This document shows, piece by piece, positions 1-64,000 of a DNA stretch of 64,000 bases. How positions within the stretch are numbered: the first letter of the stretch is position 1; each line of letters begins with the position of its first letter. The translations under genes were made by a program, and so were the position numbers. Source of the stretch: Myxococcota bacterium (GTDB lineage Bacteria; Myxococcota_A; Polyangia; HGW-17); contig JAHJMN010000021.1 in the NCBI GenBank assembly GCA_018821305.1, positions 17,451 through 81,450 of the forward strand, in the 5' to 3' direction. The notes under the pieces were generated by a model. That model saw nothing but the letters and a program-made list of their open reading frames with translations, made no database searches and was not told the origin of the DNA.

Positions 1-95
1 TAAGGTTCCACCCCGTCAGTCTCACGATGGCAAGTGCACTCACACCCGGTGGAGTCGCAGTTGCAAAGACTGGAGTTTCAAGGAAGATTGATATA

Positions 96-2171
96 TCAGA
101 CGGGCTCATCGGTAAGATTCATATACCACTGATGTGCAAGGCCAAGAACCGTATTTGTAAGAATATAGAGAGTCAGCCCCGATGGCAGGAAAAGCATAAT
201 AAACGTAAACATGATGGGCATGAAATACATCATCATTTTTGCCTGCTGGTTGTCCCCGGAAGTCGGAGTGATCTTCTGCTGAATAAACATCAGAATACCC
301 ATGAGAAGGGGCAGGACGTACATTGGATCTTTAGCAGTCAGATCATCAATCCAACCGAAAAGCGGGGCCCGGTAAAGTTCAACAGAAGCCATAAGTGCAT
401 AATACCAGGCAATATATATCGGCATCTGGAAAAACATGGGTAAACAGCCACCAAGTGGGCTTACTTTATTCTTTTTATACAAAGCCATGATCTCTTCATT
501 CAGTTTGGCTTTATCGTTAGCATATTTTTTCTGAAGAGCATCCATTTCCGGCTTCAGGGCCGCCATTTTTTTCATGCTCCGCATGGATTTGTTGGTCCAG
601 TACAGTGTTGCAAGTTTAATCAAAATCGTCAGGAAAATGATCGCAAGGCCCCAGTTTCCAACAACTTTGAACACAACTTTTAGAAGCCAGATCATTGGTT
701 TACCAATAAGACCGAAAATACCCCAGTCTACACTTTTCTCAAGTCTAGCGCTTTTCTGACCACTGGAATCATTAACACCCTCAATGGGAACTTTTTTGAA
801 TATTTTTACGCTATTTAAATGATCCATATCTTTGGGACCAATAAATATTTTAAGTGGAATGCGTTCTATTTTCCCGGGTTCCAGAACATGCTTCCCAGCC
901 ATATTCATGGTAGTAATTATCAGACCATATCCGGGCATTTCTTTAATGGGAACAGCCCTGAAGGTGCACCCGCCGTCATCTCCTGCGTAGTTTTTAATAG
1001 CTACCATCAGAAAATAACGTGCATCGATTCCAGCCCATCTCGCTCCTTTGGCAAAAACACTGACTTTTGATGGAGTCCTGTTACACTGGCAACTTGAGCA
1101 ACCACTGCAGGCATTCATACAACCTTTGTCAGGCCCCCGGAGGATCATCATATAATTCTGGACCTGAACAGTATCTGCATCAAGGCAGATAGCTTCTTTC
1201 TGAACTGAAACTGGATTAAAAAATCCCCGGTCCGATTCACCCTCATGAAGAGAGGGAACCTGAATTTCCATTTTCTTTACAGCTACTTTGCTGTTACCGG
1301 TGTTTAAAAAATAAACATCAAGGCCTACTTCATAACTGTCGGGATAAAATGTGTATTTCTTTGTTATTTCTACGGGAAAGCATACTTCATCTTTTCCGTT
1401 TAAGTCCGGAGTACAAGGTTTATCCACCTTAAGTTTAAAGGTGATCTCCGTAAATTTTTCATTGTCTTTTCTCCCAATGAATTCCCATTCCTGCTCGAGA
1501 AACAAATTCCTTGAGGCAGAAGAAACGTTAAAAAATGTGTGTTTATCTAAACTTTCCGCATGTTTTTCAATTTTAATATTATTTAAAACGAAAGGAAGAA
1601 AGCTGCTGTGCCAGGTTTTAATCATGTCAATCTGCTGAAGAACTGTCTTTTTCTGACCATTCTTCAAAGCAGACTTTGGAACGGTATGTTCCTTGTATGA
1701 TTTATTTTTAAGGATAAAAGAACTGAAAACGCCCCCATGAATTGTCATCTGGGCTTTATAATATTTATTTTCGTAGAAAAGCTTTGGATTCTTTTCAGTG
1801 GACACATCAGGCCAGGCTGTACGACCGGTATGAAAAACAGGCCCACCTGGAGCCACTTTCGAAAATACACGTGGGTTATTCGCAGCTTCAGGTGCTTTTT
1901 TTATTTCGGGGATTGTTTTCTTCTCTGTCGCATCCTTAGTGGCTTTTGCGGCGACGGGGGTCGAATCCTTAGTGCCAACTGTTTTTAATGCAGAAGAATC
2001 CTGAGTTGGTTTTGCCACGGGTTTTGGAGTCTCACCGGCAGTTTTGGCAGTTTCAACTTTGGCCATGGGAATTTCTTTTTTTACAGGATTGTTTTTATTT
2101 TCCTGACCCATTGCGGCAAATGAGAAAAGCAATATTGACAAAACTGCGCCCCATAAAATGATATTTTTCAT
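96..2171 (-). CDS. yidC: Membrane protein insertase YidC (691 aa if started at the internal ATG at 2171).
   Basis: The C-terminal region carries the conserved YidC/Oxa1 transmembrane core (…GCLPMFFQMPIYIAWYYAL…LPLLMGILMFIQQKITP…MMYFMPIMFTFIMLFLPSGLTLYIL). An N-terminal signal/TM segment MKNIILWGAVLSILLFSF is followed by a large periplasmic domain. The internal ATG at 2171 is preceded by AAGGGTAAAATT, an RBS-like sequence. The gene lies immediately downstream of yidD and rnpA, as in the conserved cluster. Confidence 0.9.
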   Translation of the reverse strand: MKNIILWGAVLSILLFSFAAMGQENKNNPVKKEIPMAKVETAKTAGETPKPVAKPTQDSSALKTVGTKDSTPVAAKATKDATEKKTIPEIKKAPEAANNPRVFSKVAPGGPVFHTGRTAWPDVSTEKNPKLFYENKYYKAQMTIHGGVFSSFILKNKSYKEHTVPKSALKNGQKKTVLQQIDMIKTWHSSFLPFVLNNIKIEKHAESLDKHTFFNVSSASRNLFLEQEWEFIGRKDNEKFTEITFKLKVDKPCTPDLNGKDEVCFPVEITKKYTFYPDSYEVGLDVYFLNTGNSKVAVKKMEIQVPSLHEGESDRGFFNPVSVQKEAICLDADTVQVQNYMMILRGPDKGCMNACSGCSSCQCNRTPSKVSVFAKGARWAGIDARYFLMVAIKNYAGDDGGCTFRAVPIKEMPGYGLIITTMNMAGKHVLEPGKIERIPLKIFIGPKDMDHLNSVKIFKKVPIEGVNDSSGQKSARLEKSVDWGIFGLIGKPMIWLLKVVFKVVGNWGLAIIFLTILIKLATLYWTNKSMRSMKKMAALKPEMDALQKKYANDKAKLNEEIMALYKKNKVSPLGGCLPMFFQMPIYIAWYYALMASVELYRAPLFGWIDDLTAKDPMYVLPLLMGILMFIQQKITPTSGDNQQAKMMMYFMPIMFTFIMLFLPSGLTLYILTNTVLGLAHQWYMNLTDEPV

Positions 2172-2417
2172 AATTTTACCCTTTTGAGATAATTTGAGCG
2201 GTTGTGGGGGAGGATCATAACCACCCTTGGAAAATGGATTACACCGAAGAATTCTGTAGATGCTATAAAGCAATCCAAGGAAAACACCTCTGTTCTTAAT
2301 GGAATCATAAGCATAGTGGCTGCAGGTAGGATAATACCTGCATGTAGGAGCTCGCTTGAGGGGCGAAAGATATACCTGATAAATTCGAATAAGTTTTAAC
2401 AGCAGTCGGCTAAACAA
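2172..2417 (-). CDS. yidD: YidD (membrane protein insertion efficiency factor) domain with a TTG start at 2417. It is in frame with yidC and has no intervening stop codon.
   Basis: The N-terminal 75 aa (MFSRLLLKLIRIYQVYLSPLKRAPTCRYYPTCSHYAYDSIKNRGVFLGLLYSIYRILRCNPFSKGGYDPPP) match the YidD/DUF37 signature (C-R-[FY]-x-P-[ST]-C-S-x-Y…GGYDP). GGAGTAAGGA lies upstream of the TTG as an RBS. The reading frame continues without a stop into YidC. Confidence 0.75.
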
Positions 2418-2796
2418 TCCTTACTCCCGGTATCCTGGACTCCAGAATCGAAATAAAATCACTGATCTCAGTAACCAGTTTGGCAAATGGGGTATCAATT
2501 ATCCTGGTTTTAGGCAGGCATACGATATCCACGCTCAGGCTAATGATTTGAGGAATGTTCAACCGGACAGCCTCTTTCATCCGGCGTCGTATTCTATTTC
2601 TCCTGACAGCGTTGCCATTTTTTCGAGATACGGTAAATCCGCACCTGAAATGTTTCAGTTCATTTAATCTGTACAGGAAAATGAAATTTTCCGTTGAAAT
2701 GCGACTGCCGGCTGACTGAACCTGAAGAAAATCCGCTCTTTTCAGTAACCGAAAGGATCGGGGAAAGCGAAGATTTGTCCCTCCCGAACCATTCAA
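2410..2796 (-). CDS. rnpA: Ribonuclease P protein component RnpA.
   Basis: The protein is 128 aa, basic, and contains an FTVSRKNGNAVRRNRIRRRMKE-type motif typical of RnpA. It sits between rpmH and yidD. Its stop overlaps the yidD start by 8 nt. Confidence 0.85.
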   Translation of the reverse strand: MNGSGGTNLRFPRSFRLLKRADFLQVQSAGSRISTENFIFLYRLNELKHFRCGFTVSRKNGNAVRRNRIRRRMKEAVRLNIPQIISLSVDIVCLPKTRIIDTPFAKLVTEISDFISILESRIPGVRIV

Positions 2797-2808
2797 GATA
2801 CTGCCCCG

Positions 2809-2958
2809 CTACTTACTGAATATAGAAACAGTGAGGGATTTACGCCCTTTGGCTCGTCTACGGGCAAGAACTTTACGGCCGTTTTTAGTTGACATTCTTT
2901 TGCGAAAACCATGGGTTCTCATTCTTGATTTACAGTGTGGTTGATAAGGTCTTTTCAT
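2809..2958 (-). CDS. rpmH: 50S ribosomal protein L34.
   Basis: The internal ATG gives [44 protein letters not shown], a near-consensus L34. A GGAGGA RBS is present. The upstream 27 codons of the listed ORF are a spurious extension. Confidence 0.9.
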
Positions 2959-3193
2959 AATATTCCTCCGAAAAACAAATCGTATCCTGCCCTGATTTTT
3001 CAGTAGCAGTCGATCTTCAAGCTGAAGAGCAATTAGCATCTCTTTTTCTCAAAGTCAATGAAAACCTGACAAGCAACTTCCTTTTCCGACGGATTTTCTA
3101 AACAATGACAGGCGAAAATAAATTAAGTTAACTCGGAAATAGATACCCCGCAGTCGGAGGAAAGTAAAAACATTTGTTATATTACGTCCAACA

Positions 3194-3348
3194 TATATAG
3201 TTACTGTCCTGAAATACCGAAAATCAAATTTTTTGCCCAATTTTTGCTCAGGACAGTAACCGCAAGGTGTTGAAAATATTACTAGTGGCCTGTTAGAAAT
3301 TTTAATAAATTTCTTCGCGAAGCGAATTACAGGACACTAACTATATAG
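3194..3348 (+). mobile_element. Family-1 MITE-like intergenic element, copy A.
   Basis: The element is ~150 bp with terminal inverted repeats TAGTTACTGTCCTG … CAGGACACTAACTA. It carries an internal 13-bp stem GTTACTGTCCTGA/TCAGGACAGTAAC, the palindromes AGGATTTTTAATAAAATCCT and CTTCGCGAAG, and is flanked by TATATA on both sides. It is near-identical to copies at ~24979, 32325 (x2), 42968, 43716 and 53482. Confidence 0.8.
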
Positions 3349-3664
3349 AGATTTTCCGTAAAAATTCTGAATTGATATCCCTCAAGTTTCGTTATTTATT
3401 GACCGTGGCGATTTATAGACTTAATATCTGGTTTAATTTGTCTCTAACCAGAAATTTGGTGAGTAAAAAATCAGCAATTTTCAAGTTGGAGAAAGGCTCT
3501 GATTCTTTATTATTTTTATTATTTTTGTCCGTTTAAATATATTTTTCCTATAGCGAATCTACGGGCAAAGACAAGATAAAGTACTTTCGTATCTTTATAA
3601 CTTTCAAGGTATTGTATACCTTATTTAATTCTTTCAGATTACTGAAAGAACTCCGGAGGAAAAT

Positions 3665-4015
3665 ATGTTCAGAGAGCACCTGAAAAAGCTCGTTGAAAAT
3701 GTTGAAGGTGCAAAAGCCGCGTTGCTCATGGAGTTTGATGGAATACAAGTGGACAGTTACACTTCCGGAGATATGGATATCATTACTCTGGGGACAGAGT
3801 TTTCTCAACTCATGACTCATGTTAAAAGAACTGCTTCAATACTTGAAGTTGGTGGTCTTGAAGAAATGATGGTAAAGACTGAAGATCTGATACTTGTATT
3901 CAGAGTCGTAAATATTGATTATTTTCTGGTCGTTGCTATGACCTCCGCCGGAAATTTTGGTAAGGCCCGATTTGTATTACGCCTTACGGTTCCCCGCATG
4001 TTGGAGGAATTTTAA
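3665..4015 (+). CDS. Roadblock/LC7 (MglB-like) domain protein, 116 aa.
   Basis: The size and sequence pattern (…AALLMEFDGIQVDSYTSGD…LEVGGLEEMMVKTEDLILVFRVVNIDYFLVVAMTSAGNFGKARFVL) fit Roadblock/LC7/MglB. No adjacent MglA-like GTPase gene is present. Confidence 0.7.
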   Translation: MFREHLKKLVENVEGAKAALLMEFDGIQVDSYTSGDMDIITLGTEFSQLMTHVKRTASILEVGGLEEMMVKTEDLILVFRVVNIDYFLVVAMTSAGNFGKARFVLRLTVPRMLEEF

Positions 4016-4239
4016 GGATAATGGTGATTTTAAGATCACTTCCTTGATTTTTCAGGAACAAAGCCGATTTTTAATCTACAGCAATAATATTGCTGTTGGT
4101 TCATTAGGGATTGTCCTGAAACACAGTTTTTCAATTTTCGTCGGTTTCAGACGCTGCGGTATGGCAAATTTGATGTATCTTTAATAAAATTAAGATACTT
4201 TCATGATGCCATCAGAGTTTTTTTAAGGAGTTTGGCCAC

Positions 4240-7185
4240 TTGGCTTCTATTAATAAAGATAAGATCGCGGAAACTGCGCAGAAATACCTTAAGAAAAATC
4301 AGTTCAGTAAAGCTATTGCGGAACTGAAAAAAATCGTTGACGCAGATCCTTCTGACATGAGGTATTGGAAAAAAATTGGGGATATCCAAGTTCGTGCTGG
4401 GGACAAAGATGGGGCAGTAGAAACTTATCTCAAAGTCAGCGATGATTTCACTAAGCAAGGATTTTACTCAAAAGCCTTAGCAATTTTGCAACAAATCCAG
4501 TCAATGGATCCAAATATTCCTGAGGTATATCTTAAACTTGCCGACGTATATATCGCTACTGAGTTCACGCCGGATGCTTTATATCAACTGGAAAAGCTCT
4601 GCAGGATTTATGAAAACAAAGGTGATATCGACAACCATTTGATTGCCCTGAATAAAATGGCGGATATCGATCCGTCAAAAGTCATTCACAGGGTCCATCT
4701 TGCAGAAACCTACAGCAAACTCGGACGAAAGCGGGAAGCTGCTCAAAATTTCTCTAAAGTAGCTGATTTTCTCTTCGCAGAAGGAAAAGATAGTGATTTC
4801 ATAAAGGTTGCTGAAAGGCTCCTCTGGCACGATCCCGACGACGCTAAAGTTATAAAACGACTTGCCAATGCGTACCTGAAAGTTGGCAATTCTCAGAAAA
4901 TCATGAAGCGGTTGCTCCAGATCTACCAGAATAATCCGGATGATACAGAAACCCTTCACTTGCTTGCTCGCGTATTTATGGACTCTGATAAAAAAGAGAA
5001 GGCTGTTTTTGTTTATAAGGAATTGGCAAAACTTCACTCTCATATGGGTAAAAATGATGAAGCGGAAGCAATATACAAGCGAATTCTTGAAATAGACGAA
5101 GACGATCCGGATGCCAGAAAATTTATATATGGGGAGCAGGAGATCTCCAATATAGAGGAAATTTCTGGGGTTGAAGAAATTTCCGGAATTGAAGAAATGC
5201 CCGGTGAGGATAGTGATGTCCATGAAATGGGGGACGATCTTGAAGAAATAGAAGAAGACGACCTGATTATGATGGAGGAAAGCAAGGAGAACGAAGATCA
5301 TAAACTCCTTGACGAAAGTGAGGCTTTCCTGCGCTATGGGCTGGTCGAAAAAGCTGTAGATAATCTTAAAATAATATCAAACAAAGATTCCGAAAGGTTT
5401 TTCATTGTTTCCAAAGAGATCGCAGTCAAAAAAGGGCAAAAAAATGAAGCCCTTGAGCTTCTCAAGAGACTTTCAAATTTATCCTTCAATACTGATAGAA
5501 AGAAATCAGGAGATTTTGCATCGGAAGCTCTTGAAATTGAGCCTGGTATCCAGTGGGCGATGGATATTATTAATTCACAAACGGCAAGAAATAAGCCGAT
5601 GACGACCATGGAAATTGCTGCGACGCTTGATCTTGACGAAGCTCTAGACATGCTTGATGAAATTGGCGCACCGGGAGATTCAATGGAGTCAGAATTGCTC
5701 CTTGATGAATCCTGGACGACTCAAGCTCAAGTCCACAGTGATGATGAAATCAAAGAGGCTATTTCTAAAAAAGACAGCAAACCCGTTGAAGACCAGTTTT
5801 CTGATGATGAAGATTTCGAAAAAATGCTTGTAGCGTTGAAAGGTTTGACCACGGGAGAAATTCCTGTGTACGACGACGACTCTCTTGTAGATGATGAGGA
5901 TTCGGATTCACAAAATGATATCGTTCTGGACACTTCCCATTTTGGTGTTGATGATTTCAGCATGGAAATGGATGAGTTGGCCGATTTGCAGGAGGCCAGC
6001 CAGAGTTTCATTCGTATTAGAGAACTTTCTCAGGACGAAATAAGGCTGGACAGCATGCATTCACCTCAACCTCAGATAGAGGTTGAAGAATCAAGTCTTA
6101 CGGCATCAGCTATACCGGAAATTGATGACAACGAAGCATTTGATGATTTCAATTTTGGTGTTTTCGAAGAACCTTCCGGAAAAATTGAAGCACCTGCTGC
6201 TACCAGTGAAAAAGCTCCTGGAGAATTCGGGTTTGAACCAACTCTGGACAGCTATGAAAAACTTATGAATTTCTCCGAAAGGGTAAAGAGTGAACTTTCG
6301 GGATTCGAACATAATGAAGATACGGGAAGTGAAAAGGAAGCCCCTTCTAAAGCGATTCTTACTCCCGAACCTGTACCACTTTCAGACGAGGCTCTTGAGG
6401 CACTTAATGAGATTGATTTTTTTATAGAAACGGATCTCATTGATGATGCACTTGCCGCAGCACAGGAGCTTTTCGCATCCAATCCGCATCCCGATGTAAA
6501 AGCTAAACTAAAACAAGTACTTGAACTTATCGGGGCGGACGATGAAGAAGAGCATACCCCGGTTGTTGCTATTCCGAATATTCCGGAAGCAATGCCCGGC
6601 AGAACATCAAATGCTGAACCTGATATTAGTGAATTTGAGCCTGACATTGAACTGAACCTTGGGGAGCTTTCTTCAGATGAAAATCTTGATTTGAATCTTG
6701 ATTTGAATCTTGATTTCAATGAAGAAGAAGTGACAGCCATTCAGGGTTTGGATCTTCTCAAGTCTGGGATACCTGAGAATGCATCTCGTGTTGAGGAGAG
6801 TGTTAGAATCGAAACCGGCTCTGCAATTGGAGACGCAAATACTCACTTTGACTTAGGTCTTGCTTATAAAGAAATGGGTCTGACAAATCAAGCGATAGAA
6901 GAGTTTAAGCATGCCATGGAATCCCCCGGGGCAAAAATCAAATCCATGATCATGATCTCCAAGTGTCATCTTGAACTTGGAGAAAAAATGAAAGCTTCCA
7001 ATGAACTGAAAGCTGCTCTCCACAGTGATTCGATAAATCCTGATGAAGAGTTGGATATTTATTTCGAATTGGGTAAAATCTACCTCGAGATGAACGACAA
7101 GGAAGAGGCTTCCTATTATTTGAAAAAAGTAGTCAGAAAAGACCCTGATTATCGTGGAGTTAATAAACTTCTAACTGAGCTATAA
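4240..7185 (+). CDS. Large TPR-repeat protein (981 aa) with N- and C-terminal TPR blocks and a long acidic, repeat-containing disordered middle. The start codon is TTG.
   Basis: TPR-like helical repeats are visible at both ends. The middle region is highly acidic, with short tandem repeats (EEISxIEEISGVEEISGIEE; NLDLNLDLNLDFN). An AAGGAG RBS lies 9 nt upstream of the TTG at 4240. Confidence 0.75.
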   Translation: MASINKDKIAETAQKYLKKNQFSKAIAELKKIVDADPSDMRYWKKIGDIQVRAGDKDGAVETYLKVSDDFTKQGFYSKALAILQQIQSMDPNIPEVYLKLADVYIATEFTPDALYQLEKLCRIYENKGDIDNHLIALNKMADIDPSKVIHRVHLAETYSKLGRKREAAQNFSKVADFLFAEGKDSDFIKVAERLLWHDPDDAKVIKRLANAYLKVGNSQKIMKRLLQIYQNNPDDTETLHLLARVFMDSDKKEKAVFVYKELAKLHSHMGKNDEAEAIYKRILEIDEDDPDARKFIYGEQEISNIEEISGVEEISGIEEMPGEDSDVHEMGDDLEEIEEDDLIMMEESKENEDHKLLDESEAFLRYGLVEKAVDNLKIISNKDSERFFIVSKEIAVKKGQKNEALELLKRLSNLSFNTDRKKSGDFASEALEIEPGIQWAMDIINSQTARNKPMTTMEIAATLDLDEALDMLDEIGAPGDSMESELLLDESWTTQAQVHSDDEIKEAISKKDSKPVEDQFSDDEDFEKMLVALKGLTTGEIPVYDDDSLVDDEDSDSQNDIVLDTSHFGVDDFSMEMDELADLQEASQSFIRIRELSQDEIRLDSMHSPQPQIEVEESSLTASAIPEIDDNEAFDDFNFGVFEEPSGKIEAPAATSEKAPGEFGFEPTLDSYEKLMNFSERVKSELSGFEHNEDTGSEKEAPSKAILTPEPVPLSDEALEALNEIDFFIETDLIDDALAAAQELFASNPHPDVKAKLKQVLELIGADDEEEHTPVVAIPNIPEAMPGRTSNAEPDISEFEPDIELNLGELSSDENLDLNLDLNLDFNEEEVTAIQGLDLLKSGIPENASRVEESVRIETGSAIGDANTHFDLGLAYKEMGLTNQAIEEFKHAMESPGAKIKSMIMISKCHLELGEKMKASNELKAALHSDSINPDEELDIYFELGKIYLEMNDKEEASYYLKKVVRKDPDYRGVNKLLTEL

Positions 7186-7284
7186 AAATCAGGTCTTATC
7201 ATTTTGAGTTTTATAAAAAGTACTTCTTTTAATATTATACTGGTCACCAGTATATATAATAACCTGAAACCTTAGGAGTCGGCG

Positions 7285-8661
7285 ATGGCTGGAGAAACTA
7301 TCCTGGTAATCGATGACAGCCCTACTATTATTAAAGTAGTTGAACTTGTCCTTACAAAAGCCGGTTACAAAATAATCAGCGCATCTGATGGAGTGGAAGG
7401 GATTGAGAAAGCCAGAGAAGAGAAACCTGACATGGTTCTTCTTGACTTTGTTATGCCTAAAATGAATGGATATCAGGTTTGTAAACACTTTTCAGAAAGT
7501 CCTGACCTTAGCTCTATTCCAGTAGTCCTTATGAGCGCAAAAGGCGAGCAAGTTGGTGAGCGATTTGTCAAGGTCATGGGCATTGTTGATTATATTACTA
7601 AACCATTCAGTCCTGAAGCCATTACTGCCGTTGTCTCTCACACTCTATCCAGGGGAGCAGAGATAACTGAGGAACCGGTTATTCCTCAATCTCGTGAAGA
7701 AGTTGCAGAAGAAGCAGATTTTGAAGCAAGAGTCTGGAAACAGGCCCTTGCCAAATTGAGAAATTCCCTTGCAAGGACCATTGGAAGTTCGGTCGCATCT
7801 ATTGACTCAGGCTTCTCAGACGATGAAACACTATTTAATGAAATAAAAAATACTCTCTCGGATCAATTCCTTGAAGGCTGCCTCGGCGAACTCCGGTCTC
7901 ATTCGCCTAAATTAGCTGCCGAATCCGACAGTGGTATGACAGGAGATCTTTCCATAATTCCCGTTTCTGAAATATTTTTCCTCCTTCAGAATCAACGGCA
8001 GACAGGAATTCTTACTGTAAGTAAAAACTCGACAAAGGTGGATATTTATTTTAATGGAGGAAGGATAGATCTTGCCTCCGCTGCAGGTATCAGTGAAGAG
8101 TACCTTCTTGGTCGCTACGTTATAGATCTTGGACTCATGTCAAGAAACGAAATGGATGAATTCCTCAGTATTCAGGAAAACCGAAATCTTCTTGGTCTTC
8201 AACTCGTAAAACAATCAAAACTTACGGAAACCGAAGTAAAACAGGCAATGACTCTTCAAACCAGAGAGCTTTGCTATGAACTTCTCCGATGGAACAACGG
8301 CCGATTCGCATATCGCTTATGCAAGCCTCTTCCAGCAGTTGCTATTGAGGCGTCTCTGGGTTTAAATGTAGACTCTATTCTTATAGAAGGCTTTAGAAAA
8401 GTTGATGAATGGCATGTCATTGAAAGAGAAATAGATGATTTTGACATTGTTCTCCTTCGCAATGATGATGCCATCGTGCAGATTGGAAGACATAAACTTG
8501 AGCAGGATGAACTGACTGTTTTAGAATTAATAAATGGCAGAAATACGATCAGAGATATTATTCGAAAAAGCAGAATGGGCTCTTTTGACGTTACAAAGAT
8601 GCTCTATAGGCTTTTATCCTCTAAACTTGTGAGGAAAAGGGTTTCAGCTGTTGCAACGTGA
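7285..8661 (+). CDS. Response regulator with an N-terminal REC domain and a C-terminal DUF4388 domain.
   Basis: The REC signature is present (ILVIDDSPT…DMVLLDFVMPKMNGYQV…ITKPF). The C-terminal region has the DUF4388-like pattern (DLSIIPVSEIFFLLQNQRQTGILTVSKNSTKVDIYFNGGRI). Confidence 0.8.
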   Translation: MAGETILVIDDSPTIIKVVELVLTKAGYKIISASDGVEGIEKAREEKPDMVLLDFVMPKMNGYQVCKHFSESPDLSSIPVVLMSAKGEQVGERFVKVMGIVDYITKPFSPEAITAVVSHTLSRGAEITEEPVIPQSREEVAEEADFEARVWKQALAKLRNSLARTIGSSVASIDSGFSDDETLFNEIKNTLSDQFLEGCLGELRSHSPKLAAESDSGMTGDLSIIPVSEIFFLLQNQRQTGILTVSKNSTKVDIYFNGGRIDLASAAGISEEYLLGRYVIDLGLMSRNEMDEFLSIQENRNLLGLQLVKQSKLTETEVKQAMTLQTRELCYELLRWNNGRFAYRLCKPLPAVAIEASLGLNVDSILIEGFRKVDEWHVIEREIDDFDIVLLRNDDAIVQIGRHKLEQDELTVLELINGRNTIRDIIRKSRMGSFDVTKMLYRLLSSKLVRKRVSAVAT

Positions 8662-8822
8662 TAAAAATAGCGTATTATCTGTTGCGGTTGTATTGAACCT
8701 TTGTTTTTTTTTAAAATATGCAAACCGGATTCTGGCAATTCGGATTTTGCAAACTTGTTGCGTGTCAAAACGCACATACCGGAGATACATTTTTCTTCCG
8801 GGTTAATTTAAGGATTCGGATC

Positions 8823-9194
8823 ATGGCAACTATTCTAATAGCTGATGATTCACCAACTTCCAGAAAAGCCATCACATCTGTGCTGGAACCTATGGGACAC
8901 GAGATTATTCAGGCATTTGACGGTGCCGAAGCTTGGGATAAAATTCAGTCAATTAAGCCTGACATTGTTATTCTCGATATTCTCATGCCCAAAATTGGAG
9001 GCTTTGAACTATCAAGGCAAATCAAATCAACGGTTTCCCTTTCTCACATTGGAATTATTATCCTTACTTCGTTGAAACAACAAACGAACAAATACTGGGG
9101 GCTCAAGCAGGGAGCTGATTACTATCTCACAAAACCTGCTCATCCTCAGGAACTCAAGTCTTGTATTGAAACTCTCATGGAGAACAACAATTGA
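8823..9194 (+). CDS. CheY-like single-domain response regulator (124 aa from the internal ATG at 8823).
   Basis: MATILIADDSPTSRKAITSVL…DIVILDILMPKIGGFEL…YLTKP has the canonical REC fold residues. The upstream 35 codons of the listed ORF are probably not translated. Confidence 0.8.
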   Translation: MATILIADDSPTSRKAITSVLEPMGHEIIQAFDGAEAWDKIQSIKPDIVILDILMPKIGGFELSRQIKSTVSLSHIGIIILTSLKQQTNKYWGLKQGADYYLTKPAHPQELKSCIETLMENNN

Positions 9195-9628
9195 GCACTT
9201 TTCGGGTAGTAATCTTCCGTATCGGAGATAAATTTGCCGCGGTGGAAGAGAAGTACTCGGAAGAATTCTTTGTCCTTAATCAAATTACCAGAATCCCGGT
9301 ATCTCCAGCATACATGGGAAACGTTGTAAATTGGCAGGGCAGCATTATTCCAGTCATTGATATCGCTCCCTTTTTTGGAGATCCTGTACGCCCGGTTGTT
9401 TCAAAAATGATCGCCCTTGCCATCAACACCACGGGGAAAGAAAGTGTTTTTTCTATCGTCACCGATGGAATAGACACAGTAAGTGAATTGGAAGAATCAG
9501 AAGAGATAAAAAATGATCTTCCATTTTTTGCTTCAAGTCTGTTAAAGTTCAAGGATGAGGAAATTTTTCTTGTTTCACCATTTAAAATAGAAAAGTTTAT
9601 CATAAACCATTTGAAAAAGATAATCTGA
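9191..9628 (+). CDS. CheW-like coupling protein.
   Basis: The 145-aa protein has a CheW-like pattern (FRIGDKFAAVEEKYSEEFFVLNQITRIPVSPAYMGNVVNWQGSIIPVIDIAPFFG). Its start overlaps the CheY stop (ATGA). Confidence 0.7.
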   Translation: MSTFRVVIFRIGDKFAAVEEKYSEEFFVLNQITRIPVSPAYMGNVVNWQGSIIPVIDIAPFFGDPVRPVVSKMIALAINTTGKESVFSIVTDGIDTVSELEESEEIKNDLPFFASSLLKFKDEEIFLVSPFKIEKFIINHLKKII

Positions 9629-9636
9629 GTAATAAA

Positions 9637-11901
9637 ATGTCCGCAAAAAAAAAACTAGCTGACAGAATTTTTCGTTACGGAATCATAATTTTTATAGTCC
9701 CATTGATAGTGATCATAAGCTTGCTTTCAATAGTTTTTGTCAAGCTTCGAATGCTCCACAAGGACTATAATAACATAGTCCATATCCTTCATTCGGACAT
9801 TGACTCCATTGATAAAAGACTGCATAAATACACTGTCAATCTGAATGAAAATCAAAGAAAAATTCAGAGTGTAAATAAAGCCAGAGCACTGCAGACAGTA
9901 AATGAAAAACTTATTTTTTCAACAGCACAACTTGTTGGCTCATTTTTAGATACACAGATTTTAAAAATACCGGTAGACAGAAATCTTCTCGTTAATCTTT
10001 ATTTCGATTCAACGGCCCAGACACGCACGCTTGCAAAAAAGCAATTAACTCTCTCAGTTATGAAACCAGATCCTTCAAAGCCGGTACCTGCTACCAATCC
10101 CGGAAAAATACCCGATTTGAAACTTCCTGCCCGTTCGCCTTCTGACAACAAAGGCGTAAATGATACTGAAGACCTTAAGAAGCGAATCATGCTTCTCCGA
10201 ACCGGAAAAAATCTGGATAGCAAACAGATTAAGACTCTGATGAAGTCCTTTTTAAAAAATGCTAAAGTATTCAATCGAAATAGCGTTTACTTTTTAATTG
10301 ATCATGAAGATCTTCACAAACACAGAATAATCTGGGCATCTCAGCCTGCGTGGACCGATCGTCTTATGGCTGATTTTGAACCTCTTGAACCTCTTCGCGG
10401 GCTTTTAATAAGCACAAATTATATGCGAACAGTTCTGGATTTTCATGATTTTAAGAGTGAACCAGTTCTACTCAAGAATCTGATTTCCGCCGGAGCTACT
10501 GGTACTGAGGCTAAATACTCAATTTCAAAGGACATGTTCTACGGAATGGTACCAGTATTTGGCACCTCTCTCAGTCTGGGGATTCAAACGCCTATGAATG
10601 ACGAATTCGTTCGCACACTTGATAGCATAAGTGACAACATGGGCCTTTTGAGCACTTTCCTGAAATCTGCAAACCTTGATATTAGAAAAGCTGACAGCCA
10701 AACAAGACTGCTTCACCAGCGTTTTGACAGTGAAACTCGCAATTCGAATTCAATGTTCATCTATATTCTTATTTTTGCATTGATTTTCGTTGGTGTAGGC
10801 TTGTTTCTACTTATCCACTCCCTTCAAAAAAGAGTTGTCAAACCTATTATGGAGATGAGAAAAGTCTCATCCCTGATATCCGAAGGAGACTACGGAGCCC
10901 GCTGCAGTGTCGATACGGATGACGAACTTGAAGAGTTATCTGAGTCTATCAATATCATGCTCGACCGCATAGTTTCTTTAATTCAAAGCGAAGAAGACAA
11001 AGTGAATATGCAGGCGGATATAGTTCAACTACTGGATGTTGTTTCACAGGCCAGTGCCGGAGACCTTACAGTACGTGGTTCGGTTAATACTGCAGATTTT
11101 CAAGCAGTTATGGATGCTTTGAACCACATGATGTCGTCCATAGGTAATCTTGTTATAAGGGTTAGGGCAAGTGGAAATGGCGTTGAACACTACTCAAGGT
11201 TGATGCTGGATACGTCCAGGGCAATTCTTGATAAATCCAATAAGCAGACAACGGATCTTGATATTGCAACAAGGAAAATTAAGGCCCTGGGTGATCGAAG
11301 TCAAGAAATTACCCGAATGGTTGAGCAAATCGGCTCAATAGCTATTGAAACAAATACTCTGGCCCTTAATGCCACACTGGAAGCATCCAGAACCGGCGAC
11401 AGAGATACTGGGATATCACATTTGGCAGAGCATGTTAGACAACTTGCTGATGGCTTGAAAAAGACAAAGCAGGACATAGATTCATTTATGGGGTCCATAC
11501 AACTTGCAACAAATCATGCTGTTCATTCAATGGAAGAGGTACTTTCCTTAACAAGAGAGACAACGGGACAGGCAAAACTCTCTTTTGAAAATGCCGAAAG
11601 TACTCACAATGAAGCAAATCAACTGGCAAAAAGCATAAGCATATTTAAAATTAAAACTCAACTGGATCTTGAAAAGGAAAACGAACTTAAAACATCGGTA
11701 AAAAATATAATCACGAATATCAAGCAAGCTCGCAAACTAATTACGTCGATTGAAACTGATGAATTCCAGAGTTTCGGATATCTCTTTGAAAGCTTCGAGA
11801 AGGATATAAGAGAATTCGCCATGATGGTGGCCAAATCAGGTCTGGATTCAGAGCGTGGACCTTCCTCTGATGAAGAAGTTCCAGCCATTATTGAGGAATA
11901 G
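9637..11901 (+). CDS. Methyl-accepting chemotaxis protein-like transducer, PilJ-like, with two TM segments, a periplasmic domain, HAMP and an MCP signalling domain.
   Basis: TM helices lie near residues 15-37 and ~370-392. The MCP signalling core is present (IAIETNTLALNATLEASRTGDRDTGISHLAEHVRQLADG). An A10 homopolymer tract sits at codons 4-7. Confidence 0.75.
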   Translation: MSAKKKLADRIFRYGIIIFIVPLIVIISLLSIVFVKLRMLHKDYNNIVHILHSDIDSIDKRLHKYTVNLNENQRKIQSVNKARALQTVNEKLIFSTAQLVGSFLDTQILKIPVDRNLLVNLYFDSTAQTRTLAKKQLTLSVMKPDPSKPVPATNPGKIPDLKLPARSPSDNKGVNDTEDLKKRIMLLRTGKNLDSKQIKTLMKSFLKNAKVFNRNSVYFLIDHEDLHKHRIIWASQPAWTDRLMADFEPLEPLRGLLISTNYMRTVLDFHDFKSEPVLLKNLISAGATGTEAKYSISKDMFYGMVPVFGTSLSLGIQTPMNDEFVRTLDSISDNMGLLSTFLKSANLDIRKADSQTRLLHQRFDSETRNSNSMFIYILIFALIFVGVGLFLLIHSLQKRVVKPIMEMRKVSSLISEGDYGARCSVDTDDELEELSESINIMLDRIVSLIQSEEDKVNMQADIVQLLDVVSQASAGDLTVRGSVNTADFQAVMDALNHMMSSIGNLVIRVRASGNGVEHYSRLMLDTSRAILDKSNKQTTDLDIATRKIKALGDRSQEITRMVEQIGSIAIETNTLALNATLEASRTGDRDTGISHLAEHVRQLADGLKKTKQDIDSFMGSIQLATNHAVHSMEEVLSLTRETTGQAKLSFENAESTHNEANQLAKSISIFKIKTQLDLEKENELKTSVKNIITNIKQARKLITSIETDEFQSFGYLFESFEKDIREFAMMVAKSGLDSERGPSSDEEVPAIIEE

Positions 11902-11905
11902 CCTG

Positions 11906-14900
11906 ATGTCTGAAAAGGTTATTTCCGAACTGGCTCAATGGCTTAAAAGGGTTGAAGATCATCCATCTTCCCTTATCAGGAATATTACCTCTACATCTCC
12001 TATCCAGAAGTACATTTCTGAAATTGAAGAAACATGCTCTTTTCCTGAAAGATTAAGAGATGAGTCCATTCTTTCTGAAACCGGTGAAGATGATATAAGC
12101 AGTTTTTACGATGAAGACATGCTCAAATCACTGCTTGAAGTTTTCCAGGCTGAAGCATATGAACACATAGAATCTCTTGCAGAACAACTGGATGCATGGC
12201 CCCCAGGTATATTTGATATCTATCGGACATTCCACACGATTAAGGGCGCCGCAGCAACGGTAGGACTTACTAAAATAAGTCGTGCATCCAAATTGCTGGA
12301 AGATGTTTTTCATAGTTTTGCTGATACATCAACCGTTCCGGAAGATACAATATTCTTTCTTCTATGCGCTGCGTCATGCACACTTTCCCTTATGGTTACA
12401 GATGGCTCAGATCTTTTGCCTGAAGTTTCAGGAATCATCAAATTCGCATGCAGCGATCCCCAAACCCTTTCAGGTAAACCAGTTTCAACAGACGAAAAAA
12501 AAAACCGGGAAAAAAAACAAATTGAATTAAGTAGAAATATTAGCCAGCCTGAGTCACTGAATAGTCAAGAATTACCGCCTGATGAAGATACCTCAACATC
12601 CTTAAAAGAATGTGTGGAACTGGATGAGATGACGCTTATCCTTATGGAAGTGTTTTCTCAGGAAGCTGAGGAACATCTTTCGCGTTTTGACTCCCTCGTG
12701 GAAGAGCTACAAAATGGCAATGACGTATTTCACGAGCTTTTTCGAGTAACTCATACACTCAAAGGAGCTGCGGCTACCGTGGGAGTAAACCGTGTCAGTA
12801 CCGCGGCACACAAGTTAGAAGATTTCTTTGAAAAAATAAGCAAGTCTGGAGCTTCATTATCCAAAAATGATATAAATTTGATTTTTCACATGAGCGAACT
12901 TCTAAGGCGCTCCATTGAGCCATGTGATGAAGATGTACTTTCTGAACTTGATAGGACAATTGCCTTAATCGGTAAAAATAATGGGACACGGGGAGAAAAA
13001 GAGAACCTGAATCCGGATTCTACCGAAAGCCACGGTATTTCAACCGCTGTTTCCTCGGAAGATACCGGCAAAAGCAATCTGAATCCGTATTCTACCGAAA
13101 TTAATGAAACTGTTCCAGGACTCACAAAACCCCGTGGCCGTCAAACCACAACGGGAAAAGGAGAAGCAAGCTCCTCAATACTTCGCATCAGGGTTGATGA
13201 TATAGATAAATTAATCAATTCTTCTGAGGAGTTAGTTCATGTAAGGACTCAGATCGAAAAAAGCCGTGATGACTTCAACAGTATTACTGGAGACCTGTTA
13301 CTCAGCCATCACACCCTGAGACATTTTCTAATGGAAGACCGCAACCGAATGAATGAAGCGGAGAGATTGGAGCGGCTCTCAGAACTTGAAGTAGAAATTG
13401 CTGAACTTATCTACAATCTTGAGCATAGTTCGATCAATCTTACCAGGGAATGTGTAAGCCTTCAAAACCTTGCAAGAATTATTCAGGAGCGACTCATAAC
13501 CCTTCGCATTACAAACTTTGAGATACTTTTTATTAAGTTGAAGCAGTCTATTCGAGAAAACGCTTTCAGTACATTTAAAAACATCAACATTATATTGGAA
13601 GGGCAAAATGTAGAAGTAGATAAAGGAGTAGTTGATTCCCTGTCTTCGCCTCTCCTCCAGATAGCACGAAATGCTGTTGCCCATGGGATAGAAGGGCCTC
13701 AGGAGCGGCTTATAGAAGGAAAACCACCTGATGGCACCATCAGGATTTCCGCCGTTCAGGAGGGATACTTTGCCAAAATAACATTCGAGGATGACGGACG
13801 CGGAATTGATTTTGAACAGGTAAAATCTATTTTAGCAAAGAAGAAGTTCATTTCCACAGAGGGCGAACTTAAAAAACTTACTAAAAACGATCTTTATGAG
13901 GCAATCTTTCTGCAAGGATTTACCACCAAGGAAACCGCTGATTCTCTTTCAGGTCGTGGCGTTGGATTGGATCTGGTGAGAGAAAAAATAAGGAAACTTG
14001 GAGGTGATATTTCTGTAGAATCTATTACCGGAGCGGGTACAAAGTTTATCATCAGGGTCCCTCTTACAACATTCGTATCCAAAGCGCTCCTCTTTACAAT
14101 TGGTAATGAAGTATATGGAGTTCCATCAACTTATTGCATCGAGGTAATGGAGCATTCCTCCAGAAAACCTATAATGCCAGGAGCGAGACTTATCTGGAAA
14201 TCTGAATCTATTCCAGTAGTTCCACTTCATTATTATTTTGGGATTGATCGAGCTCCTATTGCTCGAACCCCCTACTCCATCATAGTATTGCAGCACGGGG
14301 AACATCATTTTGCAATCGCAGCTGATGCAACCATAGGCATTAAAGACGTTACTGTAAAGCCACTTGGAAAAATACTTGGGTCAATAAATTACTTCAACGG
14401 CGCAGTTATTTCTGGAGCGGGCACAATACAGATGATCCTTTCGGTTCCATTTCTGGCCTCACTTGCAAGACCTACAATTGGATTCCATAAGGGTAAAGAT
14501 ATTCAGAAGCACATAAGCGCTCCAAGAATTCTGGTTTGTGACGATTCAAAAAGCGTCAGGGAAGCAGCCGCCCGAATAATAGCTGGCGCAGGTTATGAAG
14601 TTACAAAAGTTCAGGATGGTTGGGAAGCGTGGAATATACTCCACAATGAATTATTCAATCTTGTTCTAACGGATCTTGAAATGCCAAGAATGACTGGTTG
14701 GGAACTGATTTCCGAAATTAAAAGGGATGTATTGCTCCAGAATATTCCAGTCGTAGTTTTATCGTCAAGAACCGGAGAAACATCCCGTGACCGAGCCATG
14801 GACGCGGGGGCTAATTATTTTGTAAGTAAACCCATTAAGCCACTTATTTTACTGAGAGTATTGGAGCAATTCATTCCATTGAACGAGTCAACCATGAGTA

Positions 14901-15496
14901 ATCGAATAGTTCTTTTTGCCACACAAAACCGCGGGAAGATCCTTGAACTTAGTTCTCTAATGCTGGATCTTAACCTTGAACTCTGGGGTATGGAACATTT
15001 CCCTGATCTTGAAGAAGTTGTTGAGGATGGAGCCTCTTTTGAGGAAAACGCTATAAAAAAGGCAAGGACTCGCTGTATCCAGACCGGACTACCTTGTATA
15101 GCTGATGACAGCGGTCTTGAAGTGAACGCTCTTGATGGAGCGCCTGGAATACTCAGTGCAAGATACGCTGGCGAAGAGGCAACCGATCAGGAGCGAATCA
15201 ACTTCCTCCTGAATAACATGAAGGATAAACGGGAGCGCACTGCGCAATTTGTAAGCGTTATTGCTTTTATAAAAAGCCCTTCTTCAGAACCAATCGTCGT
15301 AAAAGGTGTATGTAAAGGCTCCATTGGATACGAACCAATTGGAAGCCACGGTTTCGGATACGATCCTGTGTTTATTCTTCCTGATGGAAAAACAATGGCT
15401 GAACTCACTATGGAAGAAAAGAATGAAATCAGTCACAGAGCAAAGGCTTTCAAAAAATTACTTCCGTATCTTGAAGAGTTTTCAAATATCCAATAG
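11906..15496 (+). CDS. ChpA-like hybrid chemosensory kinase (2x Hpt, HATPase_c, CheW, REC) continuing in frame into an RdgB/Ham1 nucleoside-triphosphate pyrophosphatase domain. The likely start is the ATG at 11906; the listed ORF begins at 11855.
   Basis: Two Hpt motifs are present (HTIKGAAATVGL, HTLKGAAATVGV). The HATPase G-boxes are present (GRGVGLDLV…GGDISVESITGAGTKFIIRVPL). A CheW-like domain follows (LLFTIGNEVYGVPSTYCIEVME), then a REC domain (ILVCDDSKSVRE…LVLTDLEMPRMTGWEL…FVSKP). After that, MSNRIVLFATQNRGKILEL…FEENAIKKAR…IADDSGLEVNALDGAPGILSARYAG…GFGYDPVF matches RdgB/Ham1. A GAGGAA RBS lies before 11906. Confidence 0.8.
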   Translation: MSEKVISELAQWLKRVEDHPSSLIRNITSTSPIQKYISEIEETCSFPERLRDESILSETGEDDISSFYDEDMLKSLLEVFQAEAYEHIESLAEQLDAWPPGIFDIYRTFHTIKGAAATVGLTKISRASKLLEDVFHSFADTSTVPEDTIFFLLCAASCTLSLMVTDGSDLLPEVSGIIKFACSDPQTLSGKPVSTDEKKNREKKQIELSRNISQPESLNSQELPPDEDTSTSLKECVELDEMTLILMEVFSQEAEEHLSRFDSLVEELQNGNDVFHELFRVTHTLKGAAATVGVNRVSTAAHKLEDFFEKISKSGASLSKNDINLIFHMSELLRRSIEPCDEDVLSELDRTIALIGKNNGTRGEKENLNPDSTESHGISTAVSSEDTGKSNLNPYSTEINETVPGLTKPRGRQTTTGKGEASSSILRIRVDDIDKLINSSEELVHVRTQIEKSRDDFNSITGDLLLSHHTLRHFLMEDRNRMNEAERLERLSELEVEIAELIYNLEHSSINLTRECVSLQNLARIIQERLITLRITNFEILFIKLKQSIRENAFSTFKNINIILEGQNVEVDKGVVDSLSSPLLQIARNAVAHGIEGPQERLIEGKPPDGTIRISAVQEGYFAKITFEDDGRGIDFEQVKSILAKKKFISTEGELKKLTKNDLYEAIFLQGFTTKETADSLSGRGVGLDLVREKIRKLGGDISVESITGAGTKFIIRVPLTTFVSKALLFTIGNEVYGVPSTYCIEVMEHSSRKPIMPGARLIWKSESIPVVPLHYYFGIDRAPIARTPYSIIVLQHGEHHFAIAADATIGIKDVTVKPLGKILGSINYFNGAVISGAGTIQMILSVPFLASLARPTIGFHKGKDIQKHISAPRILVCDDSKSVREAAARIIAGAGYEVTKVQDGWEAWNILHNELFNLVLTDLEMPRMTGWELISEIKRDVLLQNIPVVVLSSRTGETSRDRAMDAGANYFVSKPIKPLILLRVLEQFIPLNESTMSNRIVLFATQNRGKILELSSLMLDLNLELWGMEHFPDLEEVVEDGASFEENAIKKARTRCIQTGLPCIADDSGLEVNALDGAPGILSARYAGEEATDQERINFLLNNMKDKRERTAQFVSVIAFIKSPSSEPIVVKGVCKGSIGYEPIGSHGFGYDPVFILPDGKTMAELTMEEKNEISHRAKAFKKLLPYLEEFSNIQ
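14894..15496 (+). CDS. rdgB: RdgB/Ham1-family dITP/XTP pyrophosphatase module (200 aa). It could alternatively initiate at the ATG at 14894.
   Basis: Conserved Ham1 motifs are present (ATQNRGK, ENAIKKA, ADDSGLEV, GAPGILSARYAG, GFGYDP). It is in frame with the upstream kinase, with no stop and only a weak RBS (GAG). Confidence 0.7.
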   Translation: MSNRIVLFATQNRGKILELSSLMLDLNLELWGMEHFPDLEEVVEDGASFEENAIKKARTRCIQTGLPCIADDSGLEVNALDGAPGILSARYAGEEATDQERINFLLNNMKDKRERTAQFVSVIAFIKSPSSEPIVVKGVCKGSIGYEPIGSHGFGYDPVFILPDGKTMAELTMEEKNEISHRAKAFKKLLPYLEEFSNIQ

Positions 15497-15512
15497 AGAT
15501 ATTCATTCACTG

Positions 15513-16217
15513 CTATCTTATGCTTTTTAAAACAAAACTATCTGGGTATCGCCTTTTCGCTTCTGCTATCAGAATTTCTGATGCATCCGGATTTATATAT
15601 TTCACACTTTCTGCATGAATCAGATAACCGAAGACAGATCTAACCGGTTGTTTTTTGATTAAATATTTCCGACATGGGTCTTCTATCCCCGCCTTCATTG
15701 AAGAAAAAACATAGAATTCCTCTACTTCTTGAGATTTATTCATAAGCCAAACTCTTGCGGCGTGATCAAACGCGAGTCTAAAATTATTTCGAGAAATATA
15801 AATAAGGGCTATATTGTAGTTTGCAGTAAAGAAGCCAGGATTAAAAATCAGAGCCCTTTTAAACATTTTTAATGCGTCGTCAATTTTTCCCTGTTTCATG
15901 AATAATACTCCGATATTAGCAATTGTCTCAACACTATCATCTTTTAGTTTCAGTGCTTTCCTTAAAAATAGTAGTGAATCCTCGGGGCTTCGAGTCATGA
16001 TGGCTACGCCAATACCCATCCAGGCACGATGATTATTTCTATCATATTTTAGGGCTAACTTATATGATTTCAATGCCAGTTCAATTTTGGCGTTGGCAAG
16101 GAGAGTGTCTCCTTTCTCAGATAATCTGATTGACATTTTCGTTGCGTGCTCTGGAACAAGTCCGTGACAAGAAGAGAAAAAGGCAAAAATAAAAATTACA
16201 GAAAATAAATGGTTCAT
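15513..16217 (-). CDS. TPR-repeat lipoprotein.
   Basis: The protein has a signal peptide with a Cys (FFSSCHG), followed by TPR-like repeats (…YKLALKYDRNNHRAWMGIGVA…LKMFKRALIFNPGFFTANYNIALIY). Confidence 0.65.
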   Translation of the reverse strand: MNHLFSVIFIFAFFSSCHGLVPEHATKMSIRLSEKGDTLLANAKIELALKSYKLALKYDRNNHRAWMGIGVAIMTRSPEDSLLFLRKALKLKDDSVETIANIGVLFMKQGKIDDALKMFKRALIFNPGFFTANYNIALIYISRNNFRLAFDHAARVWLMNKSQEVEEFYVFSSMKAGIEDPCRKYLIKKQPVRSVFGYLIHAESVKYINPDASEILIAEAKRRYPDSFVLKSIR

Positions 16218-16264
16218 GGTAAGTACCTCCTGACCACTATTATCTGCAGTTTGAAAAAAAAGTT

Positions 16265-18289
16265 TCAGATAAGAACGTCTTCTTTATGTTTTACAGGTAT
16301 TATTTTTGAAACAGCACCGGATGCAATCTTTGTAGCATCATCAAACCCATCAATAATAAAAGTCTGGAGCCCCTCCGCTCCGTAGTTGATACCCTTACTG
16401 ATAACCTCTTGAGCTACGGCAACCCCGTATTCTGCAAGTCCTTGCAGGCTGATTTCTTCTTTGATCAAACCCTGACGATTTTCGGATACAATTTGCACGA
16501 AATTGCCGACAGCCCTGAGCATAGCAGGGACTACAACTGGTTGAACAATTCTAAGGCCGTGTTTGGCAAACCCCATAGGATTTTCTTTATCTATTTCACG
16601 TCGATATTGCTTGAAATGATCTTTATTATCAACAAACTTAATTCGGAACTGATGATTTCCTTCATCATCCTCATAGAGAATAATCAGGAGATTTTCCGTC
16701 ATATAACCCCATATTCCAAGAATAAATATATTTATTCCAGCTTCATCAGGCCTTAAATCAGGTATGAAATCAGTATCCAGAAAGAATCTCAATACCAGAA
16801 CGAAAAAAACAACAAGTTTTTCGGCAAGTTCAGGATAGCGTCTAAGATAAAAACTGTATTCAGTCTTTGCCAGATCCTCAAGACTGAACTGGTCAATCTT
16901 GCGGCTTCGAGGTGGAAGAAAATCCGCACGCTCCTGAAATGTACAAAAAGTTGTTTTAGGCGAAATCCAACTAACTTTACCCTGCTTGTCCACAATGCCT
17001 TGTCTCAGGTCATACTCAAGGAGGAAACCAAGGAGCTTTGAGATGAATTTTCTCTTATTAACTGGCAATAATTTATCGTTAACTTCGAAGAGAACTCCGG
17101 ATTTTTCAAGGTGCTGAATAATCTGCGTATTCCTTCTCGATGGTAACTTTACTCCAGAAAAGAAAAGTGCGGCATGTTGAACAAACCGAAGAGCCAGAGA
17201 GACCATTGCAGGGTTTACGTAGCCCATGGTATCGTCAAGTTTATAAAGAGGATATGAATGGTGATAACTAAATGTCTCCCTTAAGATTTCCTTAACGTAT
17301 TCCTGTTTAAATAAGTGTTTTTCTTTAGCATTCATCCTCGAGTAGAAAACTTCTGCTGCTCTATCAAGAAAAGCATTGTTCTCCTGTCTATTTTCCTGGA
17401 TCTGCTCTGCCGTCAATGTGGGCGAATAAGTATAAAACGTCTGTTCCGGGAGAAGAAAGTTCTCATTTCCATACTTCTTGAAGCAATCTTGAATTATTTC
17501 ACGGGCTTCATCCCATTTTAACTTGGGATGCCGAGCTCCACTCAACCATCTGATGGCATCCCTGACACCCACGGTTATAGGAGCATTGAAAAAATTCCTC
17601 AGTATTTCAGTAGTCTGTCTGTCCATTGGGTTATCGCGAACACTGTTGCAGAACTGCCTGAAATCATCAATGTTATTAATTTTATTCTCAGTGTACCTGT
17701 CCTGTTCCATAATCCTGAAAAACGTCCAACTATCATCTTTATCTATGGAATAAAATAGAAATTCACCATTTTCGCTTCCTTCTGGAAATTCATTTAGTTC
17801 ACCCGACAGAAGCTTTCTGATAATATCAGCCAAATGCGGGAAAAATAAGTCATTACCGTTACCGCGATAAAAATATGGAATTTCGCGGGCGGCTTCTGTG
17901 CTGTCCATTACAGTTTTACGCCAGGTGGGGAACAGGCTGTAGCCAATATGTCCAAATATCTCTGAAACAGTGCTTCTGGGGATCTCAACAGGGGAAGCAC
18001 TCCCAAGACGCATAGTAAAATTATCAGTTCTTCCAACTTTCATTAAAAACCGGGAACCGAAATACCGGGAGAAGTTCCTGATTGAATTATATAATGTGCT
18101 ATCAGGCGGGCTCCCTGTATATTTTTCAACAGTTGAAATAAGGGTATCTTGCAATCTATCCGAATCCAGAGCAAATATCTGCGTGTGACTACCCGGATCC
18201 TTTCCCGGTGACAGGGAATATACTGCCTTAAAAATATTGGAAATTATTGTACTGGAGGAAAGCTCTTTGTAGGGATTTGATGGCATCAT
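16265..18289 (-). CDS. Hypothetical protein, 674 aa, with no domain I can recognise.
   Basis: The ORF is long and uninterrupted, with typical codon usage. No signal peptide, TM segment or catalytic motif is evident. Confidence 0.55.
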   Translation of the reverse strand: MMPSNPYKELSSSTIISNIFKAVYSLSPGKDPGSHTQIFALDSDRLQDTLISTVEKYTGSPPDSTLYNSIRNFSRYFGSRFLMKVGRTDNFTMRLGSASPVEIPRSTVSEIFGHIGYSLFPTWRKTVMDSTEAAREIPYFYRGNGNDLFFPHLADIIRKLLSGELNEFPEGSENGEFLFYSIDKDDSWTFFRIMEQDRYTENKINNIDDFRQFCNSVRDNPMDRQTTEILRNFFNAPITVGVRDAIRWLSGARHPKLKWDEAREIIQDCFKKYGNENFLLPEQTFYTYSPTLTAEQIQENRQENNAFLDRAAEVFYSRMNAKEKHLFKQEYVKEILRETFSYHHSYPLYKLDDTMGYVNPAMVSLALRFVQHAALFFSGVKLPSRRNTQIIQHLEKSGVLFEVNDKLLPVNKRKFISKLLGFLLEYDLRQGIVDKQGKVSWISPKTTFCTFQERADFLPPRSRKIDQFSLEDLAKTEYSFYLRRYPELAEKLVVFFVLVLRFFLDTDFIPDLRPDEAGINIFILGIWGYMTENLLIILYEDDEGNHQFRIKFVDNKDHFKQYRREIDKENPMGFAKHGLRIVQPVVVPAMLRAVGNFVQIVSENRQGLIKEEISLQGLAEYGVAVAQEVISKGINYGAEGLQTFIIDGFDDATKIASGAVSKIIPVKHKEDVLI

Positions 18290-18492
18290 TGTTCTCCTGT
18301 ATCAATATTCTCCATGATGACTCAAAAGTCAACATGAAGCATTGCCGGGAATCCACAGTTTTTATATTCGGGCAAACTTTGTTTATTTTTTGTAAATTCT
18401 ATACTGCATTGACAATTTTTACCTTTGGAAGTAGTTTTTACACCTCATCCGGCGCAGTTATCATTTTTCTGCCGGACATTTTCGGAGTAATT

Positions 18493-19980
18493 ATGATACG
18501 ACAAGGGAAAGCTCCTGTTTTAACACCACCGGGTTTGCAGTACCTTGTTATATTCTTTACATGGGCTATATTTTTTGAAGTTGCAATTAGAAAACTTTTA
18601 CTATACTTCAATCAGCCGTCCCATGAATTAGCTGAAATCAGTCGAAATTTTGCCTTTTTCTCCCCTTTTGCGACTTTTTCTATTTACCAGACTCAGATCA
18701 TGGCTTTTCTCACTACAATTGCCACTGTTTCAATAATTTTGCGAACACGAATAGAAACACCATTCTGGAGAATCGCATTGGGCGTTGTGCTGTTTTTCTC
18801 TTTACCAGTTTTAATCCTTAATGGGTTACTTGTTCCAACACATCATGCGGGAGCATCTCTCTGGTATTACCTGAGTTTTATTTCTTCTCTGATCTTAACA
18901 ACAGTTACATTCTGGCTATTCAATACAGGTTCTCTTGATTTTCGTCGACAGATAGCCTGGATAGCGTTCATTCTCCCTGCTTTACTGATTATTCTCAGCA
19001 AAACATATATTTATAATGCCGGTCCAGGCAGCAAAACAGGATATCAACTTTTTCAAGCAGGTACATATATATTTATTTATCAGGCGATCTTATGGCCTTT
19101 TTTGCTATTGAGAGACATCAGAATTAATCCATGGACCCTGCTTATTTCATTTCTTGGTTCTTTCATTATTGCGATCTGGTTTAGATTTGATCATTCTGCG
19201 GCAGGAGTGTTTTTTTCATTGTTCCGCATTACTATTCCCCTGAGTATTTTTGCCAGATTGATGTTTTTTATTGCCCTCTGGTCCACTTTTTATACTCTGG
19301 GAGAATTATTTTTCAGTTCACGCAATCGCTCTATTATACTGGCTTTCAGTTCGTTGCTCTGGGTTGTATCCGGCTACACTCCATGGGTAGAAGAAGAGAT
19401 CCTTCCCTTTATTGCGGTAGTGTTACTTTTGGCCATTGCAATTGAAAAGCCAGAACTTCCTCCTTCCAAGTCACTTCCATTTCCAGAAGACTCCTGGTGG
19501 AAAGCTAATATTTCTAAAAATGTTGTCATTACCAAGTCTAAATGGTTAATTTTATTTAAAAAATTTACTGTCGAATTTTCCGGACCAAGTGCTCTCCCGG
19601 TAAAACTGATTGTCAAATCAGGCTTCAAAGATCGTATTTCATCCTTCCTTATAATAACGGGAATGCCACCGTCAGGAGATCCTGATTGGATTGCCACGAA
19701 CAACGAACTTGTTCCCGTTTCGAGACATTTATTTTCTGCACTACCCAAAGTAGTTTCCTTTGGGAAAGAAAACTATATGATTTGGGACAGGAACTTCTTC
19801 ACAGATGAAATTTTAACGAAAGATTTCAAAAAGTTTCTCTCAGATAATCTTACAGGTGAAGTAAGGATATGGTGGGGTTCAGGTCTTGTTTATGAGAGTG
19901 TCATCTCCCCTGACTCCCTTGAAAGCCTTCGCTTTATAATAAAAATAGTAGTAAAAGCCGGTAGCAAAGCAGACATGTAA
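18493..19980 (+). CDS. Polytopic integral membrane protein with a ~170-aa C-terminal soluble domain. The likely start is the ATG at 18493.
   Basis: At least 9 hydrophobic helices are followed by a hydrophilic C-terminal domain. A GGAG RBS lies 5 nt upstream of 18493. The listed ORF start at 18247 would overlap the divergent gene start at 18289. Confidence 0.5.
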   Translation: MIRQGKAPVLTPPGLQYLVIFFTWAIFFEVAIRKLLLYFNQPSHELAEISRNFAFFSPFATFSIYQTQIMAFLTTIATVSIILRTRIETPFWRIALGVVLFFSLPVLILNGLLVPTHHAGASLWYYLSFISSLILTTVTFWLFNTGSLDFRRQIAWIAFILPALLIILSKTYIYNAGPGSKTGYQLFQAGTYIFIYQAILWPFLLLRDIRINPWTLLISFLGSFIIAIWFRFDHSAAGVFFSLFRITIPLSIFARLMFFIALWSTFYTLGELFFSSRNRSIILAFSSLLWVVSGYTPWVEEEILPFIAVVLLLAIAIEKPELPPSKSLPFPEDSWWKANISKNVVITKSKWLILFKKFTVEFSGPSALPVKLIVKSGFKDRISSFLIITGMPPSGDPDWIATNNELVPVSRHLFSALPKVVSFGKENYMIWDRNFFTDEILTKDFKKFLSDNLTGEVRIWWGSGLVYESVISPDSLESLRFIIKIVVKAGSKADM

Positions 19981-20102
19981 ATGGCTTTTACGAAAAATTT
20001 GAAAACACGTATTTCAAGCATGCAGTTTCGCGAAGTAAGAATCCAAGAAGACATGGAAAATGTAGGGAGTTTTAAAGAGTAAAACGGGGAAAATAGTAGT
20101 GA

Positions 20103-21032
20103 TTATTTCATCTGGGCTATATAGCCCTCATTTCGGAGCATTATAAGGATTTCATAAGTGTCAAGATCGCTGTATGAACTTCTGTCAAGAATGATTTTTA
20201 CACTTCCAATATTATGAGCCAGTTGAAGTACATCCAGTTGCTGAGGACTGAGATTCTTTAATGGCGGAGTCAAGGGAGATGCAAGAGTGAAATATGTTTC
20301 GAGGGAAGGAAGATCCTTTTTAAGCCGATTTATTTCATCAAGAATTCTCATGCCTTCCATTAAAAGGCCTTCAGTAGACTCTTTGATTTCATTAAGAAAT
20401 TCAGCATCGTCGGGAGGAAGCAAATCAAATGTACCGGATACCCATGTAATAATTCTGTAAAATGCCTTTGTAGGGTCAAGGTCAAAATTATTATTGATAG
20501 TACAATAATACACCTTTCCATCGCGAAGGTATAATCGAGCTTCCATATCGGAACTGAAAACAGTCAAAACACCGGACTTGCGGCTCGTCGAAAGTAACTG
20601 CAACAAATCAGGAAGAGGGATTTCATCAATGGAGCCGCTCATATGGCGAGTAATTGACATGGTCGTGCGTTTTGATCCAGGGCCCTCCCCAGTCGTTTCC
20701 GCTTCTTCTGGAGCTTCGACCAGGCTGTCCTCGACTGAAACAAGTTTCAGAACGCTGGTACCAATCAAAACACGATCACCTTCTTTTAACTCAACCGGTT
20801 CCGATGCGACACGTTCACCGTTCACAAATGTCCCATTTGTAGATCCTAAATCAACGATAGTAATACGATTATTAGCTGTGGAGATTTTAGAATGACGCCT
20901 GGAAACCATGTCTTCAACAAGAACCATGTCACCATCAGTAGCGCGACCTACAATAACATCACGGCCCATTTTCAATTTGAACTGACCGCCTTGATACTTT
21001 CCTGAGATAAAACGCAAAGCGTATTCTGTCAT
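20103..21032 (-). CDS. FHA-domain protein with a C-terminal DUF4388 domain.
   Basis: The FHA core is present (GRDVIVGRATDGDMVLVEDMVSRRHSKIS…IVDLGSTNGTFVNGERV). A DUF4388-like segment follows (IPLPDLLQLLSTSRKSGVLTV…ARLYLRDGKVYY). Confidence 0.8.
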   Translation of the reverse strand: MTEYALRFISGKYQGGQFKLKMGRDVIVGRATDGDMVLVEDMVSRRHSKISTANNRITIVDLGSTNGTFVNGERVASEPVELKEGDRVLIGTSVLKLVSVEDSLVEAPEEAETTGEGPGSKRTTMSITRHMSGSIDEIPLPDLLQLLSTSRKSGVLTVFSSDMEARLYLRDGKVYYCTINNNFDLDPTKAFYRIITWVSGTFDLLPPDDAEFLNEIKESTEGLLMEGMRILDEINRLKKDLPSLETYFTLASPLTPPLKNLSPQQLDVLQLAHNIGSVKIILDRSSYSDLDTYEILIMLRNEGYIAQMK

Positions 21033-21421
21033 AATTCCTCACCAAACCACTGGAAGTCTAAGCCAGTGCTTCGATTACGTCAAGATTTTTGGAGTCACAA
21101 CTTCAGTAATTTCTATACAGCCAGTGTTTGGCGAAAATCGGAAGATGTTACTCCCATTTTTGACTCTGAATCTTGTATCAGATATTGATAAATATGAAAG
21201 CTGATTCTTTGGATTTACATAAATTTTCCGATTATCTTTTTACCAACTTAAAATTTAAAAAAATATGTTTTATTGCTCACAGTTTGTTTGTATACTATCA
21301 TTCGGCAATAAGATAGTGTCCTGATGACAAGACACGAACTAACTGTTTGATTATTAATATTCTCCTTCGTACTGACAAGTTTTTAAAGGAAGAATATTTT
21401 TTTTATCAATTGGAGTGCTGC

Positions 21422-21889
21422 ATGAGTATACAGGAAAAACTAACATCACTACTGAGTCTGGAAATTGGTCCTGAAGTAAGAACTCTCGTTAGCTCAGTTG
21501 GCTCGGATATTTCTGCACTGCCTCGAGATATTTCAATTATACCAACATTTGCTTTTAAGGTTGTGGGTATTGATCCTGAGAAAAAACACTTTGAGGACAA
21601 TGCTCTCAGCGAAAAAGAGTACTTCTACTTCGAAAAATGTTTAAATGCTTCAGTCGCTTTCTTTGCCACACAAACTGAAGATGCAATTCATCTGTTGATG
21701 CAAGCCAAGTGGGACTTCAATGATTGGGCGCTGGCCCATTACCTTCTCGGGCTTGTTATGCTTGAGAATAGAGAATTTAAATCTGCCCTTGATCAGTTCG
21801 ATCAGGCACTGGAGCTTGAACCATTTAATACTAAACCTATGAGAATTTTCCGAGAGATAGCCCATTTCCTGGTAATGCATCCATCCTGA
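21422..21889 (+). CDS. Small hypothetical protein with a TPR-like C-terminal motif.
   Basis: The internal ATG at 21422 gives a 155-aa protein. It carries a TPR-like segment (AHYLLGLVMLENREFKSALDQFDQALELEPFN). Confidence 0.45.
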   Translation: MSIQEKLTSLLSLEIGPEVRTLVSSVGSDISALPRDISIIPTFAFKVVGIDPEKKHFEDNALSEKEYFYFEKCLNASVAFFATQTEDAIHLLMQAKWDFNDWALAHYLLGLVMLENREFKSALDQFDQALELEPFNTKPMRIFREIAHFLVMHPS

Positions 21890-21897
21890 ACCCGATT

Positions 21898-22605
21898 ATG
21901 TCTGACTACGTAGATCTTCATTCACACCTGCTACCCGGCGTTGACGACGGAATGACATCGCTCTCTGAGTGCTTAAAAGCATTAAGACTCTATGAAAACA
22001 TTGGGTTTTCCACAATAATTTGTACTCCACATCAAAAGCAATACTCTCTGAATCCTTCCACCGATTCTCTTATTGAGGTTTTTAATGCTGTGTGTGAGGA
22101 GAATCCAACGAAAATAAAACTTCATCTTGGAGCTGAGAATTATTATGATGATCAGTTCCTTGGCAGGTATTTTCGCAGGCAAATCCCCACTTTGGGTAAA
22201 AGTCGTTTTTTTCTGTTTGAACTTTCTCCCACAATTCCAGTTCCCGGACTCGAAAGAATGCTTTATGAGATCAACGTAACGGGGTTTATTCCTGTTCTTG
22301 CCCACGTGGAGCGCTATGGCTGGCTTGAAAAAAAAGATATCAAACTGTTCAGAGAAAATGTCCGCATTTGTGGTAATCTGACAAGTGTACTCAAGTCTCA
22401 GACACCGGATGACAGGCATCACAAATTGATTAAGTTACTGAAATCCGATTACATTGATTTTATGACCACAGATATACATTCTACTGATTTATTTCCCGGT
22501 ATTGAAAAAGCAGTCAAGTGGCTTACAAAAAACTTTGGCGATGACACCACTGAACGTCTTCTGCATTCTAATCCAATGGAAATCATCAATGATATCCACC
22601 CATAG
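21898..22605 (+). CDS. CpsB/YwqE-family PHP-domain protein-tyrosine phosphatase.
   Basis: The N-terminus (MSDYVDLHSHLLPGVDDGMTSLSECL…TIICTPHQ) and a later …LAHVERY… motif match the manganese-dependent CpsB/CapC PHP phosphatase family. Confidence 0.75.
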   Translation: MSDYVDLHSHLLPGVDDGMTSLSECLKALRLYENIGFSTIICTPHQKQYSLNPSTDSLIEVFNAVCEENPTKIKLHLGAENYYDDQFLGRYFRRQIPTLGKSRFFLFELSPTIPVPGLERMLYEINVTGFIPVLAHVERYGWLEKKDIKLFRENVRICGNLTSVLKSQTPDDRHHKLIKLLKSDYIDFMTTDIHSTDLFPGIEKAVKWLTKNFGDDTTERLLHSNPMEIINDIHP

Positions 22606-23623
22606 CAGCACTTTTTCCTTAAAAAATTCAATCTACCTTTTTTTGTCTATTGCAATTTCCTTATTCTTCACCTGGCTTGCGTTCCGGGACACAGATCTCA
22701 AATGGTTTATAAGCTCTATTAAAAGTATTTCCCCTTTCTGGTTTACGGTATTTATTCTAACTCAATTTGGTATGATTATTTTCCGCAGCGAACGATGGTA
22801 TCATCTAGTGAAGGGTGTTTCTGAAGAAAGGAGATCCCGCTCCCGCGTATACTGGACTTCATTCATTGGGTTTGCGGCGATTCTTGTGTTACCACTTAGA
22901 ATGGGTGAAATTGTCAGACCGATGCTTTTAAGTTCGCCCAAGTCGAGTGAGGACAGATTAAGAACCACCTGGCTTCTTAGTGCAGTACTCGTAGAGCGCA
23001 TTACAGATGGCATCATAATGTCACTTACGGTTTTCTGCTGCATTCTCCTGATACGAAACCCGCCAAACTGGTTATTCATAACTGGATTGATATCTTTATT
23101 ATTTTTCATTGCACTTGCAGGACTAAGCTTGTTTATAAGTTTTTTTCCGGATTTTATAATTCGTCTCGCCGCCCTTCCCCTTCGACTAACCCGAAGAACA
23201 TTTTCCTCGCTCATTATTGAAAAACTCAAGTATATAATTGATGGTATAAGGAAAGGTCTCGCAATGAGCGTTAAACGGCATGAGTTCTCTCATTTCCTTT
23301 TCTTTACAATGGTATACTGGGCATTCAATGCATTTGGTGTATTCGTTCTCGCAAAAGCTTTTTATCTTGATGTCAGCCTGAATATAAGCACACTCATAAT
23401 GTCCCTGGTTGTAATTGGAATTTTTATTCCCGCGGCTCCGGGCCACGTTGGTAACTACCATCACTTCGCACGCCTCGGTCTTTCAATTGCTATTACAGGG
23501 GCCATTCTGGAAGGCCCGGGAATGGCATTTATTTTCACCCTTCATGCTGTCCAGTTTTTACTTTACTGTTTTGCAGGGATACTGGGCATTGCAGCTGGCG
23601 GTCTGAACCGTGAAACTTCATAA
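22589..23623 (+). CDS. UPF0104 / lysylphosphatidylglycerol-synthase-TM-like (flippase-like) membrane protein.
   Basis: Multiple TM helices are present, with the conserved IPAAPGHVGNYHHF segment typical of the LPG_synthase_TM/UPF0104 family. The start was chosen at the internal ATG to avoid a 100-nt overlap with the previous gene. Confidence 0.6.
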   Translation: MISTHSSTFSLKNSIYLFLSIAISLFFTWLAFRDTDLKWFISSIKSISPFWFTVFILTQFGMIIFRSERWYHLVKGVSEERRSRSRVYWTSFIGFAAILVLPLRMGEIVRPMLLSSPKSSEDRLRTTWLLSAVLVERITDGIIMSLTVFCCILLIRNPPNWLFITGLISLLFFIALAGLSLFISFFPDFIIRLAALPLRLTRRTFSSLIIEKLKYIIDGIRKGLAMSVKRHEFSHFLFFTMVYWAFNAFGVFVLAKAFYLDVSLNISTLIMSLVVIGIFIPAAPGHVGNYHHFARLGLSIAITGAILEGPGMAFIFTLHAVQFLLYCFAGILGIAAGGLNRETS

Positions 23624-23668
23624 CTTATACCATTTATTTTAATCTACTCTTCTGAGAGAGAGGTTTTT

Positions 23669-24970
23669 ATGTTTCCTGTTTATGAAATAGTAGGTCTTCT
23701 ATTCTGCATTATAATGAGCAGCTATTTCAGCGGAACTGAGACTGCAATAACTGCCTTGTCACATATGAAAATTAGTATTCTCAAGGAAAATCATCCTTTT
23801 ATATCTCCTGTGCTTTTAAAATGGGAAGAAAATCCCGGAATAATCCTCTCCATACTGCTCATAGGAAATAATATCGTAAATATATTTGGAACTCTCCTTG
23901 CCGGTAGAATAGCGTTTATAGTCTTTTCTGATTTCTCAAGAGGCATGGTAGATTTGATTGCAGGTATTACAATGACTTTTTTTGTCTTGATATTTGGTGA
24001 AGTTACGCCCAAAACTTTCGCTAAAATCAATCCTGAAAAGTGGATAATTCCTGCATTGTTTTTTTTCCGTTTGATTGATTGGATAATCATGCCATTTGCT
24101 ATTGTTTTATCAAAGATGGCTCAATTTTTTGTTAAAATAATGGGAGGGAATAATAAGCCTTCAGAAATTACCCAAAGTGAAATTGAATATATCATTGAAA
24201 AAAGTAGTACCGATGGAGTATTTGATCAGGATGATCAAGGGGAATTATTAAGCAGCGTCATTGAATTTAAATATACGATTGTTCGTGAAATAATGACTCC
24301 CAGAACAGATACAAAATTCCTTTCTTCAAACACTACATTACAAGATGCATTGGACCACGTGCAGGAATGGGGGCATAGCCGCGTCCCAGTCTTCAAGGAC
24401 AACCTTGATAATATAGTTGGAATCCTTTATGTGAAAGATCTGATAAATTTTATTATCTTTGAAAAACATGATCTTAATGAGAAAGTATTGTCTGTCGCAA
24501 GGAAGATCATTCTTTACGTTCCAGAAACGCAGAAAATCAATCAGACTTTAAAAAAATTCCAGCAGACTCGAAACCATCTTGCAATTGTTGTTGATGAGTT
24601 TGGCGGTACTTCGGGCATAATTACCCTTGAGGATATAATTGAAGAAATTGTGGGTGATATTCAAGATGAAACCGACCAGAACTATGCCGATTTGTTTGTA
24701 AGAATTGATGAAAATACTGTAATTGCAGATGCCCATATCAGCATTGACGAACTTGAAACATACTTAAAAATCACTCTACCTGAGTCCTCAGACTATAGCA
24801 GCCTCGGTGGCTTTATCATAAATGAAATCGGCATTGTTCCCCCTGTGGGTTATTTTCTATTGCACAATGGGTTTTCTTATATAATCTCAGAGAGTAATGA
24901 AAAACAGATTTCAAAAGTCCAAATAAAATTTCCCGCAGTGCATAAATCAGAGGATGAGTGCGACCAATAA
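23669..24970 (+). CDS. CNNM/CorC/HlyC-family transporter-associated protein (DUF21 TM domain, CBS pair, CorC_HlyC).
   Basis: The N-terminal DUF21 helices are present (…SSYFSGTETAITALS…). CBS-pair motifs follow, with a C-terminal CorC_HlyC-like domain (…IITLEDIIEEIVGDIQDE…). Confidence 0.85.
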   Translation: MFPVYEIVGLLFCIIMSSYFSGTETAITALSHMKISILKENHPFISPVLLKWEENPGIILSILLIGNNIVNIFGTLLAGRIAFIVFSDFSRGMVDLIAGITMTFFVLIFGEVTPKTFAKINPEKWIIPALFFFRLIDWIIMPFAIVLSKMAQFFVKIMGGNNKPSEITQSEIEYIIEKSSTDGVFDQDDQGELLSSVIEFKYTIVREIMTPRTDTKFLSSNTTLQDALDHVQEWGHSRVPVFKDNLDNIVGILYVKDLINFIIFEKHDLNEKVLSVARKIILYVPETQKINQTLKKFQQTRNHLAIVVDEFGGTSGIITLEDIIEEIVGDIQDETDQNYADLFVRIDENTVIADAHISIDELETYLKITLPESSDYSSLGGFIINEIGIVPPVGYFLLHNGFSYIISESNEKQISKVQIKFPAVHKSEDECDQ

Positions 24971-24978
24971 ACTTTTGC

Positions 24979-25130
24979 TTAGTTACTGTCCTGAAATACC
25001 GGAAATCAAATTTTTAACCAATTTTTTGCTCAGGACAGTAACCGCAAGGTGTTGAAAATATTACTAGTGGCCTGTTAGGATTTTTAATAAAATCCTTCGC
25101 AAAGCGAATTACAGGACACGAACTACTTAG
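24979..25130 (+). mobile_element. Family-1 MITE-like element, copy B.
   Basis: AGTTACTGTCCTGAAATACCGGAAATCAAATTTTTAACC…GCTCAGGACAGTAACCGCAAGGTGTTGAAAATATTACTAGTGGCCTGTTAGGATTTTTAATAAAATCCTTCGCAAAGCGAATTACAGGACACGAACTA is near-identical to copy A. Confidence 0.8.
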
Positions 25131-25218
25131 CCCGCTTCATGAGTAAAAGGACGAAATCTCAAAAGTGAATATTTGACTCAATTTTTTGTAATTTTACATT
25201 GATATTAGATGTTTATGT

Positions 25219-25380
25219 TCTGACCCTATCCCTGTTTACCTGACTATCTTATTCCCAGTTAAAATATTTCAGGTAACCATGAAATCAGTAGAAGGAACAG
25301 GAAACCAGGGGCTCTTTCCCGAAATATTTCTTTAAATTAAGTTACTATCGCATAACTCCGCAAGCGGTATAGCCCGAAGA
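25219..25380 (-). repeat. Family-2 structured repeat, 5' portion in reverse orientation, ending in the CCGCAAGCGGT…ACCGCTTGCGG hairpin.
   Basis: The reverse complement aligns with the 5' ~170 bp of the units at 28646-28966 and 56943-57412 (…TTCAGGTAACC…CAGTAGAAGGAACAGGAAACCAGGGGCTC…). It has a terminal 11-bp palindromic stem. Confidence 0.7.
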
Positions 25381-25415
25381 CCGCTTGCGGAACTGACGGT
25401 CGGGAACTGATGGTT

Positions 25416-26648
25416 TCAAGGATTGGATTCTACTACGGGCCGAGGGAGCTTTGGAAAAGTACCGCGGCAAAATTGAGGATATTCCCCCGGTGGCATCTTT
25501 TCTATTAATTCCAGAAGTTTAATATGTGTTGTGCAGATTACTTCAGGCTTTGAGCAAACAGTTTTAGCGAAAAGCTTCATCACTTCCCAATAAGCCCAAT
25601 CATGCCAGTTTACAAAGTGATGTCCTATACTTATAGGTGCTCTAGCACCGTAATAATTTGTATTAAAATATTCAAGGTAAGTCATAAACACATCATTGAT
25701 AATTCTCGTTTTTGTCTCTGCCGTTAGCCGAACATTTTTATAATACATGTAAAAATTATGATCCATAGCTATAACATGTTTATGATATTTTCTCTTTTTC
25801 CTTATAATATCAGACGGAACGACACCCAGTGGGAAAAACCAGATATTGCCATATTTTTGAGGCCAGTAAGGAGCTACCCGGTATCTACTGGCATCATAAC
25901 GATAATTATGCTTAGCCAATGTTCTATACAAATGACCATTCACGGCTAAATGCGGAGCTCTAAACCCTTTCATATTTGTGATAATATGCTCCCATTCAGC
26001 ACCAGGTTCGACATCAAGACGATTGTTTTTCTTTACATTACGTAATAGATCGGAAAACTGGTTAATTTCCCGATTCCATTGGGATAGAGAAAAAGACTTC
26101 CCGGAAAAATGGCCATTGGCATGGGAAGCAATTTCGTGACCTTCACGATACGCCCTTGTGATGTAATATATATTTTCTACAATTTCATTCTTATTTCGGG
26201 AAAAGCCAATTTCGGAATTGCCTCTTCGACCATCCGGAGAGCGGTATAAGCCTCGGTTTTTATGTTCAAGCATATATACGCCACTAACAAAAAAGGTGAA
26301 CTTGATATTTTCTTCCGATGCAAACTTTAAAACCCAATCCCACATCTGTTTCCGGTGGGGACTATCAAATGACAAAAGTACGACCTGATAAGGACGTCCA
26401 TCACCTGTCTTATAAACTGGGCCATCAGGATATTTGCGAAGAGATGGTTTTATATTGGGTTTAACTGGTTCGGATGGACGGACTTTGGCAATAAAAGTCT
26501 CTTTTTCTAATTCTTTTGCTATTTCATGATGATAGGACTCGTATCTTTTTATTCCATGGTCATCATAATGATGCCCGTTATCCATATGTGTCTGTACACG
26601 GCCGCAAGAGAACACTGTAAAGAATGAAATCAATAAAATCCTAACCAT
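25416..26648 (-). CDS. Polysaccharide deacetylase (NodB/CE4-like) family lipoprotein.
   Basis: The N-terminus is a signal peptide with Cys (LLISFFTVFSCG). NodB-like motifs follow (VVLLSFDSPHRK…FFVSGVYM…IASHANGHFSG). Confidence 0.7.
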   Translation of the reverse strand: MVRILLISFFTVFSCGRVQTHMDNGHHYDDHGIKRYESYHHEIAKELEKETFIAKVRPSEPVKPNIKPSLRKYPDGPVYKTGDGRPYQVVLLSFDSPHRKQMWDWVLKFASEENIKFTFFVSGVYMLEHKNRGLYRSPDGRRGNSEIGFSRNKNEIVENIYYITRAYREGHEIASHANGHFSGKSFSLSQWNREINQFSDLLRNVKKNNRLDVEPGAEWEHIITNMKGFRAPHLAVNGHLYRTLAKHNYRYDASRYRVAPYWPQKYGNIWFFPLGVVPSDIIRKKRKYHKHVIAMDHNFYMYYKNVRLTAETKTRIINDVFMTYLEYFNTNYYGARAPISIGHHFVNWHDWAYWEVMKLFAKTVCSKPEVICTTHIKLLELIEKMPPGEYPQFCRGTFPKLPRPVVESNP

Positions 26649-26800
26649 AAAATCCAATTCTATCAAAGGAATAGACAGTTTTCGGAGAAAAAGGGGCGAA
26701 GTCTTGTGACTTACACTAATAGTTTTAATGATTTTATAAAATGAGTCAATCCGGAAAAAATCATTGGCTCCCAATATTTACAAACCGAGCAACATTGGGT

Positions 26801-27856
26801 CTAGATGTGATTTTTCTTGAAGAGACGCACAAACTGATCAAGAAATGTAATACCCGCCATACCTAAATTAATTGAAACCTGCAGATAGTACATACCTTTT
26901 AAAAAGCCTGCCAGACTGAAAACAAGATGAATGAAGAGAATAACATCCCGGCGAAAAAGATAAGAAATATAAGTAAAAGGACCTTTTTCCTTGGAAGCAC
27001 TACCTTTCTCACCTAAAAAAAAGTATGGATATTGAGCAGTATCGATTACTCCAATACGATTGAGAACTTTATAGACCATAATCGAACTTATTGCGTAAAG
27101 ACCTGCACTCGTCCACATCAGTATTGCAAGGTGAGATTGAGATAAAACTGCAAACCCAAGACCGATACTGAATGCAATTGTAGCGAGATCATCAACGATG
27201 GAATCAAGCCACTGACCGAATACGCTTCCCTCAACTTTTAAGCGCGCAATTTCACCGTCCACACAATCAAAAACATTGGAAAACCAGTATAAAATCGCAC
27301 CCAGAATGAGTAAACCGGGAAATGCAACTGCCAAAGCGCCGGAAAAAGCCATAAAGGCACTGATAAGCGTTGCATGGTTCGGAGTCACTGGAAAATTGAT
27401 TAAAACACGACTGAAAACGCGGGAAACTGGCCTGCTTAGATAATATGCAACAATGCCATCATTTTCAATAGGCTTTCGAAGATCCTTCCACAGATACTTT
27501 TGTATTTCCCCAAGATCTCTATCATTCTTAGCGATCATGACCGGAGAAATTTCTGAAACTACACCATCTTTAAAATCAATAATATCATTTATTTTATAAA
27601 GACCAGCGCCATTAAAAATGGGGGTGTCCCCTTCCACAGAGTCGAAGTCTGAAAAATCAGTTTTCCAATTATCATTGTAGTAACTAATGAGAGTTCCAGG
27701 AGTTGATTCTTTAAGGTAAACAGTTGAGTAACCAGCTTTTTTCAGTTGTCTGTATAATCGCACATGCATCGGAAGCCCAGCAACCTTGCGGCTTGTGCTG
27801 AACCCCAGAGACGAGCCATCAACAATTACCCTGCTATCCGAAGAGTTTTTCAGCAT
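26801..27856 (-). CDS. CDP-alcohol phosphatidyltransferase family membrane protein with a ~150-aa N-terminal soluble extension.
   Basis: The CDP-OH_P_transf signature is present (DCVDGEIARLKVEGSVFGQWLDSIVDD), embedded in TM helices. The gene overlaps the upstream nucleotidyltransferase gene by 23 nt. Confidence 0.75.
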   Translation of the reverse strand: MLKNSSDSRVIVDGSSLGFSTSRKVAGLPMHVRLYRQLKKAGYSTVYLKESTPGTLISYYNDNWKTDFSDFDSVEGDTPIFNGAGLYKINDIIDFKDGVVSEISPVMIAKNDRDLGEIQKYLWKDLRKPIENDGIVAYYLSRPVSRVFSRVLINFPVTPNHATLISAFMAFSGALAVAFPGLLILGAILYWFSNVFDCVDGEIARLKVEGSVFGQWLDSIVDDLATIAFSIGLGFAVLSQSHLAILMWTSAGLYAISSIMVYKVLNRIGVIDTAQYPYFFLGEKGSASKEKGPFTYISYLFRRDVILFIHLVFSLAGFLKGMYYLQVSINLGMAGITFLDQFVRLFKKNHI

Positions 27857-28544
27857 TCTCTAGGTCTTCTTTATTATCGATTTCAATCCATTGAGAAGTA
27901 ACTTTTACAGCGTGTACATGGAGGTTTTTTCTTGCAAGACGGCCATAGGCTTCCTCGTAGTATGCATTTCCAGCACCCTCATCGTACATTGCTTGAAGTT
28001 CACTAAAAAGTGGTGCGGAACCAGCGGCGGTTACGAATTCGATGCCAATACTCTCGCCCCATGCTTCTCGAGGTGGTATTTCTTTAGAAAAATCAATGAT
28101 TTTGCCAGAGTCATCGATCTTGACCTTCATTTCCTCTTCGCCCATATTATCTCGGACTTCGACGGATATCCTTAAATCACCACTGGAAGCAATAAGATTG
28201 CGAGGAATCTGATTTTCAAAAATCAAATCGCTATCGATTTTAAAAAAATCAAAACCTGAAAGATGCTTTTCTGCACAAAGCAGGCTATAGTAATTACCAA
28301 GGTCTTCGTAACGTTCATTATAAATAAAGGTTACTTTTTCCGTCCTTCCCTCCCAGAATTTCCTGATTTCCTCTTCTTTGTATCCCGTGACAACAACATA
28401 CTCTTCAAAATCAAATTCTTTCATAGTATCAAGAATATATTGGAGCATTGGTTTGCTTCCGACCGGAACCAGCGCTTTGGGTACCGTGTCCGTATATGGT
28501 CTAAGTCTGCTTCCATAACCTGCTGCAAGAATACAAGCTTTCAT
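27834..28544 (-). CDS. Sugar/alcohol-phosphate nucleotidyltransferase (cytidylyltransferase-like), 236 aa.
   Basis: The N-terminal motif MKACILAAGYGSRLRPYTDTVPKALVPV is canonical for NTP_transferase. The gene is translationally coupled to the CDP-alcohol phosphatidyltransferase gene. Confidence 0.8.
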   Translation of the reverse strand: MKACILAAGYGSRLRPYTDTVPKALVPVGSKPMLQYILDTMKEFDFEEYVVVTGYKEEEIRKFWEGRTEKVTFIYNERYEDLGNYYSLLCAEKHLSGFDFFKIDSDLIFENQIPRNLIASSGDLRISVEVRDNMGEEEMKVKIDDSGKIIDFSKEIPPREAWGESIGIEFVTAAGSAPLFSELQAMYDEGAGNAYYEEAYGRLARKNLHVHAVKVTSQWIEIDNKEDLENAEKLFG

Positions 28545-28645
28545 GAGCGTAACCCTTTCTGACTGATGATTAATTTATTTCTTCGCATATGTCCACATTT
28601 TTCAGTAGACAAATTGACCAATTTCTTTTTTCAATTTTATCATTA

Positions 28646-28966
28646 GACCGCTTCAGAAGAAATACGATAGTTGCCTGTTTTCAAGAAATACAGGTTCAGT
28701 GGCTTTACCTGAACAGCATTGATACTAGACCGCTTTCGAGGTAATACGATTGTGACTCGGTTTAAAGAAATGCTTCAGGAATGAGCCCCGTTTTCCTGTT
28801 CCTGCTACTGATTACCTGAATACCTGATTTTTTTAACAGGTAATCAGGAAGTCAGGTAAACAGGTTCAGGAACAGGTCATAAACATTCGACATCAAATAA
28901 TAATTAAAAAGACCGTAATTTTTATTCAATTTCCCAATTTCGATCCTTTTATTCCGCAAGCGGTCT
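28646..28966 (+). repeat. Family-2 structured repeat, full unit, bounded by AGACCGCTT…AAGCGGTCT.
   Basis: Approximately 300 bp are shared with 56943-57412 (two tandem units). The reverse complement is shared with 25219-25380 and 41649-41750. The unit ends with CCGCAAGCGGTCT. Confidence 0.75.
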
Positions 28967-30689
28967 AGATTGGAGAGAAATAACCAGCTCGGATTTTTGA
29001 AATAATATATTTAAATGTCTTTGCGGTTTCCTTGTCAAGTTCGGGCTCTACCAGTTTACCACCATTTTCCCACGCATCAGATGTACCAAAAAAGTATGCT
29101 GCGTAGTTCTCAGGAATATTAAAGTCAGGTCTTTTAAGCTCGTCCATGCAAGGGGCAGAGGGCTTCCGCGAAGGATCCTTAATATACTCCAGGAAAATGC
29201 TTAAACCGCACCCGGGACGCCCCCGCGTTTCAACCTCGCTTGACCATAAAACACCATGATTTGCCCATGGAATAAGGAAACTGAAATGATTCTCTCCCTG
29301 AAGTTTCGAAACTGAAATAGAGCTTACGTTTTCAGGTGTTTGAAGGTCATGAGTACCGTTAAGCAAAAGAAAATTTCGGTTAGTCTCTGCAAATTTTCCA
29401 TACCATTCGTCTTTTTCATATACTGGCCACGGTGAAGCCCTCTGTGATAATCGATAATCCAGTTTGACTCCTGTTAGAAGATCTTCATATCGCTCTGAAA
29501 CGTAATCCACAGAATAGGCCGGTGAGTGAATCATCTCGCTGACAGCAATATTCAGAAAAAGAATATAGTTAAGTTGAATGACATCCAGCGGAAGATTATC
29601 AATGTGGAGTGGATTATTTTTTTTCTGTCCGAAAACCGTTGCGATGAGGTTATTTATTGCCGTTATGTCTTCGGATGAACATCGGGCAAGTCTGTACCAC
29701 AATGCTACTGAAAGGCTACTGATGGATTTCTGGATGGCAAGACTGAAAGTCAGATAACGGATGGTATCAGCATCAAAAGAGTTGCAGTGACCGCTTTTCA
29801 GGTTATCCAGCGTATCCCTGACATGCGAAACGGCATCACCACCCATTTTTTGCGAACACATCTGGTTCTCATTGCACTCCTTGAGGAGATTTACAAATCC
29901 AGTTTCCGAGTTCACATCATAGTCATCAAGAAAACATGCACCCACAAGGCACATGGAATCAAGGGTAACACTACTGGCTTGATTTGGAAATATCTGTGCA
30001 TATCGGTGGGCCCAGGAACTTCCGTAACTGACACCGTAAACATGATTCCTAATGCCATCTTTTCTAATTAATTCAATAAAATAACCTAAATCTTTTGAAG
30101 CGTTAGTTATATTGAATTTCTCCAACCACTCTTTATTTTCTATTAGTTCACCCTGAATACATTCTGTTATCTCATCCTCACTTATTGCCCGCCCATAAGG
30201 GCCTTCTGTCGAAACGGCTGATGGGCACGTAAGAAAAGTACTATAACCCGTACCTCTATGGTCAAATGCAATAAATTCAGCTTCGGGATCAAGTAAAGCC
30301 ATTTCCGGCATATAATATGGAAAATCAATCGTTGACGAGCCCCCAGGCCCTCCCTGTAGCATTACGACTGTTCGCTTTACTTCCCTTAATGCAATTGTCT
30401 TTTTCACTCGGATTGAAATTAGTTGATTCTCTGGATCATTCCAGTCAAGGGGAACTGAAAAATCAGCGCACAATGCATTGTTTTCCGGGCCGCCCTCTGT
30501 AAGAGGACATGGATACCATTCTATTTCCTGGGAAATCTGCTCATTTGAAAACATTTCTACATAGCTAATTTCAGATTTGTCATTGTTATTGTTAGTATTA
30601 TTACTATTATTGACTGTGTTATTTTTCTCATTTTCACATGAAAAGAAAATTATACCGAGTAAGACTATATAAATAAAATACTTCTTCAT
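28965..30689 (-). CDS. Alpha/beta-hydrolase (S33/TAP-like peptidase family) lipoprotein with an Asn/Thr-rich linker.
   Basis: The lipoprotein signal is MKKYFIYIVLLGIIFFSC. The oxyanion/nucleophile motifs GGPGGSS and GVSYGSSWA (GxSxG) are present. The linker is NNTVNNSNNTNNNND. Confidence 0.65.
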   Translation of the reverse strand: MKKYFIYIVLLGIIFFSCENEKNNTVNNSNNTNNNNDKSEISYVEMFSNEQISQEIEWYPCPLTEGGPENNALCADFSVPLDWNDPENQLISIRVKKTIALREVKRTVVMLQGGPGGSSTIDFPYYMPEMALLDPEAEFIAFDHRGTGYSTFLTCPSAVSTEGPYGRAISEDEITECIQGELIENKEWLEKFNITNASKDLGYFIELIRKDGIRNHVYGVSYGSSWAHRYAQIFPNQASSVTLDSMCLVGACFLDDYDVNSETGFVNLLKECNENQMCSQKMGGDAVSHVRDTLDNLKSGHCNSFDADTIRYLTFSLAIQKSISSLSVALWYRLARCSSEDITAINNLIATVFGQKKNNPLHIDNLPLDVIQLNYILFLNIAVSEMIHSPAYSVDYVSERYEDLLTGVKLDYRLSQRASPWPVYEKDEWYGKFAETNRNFLLLNGTHDLQTPENVSSISVSKLQGENHFSFLIPWANHGVLWSSEVETRGRPGCGLSIFLEYIKDPSRKPSAPCMDELKRPDFNIPENYAAYFFGTSDAWENGGKLVEPELDKETAKTFKYIISKIRAGYFSPI

Positions 30690-32119
30690 TTTGCCTCCAT
30701 GATTGAGCAATCAACGTACTCAAGGGTATTGTCGCATACACAGTTTTCAGTTAACTGATATGCGGACATTACTTCACTGGCATCATCCGTAAGGGAAAGG
30801 TTTATTGCGATTTGGAGTTCTTCACCTATTCCAAAATTTGTATTTTCTTCAGCACATAGATAAATACTATTATGGGTATCGTCTACCGGCAGAGCCATTG
30901 GGCATATTTTTCTATAATCGCTTCCACTTATCCTTTTATATTCATACTTATACATATTAAAGCCAATTAACGAATCCGGATTCATCACGCCATTACTTTC
31001 AGACAGCTCGCTCACCAAGCCATTTCTTGAAAATGTTAACTCTGTTATATTCAAAGATATATTGTCAGTTCCAAGGACTTGATAATCACCAAGTAGAGTC
31101 AGCGTTATTTCAGCATCATCATCATCAGATTCAACCCAGGTAGCAAATCTGGTATACGAACTTGCATCAATCTCTCCTTCGGACAACGCAACGGAAAAGT
31201 CTCCCCATCCGGGTGTTTCATTTCCATTCCCGACACGTTCAACTATCGGACCTCGAAATTGACCAGTCAGATATTTATCTGTCCCCGGTTCCAGCATGTC
31301 ATCAGGAAGCACGCACTCGAGGGAAGGGACTTCCTCAAGCAAACTGTAAAAGCTTTCTTTATTTACAACTTGTTTTCTTGCTATGTAATAACAATATTGT
31401 TCATTATCTTCTTCAAGGCTCGGAATCTGCTGAATTCTTTCCAAATCCGCTGAAAACTCAACGTTACCTACTACCGTGAGCACTTCACCTGCATCAAAAT
31501 CATCAACATATGAGGTATCGATCTCAATCAGGTTCTCCGGATTATCAGTGCTCAGCAAAGTGATACACCTCTTGTAAAAATAAGAATTATCCACATGAAG
31601 AAATACTTCCGTATACAGATGTTCCCCAACTTGAGCTCCCTGTAGAAATTTATTCCCACTGTTTTTTAACTCCCTGAGAGTTTCCGTAGGCAGATAGATA
31701 TACATCGTGCTGTATGTACCGGCGAAAATAACACTCTCATATGGGTTTTCTATGGCCTCCAAAGGCAACAGACTACTTATCACAATATATTCAGTTCCTT
31801 CGGAATTCTCATACTGATTAATCACTGGTCTGTCGTCATATTCCAGCTCCAATGTGCCAGTAAAGAGTGTATTGAAACCAAGCGCATTTTCATGAGTTCC
31901 CGTCGAAAGAGCTTCTGCCGTATTTATTTTTCCACGAAATTCAAAGATAAAAGCAGGTATTGCAACAGGATTAACTAAATCCACTTCCAGTTGGGTGGTG
32001 CTGTTGGTGTTATTGGTATTACTGGTATTATTTGAACTCGTTGTGTTTGAGTTGTTATTCTCCCCTGAATCGCATGAGTTAAAAACCAGAAGCATTAAAA
32101 GAGTCGTTAAAATTTTCAT
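30686..32119 (-). CDS. Hypothetical lipoprotein with an Asn/Thr/Ser-rich linker.
   Basis: An AGGAGG RBS precedes the ATG at 32119. The signal is MKILTTLLMLLVFNSC, followed by NNNSNTTSSNNTSNTNNTNST. The remainder has no recognisable domain. Confidence 0.55.
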   Translation of the reverse strand: MKILTTLLMLLVFNSCDSGENNNSNTTSSNNTSNTNNTNSTTQLEVDLVNPVAIPAFIFEFRGKINTAEALSTGTHENALGFNTLFTGTLELEYDDRPVINQYENSEGTEYIVISSLLPLEAIENPYESVIFAGTYSTMYIYLPTETLRELKNSGNKFLQGAQVGEHLYTEVFLHVDNSYFYKRCITLLSTDNPENLIEIDTSYVDDFDAGEVLTVVGNVEFSADLERIQQIPSLEEDNEQYCYYIARKQVVNKESFYSLLEEVPSLECVLPDDMLEPGTDKYLTGQFRGPIVERVGNGNETPGWGDFSVALSEGEIDASSYTRFATWVESDDDDAEITLTLLGDYQVLGTDNISLNITELTFSRNGLVSELSESNGVMNPDSLIGFNMYKYEYKRISGSDYRKICPMALPVDDTHNSIYLCAEENTNFGIGEELQIAINLSLTDDASEVMSAYQLTENCVCDNTLEYVDCSIMEAK

Positions 32120-32324
32120 ATTTCCTCCTTCTTCCAATCCTGGAAGCATTTTGTTACCTCCGGAAAGTATCTTTGTTTCCGGATAGATAGTTAGCAGACG
32201 GATCACCGCCATATGAGGAGATATATTTAAATTCTTCAATAGAATCGTCCTGATACGAAATTCAGGACGTATCAAAACAGGTTTCCGGACGATGCAGCCC
32301 CCATATTCAATTCTTTTATTTTAA

Positions 32325-32650
32325 TTAGTTACTGTCCTGAAATACCCAAAATCAAAGTTTTCACTTGATTTTAGGTCAGGACAGTAACCGCAAGGTGTTG
32401 AATTTATTGTAGTGGCCTGTTAGGATTTTTAATAAAATCCTTCGCGAAGCGAATTACAGGACACGAACTAATTAGTTACTGTCCTGAAATACCGAAAATC
32501 AAATTTTTCGCCCGATTTTTGCTCAGGACAGTAACCGCAAGGTGTTGAATTTATTATAGTGGCCTGTTAGGATTTTTAATAAAATCCTTCGCGAAGCGAA
32601 TTTCAGGACACGAACTAATTAGCTCGTGTCCAGTATTCAGGACATTAACA
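32325..32650 (+). mobile_element. Two tandem Family-1 MITE-like copies (C at ~32325-32474, D at ~32473-32622) plus a 28-bp terminal fragment.
   Basis: There are two consecutive ~148-bp units, each with the full set of hairpins. The tail CTCGTGTCCAGTATTCAGGACATTAAC repeats the terminal motif. TAATTA flanks both sides. Confidence 0.8.
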
Positions 32651-35020
32651 ATATTTATCTCTCCACTCAGATGGAGTCATACCAGTATGTTTTTTAAACT
32701 GTGCGTTAAAAGATGATTTAGATGTAAATCCAGATTCCATTGCGATCTCGAGTATATTCACATCCCCTTCTCTCATTTTCTTTTTAACGAGTTCAACACG
32801 AAGGAAACTAATGTAATTGGAAAAACTCATGTGTTTCTCGACATTAACAAACTGACTCAGATCACTTTGTTTTATGTGAATCAGGCGGGCAAGTTTTCTG
32901 ACTGTCAAATCAGCATCGGTGAGTATTTCGAGTTTTGAAAGCACAGAATTTAATGATTTTTCAATTTCATTAAGTTGATCACGGTTTAACCTGCGGTCTC
33001 CATATTTTTCCTCCATTGCAGGTTTAGAATCTTCAACTCCAGCATTCACTGAATCAATTTCTGACTCTTGCTTTTTCGAATTTGTACATTCATTTATTGC
33101 AACTGAATCGCCACTCGGGTTATTACTATTTTTATTTGGACTATTGAAGGTGACTTCAGTTGATCCCATTTTCTTAATTTCAGTTCGACTGAAGTGCATT
33201 ACAATAATTGAGAGAAGCGTTAAAAAAATAATTACTACTACAATGCGGAAATAAATAGATTCGAAAACCTTCTGCTTTCGAATTATACTTATCTCAACTG
33301 AATTATCTGAAATCCTTTTCTTATAATAATCGAGGGAAATTTCAAGCCGGAACTGTCCAGGACCAAAACCTGTCAACGATAAGTTGTTTCCTGAACGCCT
33401 GATATTTTTATGATGTTTCCTTAATCGTATCTGATAATCTGTTCCCCAGGGAGCAAATGGTGACACAAATTCAATATCAAGTCTGTCGTCAGGGGAGTCC
33501 AACTTAACCGATTTTGAAATCTTTCTTTCCACCCCATTCACTGCAATTGAAATAATGCTGACAGGGTTGAATGCTTTCCTTAAATCAGAGTTGAGATCAA
33601 TCCGCACAATTCCAGCAACAGTTGAAAAAAGAACATTGTTATTATAAATGAGGGCTGTATTTAACCCAACACCCGTACACTCGGCAGACTCCATACCATC
33701 TGATTCATTAAAACTGGATATAACCGATATCTGTTGATTTTTCCCCTTCAAAAAATTCAGAATGTCTCTTTCAGCATATCGAAAAATGCCTCTATTTCCT
33801 GACGACCAGATGTACCCCTTATGATCTTTTATCCATGAAAACACGCTGTTGTCAGCAAGGCCGTTTTTACTTGAAATATGAATTGTTTTCCCCTTGTTCA
33901 GAAAGAAAATCCCATTTTTTGTTCCTACCGAAACATACTTTTCATATTCACTGATAAACTCAATATACAGATCAGTAACTTCGGCAAAGGGCGTAGCACG
34001 TCCGGTTTCTAATGAAATCTCATATAGTCCCCTGCCCCAGGTACCTGCATATAACTTTTTTCCAACCTGCAGCATGCTTGTGATAATAGTATCCTTGTGC
34101 GGTAACAACGAAATTTGTATTGCCTGAGAATTATTTACTTTAAAAACATTACCCCTTGTACTTACATACAGATTGTCTCTCAATCCATATATAGAATTAA
34201 TTGCTTGTCCTCTAAAAGAAATAACTTTCACAAAGGAGCCGGCACTCAATTTATAAAGGGTATCTCCACAACTTCCGAATATTTCATCATTTACTGATGC
34301 CACTATTGGTTCAAGAGATTTATCTGATTTACATTCAAGATTGACAGGAACACAAGGAGCCTCCAGAGTAGATTTAACACAAATACCCACTCTGGGTCGA
34401 GCTGCCCATAGATATCCCTTTTTATCAATAGCAATTGTCCTTATAGTGAGTTTTGAATCAGAAACATTTATCTTTCCGCGATATATTCGGTGCAGACCGT
34501 CTCCTATCGTAGAAATCCAGTAGTTTCCGTTTATATCTTTGTGGCTACAACTGATTTTTTTAACATTTGCATACACCGGGACATCATTGCGACAATGCCC
34601 TTGATATTCTTTCTTTTTTAAATCGAAATCAACACAGGAAAAAACTTCAATTGTAAAATCCCGGATTCGATAGCAGGAATCGCCGGCATTAAAATATACA
34701 ACTCTATCTTTATCCGAGATCAAATTTTTTACTAAATTGGATTTCAGAATTGGATTCCTGCTACGGTCATAAATTCTAAAAAATCGCCCATCAAATCGAG
34801 CGAGGCCTTCAAATGTACCGATCCATAAAAAACCAGCGCCATCAACAGCAACACCAGTGAGGCTATCCATGGGAAGCCCATCGCTCATTCGCCAATGCTC
34901 ATGAACCCACCCATTCTTTGATTCTCTCTGAAACCCACGAGCATCAGAAATCCAGGAAAACATTGTTATAATAATAAAAATAAATACCATATACTTCAGT
35001 TTTAATTTTTTATGCTCCAA
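32645..35020 (-). CDS. Membrane-anchored one-component regulator with a periplasmic beta-propeller/Y_Y_Y sensor, one TM helix and a C-terminal AraC-type HTH.
   Basis: The N-terminal signal/TM is followed by the two-component-regulator-propeller signature (…LWIGTFEGLARFDG…). A TM helix follows (IVVVIIFLTLLSIIVMHF). The C-terminus is an AraC HTH (…ILEIAMESGFTSKSSFNAQFKKHTGMTPSEWR). Confidence 0.75.
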   Translation of the reverse strand: MEHKKLKLKYMVFIFIIITMFSWISDARGFQRESKNGWVHEHWRMSDGLPMDSLTGVAVDGAGFLWIGTFEGLARFDGRFFRIYDRSRNPILKSNLVKNLISDKDRVVYFNAGDSCYRIRDFTIEVFSCVDFDLKKKEYQGHCRNDVPVYANVKKISCSHKDINGNYWISTIGDGLHRIYRGKINVSDSKLTIRTIAIDKKGYLWAARPRVGICVKSTLEAPCVPVNLECKSDKSLEPIVASVNDEIFGSCGDTLYKLSAGSFVKVISFRGQAINSIYGLRDNLYVSTRGNVFKVNNSQAIQISLLPHKDTIITSMLQVGKKLYAGTWGRGLYEISLETGRATPFAEVTDLYIEFISEYEKYVSVGTKNGIFFLNKGKTIHISSKNGLADNSVFSWIKDHKGYIWSSGNRGIFRYAERDILNFLKGKNQQISVISSFNESDGMESAECTGVGLNTALIYNNNVLFSTVAGIVRIDLNSDLRKAFNPVSIISIAVNGVERKISKSVKLDSPDDRLDIEFVSPFAPWGTDYQIRLRKHHKNIRRSGNNLSLTGFGPGQFRLEISLDYYKKRISDNSVEISIIRKQKVFESIYFRIVVVIIFLTLLSIIVMHFSRTEIKKMGSTEVTFNSPNKNSNNPSGDSVAINECTNSKKQESEIDSVNAGVEDSKPAMEEKYGDRRLNRDQLNEIEKSLNSVLSKLEILTDADLTVRKLARLIHIKQSDLSQFVNVEKHMSFSNYISFLRVELVKKKMREGDVNILEIAMESGFTSKSSFNAQFKKHTGMTPSEWRDKYC

Positions 35021-35133
35021 AAGGCAATACCAGCAGTGCTTTTACATCGGATAGGAGTCATTCGAATGTAACATTGATCACTCTCCAGAATTTTCAAATT
35101 ACCCTGGGAAAAATCAAATAATAAAAAAATCGT

Positions 35134-36198
35134 CTATTTTATATTTAATATCTTCTGCAGAGATTCAGGGGTAATATTGAATTGTCCCATTTTTGTATGA
35201 AAATCATTGCTTCCTAAAAGATAATTCGAAAAAGCAATGATTTCAAGACAACCGGCCAATCTCAGAGTTTGAAAGAGTTGAAGCCTGTTATGAGTAAGAG
35301 CTAACATAAAAACACCCCGGGTTGCAGCATCATTTACTTTAGAAACATTGATATCCATGCCTCTTTCTCTAAATCTGTCCATGATCAAAGTGCGAAGTTG
35401 AGTCTGCATCCTGTTGCGGGCTTGAAGATTCTTTCGGGAGTAGTTTTTTAAAATAAGGTGTAATGCAATGAAGCTCACAATTAGAGCTAAAATAAAAAAT
35501 TTACTGAAAACAAAACCAAGTATGGCCGGAGCAATTACATATCCCAGCACAGGAATAACAACGGTCATTAAAAAGGAAACACTTTCGGAATTAATTTGCT
35601 GTATTTCACGACTTTCCTCCGTTATTTCATTTGCTGCGCTGCTGAGTACTCTACATATTCTGAACTGTTCAACGGATAAATTGAAGTATTTTCTTATACT
35701 TTCCGGTAATGGAGAAAGGTCCAGAGGTACTTTATCAGATGTGGGAATCTTTGAATACCGAGCGTGATTTCTGCTTTTTTCCAGTAGTTTCCGGTATCCG
35801 ATCCTGTTATTGAGGGTAGTTAAAAATGCTTTTCTTGTCTTTTGAAGACCAAGAAAATCATAATTTTCCATGCCGGAAACCTTATCATCAAAGTTAAAAT
35901 CGGTATTTCCGGTAGATTCAAGCGAGGGAGCAGTCTCAGTACTTTTCAAATAAGAAAACGCAAGGTTGTCCTGATTTTGCTCTGATTTCCCGTAGATTTC
36001 ATTGATTGAAAAAGATTTCTTGCATGCCTCACAACGTTCTGTTCCGAAAGCAGAAATTCCTGAGGCAATATTCTTTTTATATATTGAGGCTAATGGACCT
36101 TCAATATTCTCAAAACCACAATCCGGACATTTCCAAAATTCTGACAATTCAAACCTCCCGGGACTCACAGTCACTTGCTTCAACCCAACTGAAAACAA
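35134..36198 (-). CDS. Hypothetical membrane protein with an N-terminal zinc-ribbon (CPDCG…CEAC).
   Basis: Cys pairs CxxC…CxxC lie near the N-terminus. Two or three predicted TM helices lie near residues 200-250. Confidence 0.45.
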   Translation of the reverse strand: MFSVGLKQVTVSPGRFELSEFWKCPDCGFENIEGPLASIYKKNIASGISAFGTERCEACKKSFSINEIYGKSEQNQDNLAFSYLKSTETAPSLESTGNTDFNFDDKVSGMENYDFLGLQKTRKAFLTTLNNRIGYRKLLEKSRNHARYSKIPTSDKVPLDLSPLPESIRKYFNLSVEQFRICRVLSSAANEITEESREIQQINSESVSFLMTVVIPVLGYVIAPAILGFVFSKFFILALIVSFIALHLILKNYSRKNLQARNRMQTQLRTLIMDRFRERGMDINVSKVNDAATRGVFMLALTHNRLQLFQTLRLAGCLEIIAFSNYLLGSNDFHTKMGQFNITPESLQKILNIK

Positions 36199-36310
36199 TT
36201 ACTGATCCAAGCACGTAGATTATTGTGTTGAATATAACACAGTAACATAATAATCTTGTTGAATGATTTTGCACAGCCCTAATTTCCTCACTCTATTCTT
36301 TTGTAAAGTT

Positions 36311-37195
36311 ATGGAAAAGTCTCCAGTTTTTTTGATTTCCCTTTGCGTTCTGAGTTCCACGCAATTATCTGCCTGCAAAAAGACTGACTGTGAAAAATTG
36401 TATGAAATCCAGAAAAAATGCGCTTCTGGTTCGATAAAAACAAGCAAGTCTTCATATATTGAAATATGCGAGAGAATGTCCGATTCCGATGAAATTGTAG
36501 ACAATATCAAATGTCTGGCAAAAACTGACTGTTCCGATTTTAAAATATGCGTGAAAAATAGAAAAAAGGAAAATTTTATCAGTTCCGCACTCAATAGACT
36601 GGAACAGAATCTGGCAGTTGGTAATTTTACTGGTGTAATTATTGATTGTAGAGCTTTCATAAATGAAGAAAAGATTTCAACTAAGTGCCAGAATGTACTT
36701 CCTCAAACAATTGAGAAACTTTTGCAAAAAGCAATAGCCATTAGAAATCGAGGTCATTCTGATTTTTTAAAATGCAACTTTCTCCGGGATGGGGTTTCAA
36801 TGATTAGAAATCCTGATCTCCTGAATAGAATTGAGAGTCTTTGCAGGGAAATGCATCTTGTTGACTCTGTTATTTCTGGAATAAAAGAAAGCAAGAATAG
36901 GGCACAGTCTAAAAATCCGGAACTCGCGTTCCAGTGTGATGATTACAATCTTGTAAAGTTTGATAAGATTGGAACAAACTGGGCTTTAGAAAGAAAAAAG
37001 TCCCTTATTGAAGCATGTTTCGGGATTCATGGAAGAGCTATACTGAAAAGTCACATTGAATCAGGAAATATTAAATGTTCCTACCGACTTAAAAACCTTA
37101 TTTTACGAATAAAAAAGCACTATAGTTTTGATAAAGAAATAACAGATATATTAAATAAAATTGAACCCTCCTGTGAAATATCAAAAGGATTTTAA
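36311..37195 (+). CDS. Hypothetical Cys-rich lipoprotein.
   Basis: The internal ATG gives the signal MEKSPVFLISLCVLSSTQLSAC. Multiple Cys residues follow. No recognisable domain is present. Confidence 0.45.
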   Translation: MEKSPVFLISLCVLSSTQLSACKKTDCEKLYEIQKKCASGSIKTSKSSYIEICERMSDSDEIVDNIKCLAKTDCSDFKICVKNRKKENFISSALNRLEQNLAVGNFTGVIIDCRAFINEEKISTKCQNVLPQTIEKLLQKAIAIRNRGHSDFLKCNFLRDGVSMIRNPDLLNRIESLCREMHLVDSVISGIKESKNRAQSKNPELAFQCDDYNLVKFDKIGTNWALERKKSLIEACFGIHGRAILKSHIESGNIKCSYRLKNLILRIKKHYSFDKEITDILNKIEPSCEISKGF

Positions 37196-37468
37196 ATCCT
37201 TAATTCGCATAAACGACTCGAAACTCCTTTTTTTTTGGTTTACTTGTAGAAATCTTTAAGTTAATAATTCTAAGGTGCAGTGCTGTTTCGGATTGTTTTT
37301 CTTAAAACAACAGTTTCGCGAATAAAAATCTCATGCACATTTTAAAGTTTAGATTTTCTCATAGACAGAAAGCGGCATATTGTCCATCTGTAATTTTAAA
37401 ATCCAGAAATGAACTTACTGACTACTTCTTTACCCGGATTTTCTTAAAAATCCAAATATTGAACTATC

Positions 37469-38584
37469 ATGATAATTTTTTACCTGCTTATTCTCCCATT
37501 GTTTTTATTGTTAGCTTTTGGAGGACACTACCTCTTCTATAAAATGTGGACACACGCAATTCCTTTTTCCTCCACAGGATTAAAAGTTTTCATCAGTATA
37601 ATTGCACTGTTAGGAAGCAGTATCTTAGTTGGAAATTTCCTTACTAGAACCAGTCTGAGTAATTTGATGTCATTTATATTCATCATTGCGTATTTCTGGA
37701 TGTCCATACTGATATATTTCGCTGTTTTTACTGTTATAATCAAACTCATTTTTATAATATTGATAAAAATCAATTTAGCCTCTTTATTGCCGCCAGTTGC
37801 ACCCTTTGCTACAATATTTGCAATATTAACAGTCATTTTCGGGATCTGGCGGGCGACCTCAATGACGATTCCGCATCATGTAATTCGCTCGAAAGCTGTA
37901 AGAAAACCCATTCGAATTATGCATATAACTGATGTACATTTCAGCCCAGTTCAGGGAGAATCCATGGCTCGTCAGATTGAAGATGTTTACCATCGGTACA
38001 AGCCAGATATTATTCTCTCCACGGGAGATCTTCTGGATCGTGGAATCAAAGATCGGAAACAAGTTGTAAGAATTCTATCATCTTTAAACCCGCCACTGGG
38101 CAAGTTCGGATGTACAGGTAACCACGAATTTATCTCTGATATAAAATACAGTGAGAAATTTCACAGGGAAACAGGATTTACTCTTCTCCGTAATGAAGTA
38201 GTAAATCTTAAAGGAATTTCTATTGCGGGAGTCGATGATCCTCTTGGAGTGCGACTGAAACGAACAAATGGCAAGTCCGAATTAGACGTGGTAAAACAGA
38301 TGAGCGCTCTTAAGTATCGGATTCTTTTAAAGCACCAACCACGTTTTGAGACATCAAACGCCTTTCACTTACAACTTTCGGGCCATACGCACGGTGGTCA
38401 GTTTTTCCCTTTCACACTGTTTACTCGTTTGATATTTAAGTATAATCTCGGGAAATATTTTGTTCAAGGTTCCACCATAATCGTTGGAGCGGGAACAGGA
38501 ACCTGGGGGCCTTATATGCGTGTTGGTATCCCACCGGAAATAATTATTATTGATCTTCTCCCTGAAAAAGAGGCACCGAAGTAG
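37469..38584 (+). CDS. Membrane-anchored calcineurin-like metallophosphoesterase.
   Basis: N-terminal TM helices are followed by MPP motifs (HITDVHFSP, STGDLLDRG, GNHEF, GHTHGGQ). Confidence 0.8.
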   Translation: MIIFYLLILPLFLLLAFGGHYLFYKMWTHAIPFSSTGLKVFISIIALLGSSILVGNFLTRTSLSNLMSFIFIIAYFWMSILIYFAVFTVIIKLIFIILIKINLASLLPPVAPFATIFAILTVIFGIWRATSMTIPHHVIRSKAVRKPIRIMHITDVHFSPVQGESMARQIEDVYHRYKPDIILSTGDLLDRGIKDRKQVVRILSSLNPPLGKFGCTGNHEFISDIKYSEKFHRETGFTLLRNEVVNLKGISIAGVDDPLGVRLKRTNGKSELDVVKQMSALKYRILLKHQPRFETSNAFHLQLSGHTHGGQFFPFTLFTRLIFKYNLGKYFVQGSTIIVGAGTGTWGPYMRVGIPPEIIIIDLLPEKEAPK

Positions 38585-38630
38585 TCATTGCCCTGAAATA
38601 CCCAATTTACTCAGGACTTATGATAATCCA

Positions 38631-39875
38631 TCATTTTTCAATATCTGCGTCCTTCTTCGTTTTCTTTGCATCAGGGTCTTTATCTCGGTCGGGGTAATCG
38701 CCAAATACTACAGTGTCACCTAATCGGATAGGACCACGCATCTTATTTATTATCCCAAGGGAATACTTTTCTGACACTTTAAAAACTACTATTTCGCCCT
38801 TTGATTCAATGGGAAATGTTTCATCAATTTTGTAGTCAGGATCAAGTGGATGTAAATTTGTATAAAGACCATCACCCTGAGTCAAAACCTTTATTCTGTG
38901 CCCATTCTGAACCTTCTGATTTTTACCAATATTTATAATAACGATACTTCCACTGGATAGCATTTCTCTTTCCTGCATCGCGTATACAATTTTGCCTGTA
39001 ATTTTTTTCTTAACAGGCGCAGGAGTAGATTTTACAGTATTAAAGCGTGTTTGAACTGGAAATACAAGGTCGCCTCTTTTAATGGGGTCTAAAACCTTGG
39101 TAATTCGGCCAATTGCGTATTTTTTGGGTCTGATTTCCCTTATAACAAGTTCACCCAGAATCCTCACAACTTGACCAAGTTTTTCCTTGCTTTTCGGATC
39201 TTTAATTACTTTATCTCTCCTGAAAAGACTCATTGTTTCTCCAATTGCTGGTGTCTTATCAGAAAGTTTTATATAAACAGTATCTCCGCTGGAAAGTAAG
39301 GTCTTCTCTTCCGGGCTCCCTGAAACCGTGTGTGCATCCTTTATTTCCTCTTCCTCAACCATTGCCTGTTTACGAACTGTAACTGCGTCTTTATCCCATG
39401 TTAGCCCAGAGAATGAATTCTCGGGTTCTTTTTGATCTTGTTTTACAATTACTTTTTTTCCATTTGCAGTTAGATAAACAATCGTTCCAGGAAATAGCCA
39501 ATGAGGGTTTGTTATATGAGGATTCCATGACCATAATCTTGGCCAATACCAAGCATCTCCAAAGTACTTGACAGCCAGATCCCATAAGGTTTCCCCTTTT
39601 ATAACCTGATGGTACTGTTTGTTTCCTACCCACTTTACAACACCTGAATCGCTGATGGTGTCCATGGAATTTACTTCTTTATTCTTACTTGTATTTTCCG
39701 TAAGTACGACTCTCCTGGTAGTAGGAGCATTTCCTTCATTACCTGAAGATGTATCTTTTGGGGTTGGCGAATTCACAGGAACCCAGTACTTTGTTGGCAC
39801 GGGAGGATAAGTTCCGGGAACAGTTGTCTGACCAAGGGTTATGCTTCCTATTAATAACAAAAAGGTAATTGTCAT
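38631..39875 (-). CDS. LysM-domain secreted protein.
   Basis: A signal peptide is present. A LysM-like segment follows (YHQVIKGETLWDLAVKYFGDAWYWPRLWSWNPHITNPHWLFPGTIVYL). Confidence 0.55.
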   Translation of the reverse strand: MTITFLLLIGSITLGQTTVPGTYPPVPTKYWVPVNSPTPKDTSSGNEGNAPTTRRVVLTENTSKNKEVNSMDTISDSGVVKWVGNKQYHQVIKGETLWDLAVKYFGDAWYWPRLWSWNPHITNPHWLFPGTIVYLTANGKKVIVKQDQKEPENSFSGLTWDKDAVTVRKQAMVEEEEIKDAHTVSGSPEEKTLLSSGDTVYIKLSDKTPAIGETMSLFRRDKVIKDPKSKEKLGQVVRILGELVIREIRPKKYAIGRITKVLDPIKRGDLVFPVQTRFNTVKSTPAPVKKKITGKIVYAMQEREMLSSGSIVIINIGKNQKVQNGHRIKVLTQGDGLYTNLHPLDPDYKIDETFPIESKGEIVVFKVSEKYSLGIINKMRGPIRLGDTVVFGDYPDRDKDPDAKKTKKDADIEK

Positions 39876-39877
39876 GG

Positions 39878-40816
39878 TTACCTCACTTTCTTGAGCCAAG
39901 TCGCAGCCCTTGCCGCGACATCAGAGTTCGGATATGTCTCGATCAGACGTGAAATTATCTGTCGACCTTTCTTTTTATCTCCAAGATTATAGTGACTTAA
40001 TCCTATTTTGAAAGTGGCATCAGGTACTTTTGCCCCTTTCTTGTTCAATTGTATAACTTTATTATAAAAGTTAATTGCATTACGGTAACTTGCTTTTCGG
40101 TAAAATGATTCCCCCTGCCAGAACAGGGCATTCGGCACCCAGGGACTCTCCGGATATGTGCTGACAAGTTTTGAAAAATTAATTACAGCTAATTCATATC
40201 GCGCCATGCGAAACCATTTCATCCCTTGCTCGTAGAGATAACCATCACCATCTTTTCCAAGTTTGACCGCAGGATAAACAGACTTGCTTTTAATTTCCGG
40301 TTTCTTCGAAACACTTGAATTACCAAGAGTTCCATCCGAATCGGAGGGTTCTTTCAATGGGTGGAACTTTCCAAGTCTCAAGACTCGATCACCTTTAACA
40401 GTTGGAATATAATGAGGATTGTCCACAGGTCCAGACGGTGAGCCCTTCAGAACCAATCGAATGCGGCCTTTTCTCTTTTTATATTTTGTTTTTCTTTGAA
40501 CAGCGGGCTCAGGTTCCTGTTCTTCAAGTTCGCCCACTGTCGCAGGTTTAAGTTTCGTTTCCGGAAGATTGTCTGGCTCTTTTATGTTTTCACCATTACC
40601 ATTGTTTGCAGGTTTCTTTTTACGATGTTCAATTACCCTGCTTTCCAGAACCAGAAGCCGGTTTTTAATTGTTCCGATCTCTGTTGCAATTTCTTTCTGC
40701 TGAGATTTAATTGATCTCAAAATCTGAAGATCTTCGGCGCTCAACCCTTTTGAGCACGAAAAATTGAGAGAAATCGCCAAGATTGAAAGGAAAATATGTA
40801 TGCTTTTAGGAGACAT
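39878..40816 (-). CDS. Tol-Pal system protein CpoB/YbgF-like lipoprotein (coiled coil plus C-terminal TPR).
   Basis: The lipoprotein signal is LNFSCSKG, followed by a coiled-coil. The C-terminal YbgF-type TPR is present (…YELAVINFSKLVSTYPESPWVPNALFWQGESFYRKASYRNAINFYNKVIQ…). Confidence 0.65.
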   Translation of the reverse strand: MSPKSIHIFLSILAISLNFSCSKGLSAEDLQILRSIKSQQKEIATEIGTIKNRLLVLESRVIEHRKKKPANNGNGENIKEPDNLPETKLKPATVGELEEQEPEPAVQRKTKYKKRKGRIRLVLKGSPSGPVDNPHYIPTVKGDRVLRLGKFHPLKEPSDSDGTLGNSSVSKKPEIKSKSVYPAVKLGKDGDGYLYEQGMKWFRMARYELAVINFSKLVSTYPESPWVPNALFWQGESFYRKASYRNAINFYNKVIQLNKKGAKVPDATFKIGLSHYNLGDKKKGRQIISRLIETYPNSDVAARAATWLKKVR

Positions 40817-40923
40817 TGTAGTACACCTCTATACACTGTGTACCATACAACCACAACCTTTGCAAGAAAATGACTTTTCTTATGAATAATTATCTACTCA
40901 AGTGGCCTTTACCTGTTGAAATT

Positions 40924-41607
40924 ATGACTTTCATCCGTCGAAAAAACCGTTTTATTTCAGAAATGCTTGATTCAACTGGATTGAAAGTCGAGGTTCATTC
41001 ACCAAATACCGGCTCTATGAAAAACCTCCTGCTTCCAGGATCAAGATGCCTTGTTCATAATACAGGGAAGGTTGATCGAAAATATCCATTTTCCTGGATT
41101 AGTGTGGAAAATGAAGGTGTTTGGGTGGGAATTGATACAATTTTTACTAATAAAATTGCTGGCAAGCTTATACGAGATGGATTTATACCTGATCTCACAG
41201 ACATTTTATCCATAACGCCTGAAGTTAAAACTGGACAATCAAGGCTGGATTTTAAAGTTGTCACAAGATCCGGTTTCAATGTTTGGATTGAAGTTAAAAA
41301 TGTAACTCTTCTGGAAAACAAAACAGCTTTATTTCCGGATGCTGTTACAGAGAGGGGAATCAAGCACCTTGAAGAACTTATGACTCTAAAAGTACCGGAC
41401 CATCGATGTATCATGCTTTATATAATAAATCGAGGAGATGCGGAGTTTTTTGATGCAGCCCGCGAAATTCACAAGGCTTATGAGTCGCAACTAAAATCAG
41501 CTATCAAAAAAGGGGTGGAAATATTTCCTGTGGTAATGCATTGCGATACTACAGGAGTGAAATTCCTTAAATTTGCCGAAATTTCTGAAAATTTGCTCTC
41601 ACCTTAG
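40924..41607 (+). CDS. sfsA: Sugar fermentation stimulation protein A (SfsA) homologue.
   Basis: RKNRFISEML…HSPNTGSM…SRLDFKV…WIEVKNVTL…ALFPDAVTERGIKHLEEL matches the SfsA family. Confidence 0.8.
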   Translation: MTFIRRKNRFISEMLDSTGLKVEVHSPNTGSMKNLLLPGSRCLVHNTGKVDRKYPFSWISVENEGVWVGIDTIFTNKIAGKLIRDGFIPDLTDILSITPEVKTGQSRLDFKVVTRSGFNVWIEVKNVTLLENKTALFPDAVTERGIKHLEELMTLKVPDHRCIMLYIINRGDAEFFDAAREIHKAYESQLKSAIKKGVEIFPVVMHCDTTGVKFLKFAEISENLLSP

Positions 41608-41648
41608 AATTTTGGTTCTGATAAAATTATTTCTAACAATTTCAAAGA

Positions 41649-41750
41649 ATTTCAGGTAACCAGAAAATCAGTAGCAGGAACAGGAAAACAGGGGCTCTTT
41701 CCTGAAGAATTTCTTTTAAACGAACAACAATCGTATTGCGGGATCTAATC
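41649..41750 (-). repeat. Family-2 repeat, partial unit in reverse orientation.
   Basis: TTTCAGGTAACCAGAAAATCAGTAGCAGGAACAGGAAAACAGGGGCTCTTTCCTGAAG…CAATCGTATTGCGG is the reverse complement of the unit core. It lies between the convergent sfsA and kbl genes. Confidence 0.7.
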
Positions 41751-42944
41751 TATCACGCCGTGTTTGCGACCGACCTTTTCAAATGCAGCAACTGCTTTTT
41801 CCAATTGTTCCATGGAATGCATTGCACTGATTTGAGTTCTGATACGGGCTTTTTCTTTGGGAACGACAGGATAAGAGAAGCCTATAGCATAAACACCTTC
41901 GTCAAGGAGATCATCAGCTATCATTGAAGCAAGGCGAGCGTCGCCAAGCATAACGGGAATGATTGCATGATCTTTTCCAGCAAGATTAAACCCCAGTCGG
42001 CTCATTTCTTCTCTGAAGAATTTCATGTTCCCTGCTAACTTATCGATAAGCTCGGTGGATTCCTGTACTATTTCAAGCACTTTAAGCGTTGTTGCAGCAA
42101 TTACGGGAGCAAGGGTATTGGAAAATAGATAAGGTCTCGATCGCTGTCTTAAAATATCTATTACTGCTTTATGTGAAGCAGTAAAGCCTCCACTTGCGCC
42201 ACCCATGGCTTTTCCGAGGGTACTCGTAACAATGTCGACTCGGTCTATGACATTATTATATTCATGGCTGCCACGCCCTGTTTTTCCGATGAAACCAGTC
42301 GCGTGTGAATCGTCGACCATAACTATCGCGTTATATTTGTCTGCAAGATCGCATACTCCAGCAAGATTCGCGATAATGCCATCCATAGAAAAAACACCGT
42401 CAGTTGCGATCATTTTCAATCTAAGACCCTGAGCATCTGCTTCAATAAGTTGCTTCTCGAGATCTTCCATATCATTGTTAATATATCGGAATCTTTTGGC
42501 TTTACACAGTCTGACGCCGTCTATTATTGATGCATGATTCAAAGTATCACTAATAATTGCGTCCTGCTCTGTAAGCAGTGTTTCAAAAAGACCACCATTA
42601 GCATCAAAACAACTTGAATAGAGAATTACATCTTCTTTTCCAATGAAAGCAGCGAGTTTTGCTTCCAACTCTTTGTGCAAATCAAGTGTACCTACTATAA
42701 ACCTTACGCTGCTCATTCCAAATGCATATTTATCGAGGGCGGCTTTAGCAGAGTCAACAAGTCGTGGATCATTGGCAAGTCCCAGATAATTGTTTGCACA
42801 CATATTAATAACTGGTTCGCTGCGTCCGGCGACTTTTATAAGAGAGCTTTGTGGAGTAACTACAATCCGTTCAGATTTAAACAACCCTGCATCTCGTATG
42901 TTTTTCAGTTCAGTTTCGAGTATTTCCTTGAAATTACCGTACAT
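41745..42944 (-). CDS. kbl: 2-amino-3-ketobutyrate CoA ligase (glycine C-acetyltransferase).
   Basis: The protein aligns along its full length with Kbl (…[15 protein letters not shown]…[16 protein letters not shown]…[15 protein letters not shown]…DDSHATGF…[14 protein letters not shown]…). An AGGAGA RBS is present. Confidence 0.92.
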
Positions 42945-42967
42945 AATGAGTCTCCTGCTTTCTATGG

Positions 42968-43137
42968 TTAGTTCAGGACAGTAACTGTTTAGTTCGTGTC
43001 CGGAAATTCGATTCGCGAAGAATTTTGTTAAAAATTCTATCCGGCCACTACCAGTGAATTCAAGACATTGCGGTTACTGTCCTGAGTAAAAAATCGACAA
43101 AAAATTTAAAAACCGTATTTCAGGAAAGTAACTGGTT
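42968..43137 (-). mobile_element. Family-1 MITE-like element, copy E, in reverse orientation and diverged.
   Basis: The reverse complement reads …CAGTTACTTTCCTGAAATACGG…ACTCAGGACAGTAACCGCAATG…TTCGCGAATCGAATTTCCGGACACGAACTAAACAGTTACTGTCCTGAAC. Confidence 0.7.
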
Positions 43138-43209
43138 AAGAACACTGGCAATCTGATCGTAGATTTATAACAAGAAAATACCCTCGAGAGCAACTTAAAA
43201 TGTGATGTT

Positions 43210-43695
43210 TCAGGTTCCAAGAGAATGTATCTGACGAATTGCTTCATAGGCACCAATACCGACGGAATTTGCAAGATTCAAGCTGCGAATATCCTTCATC
43301 ATCGGAATGCGTACACAATTTCCAGGATATTTATCCAGCAACCAGCGAGGAAGACCCTTAGTTTCACTTCCAAATGCGAGTGCGTCGCCAGGAAGAAACC
43401 TGGAATCATACATGGAATTGCCTACTTTTGTCGAAAACAGGTGAAAACGACCGCCTAACTTCTCAAAAAAAGCATCGATGTCTGGTTCGTAGAACTTTTC
43501 AACGAGTTCCCAGTAATCAAGCCCGGCCCTTTTCCTTCTTGGATGGTTCTCATCAAAAGCAATTTTTCCCACAATGTAAAGTGGGCTTCCGATGCAGGCA
43601 CATATCCGCGACACAGCTCCGATGTTTGGTGGAATTTCAGGCTCGACTAAGACCATTTTCAAGGGCGTAACTTCAGAACTTAAGATAACTGACAT
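43210..43695 (-). CDS. trmL: tRNA (cytidine34/uridine34-2'-O)-methyltransferase TrmL (SpoU family).
   Basis: MVLVEPEIPPNIGAVSRICA…AGLDYWELV…FGSETKGLP…IRIPMMKDIRSLNLANSVGIGAYEAIRQ is closely similar to E. coli TrmL. Confidence 0.9.
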   Translation of the reverse strand: MSVILSSEVTPLKMVLVEPEIPPNIGAVSRICACIGSPLYIVGKIAFDENHPRRKRAGLDYWELVEKFYEPDIDAFFEKLGGRFHLFSTKVGNSMYDSRFLPGDALAFGSETKGLPRWLLDKYPGNCVRIPMMKDIRSLNLANSVGIGAYEAIRQIHSLGT

Positions 43696-43715
43696 TCTTA
43701 TCTCCCGGGAACTAA

Positions 43716-43862
43716 TCAGTCACTGTCCTGAAAATAAAGAAATCATATTTTTTAGCCGATTTTTGGCTCAGGACAGTGACCACAAGGTGTTCCATTTATT
43801 GTAGTGGCCTGTTAGGATTTTTAATAAAATCCTTCGTAAAGCGAATTACAGGGTACGTACTT
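43716..43862 (+). mobile_element. Family-1 MITE-like element, copy F.
   Basis: The stem is GTCACTGTCCTGA…TCAGGACAGTGAC, with a compensatory A>C / T>G change that preserves pairing. CCTGTTAGGATTTTTAATAAAATCCTTCGTAAAGCGAATTACAGG follows. Confidence 0.8.
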
Positions 43863-43967
43863 ATAATATTAAAAATCGGTTTCTTTGATACAACAATCTC
43901 TCTCAGGAGATGATCTCAAAACCAATTGACCCCGAAAGATACCTGATTTTTTACTTTTCAGGAATTA

Positions 43968-45257
43968 TTATCGTTTGAGATTTACGACTTCGTTGAGCAT
44001 GTCTGATGCGGTGGTGATAGTACGGGAGTTAGCCTGGAATCCCCTCTGGTAAGCAATCATATTTACGAATTCTTTTGCGAGATCGACATTTGACTGTTCA
44101 AGGGAGTTTGAGTAAATTGTACCGCGTCCACCGGTATTGGCAGCTCCTACAGCTGGATCTCCAGAAACATCCGTTGAGATCCACAGGGAGTTTCCTGATC
44201 GCTGAAGACCATTTTCATTCTGGAATGATGCTAAAGCAACCTGTCCAAGAAGTCGGTGTTCACCATTTGAGAAAAGTCCTTCAATTTCCCCGTCGGCATC
44301 TATTGTTATATCCTGCAAAGTACCAGTTGAGTATCCATCCTGAGAAAGAGTAATTACTGCACTTTCATCAGCAAACTGAGTTGCTCCGTCAAAACCGCTT
44401 GCACCGCCAGCTGTTCCTATACCAAAATCCATTGCTATTGTTGATGCTCCAGCTCCACCGGCGAAGGTCACAGCGGTGGGGGTTGATGTTACGGTGGTCA
44501 TACTACCATCGGTTCCAAAAGTTAATGTGCCTGTGTCAATTTCCTGAAGAACACCAGGAGTACCACCGGCAATATCGGCGCCATCAACCATCGCATGATA
44601 ATCCCAAGTATTATCAGCGGTTTTTGAGAAGTAAACATCAACACGATGGGAATTACCAAGAGTATCATAAACTGTTGCAGACGTGCTGAAGTTGCTTGAA
44701 TTTACCGGATCCGTCGGATCCCACGTGGTAACTGCTTCTCTCGAATCGAGATTAATGCTCAAATCAACAGTAGTTGTTGCATTTGCGGGTAGCGGAGATG
44801 TCGGTAATGCAATATCACCAACTCCGCCTGCAATTTGACCTGTATCATCAACACCGTAACCCTGAACCCGGAGGCTGTTGGGGTTAACGAGGAATCCGTC
44901 AGCATCAATATTAAACTGCCCTGCTCTTGTATAGAAATCCCCACTGACGCCATTTACAGTTCCGTTCACAACGAAAAATCCATGACCTGTGATTGCCAGA
45001 TCTGTAACGCTGCCGGTATTGATCAATGCTCCCTGACTGAATATCTGTTGAACATTACCAAGCATACTTCCGCGACCGATCTGACTCAGTCCTGCACCAC
45101 CATGAACTGTTTCGGCCAGCATGTCCTGAAAGTTTGCCCGTCCTTCTTTGAATCCTACTGTGTTTACGTTTGCGATGTTGTCCCCAGTAACACTGAGGCC
45201 CTGGGAGTTGGTCGACATTCCGGAAGTTCCTGAATACATACTTGTGATTAGAGACAT
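43968..45257 (-). CDS. flgE: Flagellar hook protein FlgE (429 aa from the ATG at 45257).
   Basis: The N-terminus is MSLITSMYSGTSGMSTNSQGLSVTGDNIANVNTVGFK. The C-terminus is …EFVNMIAYQRGFQANSRTITTASDMLNEVVNLKR. A GGAGAGG RBS is present. Confidence 0.9.
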   Translation of the reverse strand: MSLITSMYSGTSGMSTNSQGLSVTGDNIANVNTVGFKEGRANFQDMLAETVHGGAGLSQIGRGSMLGNVQQIFSQGALINTGSVTDLAITGHGFFVVNGTVNGVSGDFYTRAGQFNIDADGFLVNPNSLRVQGYGVDDTGQIAGGVGDIALPTSPLPANATTTVDLSINLDSREAVTTWDPTDPVNSSNFSTSATVYDTLGNSHRVDVYFSKTADNTWDYHAMVDGADIAGGTPGVLQEIDTGTLTFGTDGSMTTVTSTPTAVTFAGGAGASTIAMDFGIGTAGGASGFDGATQFADESAVITLSQDGYSTGTLQDITIDADGEIEGLFSNGEHRLLGQVALASFQNENGLQRSGNSLWISTDVSGDPAVGAANTGGRGTIYSNSLEQSNVDLAKEFVNMIAYQRGFQANSRTITTASDMLNEVVNLKR

Positions 45258-45430
45258 TTTCCTCTCCTGGTTCCGGCTCAGGGTCCGATTTCCCCGGACC
45301 CATTCACCTGACACATTCCAATGACCACTTCCGTGTCGCCTCGAGGAACGCACAATTGTTAAAAGTTGTTGTTAATTATAACTCCATCATAAATTATTAG
45401 ATCACTAATTATTATTATAATTTTTCATTT

Positions 45431-46129
45431 TCATCCGCTCGTGGATATTCCAACTGATGTCTGTCCTATTGATATAATATCTCCAAGTTTTACTTTACGC
45501 CCGTTTACCATCATTTCAGGATATCCATTATCATATCTTACTTCACTCACTGTACCGATTACATAGCTTACAGCACTTACACCATTACCGTTGGCATCAT
45601 ATGCTTCAACAGAGAATTTATATTCACCAGGTCCCATTGTGCGACCATCGTTATCTTTCCCGTCCCACGTATATTTGCTGGTTCCTTCAGGAAGATCCTT
45701 CAAATCCACGGTGCGCACAACTGAACCACTCTTATCTTTTATGGTTACTTTTACGGATGCGGCTTCATTTCCAAGCCGATATGTCAAATCAGTTGTCCCA
45801 GTCCCGCCATAAGTAAACATATCTCCTTTTGCTGTAACTTCCTTACCAACAAGATTTGCGGCCTGAGCGTTAGTTTGACTCAGTTGTGCCACTTGAAGCA
45901 GTTCCAGATTGGAATTGGCTTTTATCTGCTGTTCCAGAGTAGAGAATTGTGCCATCTGAGAAACAAATTGATAGTTATCCATAGGAGATAACGGGTCCTG
46001 ATTTTTCAACTGGGTAATCAGCAAATTTAGAAATTGCTGCTGATCGATGTTATTATTTGATGTAGTCCCGGTCTTCGATGTTTGACCAAGATACGCTCCG
46101 GAGTTTGTCGTAGGTACTATGCTTGACAT
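45431..46129 (-). CDS. flgD: Flagellar hook assembly/capping protein FlgD.
   Basis: QQQFLNLLITQLKNQDPLSPMDNYQFVSQMAQFSTLEQ is the FlgD N-terminal signature. A C-terminal FlgD Ig-like region follows. A GAGGAGG RBS is present. Confidence 0.85.
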   Translation of the reverse strand: MSSIVPTTNSGAYLGQTSKTGTTSNNNIDQQQFLNLLITQLKNQDPLSPMDNYQFVSQMAQFSTLEQQIKANSNLELLQVAQLSQTNAQAANLVGKEVTAKGDMFTYGGTGTTDLTYRLGNEAASVKVTIKDKSGSVVRTVDLKDLPEGTSKYTWDGKDNDGRTMGPGEYKFSVEAYDANGNGVSAVSYVIGTVSEVRYDNGYPEMMVNGRKVKLGDIISIGQTSVGISTSG

Positions 46130-46139
46130 GATTGCCTCC

Positions 46140-49100
46140 TCAGGCCATAAAATCCAGTAGGTTATTCTTTGCACTCTTCGTGCCAGTAGCTTTCCTGTTT
46201 GACTCCGCCTCTGTATTTTTACTGTTATTACTATCAGTTATGTCAATTTCATAAGTTTCATCATCACTGGTTGATGTCCGGTGATGTCTCTCAGAAGAAC
46301 TACCAAACTCAAAAGATAACAGGTTATGTCCTTGATTTTTTAACATCTTTTCAATATTAAGAGCATCGTTTTTAATCTGTTCGATTAAATTGGTATCCTT
46401 ACCGTCAATGTATATACGGATCCCATCATTTTCCTCGCGAACTCTGATTTCGGTCCCTTTATAGGTAACACGAATTTCTTTGCCATCTTCAGCACTTACA
46501 GCCTTTTCCATTATTTTTTCAATAACTTTTTCCGGTGCATCAGTCTTCTCAGGCGCCAAGGGAGGCTGGGCTTCTTTTATTTCCGGTGCAAATTTGAATT
46601 CCACCTTCTCATTATTAACTACAGTGACGATATCTTTATCTATTTTTGACTTCCCTTTTTGATAAGTAGTTGTATTTTCTGGTTTTATAGTGTTATTTTC
46701 AACATTATTGAGTCTCTCAGGGTTATCAAGAACATCAATATCTGTCAAACCGGACGAAAAAGACTCATAAGAAGGTGTCAAAATTTCCTTTTCTGAAACC
46801 GGGATTTTGACGTTTTTTGTTTGCAATTCAGGATTTCTAACAGGTGCAGATCTATCATCATAAGATCCAAAGGTTTTCCCTGTCGATTTTTCACCTTGAG
46901 TACTTGAAAATTTCGCTTCAATCTCTATTTCCTTTTCCATATCAAGAGTTTCTACTCGCTCAATCGTAGTATTATCTGCTGTCTTGAAATCATTATTCTT
47001 TTTGTTTTCAGTTTCCGCCATTATGGTAGTTTTTGTTTCGGTTTTCTGGTTGGCATCCGGTGTATTTCTATTATCCACCGCAACTTCGCTGCCTTTAATT
47101 GCTCTTGTATTTGCTTTGATATCAGTTTCAATCGGCGTCCTGACACCGTCATCAAAATCCTGGATTAACATTTCATCTATATAATCGTTACGTTTTCCAC
47201 TTGTTTCAAAAGACAGGTTTTCTATATGTTCATCTGAACCTGCCATCGTGGGATTGCTTACTGCTGTTTTCAGTCCGAAAAAGTCTTTTTGTACAGTAGC
47301 GGGCAATTCCTCAGAAGCAGCAACAGCATAATTTTGGGCTTCAGACATGGGATTACTTTTTTGAGTTACATCTGGAATGGAATCTAAACGCACCTGAGTT
47401 TCTGCTTTTTCCTTTTCCGTGGAAACATCAGTATCCTGGAAATTAACTACAGAATCATCGTTAACCTCTGGATTATAAAGCGAACTGGATTTCCCTTCTT
47501 TCGGCACTTCAGGTGATTCCTGGACTCTTGCGTATTCGGATCCTTGACTCGATTCAACTTTTCCAATTATTTCGTCTTCCACTGCCACTGCTGCATCTTC
47601 GTTTACAACATTTGTTTGTACTGCCGCTGTATTTGACTTATCAACTTCGTTGACAACTTCATTGTCCACTGCTGCTGGATTAAACTCTTCTACTTCACTG
47701 ACAACTTCATTGTCCACTGCTGCTGGATTAAACTCTTCTACTTCGTTGAGAACTTCATCGTCCACTGCTGCTGGATTAAACTCTTCAACTTCACTGACAA
47801 CTTCATCGTCCACTGCTGCTGAATTAAACTCTTCAACTTCACTGGCAACGTCAAATTCCAGAGGATATTCTTTACTTTCTATTTTTGAGTTAACCAGAAT
47901 CTCATCGAAAACTGTTTCTGTCATATCAGTAACATATGTATTTTCTTCGGGCTTTTGTTCTGAAACTGACTTATCCCTGACTACTTTTGCAGAAATTATC
48001 TCATCTGGCCCACTGACAACTTCCGATCCCTCAGAATATTCCATCCCTTTAATCCCTGATCCATCGAATTTTACTTGAAGCTCATCAAGACTTGCTTCCG
48101 TATCCTTAATAAATGATTTTTCTACGGGATTTGATTTTTGACTTAACTCATCTCCCACAACCTCCAGCCCACTTGATGATTGATTTAACTCATCGCCTTC
48201 ACCGACAACTTCAACTTTTGGTTCCACCTTTGCCGGAACTGACTCTTCTGGACCATGGCTAACTCCCGTTTCATCGGGAAAATCTGTTTCATTGAATCCA
48301 ATTTCGTCAAAATTTGATTGAAGTTCATCAAGACTTGCTTTCGTTTCCTTAACAAATGATTTTTCTACGGGATTTGATTTTTGACTTAACTCATCTACCA
48401 CAACCTCCAGCCCACTTGATGATTGATTTAACTCATCGCCTTCACCGACAACTTCAACTTTTGGTTCCACCTTTGCCGGAACTGACTCATCAGCCCCACT
48501 GATTATTTCCATTTCTTCTGGATAGTCCACACTCTTCATTACTTTTGCGTGAGAGTCTAAATCCCTGAGGAATTCTTTTCCTGAATCAACAGAGGATACG
48601 CTGACTTCTATCTCATTATTATTGAGATATTCCCTGTCGTGTGTTTCATTCATTTGATATTTTACAGGTTCTACAAAATCTGCATCGATCTCTCCATCCT
48701 CATTCTTACTGTCTGTAGTCTTTCCAACTTCCTCCTGAGAAACCATATAATTTTCAAACATGGGATCATCTTCTAAAAGCAGACTATTAAATTCACCTGT
48801 TTCCGTTGCGAATACTATTCGGCGCTTTTCTATTTTTCCAGTGTTATCATTTAAAGATTCAGTCAGAATACTATCCACTTCATCTTCTATTTCAATAAAC
48901 TGTCCTGTCTTATACTGTTTAGAAACGGATCCTGTTGATGTATTTATTTTATTCAGGAAATCTTTTTGTTCTTTATTTCTATTTGTTTTTTCATTTCCAC
49001 TGTTAATACTTGAAATTTCTTTTGTTTCATTCAGTTCTTCTTTTTCAGTTCCAGGCTCTAAAGCAATATCACTTCCTGCGATACTTCCGGACTTTTCCTT

Positions 49101-49949
49101 ACGCCCATCGTTTGATGGTAGAACAGTTAAAAATACTGGAAATTCCCCTGAATTACTTAATGGCAGGTCAACTTGATTATATTTTTCACTCGATTTTTTA
49201 TCTTTCAGCAAATCGTTTTTAACATCAACGAAATATACATCTGATTCATCTTCTCCATAGCTTTCAGAAATACTGAAACTTACCCCCTGCTCATCAACCA
49301 TTACCTTATCCGGCTTCTTACCTACATTAACAAAATTATCAAGTTGTGGAAATGCTTTTGATTGTACTTCACCCCGGAACATCGGCTTTTCCCCGGAAGA
49401 TTTTGGGAAAACACTTTCAGGGAATATTTTCTTAATCTTTTCTTTTCTCTTATCATTTTCAGTGTATTTTTTAATATCGTCCTCACTCAGGGTCAAGGCA
49501 GCACTTTTCTTTTCAACGCTTTGTTTGAAACTTGTGGATTCATCTCCTCCAAATCTAATGTGCCGTAAATCCGTCACCGCCCGGTCAAGGTTTTCTTCCT
49601 CCATTATATAATTCAGGAGAAGGAATTTTTCACCTGTTGTACTTTTTGTCCCTTTTTTACTATCATCTGTAGTCTCTGGACTATCAATCAGTTCTTTTTT
49701 CACATCACCGACTAATTTTGTTTTCGGAGGGGTTTCTTCCATCGGTTTGGTTTTCGGAGGGGTTATATCAACCGATTCTTTTTTTTCGAAAAATACTTCC
49801 ACATCATTCAGAATAGTACTGAAGTTGTCCTTCTGAAACATACTCAAACTGTATTTCTTCGGTTTCGGAGGCATTTCTTTATTGTTTTGAATCCCGTTAG
49901 TTTTCATGGCTTTACCGCTCTGAATTATAGGGTTTAAAAGGGGAAGCAT
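46140..49949 (-). CDS. fliK: Flagellar hook-length control protein FliK-like, unusually large (1269 aa), acidic, with internal tandem repeats. An alternative start lies at 49907.
   Basis: The C-terminal ~100 aa resemble the FliK C-terminal (Flg_hook) domain (…EIRVTYKGTEIRVREENDGIRIYIDGKDTNLIEQIKNDALNIEKMLKNQGHNLLSFEF…). The gene lies between flbB-like and flgD. Two ~80-aa tandem repeats and 5x EVEEFNPAAVDDEVV repeats are present. Confidence 0.65.
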   Translation of the reverse strand: MLPLLNPIIQSGKAMKTNGIQNNKEMPPKPKKYSLSMFQKDNFSTILNDVEVFFEKKESVDITPPKTKPMEETPPKTKLVGDVKKELIDSPETTDDSKKGTKSTTGEKFLLLNYIMEEENLDRAVTDLRHIRFGGDESTSFKQSVEKKSAALTLSEDDIKKYTENDKRKEKIKKIFPESVFPKSSGEKPMFRGEVQSKAFPQLDNFVNVGKKPDKVMVDEQGVSFSISESYGEDESDVYFVDVKNDLLKDKKSSEKYNQVDLPLSNSGEFPVFLTVLPSNDGRKEKSGSIAGSDIALEPGTEKEELNETKEISSINSGNEKTNRNKEQKDFLNKINTSTGSVSKQYKTGQFIEIEDEVDSILTESLNDNTGKIEKRRIVFATETGEFNSLLLEDDPMFENYMVSQEEVGKTTDSKNEDGEIDADFVEPVKYQMNETHDREYLNNNEIEVSVSSVDSGKEFLRDLDSHAKVMKSVDYPEEMEIISGADESVPAKVEPKVEVVGEGDELNQSSSGLEVVVDELSQKSNPVEKSFVKETKASLDELQSNFDEIGFNETDFPDETGVSHGPEESVPAKVEPKVEVVGEGDELNQSSSGLEVVGDELSQKSNPVEKSFIKDTEASLDELQVKFDGSGIKGMEYSEGSEVVSGPDEIISAKVVRDKSVSEQKPEENTYVTDMTETVFDEILVNSKIESKEYPLEFDVASEVEEFNSAAVDDEVVSEVEEFNPAAVDDEVLNEVEEFNPAAVDNEVVSEVEEFNPAAVDNEVVNEVDKSNTAAVQTNVVNEDAAVAVEDEIIGKVESSQGSEYARVQESPEVPKEGKSSSLYNPEVNDDSVVNFQDTDVSTEKEKAETQVRLDSIPDVTQKSNPMSEAQNYAVAASEELPATVQKDFFGLKTAVSNPTMAGSDEHIENLSFETSGKRNDYIDEMLIQDFDDGVRTPIETDIKANTRAIKGSEVAVDNRNTPDANQKTETKTTIMAETENKKNNDFKTADNTTIERVETLDMEKEIEIEAKFSSTQGEKSTGKTFGSYDDRSAPVRNPELQTKNVKIPVSEKEILTPSYESFSSGLTDIDVLDNPERLNNVENNTIKPENTTTYQKGKSKIDKDIVTVVNNEKVEFKFAPEIKEAQPPLAPEKTDAPEKVIEKIMEKAVSAEDGKEIRVTYKGTEIRVREENDGIRIYIDGKDTNLIEQIKNDALNIEKMLKNQGHNLLSFEFGSSSERHHRTSTSDDETYEIDITDSNNSKNTEAESNRKATGTKSAKNNLLDFMA

Positions 49950-50718
49950 CTGATTTATCTGTGTCCTTTTTCTTCTTTGCCAACTTTCGCTTCAGAGCGC
50001 GTCCCTTCCGGGATGCTTTTTCCTTTTTTTCTTCAGGTTTTTTGTCTACTGTTTTTTCAGATTTCTGAGTTGTTTGACGCAAACCACCTGAAGTGGTAAC
50101 ACCAATGATACCGGTTATAGCTGCAGCTTTTTCAGGGCCCATTTTCTGCAAAATTTTCGCCGCAACTTCACTTTCAAGAGCATAAATTATTCGTGCACCC
50201 TGCCAACTATCCATCCCTTCAATCATTTTCGCTGCGGCCTGTGGTTTCAAATTGCTTATAATTTCAGTGAGCTTTTTATCTTTCCTGGAAAGGAGAATCT
50301 CAGCATTGGATTTTTCCTGATTCTTTTCAGCAATTACATTTGCCACAGGCTTTGCTACGGGGGGCTTGACCTTGCTTTTTAACTCCATGTAGTTTATCAA
50401 ACTGATTATCTGTGATCTCTGGAGTGCGAGACTTTCCTCATAGGCGCGAAGTTCATCTTCCTTCGATTTAATTTCTTCAGTCTTTTTTGCAAGTTCCCCT
50501 TTCATTTTTATAAGCTTTTCACCAAGTCTTGCTATGGCATCATCATCAACCGGGGGACACTCCTTTAACTGATGATTATCATATTTTGGATAGGGTTCCT
50601 CCTGATCAGTTGGTGCCTTTACGGGAGGATTAACTGCAGAAGGGGCATTAAATCCGGGATAAATTACTGCAATCCCAAATGATAATAGTAAAAATGTTGC
50701 AATAAGGATGTATTTCAT
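49912..50718 (-). CDS. FlbB/YlxF-like flagellar protein with an MgtE_N-like C-terminal segment.
   Basis: A signal/TM segment is followed by a coiled coil. …KPQAAAKMIEGMDSWQGARIIYALESEVAAKILQKMGPEKAAAI resembles MgtE_N/FlbB. The gene lies between fliJ and fliK, as do ylxF in Bacillus and flbB in Borrelia. Confidence 0.55.
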   Translation of the reverse strand: MKYILIATFLLLSFGIAVIYPGFNAPSAVNPPVKAPTDQEEPYPKYDNHQLKECPPVDDDAIARLGEKLIKMKGELAKKTEEIKSKEDELRAYEESLALQRSQIISLINYMELKSKVKPPVAKPVANVIAEKNQEKSNAEILLSRKDKKLTEIISNLKPQAAAKMIEGMDSWQGARIIYALESEVAAKILQKMGPEKAAAITGIIGVTTSGGLRQTTQKSEKTVDKKPEEKKEKASRKGRALKRKLAKKKKDTDKSDASPFKPYNSER

Positions 50719-51140
50719 TTTTCATTCCTCCTGGATGAAAATATATCATCAACTTCTCTCTCCTGCTTTTTAGTTGCAGCCTTCTGGAGTTCCGTTGCTT
50801 TCTTTTCATGAATTTTCTTTAAACCGGACAATTCCTGATGGAGCATTGTCAACTTCTCCATTTGCCTTTTCTTAGACTCTTCAAGATTCTCCAGCACTTC
50901 GATCAACTTCTTTCGCTGGTTTTCAAGGCTCAATCGCCCGGCACTAATCATTTCCAGATCCATACTTGAAACCACAGAGTCCAGGTCGGGTTTCAGGTTT
51001 ACAAGTTTCTTTTCACAAGTATTTATTTTATTAAGACTCTCAGATATTTCAGTATTTATCCCCGCAAGTATGCTACTTTCACGATCTAAAAGACTACTTT
51101 TCAAGTCAATAATATTCTCAAAGCCAGTTTTTTCCTTCAT
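50715..51140 (-). CDS. fliJ: FliJ-like flagellar export chaperone (coiled coil).
   Basis: The protein is 141 aa, all coiled coil, and lies immediately downstream of fliI. Confidence 0.55.
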   Translation of the reverse strand: MKEKTGFENIIDLKSSLLDRESSILAGINTEISESLNKINTCEKKLVNLKPDLDSVVSSMDLEMISAGRLSLENQRKKLIEVLENLEESKKRQMEKLTMLHQELSGLKKIHEKKATELQKAATKKQEREVDDIFSSRRNEK

Positions 51141-51192
51141 ATTACATTTCTTTCAAGTTTTTTCAGTATCATATAGTTTATATTCAACATTA

Positions 51193-52518
51193 TCATGAGA
51201 ACTGTCCTTCCAGTTGCTCAAGTTTCTGGATTGTGTCCTCAAAGGACCATTTTTCAAAAACTTCCTGTCGAAAATATTCCTGGATGGAACTTCTCGCCTT
51301 TAGAGCAAGATCAAGCATTGGATCCGAACCGGGACTGTAAGCTCCGATGGAAACGAGATCCGCACTTTTATGATAAATACTGAGTAGGTGTCTTATTTGC
51401 CGAGCCGCCTTCAAATGCTTAGGTGTAGCAATATCATTCATTAGACGTGAAACCGAGCGGCCAACATCAACTGGTGGATACTGACCCTGTTGCGCCAGTT
51501 GTCGCGACAGAAGGATGTGGCCATCCAATATTGCAAGGGATGCATCCGCGATAGGGTCTGACATATCATCACCTTCTACTAATACTGTGTAAATTGCTGT
51601 AATACTTCCGCCGGAATGCAGAACTCCTGGCCTTTCAAGCAATCGTGGAAGGGCAGCAAACACTGATGGAGTATAACCCTTGGTTGTGGGAGGTTCCCCA
51701 GCCGCAAGGCCCATTTCTCGACCGGCCATTGCAAAGCGGGTCAAGCTGTCCATCATGAGAAGTACATTTTTTCCTTGAGCTCTGAATCCTTCAGCTATAG
51801 CAGTTGCAACAGCTGCACCACGAAGTCTCAATGGTGGCGCATCATCAGAAGATGAGACCACGATAACTGTTTTTTCCATCCCTTCAGGTCCAAGATGTCT
51901 TTCAAGGAACTCTCCAACTTCACGACCGCGCTCACCAATAAGCCCAATTACAAAAACATCCGCATCGGCATTTCTTACAATACTACCTAAAAGAGTGCTC
52001 TTCCCAACACCAGCACCAGCAAAAATTCCTATTCTCTGGCCGCGGCCTATGGTTAACATGGAGTCAATAACCTTAATTCCGAGAGATATTGGTTCCGTGA
52101 TGAGTTTTCTAGCAAGGGGAAGAGGTGGAGATGCCCACACAGGAAATGAATTCCCCGATGGAATGAGACTTTTTCCGTCAATTGGGTTGCCCATGGGACC
52201 AATGACGCGACCAAGAAGATAATCACCTACTTTTATTTCATTTCCACCATGGCTTTTACGAAGAATGCTGTTTTCACTAATCCCTCGTGTCTCACCCAAG
52301 GGCATAAGAAGCAATTTTCCTTCTTTAATTCCTACTACTTCCGCTTTTAAGATGCGTCCGGAGACAGTTTCAATATCGAATAAATCCCCTACACTTCCAT
52401 CATGACCACTGCCTTCTACCAGAATTCCTCTGATATTCCTGACTCTGCCTTCAAACCTTGGAGTCTGATCGACTTCAGAAATCTTTTCAAGGTATCGATT
52501 TATATTGAATTCAGACAT
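51193..52518 (-). CDS. fliI: Flagellum-specific ATP synthase FliI.
   Basis: The Walker A motif GIFAGAGVGKSTLLG is present, together with an F1-ATPase beta-like fold and full-length FliI similarity. Confidence 0.93.
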   Translation of the reverse strand: MSEFNINRYLEKISEVDQTPRFEGRVRNIRGILVEGSGHDGSVGDLFDIETVSGRILKAEVVGIKEGKLLLMPLGETRGISENSILRKSHGGNEIKVGDYLLGRVIGPMGNPIDGKSLIPSGNSFPVWASPPLPLARKLITEPISLGIKVIDSMLTIGRGQRIGIFAGAGVGKSTLLGSIVRNADADVFVIGLIGERGREVGEFLERHLGPEGMEKTVIVVSSSDDAPPLRLRGAAVATAIAEGFRAQGKNVLLMMDSLTRFAMAGREMGLAAGEPPTTKGYTPSVFAALPRLLERPGVLHSGGSITAIYTVLVEGDDMSDPIADASLAILDGHILLSRQLAQQGQYPPVDVGRSVSRLMNDIATPKHLKAARQIRHLLSIYHKSADLVSIGAYSPGSDPMLDLALKARSSIQEYFRQEVFEKWSFEDTIQKLEQLEGQFS

Positions 52519-53461
52519 TTTCGTTCTCCGACTCTAAGGACTTTTTTATCTGCTCAAATCGAGTATCCAGTGTATTATCAATACGACCCCCGGAGTACTC
52601 AAGGATGCAACCACCAAACATTATTTCTCCGGTGGCCTCAACTCGATATCCTCTGTATGAATTGAAATCATCAATAAAATGACTGTGACTTTTTTTTAAA
52701 TATTCATAATCATCTGGATTAAGTTTAAGAACGATTTTTTCTTCATCATCTATATATGAGAGGGCTTCTTTTATATACTTAAACACCATCTCTCTGTTAT
52801 CTGCCGCCGAATTACCAAGTACTTTAGAAACGATCATAAGACTTAAATCAGTAACTACATTCATATAATTTTCTTTTATTTCTCGAACTTTAGTTGTCAT
52901 ACGTTCAAGTCCGGAACCCAGGGAAGCGCGAATTTTTTCTATTTCAATCTCGTACCGGGCAATTCCTTCTTCCATGCCGACTCTATACCCTTCATCTTTT
53001 GCCCGATCCCACTGAACGCGAAGGTCTTCTTCTTTCTTCATTAACTCTTCCCAGAAAATCTCGTTTTCCTCTCTAAGTTTCCTTAGTCTCTGCTCTTCCT
53101 CCATAAGGTTGCGGCTCAAACTGACCTCTCTGGTCATTCGGCCCTCTTTTGATTTGTCCGGTTTAGCATCCGGTATTTCAAACTGTTCAATTACTTCGGG
53201 CAATTTTTCCTTCTGGGAAAGCTCTTTTTTCTCTAACTCATTCATGAGCATTTCATTGAGGCTTACGGATGGTATAACATCTTCAATAGGCCTGATTTCG
53301 ACGTCATGGACTTCGTGATTACCACCGCTTCGAAGCCACGCCGGGAGATCAACACGACCGGATTTCTCCACAGGTTGAAGAATGCTGTCCAGATCTCTTG
53401 ATTGGAGACCGGATGGCGTCCAGGTCCTGATTTCTTTAAAATGTCGTGTTGTATTGCTCAT
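52511..53461 (-). CDS. fliH: Flagellar assembly protein FliH.
   Basis: A Glu/Lys-rich coiled-coil centre is present. The FliH-type C-terminus is present (…GEIMFGGCILEYSGGRIDNTLDTRFEQIKKSL). The gene overlaps fliI by 8 nt. Confidence 0.7.
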   Translation of the reverse strand: MSNTTRHFKEIRTWTPSGLQSRDLDSILQPVEKSGRVDLPAWLRSGGNHEVHDVEIRPIEDVIPSVSLNEMLMNELEKKELSQKEKLPEVIEQFEIPDAKPDKSKEGRMTREVSLSRNLMEEEQRLRKLREENEIFWEELMKKEEDLRVQWDRAKDEGYRVGMEEGIARYEIEIEKIRASLGSGLERMTTKVREIKENYMNVVTDLSLMIVSKVLGNSAADNREMVFKYIKEALSYIDDEEKIVLKLNPDDYEYLKKSHSHFIDDFNSYRGYRVEATGEIMFGGCILEYSGGRIDNTLDTRFEQIKKSLESENENV

Positions 53462-53481
53462 ATATTGCTTTCCTTAACATG

Positions 53482-53672
53482 TCCATTCGTGTCTTTATTT
53501 TCAGGACATTAACTAGTCCGTGTCCTGAAAATCAATTTTTATCAAAATTGAGCATGTTTAGGAAAACATGCTATTCAGAACACTATAATAATTTCAAAGT
53601 CTTCATTCTTAATATCCTGGGTAAAAATTTGGTGCAAAATTTAAAAGATCGCATTACAGGACATTAACTATA
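53482..53672 (+). mobile_element. Family-1 MITE-like element, copy G (diverged), located between fliG and fliH.
   Basis: …TTCAGGACATTAACTAGTCCGTGTCCTGAAAATCAATTTTT…GCATTACAGGACATTAACTATA shares the terminal motifs with the other copies. The internal region has diverged. Confidence 0.6.
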
Positions 53673-54687
53673 CAAAATCTTCTCCCCCGTGACCCGCAAC
53701 CTGAATTTTGCCTTCTGCTTCAAGACGCATTGCAATTTCCACAATTTCCTGCTGGGCCTGTTCGACAACACTGAGTCGCTGAGGAGGTAGAATATCAAGA
53801 TCATCCATAATCATGGCAGCGGCACGTTTGGATAGAGCACCAAGGATCTTGTCCCTGAGCTCATCAGAAGAACCTTTGAGAGCCATAAGTAACTGATCAT
53901 TTGTAACTTCCTTAAGAAGAGTCTGGAATCCACGGCCATCAATTCCCGTGAGATCTTCAAATGTAAACATTGCCCTTCGAATGCGGCTGACTGCTTCTGG
54001 GTTATCTTCTTCCAGTTCTTTAAGGAGCTCATCACCAATTTCAAAATCAAGATGCTTAACAACTTCCGCTGTAAGAGAGATACCGTCCATATCAAGAGCA
54101 TCGATATCCCCAATACACTCAAGTTCCCGCCTGAGTACATGTTCAATGTCGTTCATCGCCTGTCTTGGAATTGATTCAAGCGTGGCCATACGTTTTAAAA
54201 TCCGGATCTGGGCTTCATGGGGGAATAATTCAAGCGTGGCCGCTGCCAAAGAGGCGTCCGTCTGAGCCAGGATTACTGCAACGGTTTGAGGACTCTCATC
54301 CAGTAATACGTTTGCTACTATATTTGGATCAAGGGATGACAATTTCTGGAGAGCGGTAAGAGGAGTACGGTTTTTCATGCCAAAGACATCCTCTATCACA
54401 TCCTCTCCTTTAACTTTGCCGACAATCTTTCGGAGGTATTCATCACCACCTCTTAAAGACATGATCTCCCCTCGAGCCAGTTTCTGGAAATCTTCATAGA
54501 CCAACTGGAAATGAGTTGGTCCAATTTCATCCATTTTTTGGATTTGATCACTTACTCGTCGGATTTCATGAGGATCCAGTCTCGCGAAAATCGGCATCGC
54601 CAATTCTTCGGGCAAGCTTAAAAGGAATATTGTCGCTTTTTCAATGTTATTGAGATTGAACTGTTCGGTTTTTGACGCTTCAGCCAT
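53668..54687 (-). CDS. fliG: Flagellar motor switch protein FliG.
   Basis: The protein shows full-length FliG similarity, including …RRAMFTFEDLTGIDGRGFQTLLKEV… (MFxFEDL motif). Confidence 0.9.
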   Translation of the reverse strand: MAEASKTEQFNLNNIEKATIFLLSLPEELAMPIFARLDPHEIRRVSDQIQKMDEIGPTHFQLVYEDFQKLARGEIMSLRGGDEYLRKIVGKVKGEDVIEDVFGMKNRTPLTALQKLSSLDPNIVANVLLDESPQTVAVILAQTDASLAAATLELFPHEAQIRILKRMATLESIPRQAMNDIEHVLRRELECIGDIDALDMDGISLTAEVVKHLDFEIGDELLKELEEDNPEAVSRIRRAMFTFEDLTGIDGRGFQTLLKEVTNDQLLMALKGSSDELRDKILGALSKRAAAMIMDDLDILPPQRLSVVEQAQQEIVEIAMRLEAEGKIQVAGHGGEDFV

Positions 54688-54979
54688 AGCATTAATCTCC
54701 CCGCCGGTATATTTGCAATGACTATGCCGTCCACTTTAATCCCACATGATTCGTCATGTACTGTGTTTCACTACATAAATTCAAGTACTTACGCAGGCCG
54801 CATTCATCTTCATAATTCCGAATTTACACTTTTGCCGTCGGTTTTATGGCACTTACTGCCAGAAATCCCGTTTTTCGGGGGGTATCCTTCTCAATAAAAA
54901 AACCTGAAAAATCACGTTTATGACAGAGACTTCTTGAATCTGGCAAAAATTACAATAAAATAGATCCGGAGATTCAATC

Positions 54980-55747
54980 ATGAAAACACTTCTCATAGTT
55001 TCAACTCTTTTCTCATTGTTCTTTTCTACTAACGCTTCTGCCCAGCAGCCATGTGGCACCATAGTTACAGGACATGGTCCTATAGGTGTGGCAGTTTCAG
55101 TTCCTTGCCCACCGCCGCCCCCGCGAGTTGTAATTGTAAGAAGGCGGCCAGTACGACGTTATATTGACCCGGCACCGGCACCAGCACCGGTGGCTCCCGT
55201 TGATGTCAGTGGACTTGACATTACTGATGTAAACCGCTGGACCGTAGGAATCATGTTTGATTCTACCAGTTCCGACAAGGGCGGACTTGCCGGCTCCATG
55301 GTTTTCGGTCGGTTTCTTTTCCTGGAAAACCTGAGTTTCGAACTGGGTTTTGCGGGGCTCACCTCCTGCACCAATTGCAACGAACTCGCTTCACGTAAGG
55401 ATTCCAGAGTTCATACCTCCGTCAACTGGTACTGGGATCGAATCAAGCACAGCGGCTTTAACCCCTTCCTTAAGGGTGGCTTTGTATTTTCCAATATTAC
55501 TATGTACAATGACGTAAATGGAAGTTCCGCAACTACATCAGTTACCGCAGTGGAACTTGGCGGTGGACTTGAATGGAGAATCATCCCCTGGCTCAGCCTT
55601 GAAATTCAGGCTACATTAATGACCAATAACAACGCCACAGATAAAACTGACGATTATGCCCCAATTAACGATGCCCATACAAAAGGTATCCCGCCAGTCG
55701 GGGCAAATGGTATCAATATCCGTTTTGGGCTTAATGTAAACTTCTAA
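54980..55747 (+). CDS. Outer-membrane beta-barrel protein.
   Basis: A signal peptide is present. Amphipathic beta-strands alternate along the sequence, and a C-terminal aromatic residue is present (…GLNVNF). A Pro/Ala-rich linker is present. GC content is above the window baseline. Confidence 0.55.
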   Translation: MKTLLIVSTLFSLFFSTNASAQQPCGTIVTGHGPIGVAVSVPCPPPPPRVVIVRRRPVRRYIDPAPAPAPVAPVDVSGLDITDVNRWTVGIMFDSTSSDKGGLAGSMVFGRFLFLENLSFELGFAGLTSCTNCNELASRKDSRVHTSVNWYWDRIKHSGFNPFLKGGFVFSNITMYNDVNGSSATTSVTAVELGGGLEWRIIPWLSLEIQATLMTNNNATDKTDDYAPINDAHTKGIPPVGANGINIRFGLNVNF

Positions 55748-55783
55748 TCACTTTTAAAACAATTTAAAACCGGGACTCAAAGG

Positions 55784-56737
55784 ATGATTTCAATGAAAAA
55801 ACTATTCCTGACTCTGATCTTTTTAACGGTATTTACCGGTTGCGACGATGATAACTCTAACAATAGCAACAATACGAACAGCAACAATACTAATAACAGT
55901 AATAATTCCACAAATAACACCAATAATGTCAATCCTTGTGATGGAGTCAACTGTTCCGGTCATGGACAATGTGTCGTCAGCGGTTCTGCAGCCTCCTGTG
56001 ATTGTGATGAAGGCTGGGTTCCATCGGGATTAACCTGCGTTGAAGCTCAGGATCCGTGTACAGGCATAGATTGCTCAGGTCATGGGGATTGTTCATCAAC
56101 GAACGGCACAACACCTATCTGTACTTGTGACAACGGTTATGTAAATGCTGGCACCGGTGGTCTTGAATGCATCGAAGAATCCAATGACTGCACTGGCGTA
56201 ACCTGCTCAAATCATGGAACCTGCGTAATTCAGTCTGATGGTCCAGTTTGCGCCTGTGAAAATGGTTATACTCCATCCGCTTCTCATGGTCTTGATTGTG
56301 TTCCCGTGGATCAGGTTTGTATCGGAGGGGCTATCGACTATGATTTTGATAATGATGGCACCAATGATACATGGTTTGAACCGAACTCTGATGAGTGCCT
56401 GCAGTATGAAATTCTGAACAGAACCCGGGCAACCCATGATGACGAAGGAACCCCGGAGTGCCATAAACCCCTCATGTGGAATGTTTTGTGGGCTGCACAC
56501 GGCCGTAATCACTCAATCCGCATGGCAAATCAGGGAAGCCTGTTCCATGACGATTACCCATCAGGTCAGAACTGCGCATACGGCTGCGGTCCCGATTGCG
56601 AGATGAACATGTATATGACCGGAGAAGGCGAAGATCACTGCCCTCCCCTTTCTCATCACTGCAATATAATGCGCTGCAGTTTCACCCAGGTAGGAATCGG
56701 CTACAGCGGCACCTGGAACACCCAAAACTTCCTTTAA
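55784..56737 (+). CDS. Lipoprotein with an Asn-rich linker, four EGF-like Cys-rich modules and a C-terminal CAP/SCP/PR-1-like domain.
   Basis: The lipobox is VFTGC, followed by NSNNSNNTNSNN…. The EGF-like modules repeat C-x-G-x-x-C-S-x-H-G-x-C. The C-terminal CAP-like motifs are …HCNIMRCSFTQVGIGYSGTWNTQNF (HYTQVVW-like). Confidence 0.6.
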   Translation: MISMKKLFLTLIFLTVFTGCDDDNSNNSNNTNSNNTNNSNNSTNNTNNVNPCDGVNCSGHGQCVVSGSAASCDCDEGWVPSGLTCVEAQDPCTGIDCSGHGDCSSTNGTTPICTCDNGYVNAGTGGLECIEESNDCTGVTCSNHGTCVIQSDGPVCACENGYTPSASHGLDCVPVDQVCIGGAIDYDFDNDGTNDTWFEPNSDECLQYEILNRTRATHDDEGTPECHKPLMWNVLWAAHGRNHSIRMANQGSLFHDDYPSGQNCAYGCGPDCEMNMYMTGEGEDHCPPLSHHCNIMRCSFTQVGIGYSGTWNTQNFL

Positions 56738-56942
56738 CAAACCCACCCGGGTATTCCGAAATTCCTTGCCTTTCCGATTTCCAGTGTTTGAAAATCCTGT
56801 CATTTATAGAACTACGAAAAGTTTTTTAAAGCGTCGAGGGAAAAGAATGAAGCGACAAAAACATTCTGTGGGGCAGCGGAATAACAAAATGGGGATGTGA
56901 ATTATTTTTGTCATACCGAAAATTTGCAGCGGCGCCCGCGTT

Positions 56943-57412
56943 ATACCGCTTTCGAGGTAATACGATAGTAACTTAATTTAAAGAAAAGCTTCAGGAGAAA
57001 GACCCTGATTTTGCCTTGCATTCCGCTGCGCGAAATTGCTTGCCTGTTTCTGCTACTGAATTCCTGAATACCTGAAATTTTAAACAGAGACTCAGGTAGT
57101 CAGGCAAACAGGTTCAGGAACAGGGCGTAAATATTCAATATCAAATAATAATTAAAAGGAACATAATTTTTAATTCAATTTCCCAATTTCGTTCCTTTTA
57201 CTCCGCAAGCGGTCTAATACGATTGTTACTTAATTCAAAGAAAGCCTTCAGGAGAACGACCCTGATTTTGCCTTGCATTCCGCTGCGCGAAATTGCTTGC
57301 CTGTTACTGCTACTGATTTCCTGTTGCCTGATTTTTTTACAGGTAATCAGAAAGTCAGGAAATCAGGTTCAGGAACAGGGCGTAAATATTCAATATCAAA
57401 TAATAATTAAGT
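56943..57412 (+). repeat. Family-2 structured repeat as two tandem units (~56943-57215 and 57216-57412).
   Basis: Unit 1 ends CCGCAAGCGGTCT and abuts AATACGATTG of unit 2. It is >85% identical to 28646-28966. Confidence 0.75.
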
Positions 57413-57415
57413 GGT

Positions 57416-58588
57416 CTATTCGATTACAGAGTTTGAGACTTGAGGATCGCCGTTGGCCAGGACGAAAATTCCGGGGTATCCCTGAGTTTCAAAGCCATCG
57501 GAAGGATTGCGCTGGAGGGTACTGTTTTCGATGACAAGATGACCAGACCGGTCGTTGGAAACGAAGAAAATGGCACCGCCACCTTCGTTTGCGTGATTGT
57601 CGGTGATTCTTGTGCCGCAGATGCGAAGAGTAAAAGTGTTTCCGTCGTTATAAATGGCTCCACCGCTACCGCCCCCGGGAGTTCCGGACTGGGCAGGGTT
57701 TGCACCGTTTCCGATGGCGCGGTTGTGAGTGAAAAGGCTGTTGATTACGTAGTACGAAACACCAATTGAACTGAGGCCACCGCCGTTGGAGCAGTAATTG
57801 CCCAAATCCTCCCGACCACCGAATGTAGAATTTACAACGTAGACAGGTGCATCTTCAAATTGATCGAAAACCCGAATGGCAGCGCCACCGACATCGGGCC
57901 CTGTTTCGTCACACTGGTTTGTGAAAAACCGGCTGTTTATGACCTTAAACCGACCACCTCTGACAAAGATGGCTCCTCCGCCGTCGGGATCATGCTCCCC
58001 GGTGGAGTTACCGTTAATAAACGTAAGATTCTGCACCGTGAGCCGCGGATGATCCTGATCGTTGCAATGGGGCGTCGTCCAAACCTGATCCTGATCGCAG
58101 GTGTTCATGTAGAGGATTCGGCGAGCACCGTCGCCATTGAGAGTAACCATATTTCCGCCATCGATGACGATTTCCGGCCCGGTATTGTTGAATATCTTCG
58201 CCGTTTCGGTAAGGGTAATGATAACGGGCTCGGGTCCGCAGTTGAAGGTGATAATGCCACCGGCAGCGACGGCAGCGACAAATGCTTCTGATGTACAACT
58301 CTCCGCCGTTCCGTCACCCACAACTATCGTCGGATTAGATGTATCCTCGAGGGCGGCATCGTCGGGAATGGAACAGTTGCCATCAGGATTTCCCGTGGGG
58401 GGAAGCTCCGCCAGATGTTCATTGATTGCGCAGAATGTTCCGCCCCAGTAACCTCCAGCAGCTGTGCAATCTCCGTCAGTTACGCAGAGATTAAGGTAAT
58501 CAGCACTGCAAACGGCCTTTTTCCCGCCGCCGCCGGAGCTGCAGGCGGAAAAAATACCCACAATAGATAAAAATAAAAGCTTTTTCAT
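57416..58588 (-). CDS. Lipoprotein with a right-handed beta-helix carrying Pmp-type GGAI/FxxN repeats.
   Basis: The lipobox is IFSAC. Repeated GGGAIF/GGAAIR/GGSGGAIY/EGGGAIFF and FINGN/FFTNQ/FTHNR/ITDNH motifs are present. The region is GC-rich (~50+%). Confidence 0.6.
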   Translation of the reverse strand: MKKLLFLSIVGIFSACSSGGGGKKAVCSADYLNLCVTDGDCTAAGGYWGGTFCAINEHLAELPPTGNPDGNCSIPDDAALEDTSNPTIVVGDGTAESCTSEAFVAAVAAGGIITFNCGPEPVIITLTETAKIFNNTGPEIVIDGGNMVTLNGDGARRILYMNTCDQDQVWTTPHCNDQDHPRLTVQNLTFINGNSTGEHDPDGGGAIFVRGGRFKVINSRFFTNQCDETGPDVGGAAIRVFDQFEDAPVYVVNSTFGGREDLGNYCSNGGGLSSIGVSYYVINSLFTHNRAIGNGANPAQSGTPGGGSGGAIYNDGNTFTLRICGTRITDNHANEGGGAIFFVSNDRSGHLVIENSTLQRNPSDGFETQGYPGIFVLANGDPQVSNSVIE

Positions 58589-58627
58589 TTTCTCCTCCCT
58601 TTCAGAGAATCAGTCCGCCAAGAAAAC

Positions 58628-60232
58628 CTATTTTGTCTTAAATACTTCATCACGACAGGTATTTCCTGTGCACTTTATTTTAACAAGACCGATATCCGTT
58701 GCAAGGAAAACATTTGAGTTTTTTGTTATATGAATATCATTAATGTTTTCCGCATCCGTCAGGTACATCTCTGTCTTGCTTCTGTTTTTATCGAGAAAAT
58801 AAACAACGGGGCCCGATGTGGCAAACCACAATCGTCCTGTCCGTGGATCTTTCCCCACAACCCTGGTTTTCGGTGGTGCATGGGGTGCCTTTTTGAAAAT
58901 ATTCTGTTTTGCATCCAGCCGATAAAGATCCATCCATGTGGTTACAAAAATATCGTCTCCGGGGAGAATGAAAAAATTGAAAAATGAATATACTCTCGAA
59001 TCTCCAAGGCCTCGTCTGTTTGAAGAGCAACCAAAACACGTAGTATTGCCATTTGCTTCCTCTAAAGTCAGAGAGTTAAGAGAAAGCCGCCAGAGACCCA
59101 GGGCATTTTTAATAATCCGACGGATTTTGGAATCTTCCATTTCACGTATTTCTACAAAAAGATTTTTCTTTTCATAAAATTCCCATCTTCTCTTTGCGGC
59201 AAAGAGGAAGAATTTACCTGCGGTATCCTCATAAAAACCGCAATTGTCACCATAAGACCTTTTGTTATTAAGCTCGTTGAATGTACGGCATCTTTTGACC
59301 CCGCGCCAGACCACACAGTGTCTCTTGTTGGTGGCAATTTCCTTCATGGAAAGGGTTTTCCACTTTCCGTTATAGACTTCCACCCGACCAAGGCGATAAA
59401 TATACAGGGCATTTTTCCGGACAAAACCGGAGCGGATGAGGTTTTTTGAAAATTTACGGGGTTTGCCGGAAGGAGGTCTGATGACCACGCCAGCTTCGGT
59501 AATCAGAGCAAGCTCACTACCGTAAGGAATGATTGCTTTTACATTGTTCCACTTTTTATAAGGATCATATTTTTTAAATTCTGGACAGTACTTGCGATAC
59601 AGGTGGATATACCTCATCATTTCTATGACGGCGGCATTTTTCATGTTTCTTTTGGATGAGGGAATGAGAATCATAAGTTTCTGTACCGGCCTGTAGACAC
59701 CGCAAAAGTCGCGACTCATTACCTTCTGCCCTTCAATGAGAGCAGCTATAAGACCCACGGCAAAATCGTTCGGTGCTTTCTTTACTGCTTCTTTTGCAAC
59801 TGCATCGGGGGTCATCCCTGAAATTCCAACGGCCTTTGGATTGATTGCACTTAATTTCTGATAATCCATCACAGCGCTCATCCAGGCATAAATCGCAAGA
59901 TCCTCAGCGGAAAGTATATCCACGGTTAATCCTTTTATTTCCACAGGAAACTTGATGATCAAAGCTGCGATAAGAGCCCGTGTATTTCTTTTCCCATGCC
60001 GATTATTCCAGCCGAGCTTTGTAATAAAGGCTATCTTCTTTTCCAGTGGAATACGTGAAAACAAAAGCCACTTAGCTTGCTGAGAGTTAATGAGAGTCCG
60101 ATTTCCCACTACAACAATTTCCGGATCATTGTAATGACGGTGAAATTCGATGGATGTGAGGGGAGAATCAGCTCTGGCGGGAGTTGAGAATATAATGATG
60201 GTGGAAACGACAAAACAAAATGCAAACTTCAT
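58628..60232 (-). CDS. Hypothetical secreted basic protein, 534 aa.
   Basis: A signal peptide is present (MKFAFCFVVSTIIIFSTPARA). No recognisable domain is present. Confidence 0.5.
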   Translation of the reverse strand: MKFAFCFVVSTIIIFSTPARADSPLTSIEFHRHYNDPEIVVVGNRTLINSQQAKWLLFSRIPLEKKIAFITKLGWNNRHGKRNTRALIAALIIKFPVEIKGLTVDILSAEDLAIYAWMSAVMDYQKLSAINPKAVGISGMTPDAVAKEAVKKAPNDFAVGLIAALIEGQKVMSRDFCGVYRPVQKLMILIPSSKRNMKNAAVIEMMRYIHLYRKYCPEFKKYDPYKKWNNVKAIIPYGSELALITEAGVVIRPPSGKPRKFSKNLIRSGFVRKNALYIYRLGRVEVYNGKWKTLSMKEIATNKRHCVVWRGVKRCRTFNELNNKRSYGDNCGFYEDTAGKFFLFAAKRRWEFYEKKNLFVEIREMEDSKIRRIIKNALGLWRLSLNSLTLEEANGNTTCFGCSSNRRGLGDSRVYSFFNFFILPGDDIFVTTWMDLYRLDAKQNIFKKAPHAPPKTRVVGKDPRTGRLWFATSGPVVYFLDKNRSKTEMYLTDAENINDIHITKNSNVFLATDIGLVKIKCTGNTCRDEVFKTK

Positions 60233-60487
60233 TGATACAACCCTTTAAAAATGTGACTGCTGGTCATTTTTTATCTTATTTCATTAATCTCCTGAAATAC
60301 AGTTTTTTCGATTTTCCCACAGCTTTTTGCTTAACTTTCGTTGATCAGAATTATGGTGGTATTTGAAATGCTTTCTTCGCGATGCGCAATAAATGTGTGA
60401 ATTTTTTTTCACTCCCATTTTTTTTTCTTTCTGATAGTTACTATAATCCGACAGTGCATAAAGCACAATTAACTCAAGGAGGAACTT

Positions 60488-60997
60488 ATGTTTAAAAAAA
60501 TCTTTATTACTTGCGCAATAGCAGTACCTTTCTTCTTAGTAGGTTGCGACGATGATTCAACTAGAAATAGTTGCCAGAAACTGGGGGACAAAGCTGATTC
60601 ATGTGGATTACTTTCAGAAGGAATATACGACTGCAGTGATTTCGTAGAAAATGCTCAGACAAAATGTGAAATGAACTGTCTGAGTTCATTGACTTGCACT
60701 GAAATTGAAAACGCATTCTGTGATTGGAATTTTACTCAAGACTTTCAAAATTGCGTAGCCTCATGTCCGGAGGTTACCTGGGAATGTACAGATGGAGAAG
60801 AAGTAGGTTACGATGACCGATGTGATGGTTATGTAGACTGTGAAGATGGCTCTGACGAAGTTGGCTGTCCAGTGTTTTCTTGCGATAGCGGAGAAACAAT
60901 TGATGCAAATTTCGAATGTGATGGCGAAGATGATTGCTCTGATGGATCCGACGAAGTTGGCTGTCCAGATGTTGCTCAACTAATTTGCTCAGAATAA
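60488..60997 (+). CDS. Small Cys-rich lipoprotein with two LDL-receptor class A-like modules.
   Basis: The lipobox is FLVGC. CDGYVDCEDGSDEVGC and CDGEDDCSDGSDEVGC match the LDLa C-x-D-x-x-D-C-x-D-G-S-D-E signature. A strong AAGGAGG RBS is present. Confidence 0.6.
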   Translation: MFKKIFITCAIAVPFFLVGCDDDSTRNSCQKLGDKADSCGLLSEGIYDCSDFVENAQTKCEMNCLSSLTCTEIENAFCDWNFTQDFQNCVASCPEVTWECTDGEEVGYDDRCDGYVDCEDGSDEVGCPVFSCDSGETIDANFECDGEDDCSDGSDEVGCPDVAQLICSE

Positions 60998-61192
60998 TAG
61001 CAATTGCCCTATCCTGATCTTCTCCGTTTTTATAATTCACTTCTCTCGTTATTTTTTCTCCTTTAAAATTATTCATTGCTTTTCCAAAGGGAGTAAAAGT
61101 GACTCTCTGGCATTACGCAATAATAAATCCGGTGTGTTTTTTTTCCGCTGTGGTAAAAGGGCTCCGGCGTCCTGCCATGCACTGGATACTTC

Positions 61193-62407
61193 ATGTTTCA
61201 ACTTACGTCTTCAGAAAAAAAACTGTTTCTTTTCAACCTTCTGATTTTCTTTCTAAACGGCCTGGCTTTCGGTGTTTTCATGAACTCCGATGTTATTGCG
61301 CGCCGGGTTTTAGGAGCATCGACTTTTACCGTCACGTTCATGCTTTTTCTCACTAACGGCGTTTTAATCACTTCCCTGCCCATGGTAAGTCTTATGGGGC
61401 GTGGACGCCGTCGTTTAAAATTTCTTATTCGGGCTGCGATGGTCTGCTCTATCCCTGTCATGATGCTTTATTTTCATGAAAGCATTGCTTTTTTCGTGTT
61501 TGCAGTTTTTCTCGTATACATTCTTAATACAATTCTGCCTCCGGCTTTGAACCTGCTTTTCAAGCGCAATTATCGACGGGAAGTTACGGGAAAACTTTAC
61601 GGTGTAGCCACTTCACTTAGAATGATTGCTACCATGACCGGGGCCTTGATTACAGGCAAACTCCTCGATATATCCGAGGCTTACCATATTCCGCTTTTTG
61701 CCGCTGCTGGGTTCATGACCATGGGAAGCGTAATTATTACGGCTTTTCTGAATTACGGGGAAACTGAGGAGGAGAAGGCCGACAACTCCCATGTTTCCAT
61801 CAGACAGTCGTTAAAAAACATGAACCGTATCATAGCTGAGGATCGTGTATTTTACCGTTTTGAGCGTAACTACATTATATATGGCCTTGCATTTCTGCTC
61901 TTACTTCCAGTCATCCCAGTTTATTTCGTTGATGCCCTCAAACTTGATTACACAACAATTTCGACATCCCGTCAGGTGGTTGGTCTTGCGGGACTCATGC
62001 TTCTTTCCCCCATTGCTGGATACATTTTCGACCGTTACAACACATTTCATTTTACAGGATTAATGTTTCTGATTCTCACCATGTACCCGCTTTTCCTGGG
62101 TATTTCGGGATTTGTCCCCGGGGATTTAAAAGTTTATATGGTTTATGCCGGCTATGCCATTTATTCCATAGCCATGACGGGAATCCAAATTTCCTGGAAT
62201 ATCGGAACCATAAGGCTTGCCACACTAGCTGACTCGGATATTTATCAAGGGATTCATATTACACTGACGGGTTTGCGAAGTCTTTTTGGTCCCCTGCTGG
62301 GGTTTTTACTCATGAAGTTTTTCGGGTATCAGGCGGCATTTGCTACGGCCTTCGGTTTGTTTTTAACGGCGGGCATTCTGATGCTCCGGGAAAAAGAAGG
62401 TTCGTGA
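61193..62407 (+). CDS. MFS-type transporter.
   Basis: Approximately 12 predicted TM helices are present, with MFS loop motifs (…GRGRRRLKF…). Confidence 0.7.
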   Translation: MFQLTSSEKKLFLFNLLIFFLNGLAFGVFMNSDVIARRVLGASTFTVTFMLFLTNGVLITSLPMVSLMGRGRRRLKFLIRAAMVCSIPVMMLYFHESIAFFVFAVFLVYILNTILPPALNLLFKRNYRREVTGKLYGVATSLRMIATMTGALITGKLLDISEAYHIPLFAAAGFMTMGSVIITAFLNYGETEEEKADNSHVSIRQSLKNMNRIIAEDRVFYRFERNYIIYGLAFLLLLPVIPVYFVDALKLDYTTISTSRQVVGLAGLMLLSPIAGYIFDRYNTFHFTGLMFLILTMYPLFLGISGFVPGDLKVYMVYAGYAIYSIAMTGIQISWNIGTIRLATLADSDIYQGIHITLTGLRSLFGPLLGFLLMKFFGYQAAFATAFGLFLTAGILMLREKEGS

Positions 62408-62459
62408 AACGTTTTTTCAGTTGCCAGATGACGGTTTTCGAGTATTATCTTTTTTCGCT

Positions 62460-62532
62460 GCGGGATTAACTCAGTTGGTAGAGTGTCAGCTTCCCAAGCT
62501 GGATGTCGCGGGTTCGAATCCCGTATCCCGCT
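62460..62532 (+). tRNA. tRNA-Gly (anticodon CCC).
   Basis: The 73-nt sequence GCGGGAT/ATCCCGC folds as a cloverleaf: acceptor stem, D arm ACTC…GAGT, anticodon loop TTCCCAA, and T arm GCGGGTTCGAATCCCGT. No CCA is encoded. Confidence 0.85.
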
Positions 62533-62604
62533 CTAAAAATATACAAAGTATAACTTCTTTTGCGAAGCAAATATGCAGAGCCTGCTCCCCTGTTTCCAGT
62601 TGGA

Positions 62605-63420
62605 TTATTTCTTGTCCCCGTAGATTTCCGAGGTTTTGCGGAAGGATGCCAGAATTCCCTGAATCATCGCACTGGAAAAACCCTGATGTTCCATAACGTT
62701 GAGCCCTGTAATAGTACTTCCCCGGGGAGTGGTAACCTTATCAATTTCCGTTTCCGGGTGGTTGTCACTGGATGTGAGTAAAGCGGCAGCTCCTTTTGCC
62801 ACCTGCGCTGCAATGGGAATAGCCTGCTCCGGATGAAACCCGATTTCGATACCACCCTGAGAAGCCGCCCGGATGGCCCGCAGGAAAAAGGCTGTCCCAC
62901 AAGCACAGAGCACTGTTGCAGGAACCATCATGGGCTCCGGAAGAATTATGGTTTCTCCGATGAACCCGAAAAGCTCCAGGGCATCATCCACTGCTACGGT
63001 CGGGGCATGATCGTGAGCAATACAGGTCATACTCTCACATATAGCACTTGCGGTATTGGGCATGATGCGTACAACAGGAACATCGCAGGCAAGTCTTTCA
63101 CAAATAGTGGCGCAACTGACACCGGAAACAACGGAAAATATCGTATGTTTCTCAGGCTTTATGTGCTCTCTGATTTGCTCAAGAAAATCGTTCATCTGCT
63201 GGGGTGTAACAGCAATAATAATGATATCAGCCCACGAAACTCCGCTGGCGTTATCGTTTGATACGAAAAACCCCATCTTAGTAAGCCTGTTTATAGTGTT
63301 TTCACTTCTGGCGGTAAGTTTGAGATTCTCTTCTTTGATCATACCGCTTTTGCGAAAGCCTTTTGCCATGGCGGTTCCAATGTTTCCACAACCTGCAATT
63401 AATATCTTTTTTCCGTTCAT
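62605..63420 (-). CDS. proC: Pyrroline-5-carboxylate reductase ProC.
   Basis: MNGKKILIAGCGNIGTAMAKG… carries a Rossmann GxGxxG motif. The C-terminus …VTTPRGSTITGLNVMEHQGF… matches the P5CR dimerisation domain. Confidence 0.85.
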   Translation of the reverse strand: MNGKKILIAGCGNIGTAMAKGFRKSGMIKEENLKLTARSENTINRLTKMGFFVSNDNASGVSWADIIIIAVTPQQMNDFLEQIREHIKPEKHTIFSVVSGVSCATICERLACDVPVVRIMPNTASAICESMTCIAHDHAPTVAVDDALELFGFIGETIILPEPMMVPATVLCACGTAFFLRAIRAASQGGIEIGFHPEQAIPIAAQVAKGAAALLTSSDNHPETEIDKVTTPRGSTITGLNVMEHQGFSSAMIQGILASFRKTSEIYGDKK

Positions 63421-63596
63421 TTGGTCCTCACTTTTGCGCGCCCTTGTACCACAAAAATCAACGGGGAGAAAGAAGGAAGCGAAAAAAGCATCTGTAACCA
63501 TTTTTTCATTTTATACTCATTCTTAATTCAAAAATCCCCGGTATCTAGTGTCTCCGAAAGGGGAAGAAAACCTTCCCCGAATAAAGGAGGATTATA

Positions 63597-63851
63597 ATGG
63601 CAATTCATGTATCCAGTTTACCATCAGACAGCAAGCTTCAGTCTCTGGCGGATGCCTCGGGATGGATTCCGGAAAAGGGCGAACTGCCGCACTATTTTCA
63701 GTACAGAAATATGGAATGGGAACGGTATTCCGAAGAACGGGAAAAACTTCTGAGCTGGTTCACATACGTTTCTCTGTGCGAAATTTCCGTAAGTTATGCA
63801 AAAAAAGACCGCCAGCTGTTAACTGAAAGCGTTCAAGCCCACGTTGTTTAA
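63597..63851 (+). CDS. Small hypothetical protein (84 aa).
   Basis: A strong AAGGAGG RBS lies 7 nt upstream. No homology is recognisable. Confidence 0.3.
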   Translation: MAIHVSSLPSDSKLQSLADASGWIPEKGELPHYFQYRNMEWERYSEEREKLLSWFTYVSLCEISVSYAKKDRQLLTESVQAHVV

Positions 63852-64000
63852 GGGACCCCCTCCCTTTCCAATCCGTTGAATTCCGATTTTACTGTTGAAA
63901 ATATTTTTTAGAGTTCTAAAGTGTCTTTTGTTTATACAGAAAGATCTTTGCCGTGTTTAAATCCATTCTTATTTCATTAGTATTTTCAGTAATTTCTTTT

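Follow-up and report, generated by a model that had tools for sequence, protein, structure and literature searches.

Does a chemosensory histidine kinase that reads straight into a nucleotide pyrophosphatase represent a genuine protein, or have two separate genes been joined by an error or a recent accident? This question is raised by one coding sequence within a 64,000-nucleotide stretch of DNA from a Myxococcota bacterium (hereafter called the window). An earlier note had claimed that a kinase of the order Hpt-Hpt-HATPase-CheW-REC continues in a single frame into a complete RdgB/Ham1 ITPase. The frame is indeed unbroken, as evident by an open reading frame whose translation runs without a stop through …RVLEQFIPLNEST and on into MSNRIVLFATQNRGK… at the REC/Ham1 junction. 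Five Pfam families are matched by the product (Hpt twice, HATPase_c, CheW, Response_reg and Ham1p_like), which agrees with the claimed composition. The domain order is Hpt-Hpt-(CheA P3-P4-P5)-REC, with a full-length RdgB/Ham1 module directly after REC (Table 1).

The length of 1213 codons given in the same note holds for the longest ORF call (11855..15496, GTG start), but probably not for the protein. The true start is likely to be the ATG at position 11906, because GAGGA is located 8 nucleotides upstream, the preceding MCP gene ends at 11901, and the resulting product of 1196 codons plus a stop is identical to a database protein (P0001). The same protein, 100% identical, is present under three NCBI accessions and in the Logan assembly of SRR2544012.

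Table 1. Features of the locus, with coordinates counted from the first nucleotide of the window.
Feature	Coordinates	Strand	Basis and remarks
Roadblock/LC7 protein (MglB-like), 116 aa; first gene of conserved cluster	3665..4015	+	Pfam Robl_LC7, E 1.8e-6
TPR protein, ~1000 aa; conserved upstream cluster member	4240..7185	+	Pfam
REC + PATAN (DUF4388/PatA_N) response regulator	7285..8661	+	Pfam, conserved gene order
Single-domain receiver (CheY/PilH-like)	8718..9194	+	Pfam; gene callers start at 8823 (123 aa)
CheW-like coupling protein	9191..9628	+	Pfam, conserved gene order
Methyl-accepting chemotaxis protein (HAMP + MCPsignal); directly upstream of fusion, same operon	9637..11901	+	Pfam
ChpA/CheA-type hybrid histidine kinase fused to RdgB/Ham1	11906..15496	+	Continuous ORF, identity to P0001, Pfam
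Hpt domain 1, ~residues 69-170	12110..12415	+	Pfam; phospho-accepting His110 in HT[IL]KG[AS]AATVGL
Hpt domain 2, ~residues 246-345, His283	12641..12940	+	Best Pfam Hpt stretch, residues 246-313
Helical block, residues 436-575; divergent CheA P3-like dimerization region	13211..13630	+	Conservation, CheA alignment
HATPase_c kinase domain (CheA P4), residues 582-721	13649..14068	+	Pfam; N, G1, F and G2 boxes invariant
CheW-like domain (CheA P5), residues 727-851	14084..14458	+	Pfam, alignment to solved CheA structures
Receiver (REC), residues 875-983	14528..14854	+	Pfam Response_reg
REC-to-Ham1 junction, residues 991-1000 (P-L-N-E-S-T-M-S-N-R)	14876..14905	+	No stop; 0 gap columns in 17 orthologues
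Complete RdgB/Ham1 (d)ITP/XTP pyrophosphatase module (predicted), residues 1002-1187	14909..15466	+	PF01725, TIGR00042

The kinase half exhibits the features of a CheA/ChpA-type enzyme, including Hpt domains with their histidines, P4 boxes, a P5 domain, and partner genes for CheW, MCP and CheY-like proteins. Both Hpt histidines lie within HT[IL]KG motifs and occur without exception in the 17 orthologues, and the invariant P4 box residues are N589, H593, G594, D629, D630, G631, G633, F672, T674, G683, R684, G685 and G687. A Pfam search of the protein gives no match to PF02895, the P3 dimerization domain. Residues ~490-848 align to P3-P4-P5 of Thermotoga maritima CheA (1b3q and 3ja6; E 6e-56), with the C-terminal part of the helical block aligned to the P3 helices of 1b3q, and this block has a mean pairwise identity of 70% with 0 gap columns in the orthologue alignment. 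The best-conserved domain of all is the receiver (77% mean pairwise identity), wherein D879/D880, the phospho-acceptor D923, S953, F972 and K975 do not vary among the 17 orthologues. The layout of a response regulator is therefore present, with an intact acidic pocket, the Ser, Phe and Lys residues, and a REC domain placed directly N-terminal to an enzyme domain.

Enzymes of the RdgB family catalyze the Mg-dependent conversion of ITP, dITP or XTP to the monophosphate and PPi, and do so as homodimers. The module fused to this kinase covers positions 1-185 of the 186 in the Ham1p_like profile (E 4.9e-63; 212.8 bits versus a cut-off of 22.5), and it also exceeds the threshold of the TIGR00042 equivalog model (179.8 bits versus 145.35). 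Pairwise identity to Escherichia coli RdgB is ~50%, with E values of 6e-46 to 1k7k and 2pyu. Among 110 free RdgBs, 31 positions reach 95% conservation or more, and the 17 fused modules retain every one of them without variation. Among the motifs and residues kept are N-x-G-K, E1040, K1052, DDSG, FGYDP and K...SHR, and D1068 is aligned with the site of the Asp to Ala change in PDB entries 2pyu and 2q16. Two further residues, W1027 and R1056, are found in every fused module but in none of the 110 free RdgBs compared. Because the 31 RdgB positions, the Hpt histidines, the kinase boxes and the receiver aspartate are all invariant, both halves of the protein look functional. Purifying selection acts on both halves, and all residues predicted to serve phosphorelay and nucleotide hydrolysis are kept.

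The same evidence makes it very unlikely that the Ham1 domain is a sensor instead of an enzyme, binding ITP, dITP or XTP as a signal and informing the kinase or receiver in the manner of KomB. A precedent does exist in the Kongming anti-phage system, where HAM1-like KomB is reported to work in dITP signaling (PMC13454610), and KomB (8zsg) is a detectable homologue of the module (E 1e-11). However, the module is far nearer to bona fide RdgB, whose equivalog model it passes, and every conserved catalytic position is intact. Moreover, Pfam analysis of neighboring ORFs reveals chemosensory, TPR and unrelated genes with no SIR2 or deaminase partner nearby, and the locus is a chromosomal operon beside rpmH-rnpA-yidC, not a defense island.

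Comparative data speak to the age of the join. The same five-domain protein is found in 17 protein clusters that range from 100% down to 45% identity and include one relative at 91%, and the fusion is carried by 12 GTDB species genomes (GC 39-66%) in which REC and Ham1 share one frame. Alignment of the junction, as proposed in the earlier note, reveals no stop codon, and likewise no stop with a ribosome binding site between the modules, in any of the 17 clusters or 12 species genomes. In a tree with the 110 nearest free RdgBs, the fused Ham1 modules group together as a single clade (bootstrap 97/100), which points to one ancient fusion event. Among 1.84 billion representatives, no free RdgB exceeds ~53% identity to the module. 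In the closest ChpA relatives that lack the fusion (32-36% identity), the next gene encodes a VanZ-like membrane protein and is not rdgB, and no unfused ancestral adjacency of chpA and rdgB is observed among these relatives. On these comparisons, the two modules were joined long ago and have stayed together in a group of uncultured myxobacteria.

These observations bear directly on the prospect that two normally separate genes were joined through faulty sequencing or assembly, or because chpA lost its stop codon very recently. Such an artifact or accident might be suspected from the short junction and from Met997, which is located exactly where a free RdgB would begin. However, both the sequencing error and the recently fused or ‘de-stopped’ gene pair contemplated earlier are rejected, given the read-through without a junction indel in orthologues of widely differing identity and GC content, the monophyly and isolation of the fused Ham1 modules, and the identical protein in several NCBI records and a Logan assembly. 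We therefore regard an artifact or recent stop loss as almost certainly wrong, and indeed as already refuted by the comparative data.

The linker between REC and Ham1 is short (6-7 residues to Ham1 beta1) and constant in length in the 17 orthologues. Only 4 gap columns occur in the entire block from residue 436 to 1196, whereas the N-terminal linkers are hypervariable. Within the junction, the internal ATG at 14894-14896 encodes Met997 and is preceded by nothing more than a weak GAG, just as the earlier note had observed. Orthologues have ATG, GTG or ATC at this old start position; the residue is Met in six of the 17 clusters and Val in nine, such that 15 clusters carry ATG or GTG. For this reason, a separately initiated RdgB may accompany the fusion. 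The two exceptions, L010 (ATC) and P0007, carry Ile, and therefore Ham1 can be produced in these lineages only as a fusion.

If internal initiation were general, each gene would yield two products, namely the fusion and a free RdgB of 200 residues that takes on house-cleaning. We consider this arrangement unlikely, although the high-GC relatives lend it some appeal: all eight high-GC loci for which DNA is available use GTG for the Val, just two of 31 invariant-Val columns (the junction among them) are entirely GTG, and GGAGGA or GAGGAG is positioned 6-7 nucleotides upstream. However, the eight GTG sequences are related, and therefore their count does not represent eight independent events. SD-like motifs also precede 5-12% of in-frame ATG or GTG codons in high-GC genes, and the motif at the junction is additionally forced by a conserved Glu-Glu-x-Leu-Val peptide. 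Low-GC members, including the gene in this window, lack a real SD, and the Ile-bearing relatives have no start codon at this site. Judging from codons and upstream motifs, some lineages could initiate internally, but this capacity is not conserved.

The genomic setting of the fusion is that of a chemosensory operon. Gene order is conserved among orthologous loci with the fusion as the last gene, and the genes downstream vary. The MCP gene occupies the same position in all orthologous loci examined, no fusion-bearing locus examined lacks the TPR gene, the 116-residue Roadblock/LC7 gene is found at the equivalent place in orthologous loci, and the CheY/PilH-like receiver is called as a 123-residue protein in L001 as well as in orthologous loci. 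CheB and CheR are absent from the gene cluster. No pil genes were detected among the window ORFs scanned. A flagellar cluster resides at positions 43968-54687 of the window.

We consider it highly likely that this gene encodes a genuine and old ChpA/CheA-type hybrid kinase that carries, after a fixed linker, a predicted RdgB/Ham1 enzyme that is catalytically intact. A single fusion would have appended rdgB to the 3′ end of the gene that closes a PatA-type-RR/CheY/CheW/MCP/CheA operon. The old rdgB start codon would survive as Met997 (Val encoded by GTG, or Ile, in relatives), and the former ribosome binding site is probably now translated as the acidic pair of the linker (Glu-Glu, Asn-Glu or Asp-Asp/Glu). 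Given that RdgB enzymes normally act as homodimers, dimerization of the kinase through its P3-like region could place two C-terminal Ham1 modules within pairing distance of each other. The module would then convert ITP, dITP and XTP to their monophosphates and pyrophosphate while tethered to the chemosensory array. Our best estimate is that it provides RdgB house-cleaning in this lineage and does so in a largely constitutive manner.

A more elaborate proposal is that Ham1 is the output of the receiver, and that the relay switches (d)ITP/XTP hydrolysis, for example by controlling Ham1 dimerization via the alpha4-beta5-alpha5 face of REC. Receiver phosphorylation could plausibly govern the neighboring ITPase, given the short invariant linker and the clade-specific, surface-type residues W1027 and R1056. 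The usual receiver-then-output order, a linker unlike the others of this protein, the exceptional conservation of REC, and a separate Ham1-REC fusion in another lineage (see below) are likewise consistent with such control. However, AlphaFold2 modeling of REC plus Ham1 as a monomer predicts no fixed interface (mean pLDDT 84.8; pTM 0.58; pLDDT <50 at linker residues 129-131), and this model, best described as two well-folded domains with a low-confidence hinge between them, favors neither view of regulation. Furthermore, the C-terminal REC domains of ChpA/CheA-type kinases normally have no output and act as phosphate sinks, the other Ham1-REC fusion is rare and resides in a housekeeping context, and we know of no physiological reason to gate a house-cleaning enzyme. 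Phosphorylation control therefore seems improbable as the explanation for the fusion, and largely constitutive house-cleaning is preferred.

The earlier note had also suggested that nucleotide hydrolysis might be coupled to signaling, and such coupling of ITP/XTP hydrolysis is conjectural. The boldest version, in which phosphotransfer from Hpt to D923 switches a non-canonical purine pyrophosphatase, so that the chemosensory pathway sets the local level of deaminated nucleotides or nucleotide damage feeds back on motility signaling, is quite doubtful. If true, it would define a new class of response-regulator output and tie a CheA-type array to nucleotide-pool sanitation for the first time. Searchable literature holds no description of this architecture that we could find, in keeping with the earlier claim, and no paper joining Ham1/RdgB with a receiver or output domain was found in the literature searched. 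In databases, these proteins are annotated as ‘RdgB/HAM1’ or as ‘ChpA’, the latter being the name that JGI gives to the nearest homologues.

Comparison with known systems places each half of the protein. With RdgB, Ham1 and ITPA enzymes such as that of E. coli, the module shares a full-length domain match, about half of its residues, the TIGR00042 assignment and the 31 conserved positions. Known members are free-standing proteins of ~200 residues, whereas here the domain forms the C-terminus of a 1196-residue kinase in 17 of 17 clusters and bears the two clade-specific residues. KomB has the same Ham1 fold and is reported to act in signaling by deaminated purine nucleotides (PMC13454610), but it is the weaker match, and its KomA (deaminase) and KomC (SIR2) type partners and defense setting have no counterpart at this locus.

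With ChpA/PixL/FrzE-type CheA-REC hybrids, the kinase shares Hpt domains, a core that aligns to CheA P3-P4-P5, and a receiver at the C-terminal end, as well as the operon order PATAN-type regulator, CheY-like regulator, CheW, MCP and kinase. The named models for such Pil-Chp/Tfp-class chemosensory systems are PilG-H-I-J-ChpA of Pseudomonas aeruginosa and PixG-H-I-J-L of cyanobacteria. The present system differs in its extra C-terminal Ham1, its possession of only two Hpt domains, its P3 region without a PF02895 match, the position of REC before PATAN in the PATAN regulator, the lack of CheB/CheR genes in the cluster, and the conserved Roadblock/LC7 and TPR genes with which the cluster opens.

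Response regulators with enzymatic output, such as REC-GGDEF proteins (e.g. PleD), the REC-methylesterase CheB and REC-PP2C proteins, likewise consist of a receiver, a short linker and an enzyme. This likeness is one of layout, and the REC-enzyme pair described here is embedded within a kinase polypeptide. The other Ham1-REC fusions, from Gemmatimonadota-like MAGs (P0266 and P0269), also combine a complete Ham1 with a receiver in one polypeptide. They differ in their reversed order (Ham1 then REC), their length of 337-366 residues and their lack of a kinase. The searches yielded just two such clusters, to which free RdgBs show 65-70% identity, and their context is the ordinary murI-rph-rdgB one. 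They represent an independent and apparently recent event, distinct from the old fusion that joined RdgB to a chemosensory kinase.

The fusion gene lies in a single open frame on the forward strand, which extends for 1213 codons from a GTG at 11855 to 15496 in the ORF listing of the window. The earlier note held that the frame reads from the kinase into the RdgB/Ham1 module with no stop codon, and both the ORF listing and the translation across the junction (...RVLEQFIPLNEST-MSNRIVLFATQNRGK...; zero stops) agree. The length of 1213 codons put forward there applies to the frame beginning at the GTG, but not to the probable product of 1196 amino acids. ATG 11906 is the probable start of the fusion because it is located 5 nt past the stop codon of the MCP gene, is preceded by GAGGA 8 nt upstream, and yields a product identical to the database protein P0001. 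The Ham1 module is complete, as had been supposed, with a Pfam match that covers all but one position of the profile (see table). Met997, encoded by the internal ATG at 14894, is indeed preceded only by a weak GAG.

Domains of the fusion protein (residue positions) and features of the surrounding window (nucleotide positions)
Feature	Position	Strand	Remark
Hpt x2	fusion N-terminal part	+	Pfam
HATPase_c	residues 582-721	+	Pfam
CheW	residues 727-851	+	Pfam
Response_reg	residues 875-983	+	Pfam
Ham1p_like	residues 1002-1187	+	Pfam, profile positions 1-185/186, E 4.9e-63
YidD-YidC ORF, 773 aa	96-2417	-	PF01809 residues 4-69, then YidC_periplas, 60KD_IMP
Roadblock/LC7 and TPR genes	3665-7185	+	
Large ORF	16265-18289	-	no Pfam match
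Large ORF	18247-19980	+	no Pfam match
FHA + PATAN (DUF4388) protein	20103-21032	-	
Large ORF	30686-32275	-	no Pfam match
Large ORFs	35134-37195		no Pfam match
Flagellar cluster (whole)	43968-54687	-	
FlgE	43968-45353	-	
FlgD	45431-46174	-	
1269-aa ORF	46140-49949	-	no Pfam match
MgtE_N-like ORF	49912-50718	-	
FliI	51193-52518	-	
FliH	52511-53461	-	
FliG	53668-54687	-	

A search of 5.8 billion proteins recovered 17 clusters (P0001 to P0017, from NCBI, JGI, ENA and Logan assemblies) that carry exactly the same five Pfam families, with lengths of 1141 to 1221 amino acids and identities from 100% down to 45%. The window's own product, P0001, is present under three NCBI accessions and in one independent Logan assembly. 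The best matches after these clusters (at most 36% identity) are ordinary ChpA-like kinases that lack Ham1. Likewise, when one genome from each GTDB species was scanned, 12 species genomes had the receiver (REC) and Ham1 domains in one frame, all of them MAGs named Myxococcota, Polyangia, Kofleriaceae, Haliangium or ‘Deltaproteobacteria’ (GC content 39-66%). None of the 12 carries a stop codon at the junction, although at one locus (L019) the contig ends inside Ham1. Because all 17 clusters and all 12 species genomes read through, both a sequencing error and a recent loss of the stop codon are ruled out, and the orthologues with a junction stop that the earlier note proposed looking for do not occur among them.

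The junction aligns without gaps in the 17 proteins (P-[LI]-[NDE]-[ED]-x-x-[MVI]-x-x-[RK/Q]-I-x-[LI]-F-A-[TS]), and only four columns between residues 436 and 1196 contain any gap, whereas the N-terminal inter-domain linkers are hypervariable (57 of 92 and 72 of 107 columns gapped). Among 1.84 billion representatives clustered at 50% identity, end-to-end matches to REC plus Ham1 in this order come only from the fusion family's two representatives, and the free RdgBs closest to the fused Ham1 are 45-53% identical to it. When the 17 fused modules were placed in a neighbour-joining tree with their 110 nearest free RdgBs, they grouped as one clade (97 of 100 bootstraps). Together, the shared read-through, the gap-free junction and the monophyly of Ham1 indicate a single old fusion event, and the fused gene has persisted with its junction invariant throughout a deep clade of uncultured Polyangia-like Myxococcota. 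The alternative of a recently fused or de-stopped gene pair is not borne out by one old clade that reads through down to 45% identity. An in-frame TAA (5326-5328) in the kinase part of locus L011, from MAG HGW-Deltaproteobacteria-22, divides that gene into ORFs of 655 and 548 amino acids, and the C-terminal part is listed by NCBI as a 547-aa RdgB/HAM1 protein. We rejected this codon as biology, since it falls just after a run of N that marks a scaffold gap and most likely arose in the assembly of that MAG.

Both halves of the protein look functional. The Ham1 module scores 179.8 bits against TIGR00042, the NCBI RdgB/HAM1 equivalog model (cut-off 145.35), matches the E. coli RdgB structures 1k7k and 2pyu with E 6e-46, and is ~50% identical to E. 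coli RdgB in a pairwise alignment. The 17 fused modules show no variation at any of the 31 columns with at least 95% conservation in free RdgBs, among them N1008, K1011, E1040, K1052, D1067, D1068, G1070, FGYDP 1150-1154, K1172 and S1176-H1177-R1178; by alignment, D1068 is the counterpart of the Asp changed to Ala in the 2pyu and 2q16 entries. In the kinase, the Hpt residues H110 and H283, the N, G1, F and G2 box residues, and D879, D880, D923, S953, F972 and K975 of the receiver are also invariant, and residues ~490 to 848 match P3-P4-P5 of T. maritima CheA (E 6e-56). Conservation within the protein is among the highest in REC and Ham1 (77% and 67% mean pairwise identity). These alignments show one conserved polypeptide with an intact phosphorelay and an intact ITPase active site, and it is probable that the fusion protein is real and conserved and that its ITPase is active.

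Met997 occupies the position at which free RdgBs begin (M-x-x-[KR]-[IV]-V-...), and we considered whether additional initiation at this site could release a separate RdgB. Residue 997 is Met in six clusters, Val in nine and Ile in two (P0004 and P0007). The Val codon is GTG in all eight high-GC loci for which DNA is available, and GGAGGA or GAGGAG, encoding a Glu-Glu of the linker, lies 6-7 nt upstream; the pair resembles the relics of a start codon and its ribosome-binding site. Only two of 31 invariant-Val columns are all GTG, the junction being one of them, which hints at constraint. However, the high-GC sequences are related to each other, which weakens this count, SD-like motifs precede 5-12% of in-frame ATG or GTG codons in these genes, and the motif at the junction is dictated by the conserved peptide. 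Moreover, the low-GC members, the window included, have no real SD, and the two Ile lineages (ATC in locus L010, which encodes P0004) argue against a conserved start. The GTG/SD pattern of the high-GC clade is suggestive, but these controls weaken it. An internal start may be used in some lineages, although we consider this unlikely, and it is not a conserved feature. At least where the old start has been lost, the fusion itself must be functional.

Gene order is constant in every fusion-bearing locus examined. The rpmH-rnpA-yidC genes on the opposite strand are followed by genes for a 116-aa Roadblock/LC7-like protein, a ~1000-aa TPR protein, REC-PATAN, a single REC, CheW, MCP and the kinase-REC-Ham1 fusion, while the genes 3′ of the fusion vary. 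We take the order of PATAN-type regulator, CheY, CheW, MCP and CheA-REC to be that of Pil-Chp/Pix-type systems, and JGI labels homologues ChpA; no pilus genes were found among the window ORFs scanned. The nearest unfused kinases (P0019 and P0020) share the REC-PATAN/REC/CheW/MCP/kinase order and are followed by a gene for a VanZ-like membrane protein rather than by rdgB. An ancestral chpA-rdgB pair was therefore rejected for these loci, and no unfused intermediate was found. Neither in the window nor in the fetched loci did tblastn find another Ham1 gene.

Several neighbouring features deserve mention. The Roadblock/LC7 (MglB-like) and TPR genes always precede the chemosensory genes in loci with the fusion, whereas the two nearest unfused loci (L005 and L006) lack them; their products may be partners specific to this system. 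The FHA protein ~5 kb downstream of the fusion is the neighbourhood's second PATAN-domain protein. The orthologous loci L002, L003 and L007 also have a combined YidD-YidC product, so the lineage carries another conserved fusion besides the kinase-Ham1 one. The large ORFs without a Pfam match encode 529-674 amino acids, plus 354 and 310, and the 674-aa gene is the second one past the fusion and is read from the opposite strand. Cultured Myxococcota glide, and a flagellar cluster such as the one ~28 kb downstream of the fusion is not usual in a genome with the label Myxococcota. Flagellar assembly genes are also mentioned for Zodletone Myxococcota MAGs (preprint 10.1101/2021.07.06.451402).

In the arrangement that we propose, the kinase dimer would bring together two Ham1 modules, which would hydrolyse (d)ITP/XTP as RdgB does. 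Genuine phospho-control of the ITPase by the adjacent receiver would be consistent with the domain order from receiver to enzyme, with a short REC-Ham1 linker of invariant length, and with W1027 and R1056, which are invariant in the fused clade and found in none of 110 free RdgBs. However, an AlphaFold2 model of residues 866-1196, built from an alignment of the 17 fused sequences, predicts both domains with confidence (mean pLDDT 84.8) but no fixed interface between them, with a pTM of 0.58 and a linker pLDDT below 50. Furthermore, the other Ham1 and REC combination found (P0266 and P0269) is rare, reversed in order and set in an ordinary murI-rph-rdgB context, so rdgB can gain a receiver without an obvious signalling setting. 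We consider such control unlikely. A sensor of the Kongming/KomB type was rejected, because the Ham1 module resembles KomB far less closely than RdgB and the partner genes are absent.

The two Ham1-REC proteins (337-366 aa; P0266 at 2424-3437 of locus L020) are encoded directly after rph and murI and are closest to free RdgBs of Gemmatimonadetes-like MAGs (65-70% identity), apparently reflecting an independent, recent fusion. Further Ham1 fusions among the search matches outside the window (P0132, P0154, P0172 and P0320) were also noted, with partners comprising a second Ham1 in tandem (434 aa), a cytidylyltransferase-like domain (373 aa), DUF2569 (370 aa) and TPR (460 aa).

Much work has been done on CheA/ChpA-type kinases and on RdgB enzymes, and receivers commonly accrete domains. 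A full-text literature search joining Ham1, RdgB, ITPase or PF01725 with CheA, ChpA, receiver or histidine kinase returned nothing relevant. The fusion proteins are already in public databases, where the PGAP name for the entire 1196-aa product is ‘RdgB/HAM1 family non-canonical purine NTP pyrophosphatase’ and relatives at JGI are called either RdgB/HAM1 pyrophosphatase or ChpA. Such names hide the other half of the protein, which is a caution for automated annotation. A long-kept fusion with an invariant junction is a hint, of the ‘Rosetta-stone’ kind, at a possible connection between nucleotide-pool cleaning and a motility-type phosphorelay. Should this link be regulatory, it would constitute a new type of output for two-component signalling. 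If not, the gene would still illustrate cleanly how the last gene of an operon can capture a housekeeping enzyme, whose former start codon and probable ribosome-binding site survive as fossils in the linker. This real, old and unexplained architecture is, compared with known systems, that of a CheA-REC hybrid kinase whose C-terminal enzyme domain has not been described before.

Follow-up and report, generated by a model that had tools for sequence, protein, structure and literature searches.

The window, i.e. the whole stretch of 64,000 nucleotides analysed here, is a piece of housekeeping chromosome according to Pfam scans of its 47 ORFs, and its genes include rnpA, yidD/yidC, a che cluster, fliG-H-I-J, flgD-E and those encoding a SpoU methyltransferase and an aminotransferase. 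It carries a family of short repeats whose cores are all located in the 11% of the window lying outside long ORFs. The Pfam scans of the 47 ORFs detected no transposase, RAYT, integrase or reverse transcriptase, and no Y1_Tnp domain, TnpA or TnpB, confirming an earlier statement that no transposase is encoded in the window. The names given by NCBI to proteins of the window read 'Myxococcota bacterium'.

Some genes of the window show features of their own. The long ORF at 96-2417 (-) reads as a YidD+YidC fusion of 773 aa and the 1213-aa ORF at 11855-15496 (+) associates CheA (Hpt-HATPase-CheW-REC) with a Ham1 ITPase domain; both may be real fusions or mechanical artefacts of ORF extension. Proteins with eukaryote-like EGF and LDL-receptor class A domains are encoded at 55784-56737 (+) and 60488-60997 (+), the LDL-A ORF having a 96-nt internal repeat (60820-60968). 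A 1269-aa ORF without Pfam match (46140-49949, -) occupies the usual position of FliK, between the flgD and fliJ/MgtE_N genes. It includes tandem repeats that stay in frame (four of 48 nt and two of 243 nt; 47597-47860 and 47983-48468), and its ortholog on contig L007 of a relative is 1213 aa long, the repeat part not being alignable. A second, unrelated repeat family consists of long CAGG-rich inverted segments with a CTCCGCAAGCGGTCTA motif (25261-25353, 28644-28967, 41644-41736 and 56941-57410 in the window, 1-60 in contig L003), with two tandem units of ~257 nt at 56941-57410; the Logan contig L002 breaks in this repeat at 56974. Furthermore, contig L008 is 100% identical to the window over 62460-64000 and diverges from it exactly at a tRNA gene (62460; L008 7420 onward). 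Past the tRNA, L008 leads to Peripla_BP_2 and giant VIT/VWA genes and the window to MFS, LDL-A and EGF genes. An island linked to the tRNA, a difference between strains or a mis-join in the assembly could each account for this divergence.

The first-pass annotation had reported a recurring unit of about 150 bp. This unit is real, since a covariance model derived from six aligned copies, i.e. from one subfamily, and run with filters off over the whole window gave exactly seven full-length matches, named A to G. In this search, six copies scored 160-185 bits and copy G reached 67.6 bits (E = 4e-13). Five of the copies had been placed in one group by a repeat finder, and the 13-mer GTTACTGTCCTGA, with at most two mismatches, occurs 20 times in the window versus 1.2 expected from dinucleotide shuffles. 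Copies A to F are 141-142 bp long and share 75-94% pairwise identity, whereas G, the representative of a divergent subfamily, is 153 bp long and shares 63-69% identity with any of them. In total, the window includes seven full copies, three mini copies made of the TIRs only and two decayed remnants.

Direct reading of positions 32200-32800 reveals two head-to-tail units, C (32328-32468, +) and D (32475-32615, +), both with TAATTA on each side. Copy A (3200-3341, +) has a 142-bp core flanked by TATATA at 3194-3199 and 3342-3347. The core of copy B (24982-25123, +; 142 bp) starts 11 nt past the stop of a CNNM/CorC gene (ORF end 24970) and lies between TGCTTA (24976-24981) and TACTTA (25124-25129), which match at 5 of 6 positions. 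The flanks of copy E (42992-43132, -) are TAACCA and TAAACA, those of copy F (43719-43860, +; 142-bp core) are TAATCA (43713-43718) and TTATAA (43861-43866), and those of copy G (53516-53668, -), located between fliG and fliH, are TGTATA and TAGTTA.

The three mini copies all lie beside full ones: GTTAATGTCCTGA-ATA-CTGGACACGAGC (32622-32649, -) adjoins the C+D array, the 15-nt GTTACTGTCCTGAAC (42971-42985, -) lies beside copy E and GTTAATGTCCTGAAAATAAAGACACGAAT (53485-53513, -) is found 2 nt off the right end of G. The two fragments previously indicated near 21318 and 38585 are real remnants. The first is an isolated 28-nt mini copy or remnant with the two terminal repeats only, GATAGTGTCCTGA-TGA-CAAGACACGAAC (21312-21339, +), and the second is what is left of a first hairpin after decay and an internal deletion (38585-38625, +).

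It had been stated that all copies are intergenic. This holds, although stop codons are touched or supplied by three copies. The TAG codon of fliG (53670-53668) is completed by the first base of copy G, the TAA codon of an AraC-like regulator gene (32647-32645) is supplied by the mini copy 32622-32649, and the stop codon of a relative's aminotransferase gene (2031-2033 of contig L003) is supplied by the first bases of an element. In all three cases, it is the element start (GTTAA.. / ..TA|G) that gives the stop of the upstream gene. Some copies are located inside operons (fliG-fliH and SpoU-aminotransferase), and the orientation of the copies relative to flanking transcription is mixed (about four sense and three antisense). 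No ORF of 20 aa or more was found inside copies C and D.

In an alignment including the flanks, the copies are similar from GTTAC... at the left up to ...GAAC at the right. Each is bounded by imperfect TIRs of 12 nt, GTTACTGTCCTG on the left and CAGGACACGAAC on the right; in all seven copies, GTTACTGTCCTG matches the reverse complement GTTCGTGTCCTG at 10 of 12 positions, or 13 of 16 if extended. The inverted repeats described by the first-pass annotation are thus present, but the outer TA and A that it had included in them are target sequence, because the 6 bases outside each core form direct repeats, AT-rich and TAWTTA-like. The flanks formerly noted around copy A (TATATA) and around the tandem pair (TAATTA) are found as such 6-bp duplications. 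From A to G, a copy's own flanks match at 6, 5, 6, 6, 5, 4 and 3 of 6 positions; cross-paired flanks match at a mean of 3.8 of 6, all flanks being TAWTTA-like, and the observed total was reached by none of 265 derangements. The family thus duplicates 6-bp AT-rich TAWTTA-like target sites. A duplication of TA, as produced by IS630-type elements, was ruled out: GTTAC is preceded by CA in E and F, and 6 additional bases are needed to account for the empty sites described below. With a duplication of 6 bp, the TA-duplicating IS630/Tc1 group is excluded and several DDE families would fit, among them IS481-like, IS1634 and some ISNCY groups.

Such 6-mers also separate neighbouring members of the family. 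The array at 32322-32621 (+) reads TAATTA-C-TAATTA-D-TAATTA and is followed by a mini copy, and the block at 42965-43138 (-) consists of TAACCA, copy E, TAAACA, the 15-nt mini copy and TAACCA. In the same way, L008 carries a family copy, then TAATCA, then a mini copy. Of the eight full copies, five have another member close by, at a distance of exactly 6 nt in four cases and of 2 nt in one, and the array spacer is the same 6-mer as the outer flank. Repeated insertion into the 6-mer duplicated by an earlier insertion would be the simplest account of the arrays; we infer from their identical 6-nt spacers that new insertions often hit the 6-mer duplicated beside a resident copy. Copy-out-paste-in IS families (IS30, IS21, IS3/IS911, IS256) form tandem dimers or circle junctions, and a junction of this type could be an alternative origin, repeated insertion explaining the arrays equally well. 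As in IS dimers, a right end abuts a left end over a spacer of duplication length (TAATTA between C and D); unlike in IS dimers, no transposase is found here and the spacer also equals the outer flanks.

The first-pass annotation had proposed that strains be compared for presence/absence polymorphism. Contigs of relatives were obtained through homologue searches, and the genes of one of them, SRR32001354 (contigs L003, L007 and L009), are 82-89% identical to the window at the nucleotide level; for another, SRR32167788 (contig L004), identity is 75-81%. The array C+D, copies E and F and the full copy G are all absent from SRR32001354, and private copies are present in the relatives. At the site of E, the SpoU-aminotransferase spacer measures 265 nt in the window versus 97 nt in L003 and 101 nt in L004. 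The window reads gtgttct-TAACCA-[E, TAAACA, mini]-TAACCA-tagaaagcagg, whereas L003 (gtgttct-TTACTA-cagaaagcagg) and L004 (ggttct-CAACCG-cagaagacagg) have a single 6-mer, the whole E block being absent. Likewise, L003 lacks F and reads aata-TTATTT-tta-cccgggag where the window has aata-TTATAA-[F]-TGATTA-gtt-cccgggag. At both sites, the length differences fit the insert plus 6 bp. The other two sites are not clean empty sites, the relative having a degenerate mini copy there. The array C+D is missing in L009 (spacer of 57 nt versus 369 nt in the window), which retains a degenerate counterpart of the mini copy 32622-32649; the full G is missing in L007 (fliG-fliH spacer of 57 nt versus 206 nt in the window), which retains a degenerate counterpart of the mini copy 53485-53513.

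Conversely, some sites without a copy in the window are occupied in the relatives. L007 terminates in a main-type copy directly after the flgE stop, L003 terminates in a G-type copy that provides the stop codon of the aminotransferase gene, and L004 has a G-type copy upstream of SpoU. An additional copy is located 5.8 kb beyond the end of the window (L008). Contig breaks occur at copies in three independent assemblies; for example, a contig of GCA_018820545.1, which encodes a protein identical to the SpoU methyltransferase of the window, begins inside copy F, the corresponding gene of the window being located between E and F. Because of these empty and filled sites, of the copies private to relatives and of those beyond the window, the family is considered to be dispersed, multi-copy and recently and independently active in at least three related lineages. 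In a relative showing 70% identity (L005 and L006, 30 kb in total), no copy was matched by the model, which was built from one subfamily; the distribution of the family may be limited to one narrow clade. Exact-pattern scans for conserved parts of the unit returned nothing from metagenome and viral collections and, for genome contigs, nothing among the matches listed, this last absence being weak evidence. Blastn of C-D against plasmid and phage collections gave no match either.

RNAalifold applied to six copies predicts four helices, H1 to H4. In H1, a 13-bp stem joins the left TIR to its internal inverted copy, and the 35-nt loop contains a further imperfect stem. H2 pairs an internal GTGgCCTGT with ACAGGaCAC of the right TIR and encloses H3 and H4, which in the main subfamily are AGGATTTT-TAAT-AAAATCCT and TTCGC-GAA-GCGAA, copy A (3200-3341, +) having the H3 variant AGAAATTT/AAATTTCT. 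An unpaired linker of ~25 nt separates H1 from the three-way junction of H2 with H3 and H4. The element would thus form a long hairpin and a three-way junction because each terminal repeat pairs with its own internal complement. Folded singly as DNA, the copies give an identical two-domain architecture (z-scores of -3.1 to -8.2), and G adopts the two-domain fold whether folded as DNA or as RNA. Its H3 (GCATGTTT-TCCT-AAACATGC) and H4 (TCAATTTT-GATA-AAAATTGA) are unrelated in sequence to those of the main subfamily and have the same positions, stem lengths and loop sizes. Several structural details of the first-pass annotation are found in the sequence, namely the 13-bp stem, the palindrome AGGATTTTTAATAAAATCCT and the paired change GTCAC/GTGAC of copy F. 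The supposed palindrome CTTCGCGAAG is better described as the hairpin TTCGC-GAA-GCGAA, since the variants of B and F keep the hairpin and break the palindrome. The linker sequence TTGAAwTTATTATAGTG (32547-32563 and 53578-53594 (-)) is common to both subfamilies, and TAGTGG, sometimes GTAGTGG, precedes the second domain. This linker resembles a -35 box and is followed 17-18 nt on by TAGGAT or TAGCAT; it fails the promoter scan.

In the seven-copy alignment, which holds seven sequences only and was fitted to the model, 97.8% of the cells are paired and 11 of the 33 pairs show two-sided compensatory changes. None of the covariation measures was reached in any of 500 shuffles, and sliding the partners by 1-3 columns leaves only 0-1 pairs changed on both sides. 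The predicted fold is therefore kept by compensatory changes, which strengthens the former proposal of selection on structure, as 11 pairs and not a single one are involved. It should be noted that quasi-palindromes can gain paired changes by template switching, without selection. Covariation is seen between the left TIR and its internal partner in F (T>C with A>G) and G (C>A with G>T), and between the right TIR and its own partner in E and G (in E, CCTGT/ACAGG > CCGGA/TCCGG). There is none between the two TIRs, which argues for hairpins at the ends rather than for mere co-adaptation to a transposase. In the four cases where a change on one side only preserves the pair, the result is always G.U on the plus strand of the element, a weak hint of selection on one strand. 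The copy of L004 carries two uncompensated changes in H3; individual copies thus decay, the structure seeming to be maintained in propagating lineages.

Short size, TIRs, target duplication, lack of coding capacity and filled/empty site polymorphism lead us to consider the family, with a probability of about 80%, as a non-autonomous DNA transposon (MITE) mobilised in trans. This was also the suggestion of the first-pass annotation, and it is upheld by the TIRs, by the 6-bp duplications, by the empty sites of C+D, E and F and by the private insertions of relatives. The inverted repeats and the target duplication are the sole grounds on which we infer that a DDE enzyme mobilises it in trans. Such a transposase, whose gene would lie in another part of the genome, would act at the repeats of the element, which would be cut or copied there and then pasted at a staggered 6-bp cut, new insertions often landing on a 6-mer already duplicated beside a resident copy. 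The fold would be maintained because it is needed by propagating lineages or by the copies tolerated inside operons, and its effect could be at the level of the transcript (mRNA stability or processing) or at a single-stranded or cruciform DNA stage; old individual copies would decay. A classical double-strand DDE mechanism needs no separate hairpin for each end, and the conserved fold is thus left unexplained by the transposition model.

There is a slim chance that the fold is required for transposition itself, each end having to be displayed in a separate hairpin by an intermediate that is single-stranded or cruciform. H1 would present the left end and H2, together with H3 and H4, the right end, and the enzyme would still make the staggered 6-bp cut. 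If true, this would be a hairpin-dependent mode with target duplication, fitting neither the classical DDE nor the HUH families, and it might explain why new copies are found exactly beside resident ends.

The family could also be a dispersed structured ncRNA, whose transcripts would act as mRNA stabiliser, processing site or sRNA, mobility being the means of dispersal. We regard this as rather unlikely on its own, although it and the MITE interpretation are not mutually exclusive. The compensatory changes in a third of the pairs are in its favour, as are the four one-sided changes, all G.U on the plus strand and therefore A.C mismatches on the opposite one, the stem lengths and loops kept by G in spite of unrelated H3 and H4 sequences, and the linker conserved across subfamilies. 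The copies located in the fliG-fliH and SpoU-aminotransferase operons must be transcribed, and the analogous bcr1 element is transcribed (PMC3184786). However, orientation is mixed, no tested copy is conserved at its site in the relative with 82-89% nucleotide identity, which implies that no single copy is under long-term host selection, and the L004 copy has accumulated its uncompensated H3 changes. Neither a sigma-70-like promoter passing the scan nor an intrinsic terminator was found in C-D. The first-pass annotation had put forward a terminator function, which is not supported, as no G+C-rich stem with a T-run was found in C-D: H1 is followed by CGCAAGG, and only a weak 5-bp stem was matched on the reverse strand. 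No known RNA family was recognised either, since in Rfam 15 only a tRNA reached its threshold over the window in gathering mode and the best E-value-mode match of C-D obtained 24 bits versus a threshold of 100.

An origin as REP/REPIN-type sequences, also evoked earlier, appears very improbable. A RAYT (HUH Y1) would recognise and spread single-stranded hairpins made of pairs of the 13-nt motif, and the units would be BIME-like mosaics. Indeed, three motifs are found per unit and both orientations are represented, the 15-29-nt TIR-only mini copies resemble REP hairpins, the grouping of units in arrays recalls that of BIMEs, each end has a covarying hairpin of its own, and TAGTGG or GTAGTGG is found ahead of the second domain. 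Nevertheless, REP/REPIN and HUH Y1 transposition leave no target duplication, whereas the 6-bp duplications are confirmed here by empty sites. The 13-nt motif itself is not palindromic, and no Y1_Tnp/RAYT domain occurs in the 47 ORFs of the window.

In the same way, it is extremely doubtful that the family derives from an IS200/IS605-type element (PATE) moved as single-stranded DNA by a TnpA Y1 enzyme through subterminal hairpins. Although each end lies in its own hairpin (H1 or H2), the two covarying independently, and TTAC is found at the left boundary, PATEs are defined by the absence of TIR and of duplication and by insertion 3' of a fixed tetra- or pentanucleotide. Here, the TIRs and the 6-bp duplication are clear, the left flank is variable instead of being a fixed tetranucleotide, the window encodes neither TnpA nor TnpB and Rfam gave no omega-RNA-like match. 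IS608 inserts 3' of TTAC; an IS608-like insertion was ruled out, as the flanks do not fit. Integron attC sites, which follow the order RYYYAAC ... GTTRRRY in a uniformly oriented cassette array next to intI, were rejected as well: the motifs follow the order GTTAC...GTAAC, the units lie in both orientations among housekeeping genes and the window ORFs include no integrase. Lastly, an assembly artefact or a local segmental duplication would agree with the source being a metagenome-assembled genome and with public scans having given no other copy (for the genome collection, among the matches listed), but its probability is practically negligible, since the copies diverge from one another by 6-37% and their flanks are unrelated, the independent assemblies L001 and L002 also contain E and portions of F and G, and relatives carry copies at other sites.

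The MITE family described here is previously undescribed, the kind of element being well known. It fragments the assemblies of this lineage, three public assemblies breaking at copies, and offers a ready marker for strain typing, as every tested site differs between relatives. The copies located in flagellar and housekeeping operons donate stop codons and may affect expression. The family would rank among the clearer bacterial MITE cases of selection on a two-domain fold rather than on sequence, a whole subfamily having swapped the sequences of two hairpins and kept their geometry. It could thus be a tractable system for studying why MITEs keep structure, through effects at the mRNA level or through a transposition intermediate.

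Among known repeats, REP/BIME and REPIN-RAYT sequences share with this family short hairpin-forming motifs in both orientations, mosaic clusters and an extragenic location. They differ from it by the target duplications, the non-palindromic motif and the 142-bp units with defined ends found here, and by the lack of a RAYT in the window. The MITEs Correia/NEMIS (Neisseria), ERIC, RUP and Nezha duplicate TA and fold as one long TIR-TIR hairpin, whereas here 6 bp are duplicated and the pairing partner of each TIR is an internal complement, not the other TIR. They are nevertheless alike in having TIRs, target duplication and a stable predicted fold, in their size of 100-160 bp and in their intergenic location, sometimes inside operons. 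As here, empty and filled sites are found between relatives (PMC3184786).

In kind, the family appears to most resemble bcr1 of Bacillus, the Correia elements of Neisseria also being alike in kind, and nothing in it is at variance with current knowledge of bcr1 or Correia-type elements. The bcr1 repeat was reportedly described in Okstad 2004 and Klevan 2007. The host belongs here to a different phylum and there is no sequence similarity to bcr1, nothing having been found at threshold in the Rfam, plasmid and phage searches. Other differences are the duplication (6 bp at TAWTTA-like sites here, 5 bp for bcr1), the second domain, which is here a three-way junction, the head-to-tail arrays sharing a spacer and the TIR-only mini copies. 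In the Bacillus cereus group, bcr1 is a transcribed element of ~155 bp with 5-bp direct repeats, whose positions differ between strains and whose two independent stem-loops are kept by compensatory changes (Delihas 2011, PMC3184786). Like bcr1, the family described here is made of intergenic units of ~150 bp without ORF, flanked by short direct repeats, found at positions that are not conserved between close relatives and having no assigned partner transposase. In both, a two-domain fold would be kept by compensatory changes, some copies losing stability over time.

What the first reader, a model, noticed from the sequence alone, without database searches (positions are those of the whole stretch)
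54980..60997. GC-elevated island encoding secreted proteins with eukaryote-like extracellular modules
The region is ~45-55% GC, against a ~37-40% background. It encodes in succession: an OM beta-barrel protein with a Pro/Ala-rich linker; a lipoprotein with four EGF-like Cys modules plus a CAP/SCP/PR-1-like domain; a lipoprotein beta-helix with Chlamydia-Pmp-type GGAI/FxxN repeats; a 534-aa basic secreted protein of unknown fold; and a small lipoprotein with two LDL-receptor class A modules. A Family-2 tandem repeat lies in its middle (56943-57412). EGF, CAP and LDLa modules are uncommon in bacteria and are typically associated with host, prey or surface adhesion. The compositional shift suggests horizontal acquisition.
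Basis: partly seen in the sequence, partly recalled or inferred. Interest (0 to 1): 0.6.

Follow-up and report, generated by a model that had tools for sequence, protein, structure and literature searches.

The report
Secreted-protein gene neighbourhood, not an island
Five adjacent genes for exported cell-surface proteins in an uncultured low-GC, flagellated myxobacterium really carry EGF, CAP and LDL-receptor-type modules, but they are a patchwork of long-resident chromosomal genes and not a recently imported island; one of them belongs to a remarkably conserved, unstudied beta-helix family.

Summary
The five ORFs exist at the stated coordinates and all have export signals. Tools confirm three EGF modules (not four), two LDLa modules, a divergent CAP domain and GGAI/FxxN beta-helix motifs. 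The "unknown fold" protein is an all-alpha domain plus a 7-bladed Reg_prop-like propeller.

The GC claim is overstated: 44.7% against 39.8%, and only one gene exceeds 50%. The rise is not bounded by the region. MFS, proC and about 6 kb of housekeeping genes to the right have the same GC and GC3. The tetranucleotide signature is ordinary. No integrase, att site or phage-family match was found.

The block splits into parts with separate histories:
- The OMP and EGF/CAP pair is conserved as a pair in the sister species, at another locus.
- BH390, U534 and MFS are contiguous in a relative, with equal dS (0.87-1.05).
- LDLa169 lies on an 875-bp indel.
- The central repeat is a local duplication of a repeat dispersed through this genome.

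BH390's high GC follows from an extremely constrained protein sequence; across 61 loci its GC3 tracks host GC (r=0.95).

Verdict: annotation largely right, single-island horizontal transfer not supported. It is an ordinary region, with one interesting by-product, the beta-helix family.

The parts
53668..54687 (-). fliG, the left flank. It is the first gene of a fliG-fliH-fliI-fliJ…flgD-flgE operon. In this genome the usual upstream neighbour fliF is missing.
   Evidence: 92% identical to FliG of the sister species. fliF lies directly upstream in 21 of 24 related loci but not here. The fliG-OMP255 junction is reproduced at 100% identity in two independent contigs.
54980..55747 (+). OMP255: Sec signal, Cys/Pro-rich N-terminal segment (aa 22-75), then a probable small OmpA-like outer-membrane beta-barrel ending in …NVNF.
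   Evidence: Pfam OMP_b-brl E 5.6e-4 and OmpA_membrane E 7.8e-3, both below cut-off. No PDB sequence relative. A 64% homologue lies directly upstream of the EGF/CAP homologue in the sister species.
55784..56737 (+). EGF317: lipoprotein with an Asn/Ser-rich linker, three EGF modules (aa 52-172) and a divergent Cys-rich CAP/SCP domain (aa ~176-317).
   Evidence: EGF_2 E 7.6e-10 with 3 stretches. A family profile hits selectin and Notch EGF domains in the PDB. 5 of 27 family members hit PF00188, best E 3.3e-7. BLASTP to a Pfam-positive Sandaracinus CAP protein gives E 5e-5 over 133 aa. Some relatives are named 'CAP domain-containing' by NCBI.
56942..57155 (.). Family-2 dispersed repeat, copy 1.
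   Evidence: The same family occurs at 28726-28967, 25128-25371(-) and 41652-41737(-).
57199..57410 (.). Family-2 repeat, copy 2. It is a local tandem duplicate of copy 1 (89% identical) and shares a ~32-nt insertion that the other copies lack. It contains a ~35-bp CCTG/CAGG hairpin.
   Evidence: fold z-scores -4 to -6. Other assemblies break here, at window 56974, 57358, 57381 and 57391.
57416..58588 (-). BH390: lipoprotein with a short Cys-rich N-terminal segment and a 328-aa right-handed beta-helix domain (aa 63-390) carrying 3 GGAI and 3 FxxN motifs. It belongs to a very large, extremely conserved family with no curated model.
   Evidence: More than 8000 relatives; the best 120 are 66-94% identical. 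Median pairwise identity is 76% among 14 diverse members. AF2 model pLDDT 80, beta-helix. Best PDB fold match is Rhombotarget A, prob .97-.98, E .011. No Pfam, NCBIfam or PDB sequence family.
58628..60232 (-). U534: secreted basic protein. It has an all-alpha N-terminal domain (aa ~22-225, an unnamed family) and a C-terminal 7-bladed beta-propeller of the Reg_prop type.
   Evidence: AF2 pLDDT 88. Foldseek matches the BT4663, BT4673 and PorZ propellers at E 2e-9, prob 1.0. 350 representative relatives, many of them the N-domain alone. Reg_prop hits in relatives.
60252..61126 (.). 875-bp segment present here but absent between MFS and U534 in the related genome L119. It is an indel that carries LDLa169 and its upstream region.
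   Evidence: blastn of L119 against the window: L119 1-1369 matches 62496-61127 and L119 1424-4252 matches 60251-57416.
60488..60997 (+). LDLa169: small acidic lipoprotein with a Cys-rich N-terminal half and two shortened LDL-receptor class A modules (aa ~93-127 and 132-159). Both keep the D-C-x-D-G-S-D-E calcium-cage motif.
   Evidence: Ldl_recept_a E 3.4e-12. Aligns to LRP2 and LDLR repeats. GC3 .284, the lowest in the window.
61193..62407 (+). MFS404 transporter, the right flank. It is syntenic with U534 and BH390 in the relative.
   Evidence: MFS_1 E 4e-18. 95.5% identical in L119. A 49% homologue lies next to an EGF/CAP homologue in L028.
62460..62533 (+). tRNA-Gly(CCC). It shows no sign of being an integration site.
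   Evidence: the 3' end occurs once in the window.
62605..63501 (-). proC, a housekeeping gene with the same raised GC (47.5%) and GC3 (.470) as the 'island'.
   Evidence: TIGR00112 E 2.4e-59; composition.

Best explanation
The region is a mosaic stretch of native chromosome in an uncultured, low-GC, flagellated Myxococcota bacterium. Five genes for exported envelope proteins happen to lie side by side there. It is not one imported island.

It has at least three parts with separate histories:
- **Part A.** OMP255 and EGF317 are probably co-transcribed (36-nt gap). The pair was inherited from the ancestor shared with the sister species. A rearrangement that split fliF from fliG placed it next to fliG.
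- **Part B.** BH390 and U534 have stayed linked to MFS404 and tRNA-Gly since the split from a related species.
- **Part C.** LDLa169 sits on an 875-bp indel.

Parts A and B are joined across a locally duplicated copy of one of this genome's own dispersed hairpin repeats.

The GC excess has two ordinary causes. First, the encoded proteins are rich in Gly, Ala, Pro, Cys, Thr and Ser, which raises second-position GC. This matters most for BH390, whose near-invariant sequence pins GC1+2 at about 0.5. Second, a regional rise in third-position GC also covers the housekeeping genes to the right.

Function is inferred, not shown. All five products are exported to the envelope or cell surface:
- a small beta-barrel anchor;
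- a lipoprotein displaying three EGF modules and a CAP domain;
- a lipoprotein beta-helix that is probably an enzyme or binder for a substrate common to many bacteria;
- a secreted propeller protein that resembles the glycan-sensing periplasmic domains of Bacteroides hybrid two-component systems;
- a calcium-binding LDLa lipoprotein.

They most likely act as independent binding or processing proteins and not as one machine.
For: **Organism.** FliG relatives are Myxococcota and Deltaproteobacteria MAGs. The proteins are annotated 'Myxococcota bacterium'.

**Composition.** Region 44.7% GC against 39.8%. Background GC3 is .358±.040. MFS is .463 and proC .470, and the genes to the right of the window are .375-.476 at 44-48% GC. 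Six-kb windows starting at 61.5-62.5 kb are as GC-rich as the region, and the tetranucleotide delta* is within range. Region GC2 is .449 against .363.

**Part A.** The sister-species contig L027 has OMP (64%) and EGF/CAP (59%) adjacent in the same order. Their GC3 there is .37/.36, against .30-.38 in the neighbouring genes.

**Part B.** L119 carries MFS-U534-BH contiguously. dS is 1.05, 0.87 and 0.88 and dN/dS is .025-.09.

**Part C.** Window 60252-61126 has no counterpart in L119.

**Repeats.** Both repeat families occur on both sides of the region. The two central copies share a private insertion.

**BH390.** GC3 correlates with flanking GC at r=.95 over 61 loci. The fit predicts .45 at 40% flanking GC and .52 at the local 44.5%, against .538 observed. 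GC1+2 is at least .49 in every member.

**No mobility genes or att site**.

**Domains.**
Against: - Only about 70 kb of this genome was available, so the genome-wide GC3 distribution is unknown. The 'regional step' could itself be a larger old acquisition that includes housekeeping genes.
- BH390 GC3 (.538) is the highest in the window, +4.5 sd.
- No homologue of BH390, U534 or LDLa169 was seen in the roughly 35 kb available from the sister species. Absence from that genome could not be tested.
- The BH family spans several phyla, which needs either great age or some horizontal spread.
- The EGF317-repeat-BH390 join is bridged in only one of three assemblies.
Confidence: 0.75

Rival explanations
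1. A single genomic island was acquired horizontally from a higher-GC donor and inserted upstream of fliG.
For: GC is 5 points above the rest of the window. Synteny with the sister species ends exactly at the fliG 5' end. A tRNA-Gly lies nearby.
Against: - The GC rise continues into MFS, proC, TatD and PMT_2.
- LDLa169 is below background.
- The tetranucleotide signature is typical.
- There is no integrase, att site or phage-family match.
- The parts have separate histories in relatives.
- The genome's own repeats sit inside the region.
Confidence: 0.04
2. Piecemeal horizontal transfer. Individual genes were each imported at different times into a native neighbourhood. The candidates are LDLa169 (recent) and perhaps BH390 (ancient, before the split from the L119 lineage).
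For: LDLa169 lies on an 875-bp segment absent from the relative and has deviant, low GC3 of .284. BH390 has the highest GC3 and belongs to a family found in Myxococcota, Desulfobacterota, Bacteroidota and SLH-anchored forms.
Against: - The indel could equally be a deletion in the relative.
- No direct repeats or mobility genes flank it.
- BH390's dS equals that of its neighbours.
- Its GC3 fits the family-wide host-GC relation.
- The top named relatives are Myxococcota.
- The family is almost absent from plasmids, 2 of 72,556 records.
Confidence: 0.25
3. The five genes form one functional, co-regulated adhesion or predation module.
For: All five products are exported. Calcium-binding EGF and LDLa modules, the CAP domain and the beta-helix are typical of adhesins. 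In Sandaracinus a CAP gene directly precedes the BH homologue.
Against: - The genes lie on both strands in at least three transcription units.
- Only the pairs OMP-EGF and U534-BH recur, and only in close relatives.
- CAP occurs within 4 kb of BH in just 2 of 83 loci (directly adjacent only in Sandaracinus), and no U534, LDLa or OMP homologue does.
- More distant U534, BH and EGF/CAP homologues have unrelated neighbours.
Confidence: 0.08
4. The juxtaposition is a repeat-mediated assembly chimera that joins two unlinked loci at the Family-2 repeat.
For: NCBI and Logan contigs all end inside the repeat, at window 56974, 57358, 57381 and 57391. The repeat has five or more copies in 64 kb.
Against: - NCBI contig L121 runs from fliG through copy 1 and into copy 2 up to 57358.
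- L001 starts at 57391, so only about 30 nt is unbridged. Everything else is 100% identical to the window.
- The two copies share a private insertion, as expected of a real local duplication.
- Both repeat families occur on both sides.
Confidence: 0.05

Closest known systems
Bacterial CAP/SCP (PF00188, YkwD-like) secreted proteins, here fused to EGF-like modules as in many Myxococcota lipoproteins
   Same: The C-terminal ~140 aa align with a Pfam-positive CAP protein, including the conserved His and Glu positions. Several family members reach PF00188. NCBI names some relatives 'CAP domain-containing'.
   Different: The domain is very Cys-rich (9 Cys) and too divergent for the Pfam model to detect in this protein. 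It is preceded by three EGF modules and a lipobox. The fold was not modelled.
Chlamydial polymorphic membrane proteins (Pmp; PF02415 repeats) and Rhombotarget A of Acinetobacter (PDB 9cdu/9cdv)
   Same: Right-handed beta-helix whose coils carry GGA[ILV] and FxxN motifs.
   Different: BH390 has no autotransporter barrel and no GlyGly-CTERM, and is lipid-anchored instead. It has a single compact 328-aa domain. Pmps are polymorphic, whereas this family is about 76% identical across phyla. The fold match is weak (TM .33, E .011).
Periplasmic Reg_prop beta-propeller sensor domains of Bacteroides hybrid two-component systems (BT4663, BT4673) and PorZ
   Same: The U534 C-terminal 300 aa are predicted as a 7-bladed propeller. 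These structures are its best matches (E 2e-9), and relatives hit Pfam Reg_prop.
   Different: U534 has one propeller, not two. It has no transmembrane or kinase part. It carries a novel all-alpha N-terminal domain that also exists as a stand-alone secreted protein.
LDL-receptor class A modules (PF00057)
   Same: Two tandem modules carry the acidic calcium-cage motif C-D-G-x-x-D-C-x-D-G-S-D-E. The HMM score is significant and PDB alignments support it.
   Different: The modules are shortened, with 5 and 4 Cys instead of 6. They sit in a 169-aa bacterial lipoprotein.
Genomic islands (tRNA-associated, integrase-bearing, compositionally distinct)
   Same: A local GC rise, a break of synteny and a nearby tRNA.
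   Different: There are no mobility genes, no att duplication and no distinct oligonucleotide signature. The GC rise is not bounded by the region, and the parts have separate vertical histories.

Membership tests
Horizontally acquired genomic island | Composition (GC, GC3, oligonucleotide signature) distinct from the host and bounded at the island edges | tested here: not met
   GC and GC3 stay raised in MFS, proC and about 6 kb beyond. LDLa169 inside the region is below background. Tetranucleotide delta* is .146-.162, within the window range of .115-.179. Only about 70 kb of the genome was available.
Horizontally acquired genomic island | Mobility signatures: integrase or transposase, flanking direct repeats or a tRNA att site | tested here: not met
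   All ORFs of 80 aa or more are accounted for. None of the five proteins matches a PHROGs family. The tRNA-Gly 3' end occurs once.
Horizontally acquired genomic island | Present or absent as one block relative to close relatives | tested here: not met
   The OMP+EGF pair lies elsewhere in the sister species. MFS-U534-BH lie together in L119 with equal dS. LDLa169 is a separate indel.
EGF-like domain (PF07974/PF00008) | HMM score above the curated cut-off and a six-cysteine pattern | tested here: met
   EGF_2 39.4 bits against a cut-off of 22.1, in 3 stretches. There are three 6-Cys modules at aa 52-85, 92-129 and 136-172.
CAP/SCP/PR-1 superfamily (PF00188) | Significant match to the CAP profile | tested here: inconclusive
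   No hit for this protein at E<=0.1. 5 of 27 family members hit PF00188, best E 3.3e-7. Pairwise BLASTP to a PF00188-positive protein gives E 5e-5.
CAP/SCP/PR-1 superfamily (PF00188) | Alpha-beta-alpha sandwich fold with the conserved His/Glu cavity | not tested
LDL-receptor class A (PF00057) | HMM score above the cut-off and the acidic calcium-binding motif | tested here: met
   46.8 bits against 24.1, in 2 stretches. D-C-x-D-G-S-D-E is present in both modules. PDB alignments to LRP2 support it. Cys count per module is 5 and 4, not 6.
Chlamydial Pmp family | Repeated GGA[ILV] and FxxN motifs on a beta-helix | tested here: met
   3 GGAI (0 of 2000 shuffles reach three) and 3 FxxN. Predicted beta-helix. 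The Pfam repeat score is below its cut-off for this protein (E .074), but several relatives carry a precomputed PF02415 hit.
Chlamydial Pmp family | Type V autotransporter architecture with a C-terminal beta-barrel | tested here: not met
   The protein ends with the helix (…SNSVIE). Its N-terminus is a lipobox. The model shows no barrel.
OmpA-like / OMP_b-brl outer-membrane barrel | Profile match, signal peptide, C-terminal aromatic residue | tested here: inconclusive
   OMP_b-brl 20.6 bits against a cut-off of 28.7, and OmpA_membrane 16.4 against 21. The signal peptide and C-terminal Phe are present. There is no PDB relative.
Reg_prop beta-propeller | Seven-bladed propeller similar to HTCS periplasmic domains | tested here: met
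   AF2 pLDDT 88 with about 28 strands. Foldseek to 4a2l, 3ott and 5m11 gives E 2e-9 to 1e-8. Relative P0211 hits Reg_prop at 24.3 bits against a cut-off of 20.4.

The most novel reading that the evidence does not exclude
BH390 represents an unrecognised, near-universally constrained extracellular beta-helix domain.
- It is about 328 aa long. Median identity is about 76% between members from Myxococcota, Desulfobacterota and SLH-anchored or otherwise anchored forms.
- More than 8000 90%-identity clusters match it.
- Each gene has adapted to its host's GC, from 41 to 76%.
- It has no Pfam or NCBIfam model, no solved relative and no conserved gene neighbourhood.

Conservation of this degree in a secreted lipoprotein would imply an enzyme or receptor acting on an invariant, widespread substrate. 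Its function would be new.
Probability: 0.45. Interest if true: 0.6.

Novelty: new member of a known kind. Interest (0 to 1): 0.3.

Why it matters
As posed, the finding matters little. Clusters of exported proteins with EGF, CAP, LDLa and beta-helix modules are common in Myxococcota, and the horizontal-transfer reading fails.

Two general lessons follow:
- A local GC rise can come from protein-sequence constraint plus a regional GC3 trend. It should be checked against the flanking housekeeping genes and against relatives before an island is called.
- The region exposes two uncharacterised families worth experimental attention: the extremely conserved beta-helix domain, and the all-alpha 'ADSPLTS' secreted domain. 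It also shows a broken fliF|fliG junction and dense genome-specific hairpin repeats that fragment assemblies of this lineage.

Tried and rejected
- **CAP-BH functional pairing.** It was suggested by Sandaracinus, where a CAP gene sits 12 bp upstream of the BH homologue. It was rejected because CAP lies within 4 kb of BH in only 2 of 83 loci, and directly adjacent only in Sandaracinus.
- **Conserved neighbours of BH.** TypA/BipA is adjacent in 16 of 83 loci. This probably reflects one clade's synteny, and nothing is general. Naive ORF clustering in high-GC loci was polluted by spurious frames.
- **U534 as an orphan.** The word-indexed search found only 3 relatives. The exhaustive search found 350, so it is not an orphan.
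- **Plasmid or phage carriage.** BH occurs in 2 of 72,556 plasmid records. None of the five proteins matches a PHROGs family.
- **tRNA-Gly as an integration site.** No duplicate of its 3' end exists. My first guessed pattern was wrong; the correct one occurs once.
- **Rfam for the repeats.** Only the tRNA was found.
- **Literature.** Searches for EGF+CAP in myxobacteria and for PF02415 outside Chlamydia found nothing relevant.

Full report
**Observation**

The window has 40.3% GC. The flagged stretch, 54980-60997, has 44.7% against 39.8% for the rest. One-kb windows from 55 to 59 kb are 46-47%. Only one gene, BH390, exceeds 50% (52.3%). So '45-55% against 37-40%' is overstated.

The five ORFs are at the stated coordinates. 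Read directly from the sequence, each starts with an export signal. OMP255 and U534 have Sec-type signals. EGF317, BH390 and LDLa169 have lipoboxes (FTGC, FSAC, LVGC).

**Domain calls**

- **EGF317.** Pfam confirms EGF (EGF_2 E 7.6e-10, three stretches). The cysteine map shows three six-Cys modules, not four.
- **LDLa169.** Pfam confirms LDLa (E 3.4e-12, two stretches). Residues 91-161 align with tandem LDLa repeats of LRP2 and LDLR. The two modules keep the acidic calcium cage but have only 5 and 4 Cys.
- **CAP.** Pfam does not detect it in EGF317. The support is indirect. 5 of 27 aligned family members reach PF00188, best E 3.3e-7. The C-terminal 133 residues align with a Pfam-positive CAP protein of Sandaracinus at E 5e-5. 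NCBI names several relatives 'CAP domain-containing'. It is therefore a divergent, Cys-rich CAP domain. The fold was not modelled.
- **BH390.** It has three GGAI and three FxxN motifs. AlphaFold2 predicts a right-handed beta-helix, pLDDT 80. The nearest solved fold is Rhombotarget A, and only weakly. It has no autotransporter barrel, so it is not a Pmp.
- **OMP255.** It reaches only sub-threshold OMP_b-brl and OmpA_membrane scores. It does have a signal peptide and a C-terminal Phe.
- **U534.** The 'unknown fold' is predicted at pLDDT 88 as an all-alpha domain (aa ~22-225) followed by a seven-bladed propeller. The best structural matches are the Reg_prop periplasmic sensor domains of Bacteroides hybrid two-component systems and PorZ, at E 2e-9. 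An exhaustive HMMER search finds 350 representative relatives. Many consist of the N-terminal domain alone. None has a Pfam or NCBIfam name.

**Organism and surroundings**

FliG relatives are Myxococcota and Deltaproteobacteria MAGs. The closest is a Zodletone-spring MAG, at 92%. The window's proteins are annotated 'Myxococcota bacterium'. Anaerobic, flagellated, lower-GC Myxococcota from that habitat have been described (bioRxiv 10.1101/2021.07.06.451402).

To the left lies a flagellar operon: fliG-fliH-fliI-fliJ-…-flgD-flgE. To the right lie an MFS transporter, tRNA-Gly and proC.

**Is it a compositional island?**

No.
- Background GC3 is .358±.040. The five genes have .443, .454, .538, .416 and .284.
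- The flanking MFS (.463) and proC (.470) are just as high.
- So are most of the next six genes beyond the window end, recovered from NCBI contig L001: five have GC3 .42-.464 and one has .375, all at 44-48% GC.
- Six-kb windows starting at 61.5-62.5 kb are as GC-rich as the region.
- The strand-symmetric tetranucleotide distance of the region (.146-.162) lies inside the range of all windows (.115-.179).
- Second-position GC is .449 against .363, which reflects the amino-acid make-up of these secreted proteins.
- There is no integrase or transposase ORF. None of the five proteins matches a PHROGs family. The tRNA 3' end is not duplicated.

**Is it one unit in evolution?**

No.

*Left edge.* In the sister species, flgB-flgC-fliE-fliF lie directly upstream of fliG. 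fliF is upstream of fliG in 21 of 24 related loci. In the window, synteny stops exactly at the fliG start. That is a real feature of this genome. Two independent contigs (L120, L121) carry fliG-OMP255-EGF317 at 100% identity.

*Part A.* The sister species has the OMP (64%) and EGF/CAP (59%) homologues adjacent, in the same order, on a different contig with unrelated neighbours. Their GC3 there (.37/.36) is close to that of their neighbours (.30-.38). The pair is therefore inherited, and it was moved by rearrangement. The EGF/CAP family has 84 relatives; all but one of those named by a source are Myxococcota or Deltaproteobacteria.

*Part B.* A related organism (L119, about 84% DNA identity) has MFS-U534-BH contiguous. 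dS is 1.05, 0.87 and 0.88 and dN/dS is .025-.09. These three genes have therefore co-diverged at this locus.

*Part C.* The 875 bp at 60252-61126, which carry LDLa169, have no counterpart in L119. This is an insertion here or a loss there. It is the only part with a plausible recent horizontal origin, and its GC3 is low, not high.

**The central repeat**

It consists of two copies, 89% identical, with a shared ~32-nt insertion. They belong to a ~215-nt hairpin repeat that also occurs at 25.1, 28.7 and 41.7 kb. A second family of about 150 nt occurs at six or more sites in the window and again to the right of it.

All other assemblies break inside the central repeat, which leaves about 30 nt unbridged. 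A chimeric join is therefore unlikely but not excluded.

**BH390**

This is the gene that contributes most to the GC signal, and it turned out to be the most interesting item.
- All 8000 scored candidates were significant. The best 120 are 66-94% identical.
- Fourteen diverse members have a median pairwise identity of 76% over 328 residues, with 149 invariant columns. They include Sandaracinus, Polyangium, Persicimonas, a Nannocystaceae isolate, Megalodesulfovibrio gigas, SLH-anchored forms and forms with C-terminal repeats.
- For comparison, FliI is about 50% and FliG about 40% identical between the window and Nannocystaceae.
- The gene's GC3 follows the GC of its host's flanking DNA, r=.95 over 61 loci with flanks of 41-76% GC. 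These are therefore long-resident genes under strong purifying selection, not recent transfers.
- The fit predicts GC3 of .45 at 40% flanking GC and .52 at the local 44.5%, against .538 observed.
- GC1+2 never falls below .49. That alone lifts this gene about 10 points above a 40% genome.
- The family is almost absent from plasmids.
- It has no conserved neighbourhood.
- It has no curated model or solved relative.

**Function (inferred)**

The products are an outer-membrane barrel, three lipoproteins and one secreted protein. Their modules typically bind calcium, glycans or other surface ligands. No evidence links the five into one system.

**Verdict**

The annotation is largely right. The single-island horizontal-transfer interpretation is not supported. 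The region is an ordinary mosaic of resident envelope-protein genes at a rearrangement breakpoint. The by-products worth following are the BH family, the U534 N-terminal domain family, the fliF|fliG break and the dense hairpin repeats.

Noticed in passing
window 3198-3357, 24980-25130, 32326-32622 (tandem), 42990-43133(-), 43718-43864; fragments at 53495-53535 and 53650-53672; L001 279-423: Family-1 dispersed intergenic repeat, about 150 nt, 80-95% identical. There are at least seven copies in about 70 kb. It has no Rfam match and was not seen in the sister-species loci held.
   Followed up: partly
window 25128-25371(-), 28726-28967, 41652-41737(-), 56942-57155, 57199-57410: Family-2 dispersed repeat, about 215 nt, with a ~35-bp imperfect hairpin built of CCTG/CAGG units (fold z-scores -4 to -6). 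Three other public contigs of this organism end inside the copies next to BH390, so the repeat fragments assemblies.
   Followed up: partly
window 54688-54979 (upstream of fliG); L003 7015-9943: The flagellar flgB-flgC-fliE-fliF | fliG junction is broken in this genome. It is intact in 21 of 24 related loci, including the 92%-FliG sister species. fliG now starts its operon next to a divergent OMP gene. L004, the next-closest relative, also lacks fliF upstream. The fliF of this organism was not located.
   Followed up: partly
window 57416-58588(-) and loci L032-L116: The BH390 beta-helix domain family is about 76% identical across phyla. It is attached to lipobox, SLH or C-terminal repeat anchors. 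Its GC3 tracks host GC (r=.95). It has no curated family or solved structure.
   Followed up: yes
window 58628-60232(-), aa 22-225; proteins P0209-P0357: The unnamed all-alpha secreted domain has a nearly invariant mature N-terminus, A-DSPLTS. It is often a stand-alone protein of 200-230 aa and is sometimes fused to a propeller or to ankyrin repeats.
   Followed up: partly
window 46140-49949(-): A 1269-aa ORF inside the flagellar operon, between an MgtE_N-like gene and flgD. It carries 48-nt x4.9 and 243-nt x2 in-frame tandem repeats and has no Pfam hit. Its position suggests a very long FliK-like hook-length protein.
   Followed up: no
L028 7935-10981: In an unrelated metagenome contig, a 49% homologue of MFS404 lies about 850 bp upstream of a 59% homologue of EGF317. 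This hints at an older MFS-EGF/CAP linkage.
   Followed up: no
L032 7501-9083 (Sandaracinus amylolyticus): A 162-aa CAP-domain gene lies 12 bp upstream of the BH homologue on the same strand. The pairing is not general: CAP lies within 4 kb of BH in 2 of 83 loci.
   Followed up: yes
window 36263-37195(+): A 310-aa ORF with 5.5% Cys and the lowest GC in the window (33.8%). It has no Pfam hit.
   Followed up: no

Follow-up and report, generated by a model that had tools for sequence, protein, structure and literature searches.

Family 2, a probable TA-ended MITE family at gene 3' ends in an uncultured Myxococcota genome

What kind of entity is the structured repeat that occupies, as two tandem units, positions 56942 to 57418 of the 64,000-nucleotide stretch analyzed here (the window)? 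An earlier note on this DNA had assigned it to a repeat family, called Family 2, that could be either another MITE or a set of small structured RNAs. The window is a chromosomal segment with a GC content of 40.3% that carries rnpA-rpmH-yidC, a chemotaxis cluster, a flagellar cluster (flgE to fliG) and housekeeping genes. Read set SRR2544012, which includes its genome, was obtained from deep-subsurface biofilms (PMC5364579). Based on the evidence presented below, Family 2 is probably a bacterial MITE family that had not been described before, made up of non-autonomous mobile DNA elements of this uncultured Myxococcota genome. It is best read as an ordinary kind of genomic parasite and not as a new RNA gene.

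Repeat finding, alignment and a family profile built for nhmmer and run over the window bore out that the family exists at the places claimed for it. Instead of the five loci announced, however, there are four, all of them intergenic (28644-28967, 56942-57418, 25128-25392 and 41641-41747), and they hold six units (Table 1). The copy near 25 kb, described as partial, turned out to be full length (25128-25373 plus a solo terminal palindrome to 25391) with a decayed right half, and the hairpin at this copy has a stem of 12 bp (TCCGCAAGCGGT / ACCGCTTGCGGA) and not of 11 bp. The tandem pair at 56.9 kb stood, but its second unit does not end at 57412: it has suffered an internal deletion and keeps a GTGGTCTA terminus. 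An identity above 85% had been claimed; the plus-strand units are 84-88% identical over aligned bases and 70-85% when the 32-nt indel and other gaps are counted. Among all Family 2 units the identity is 76-88% over aligned bases and lower with indels (70-88% overall). The inverted termini were confirmed as imperfect terminal inverted repeats of about 25 nt. A 33-nt core pattern, which in its first form catches four of the five core-bearing units, occurred four times in the window and never in 100 shuffles, and the palindrome CCGCAAGCGGT occurred four times against 0.27 expected, each time inside a Family 2 locus. The large intergenic share attributed to Family 2 and to a second family, Family 1, was also real: they occupy 1164 nt (about 17%) and 1135 nt, respectively, of the ~6.7 kb of intergenic DNA in the window, jointly about 34%, and every Family 2 unit is intergenic.

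Table 1. Units of Family 2, features associated with them and copies of Family 1 in the window. Matches are those of the Family 2 nhmmer profile.
Feature	Position	Strand	nhmmer match (E value)	Description
Mini unit	28644..28725	+	28644-28691 (1.8e-5)	82 nt; left terminal repeat TAGACCGCTTCAGAAGAAATACGAT and short hairpin; internally deleted derivative directly before full unit
Full unit	28726..28967	+	28726-28968 (5e-76)	left TIR 28726-28750; central CCTG/CAGG hairpin 28795-28876; 3' hairpin ~28906-28950; right TIR 28943-28967
Full unit, first of tandem pair	56942..57216	+	56942-57216 (2e-77)	32-nt insertion 57006-57037; core hairpin 57043-57124; 3' hairpin 57154-57199; right TIR ends at 57216
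Second tandem unit	57217..57418	+	57210-57414 (1e-53)	core 57300-57379; 3' hairpin deleted; terminal GTGGTCTA (57411-57418) retained
Full-length decayed unit	25128..25373	-	25371-25128, minus strand (2.5e-71)	right arm of core with many uncompensated substitutions; 3' end abuts Family 1 copy 24980-25130
Perfect 12-bp hairpin	25357..25391	.		solo right-TIR palindrome TCCGCAAGCGGT facing the unit's left TIR ACCGCTTGCGGA
5' partial unit	41641..41747	-	41744-41641, minus strand (9e-28)	head and left core arm only; right arm and tail missing
TAG stop of alpha/beta-hydrolase gene 28965..30710	28965..28967	-		formed by the element's terminal CTA; gene reads into tail
TAG stop of gene 57416..58588 (390-aa protein)	57416..57418	-		formed by the element's terminal CTA; gene reads into tail
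TAG stop of kbl (41745..42944)	41747-41745	-		first three bases of partial unit 41641..41747; kbl reads into head
Family 1 copies	3198-3348, 24980-25130, 32326-32476, 32473-32623 (plus solo end to ~32660), 43717-43867	+		
Family 1 copies	42985-43134 (plus solo end 42960-42984), 53509-53670	-		

A full Family 2 unit measures 242-275 bp. Its termini read TAGACCGCTTGCGG... and belong to the terminal inverted repeats (TAGACCGCTTKCGRGRTAA..., also written TAGACCGCTTKCGRGRTAAWASGAT); units start with TAGACCGCTT(T/G)CG(A/G)GGTAATACGAT and end with ...TCCTTTTAYTCCGCAAGCGGTCTA, the two ends being inverted over about 25 nt. TAGACCGCTTTCGAGGTAATACGAT agrees with the reverse complement of ATCCTTTTATTCCGCAAGCGGTCTA at some 20 of 25 positions, and 88% of the cells of the terminal helix are paired. 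The dinucleotide TA was found at every intact end, including those of the only two copies known beyond the window, a tail in contig L001 of the same genome and a tail in a related species. Just inside the left end lies a small terminator-like hairpin followed by a T-run (CAGG-N8-CCTG TTTT). The centre of the unit is a palindrome of about 82 nt with a CCTG-rich left arm and a CAGG-rich right arm, the motifs being spaced 6-8 nt apart; in unit 28726 it forms 28 Watson-Crick pairs with symmetric internal loops between them. An AT-rich stretch and then the 3' hairpin (AAAAGGAAC...GTTCCTTTT) follow. The extra 32-nt module is confined to the pair at 56.9 kb. The two units of this pair have one terminal palindrome in common: the right TIR of the first also stands where the second, which has no separate left TIR, would begin with one. 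A degenerate counterpart of the solo palindrome of the 25-kb copy probably precedes unit 56942, at 56919-56941. Stop codons interrupt most reading frames of each unit, and the longest open stretch, of 71 codons, encodes a peptide for which a search of a protein collection returned no relatives. The GC content of the units is 37-39% against 40.3% for the window, so that they are AT-rich by a small margin. Copies are found in both orientations, and the routes of decay seen among them are substitutions, internal deletions and truncation.

The units lie immediately at the ends of genes. At three loci the terminal TAG of the element doubles as the stop codon of the adjacent gene (28965, 57416 and 41745). 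The 12-bp hairpin sits 25 nt beyond the stop codon of gene 25416..26774. Since TAG is the stop codon of 15 of the 47 genes in the window, its use as such is unremarkable. All three stops are at native positions. The ends of Kbl homologs differ from that of Kbl by no more than one residue; the hydrolase ortholog of the related species stops at the same codon position with TGA instead, and its ortholog of gene 57416..58588 has TAG at the same position. The genes at 41745, 25416 and 56737 enter an element by its head and those at 28965 and 57416 by its tail; as genes enter Family 2 from either end, there is no orientation bias. Family 1 behaves alike at fliG, whose stop codon (53668-53670) is the terminal TAG of a Family 1 copy. 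The kbl stop codon is the exact starting point of three unrelated palindromic elements, one per lineage: the window has Family 2 there, the close relative Family 1 and contig L089 a third element. The latter (L089:11190-11351, partly also L007:11220-11304) is GC-rich and about 162 nt long; it has inverted arms of 57 nt (CTTAGCGTCCGTCGC...GCGACGGACGCTTAG) with TTA on either side and belongs to a distant relative with a 72% identical Kbl.

The related species is represented by five contigs from read set SRR32001354, reached via protein clusters at 90% identity, and its genes are 82-90% identical in nucleotide sequence to those of the window. Family 2 occupancy differed at all four comparable orthologous sites, with copies only in the window at three and only in the relative at one, and this is the decisive result for mobility. 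In the window, the mini unit and a full unit, 324 nt in all, lie between the hydrolase gene and the nucleotidyltransferase gene; at the orthologous site (that of 28545-28964) the gap of the relative measures 159 nt, lacks Family 2 and contains a decayed Family 1 relic. Removal of the element and one TA at 28644-28967 gave no clean alignment to the relative, whose site carries that relic, and no clean empty allele was recovered. After the stop of the ortholog of 57416, the relative shows TAG and then 128 nt of unrelated sequence without Family 2. The kbl stop, which meets a Family 2 head in the window, lies in the relative as a TAA within a Family 1 terminal repeat. Downstream of flgE the situation is the reverse: a Family 2 tail whose last bases are exactly GGTCTA occurs in the relative, and the window has Family 1 instead. 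Beyond the Family 2-free ortholog of gene 57416-58588, the contig of the relative ends in an 8-nt tandem repeat, (GAAGGCAG)n, at L172:4350-4380; it shares the CAGG periodicity of the Family 2 core and might mark the border of a diverged element akin to Family 2 that the profile missed.

Searches beyond these two genomes gave no Family 2 copy in public collections outside this lineage, either by core pattern or by similarity. The 33-nt core pattern was absent from 185,579 species representatives, JGI metagenomes and viral contigs. In the genome and metagenome collections the nearest Kbl relatives are at most 73% identical in amino acid sequence, and neither family was present in them. BLAST comparisons of the units with plasmids and phages returned chance fragments only. 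Judged by sequence, Family 2 matches no known family. The window itself contains no transposase and no autonomous parent element with Family 2 termini, and about 17 kb of further sequence from the same genome held no Family 2 copies. However, the short-read contigs of this genome terminate within Family 2 copies at 28753, 25240 and 41668, and the window contains no exact repeat of 31 nt or more to account for these breaks, which together hint at more copies elsewhere. Other assemblies of the same genome are fragments, 99.9-100% identical and broken within the repeats. Contig L001 (JAHJNQ010000026.1) tracks the window from 43831 down to 32319 and then passes through the Family 1 tandem into a Family 2 tail and on to genes foreign to the window; the switch, at 11499-11575, is probably a chimeric join through the repeat, and it reveals a further copy of Family 2, one into which Family 1 has inserted at a TA. 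A protein search with the partial gene on the far side of L001 did not recover the exact protein.

We then weighed the explanations that compete with a MITE. The earlier note's other suggestion, structured RNA, would make the elements functional RNAs or 3'-UTR modules (terminators, stabilisers or protein-binding hairpins) retained for their fold. Strong predicted folds agree with it (z of -5.0 for unit 28726, -4.8 for unit 56942 and -6.7 for an opposite strand), as do the 82% of cells that pair when the structure of unit 28726 is taken as reference, against 32-53% with the partners slid, the location of elements downstream of genes and the five terminator-like hairpins in 56700-57500 against 0.8 expected. 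A single clear double change, A-U in unit 28726 to U-A in unit 57199, preserves one core pair. Yet the opposite strand folds equally well or better, which is the behaviour of any DNA palindrome, and covariation is not convincing: on an alignment of the four long units, the RNAalifold covariation term was unfavourable (+2.06, with one compensatory pair), and in the structure of unit 28726 the compensatory pairs numbered 4 of 66, a count reached by 19 of 500 shuffles, at the low power of n=4. The decayed 25-kb copy, with its many uncompensated changes, folds only slightly better than shuffles (z -2.3), and the 41.7-kb copy lacks one arm altogether. At the Rfam gathering score only the tRNA-Gly of the window passes and no family lies over Family 2; at a permissive threshold the elements attract only chance matches to miRNA hairpins. 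Moreover, the units show both orientations with respect to the gene upstream of them, and occupancy is not conserved between the related species. A CsrA-binding sponge RNA was also rejected, the GGA motifs being unconserved and located in stems. Given the lack of convincing covariation (n=4), of an Rfam match and of orientation bias, a structured-RNA gene family is not supported and we regard it as very unlikely. Of the earlier suggestion only the MITE part was supported, by TIRs, TA ends, both orientations and differing occupancy.

A mosaic like those of REP/BIME or BOX repeats is unlikely too. Here the palindrome CCGCAAGCGG would be the functional unit, around which longer units are built, and their spread would be due not to TA-targeted cut-and-paste transposition but to a RAYT-type (IS200/IS605-like) enzyme, or else to recombination and replication slippage. 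The solo palindromes (one facing another copy at 25357-25391 and the probable degenerate one at 56919-56941), the tandem pair with a single palindrome at its junction and the optional modules (32-nt insert, 3' hairpin, mini unit) recall BOX or BIME more than a simple cut-and-paste MITE, and the extragenic position at gene 3' ends fits as well. However, the inversion of the ends extends over about 25 nt, far past the 10-nt palindrome, no conserved GTAG-type tetranucleotide stands beside the palindromes and no RAYT gene occurs within the window, where no palindrome is found free of a Family 2 locus. The remaining idea, that the copies are immobile leftovers of a larger element (an IS or a prophage end) or local segmental duplications, seems scarcely credible. 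It would suit the age of the copies, 70-88% identical, and the fact that several are partial. But the unit boundaries are identical at independent loci, precisely TA...TA, also in the related species, the flanks of the copies are mutually unrelated, complete units with both termini exist at three loci and searches of plasmid, phage, genome and metagenome collections gave no similar sequence. The MITE reading is the one supported by the terminal inverted repeats, the TA ends, the non-coding and slightly AT-rich sequence, the occurrence in both orientations, the decayed and mini forms, the nesting with Family 1 and the differences in occupancy.

Several known systems resemble Family 2 in part. 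TA ends and TIRs are typical of bacterial MITEs, and those of the RUP type are thought to be moved in trans (PMC2229807). RUP and the cyanobacterial Nezha, both IS630-mobilised and TA-flanked, share with Family 2 the small size, the non-coding, slightly AT-rich and intergenic sequence, the TIRs and the TA ends, as well as an end-to-end hairpin fold and stop codons in the reading frames. However, RUP shows no sequence similarity to Family 2; its 107 bp are less than half the length of a Family 2 unit (242-275 bp), and the periodic CCTG/CAGG central palindrome sets Family 2 apart from it. BOX elements of Streptococcus pneumoniae are modular like Family 2, with optional or repeated internal modules, variable length and TIRs that pair in the transcript. 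They often reach into the very 3' end of a gene and supply its stop codon, which is the case for 36 genes of one pneumococcus genome (PMC3049150). Yet BOX belongs to another phylum and has no sequence similarity to Family 2, and its A, B and C parts are well-defined multi-copy cassettes, whereas the modularity of Family 2 is deduced from six units. Correia elements (CREE/NEMIS) of Neisseria are flanked by TA, have terminal repeats of about 26 nt, lie next to genes, are co-transcribed with them and form hairpins cut by RNase III (PMC2229807). By this analogy Family 2, if transcribed, would probably behave like them, although Correia elements are shorter, at 100-155 bp, and are distinguished by an IHF site, promoter elements and copy numbers in the hundreds; sequence similarity to Family 2 is not expected. 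The REP/BIME elements of enterobacteria and pseudomonads are also extragenic palindromes at gene 3' ends that form mosaics and facing pairs. However, the REP unit has 20-40 nt, a conserved GTAG-type tetranucleotide and RAYT genes, in contrast to the ~25-nt inverted ends on a unit of about 250 bp, and the RAYT-free window, of Family 2.

As to the mechanism, we infer transposition itself, the family of the transposase, a true TA duplication and the effects on RNA. A transposase encoded elsewhere in the genome would recognise the terminal repeats and insert the element at TA. The TA at every end points to a TA-targeting enzyme, and Family 2 is most likely a MITE of the TA-targeting type. These TA flanks, the one feature that links Family 2 to an IS630-type transposase, suggest that the enzyme would be IS630/Tc1-mariner-like. 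Elements of the IS630/Tc1-mariner group duplicate TA, and IS630 prefers CTAG. The terminal TA could, however, be part of the terminal repeat and not a target duplication. A 3-bp TAN duplication was dropped since the third base matches in two of three testable elements, which are too few; an IS200/IS605-type palindrome-associated element was dropped because the end palindromes are mutually inverted and not direct, and an integron attC site because the R'/R'' consensus is missing. In so compact a genome, with just 10% intergenic DNA, the insertions that survive would be those in short stretches downstream of genes, many of them in a stop-codon TA. Insertion into the TA of a stop codon, the first base of the element being G, would regenerate TAG and leave the protein unchanged, which would explain how such insertions survive in a genome with so little intergenic DNA. 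Later decay by substitutions and internal deletions would yield the mini units, truncations, solo termini and tandem fusion, and Family 2 copies would additionally have been hit by the younger Family 1. When transcribed in a 3' UTR, the units would form very stable hairpins and may serve as terminators or RNase targets, a role that would be a by-product and not the reason for the existence of the elements. With copies 70-88% identical Family 2 may be long inactive, and in that case the turnover between species could partly be deletion and not insertion.

Family 1 looks like a younger second MITE of about 150 nt, with terminal repeats TAGTTACTGTCCTGAAAT / ATTACAGGACACGAACTA and TA at its ends, and it occurs also as solo ends, two-end mini forms and a tandem pair. 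Its copies are up to 91-94% identical, compared with 70-88% in Family 2, and nesting was observed: a Family 1 copy abuts the Family 2 tail at TA in L001, and the two families lie end to end at 25130. Both facts suggest that Family 2 is the older family. The Family 1 copies at 3198, 42985 and 43717 are absent from the relative or reduced there to terminal-repeat remnants, and that at fliG is a remnant of about 45 nt. The relative has Family 1 copies of its own elsewhere (L170:9303-9424, L170:12801 to the contig end and L168:2031 to the contig end).

Other features of the window were recorded along the way. Contig L084, from the same sample, matches the window from 64000 down to 62456, just 5' of tRNA-Gly-CCC (62460-62533). 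Past the match, L084:7423-16875 carries different genes, for a periplasmic binding protein and two giant VIT/VWA proteins, and on the other side of 62456 the window has a higher GC content at 54-62 kb (44-47%); the divergence could be strain-level variation by the tRNA or an assembly chimera. Gene 60488-60997, for a small protein with two LDL-receptor class A repeats, is absent in the relative, in which only 59 nt (L172:1383-1441) separate the MFS transporter gene from the 534-aa gene. Gene 55784-56737 encodes EGF-like repeats, which like LDL-receptor class A are a eukaryote-type domain in a bacterial lipoprotein context. The predicted lipoproteins 28965-30710, 30686-32275 and 55784-56737 have long Asn/Ser/Thr-rich low-complexity linkers (e.g. 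NNSNNTNSNNTNN) directly past the lipobox cysteine. Between flgD and fliJ/fliI, at the position of fliK, the gene 46140-49949 for a 1269-aa acidic protein contains a 48-nt tandem repeat (at least four copies) and a 243-nt duplication, with repeats at 47597-47860 and 47983-48468. Its middle (~47240-48730) remained unaligned to the relative's ortholog of 1213 aa, which makes the repeat region hypervariable. Finally, a single ORF of 1213 codons at 11855-15496 joins a CheA-like kinase (Hpt, HATPase_c, CheW and receiver) to a C-terminal Ham1/ITPase (residues 1019-1204), and is either an unusual fusion or two genes merged through read-through.

The three elements at one kbl stop codon hint at stop-codon targeting or adoption by the host. 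Instead of reaching gene ends at random and being retained there by selection, the TAG-tipped elements of Family 1 and Family 2 might actively target stop codons (the TA in TAA/TAG), or the host might have adopted them as stop-codon-plus-hairpin modules that form gene 3' ends, in which case the CCTG/CAGG core could be a binding platform for a host or transposase protein. This proposal is quite unlikely; if active targeting were true, it would be a neat case of a harmless-landing strategy for a transposon. The stop-codon association as it stands has precedents in BOX, RUP and Correia elements. For those who annotate such genomes there is a caution, as the repeat supplies several stop codons and an element could pass for a small RNA or a terminator. 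Family 2 and Family 1 repeats account for the shattering of the organism's short-read assemblies at the positions given above, and one third of the intergenic DNA here is repeat. Family 2 would represent a new MITE family, with Family 1 as a second, from a scarcely sampled lineage of uncultured Myxococcota in deep groundwater.
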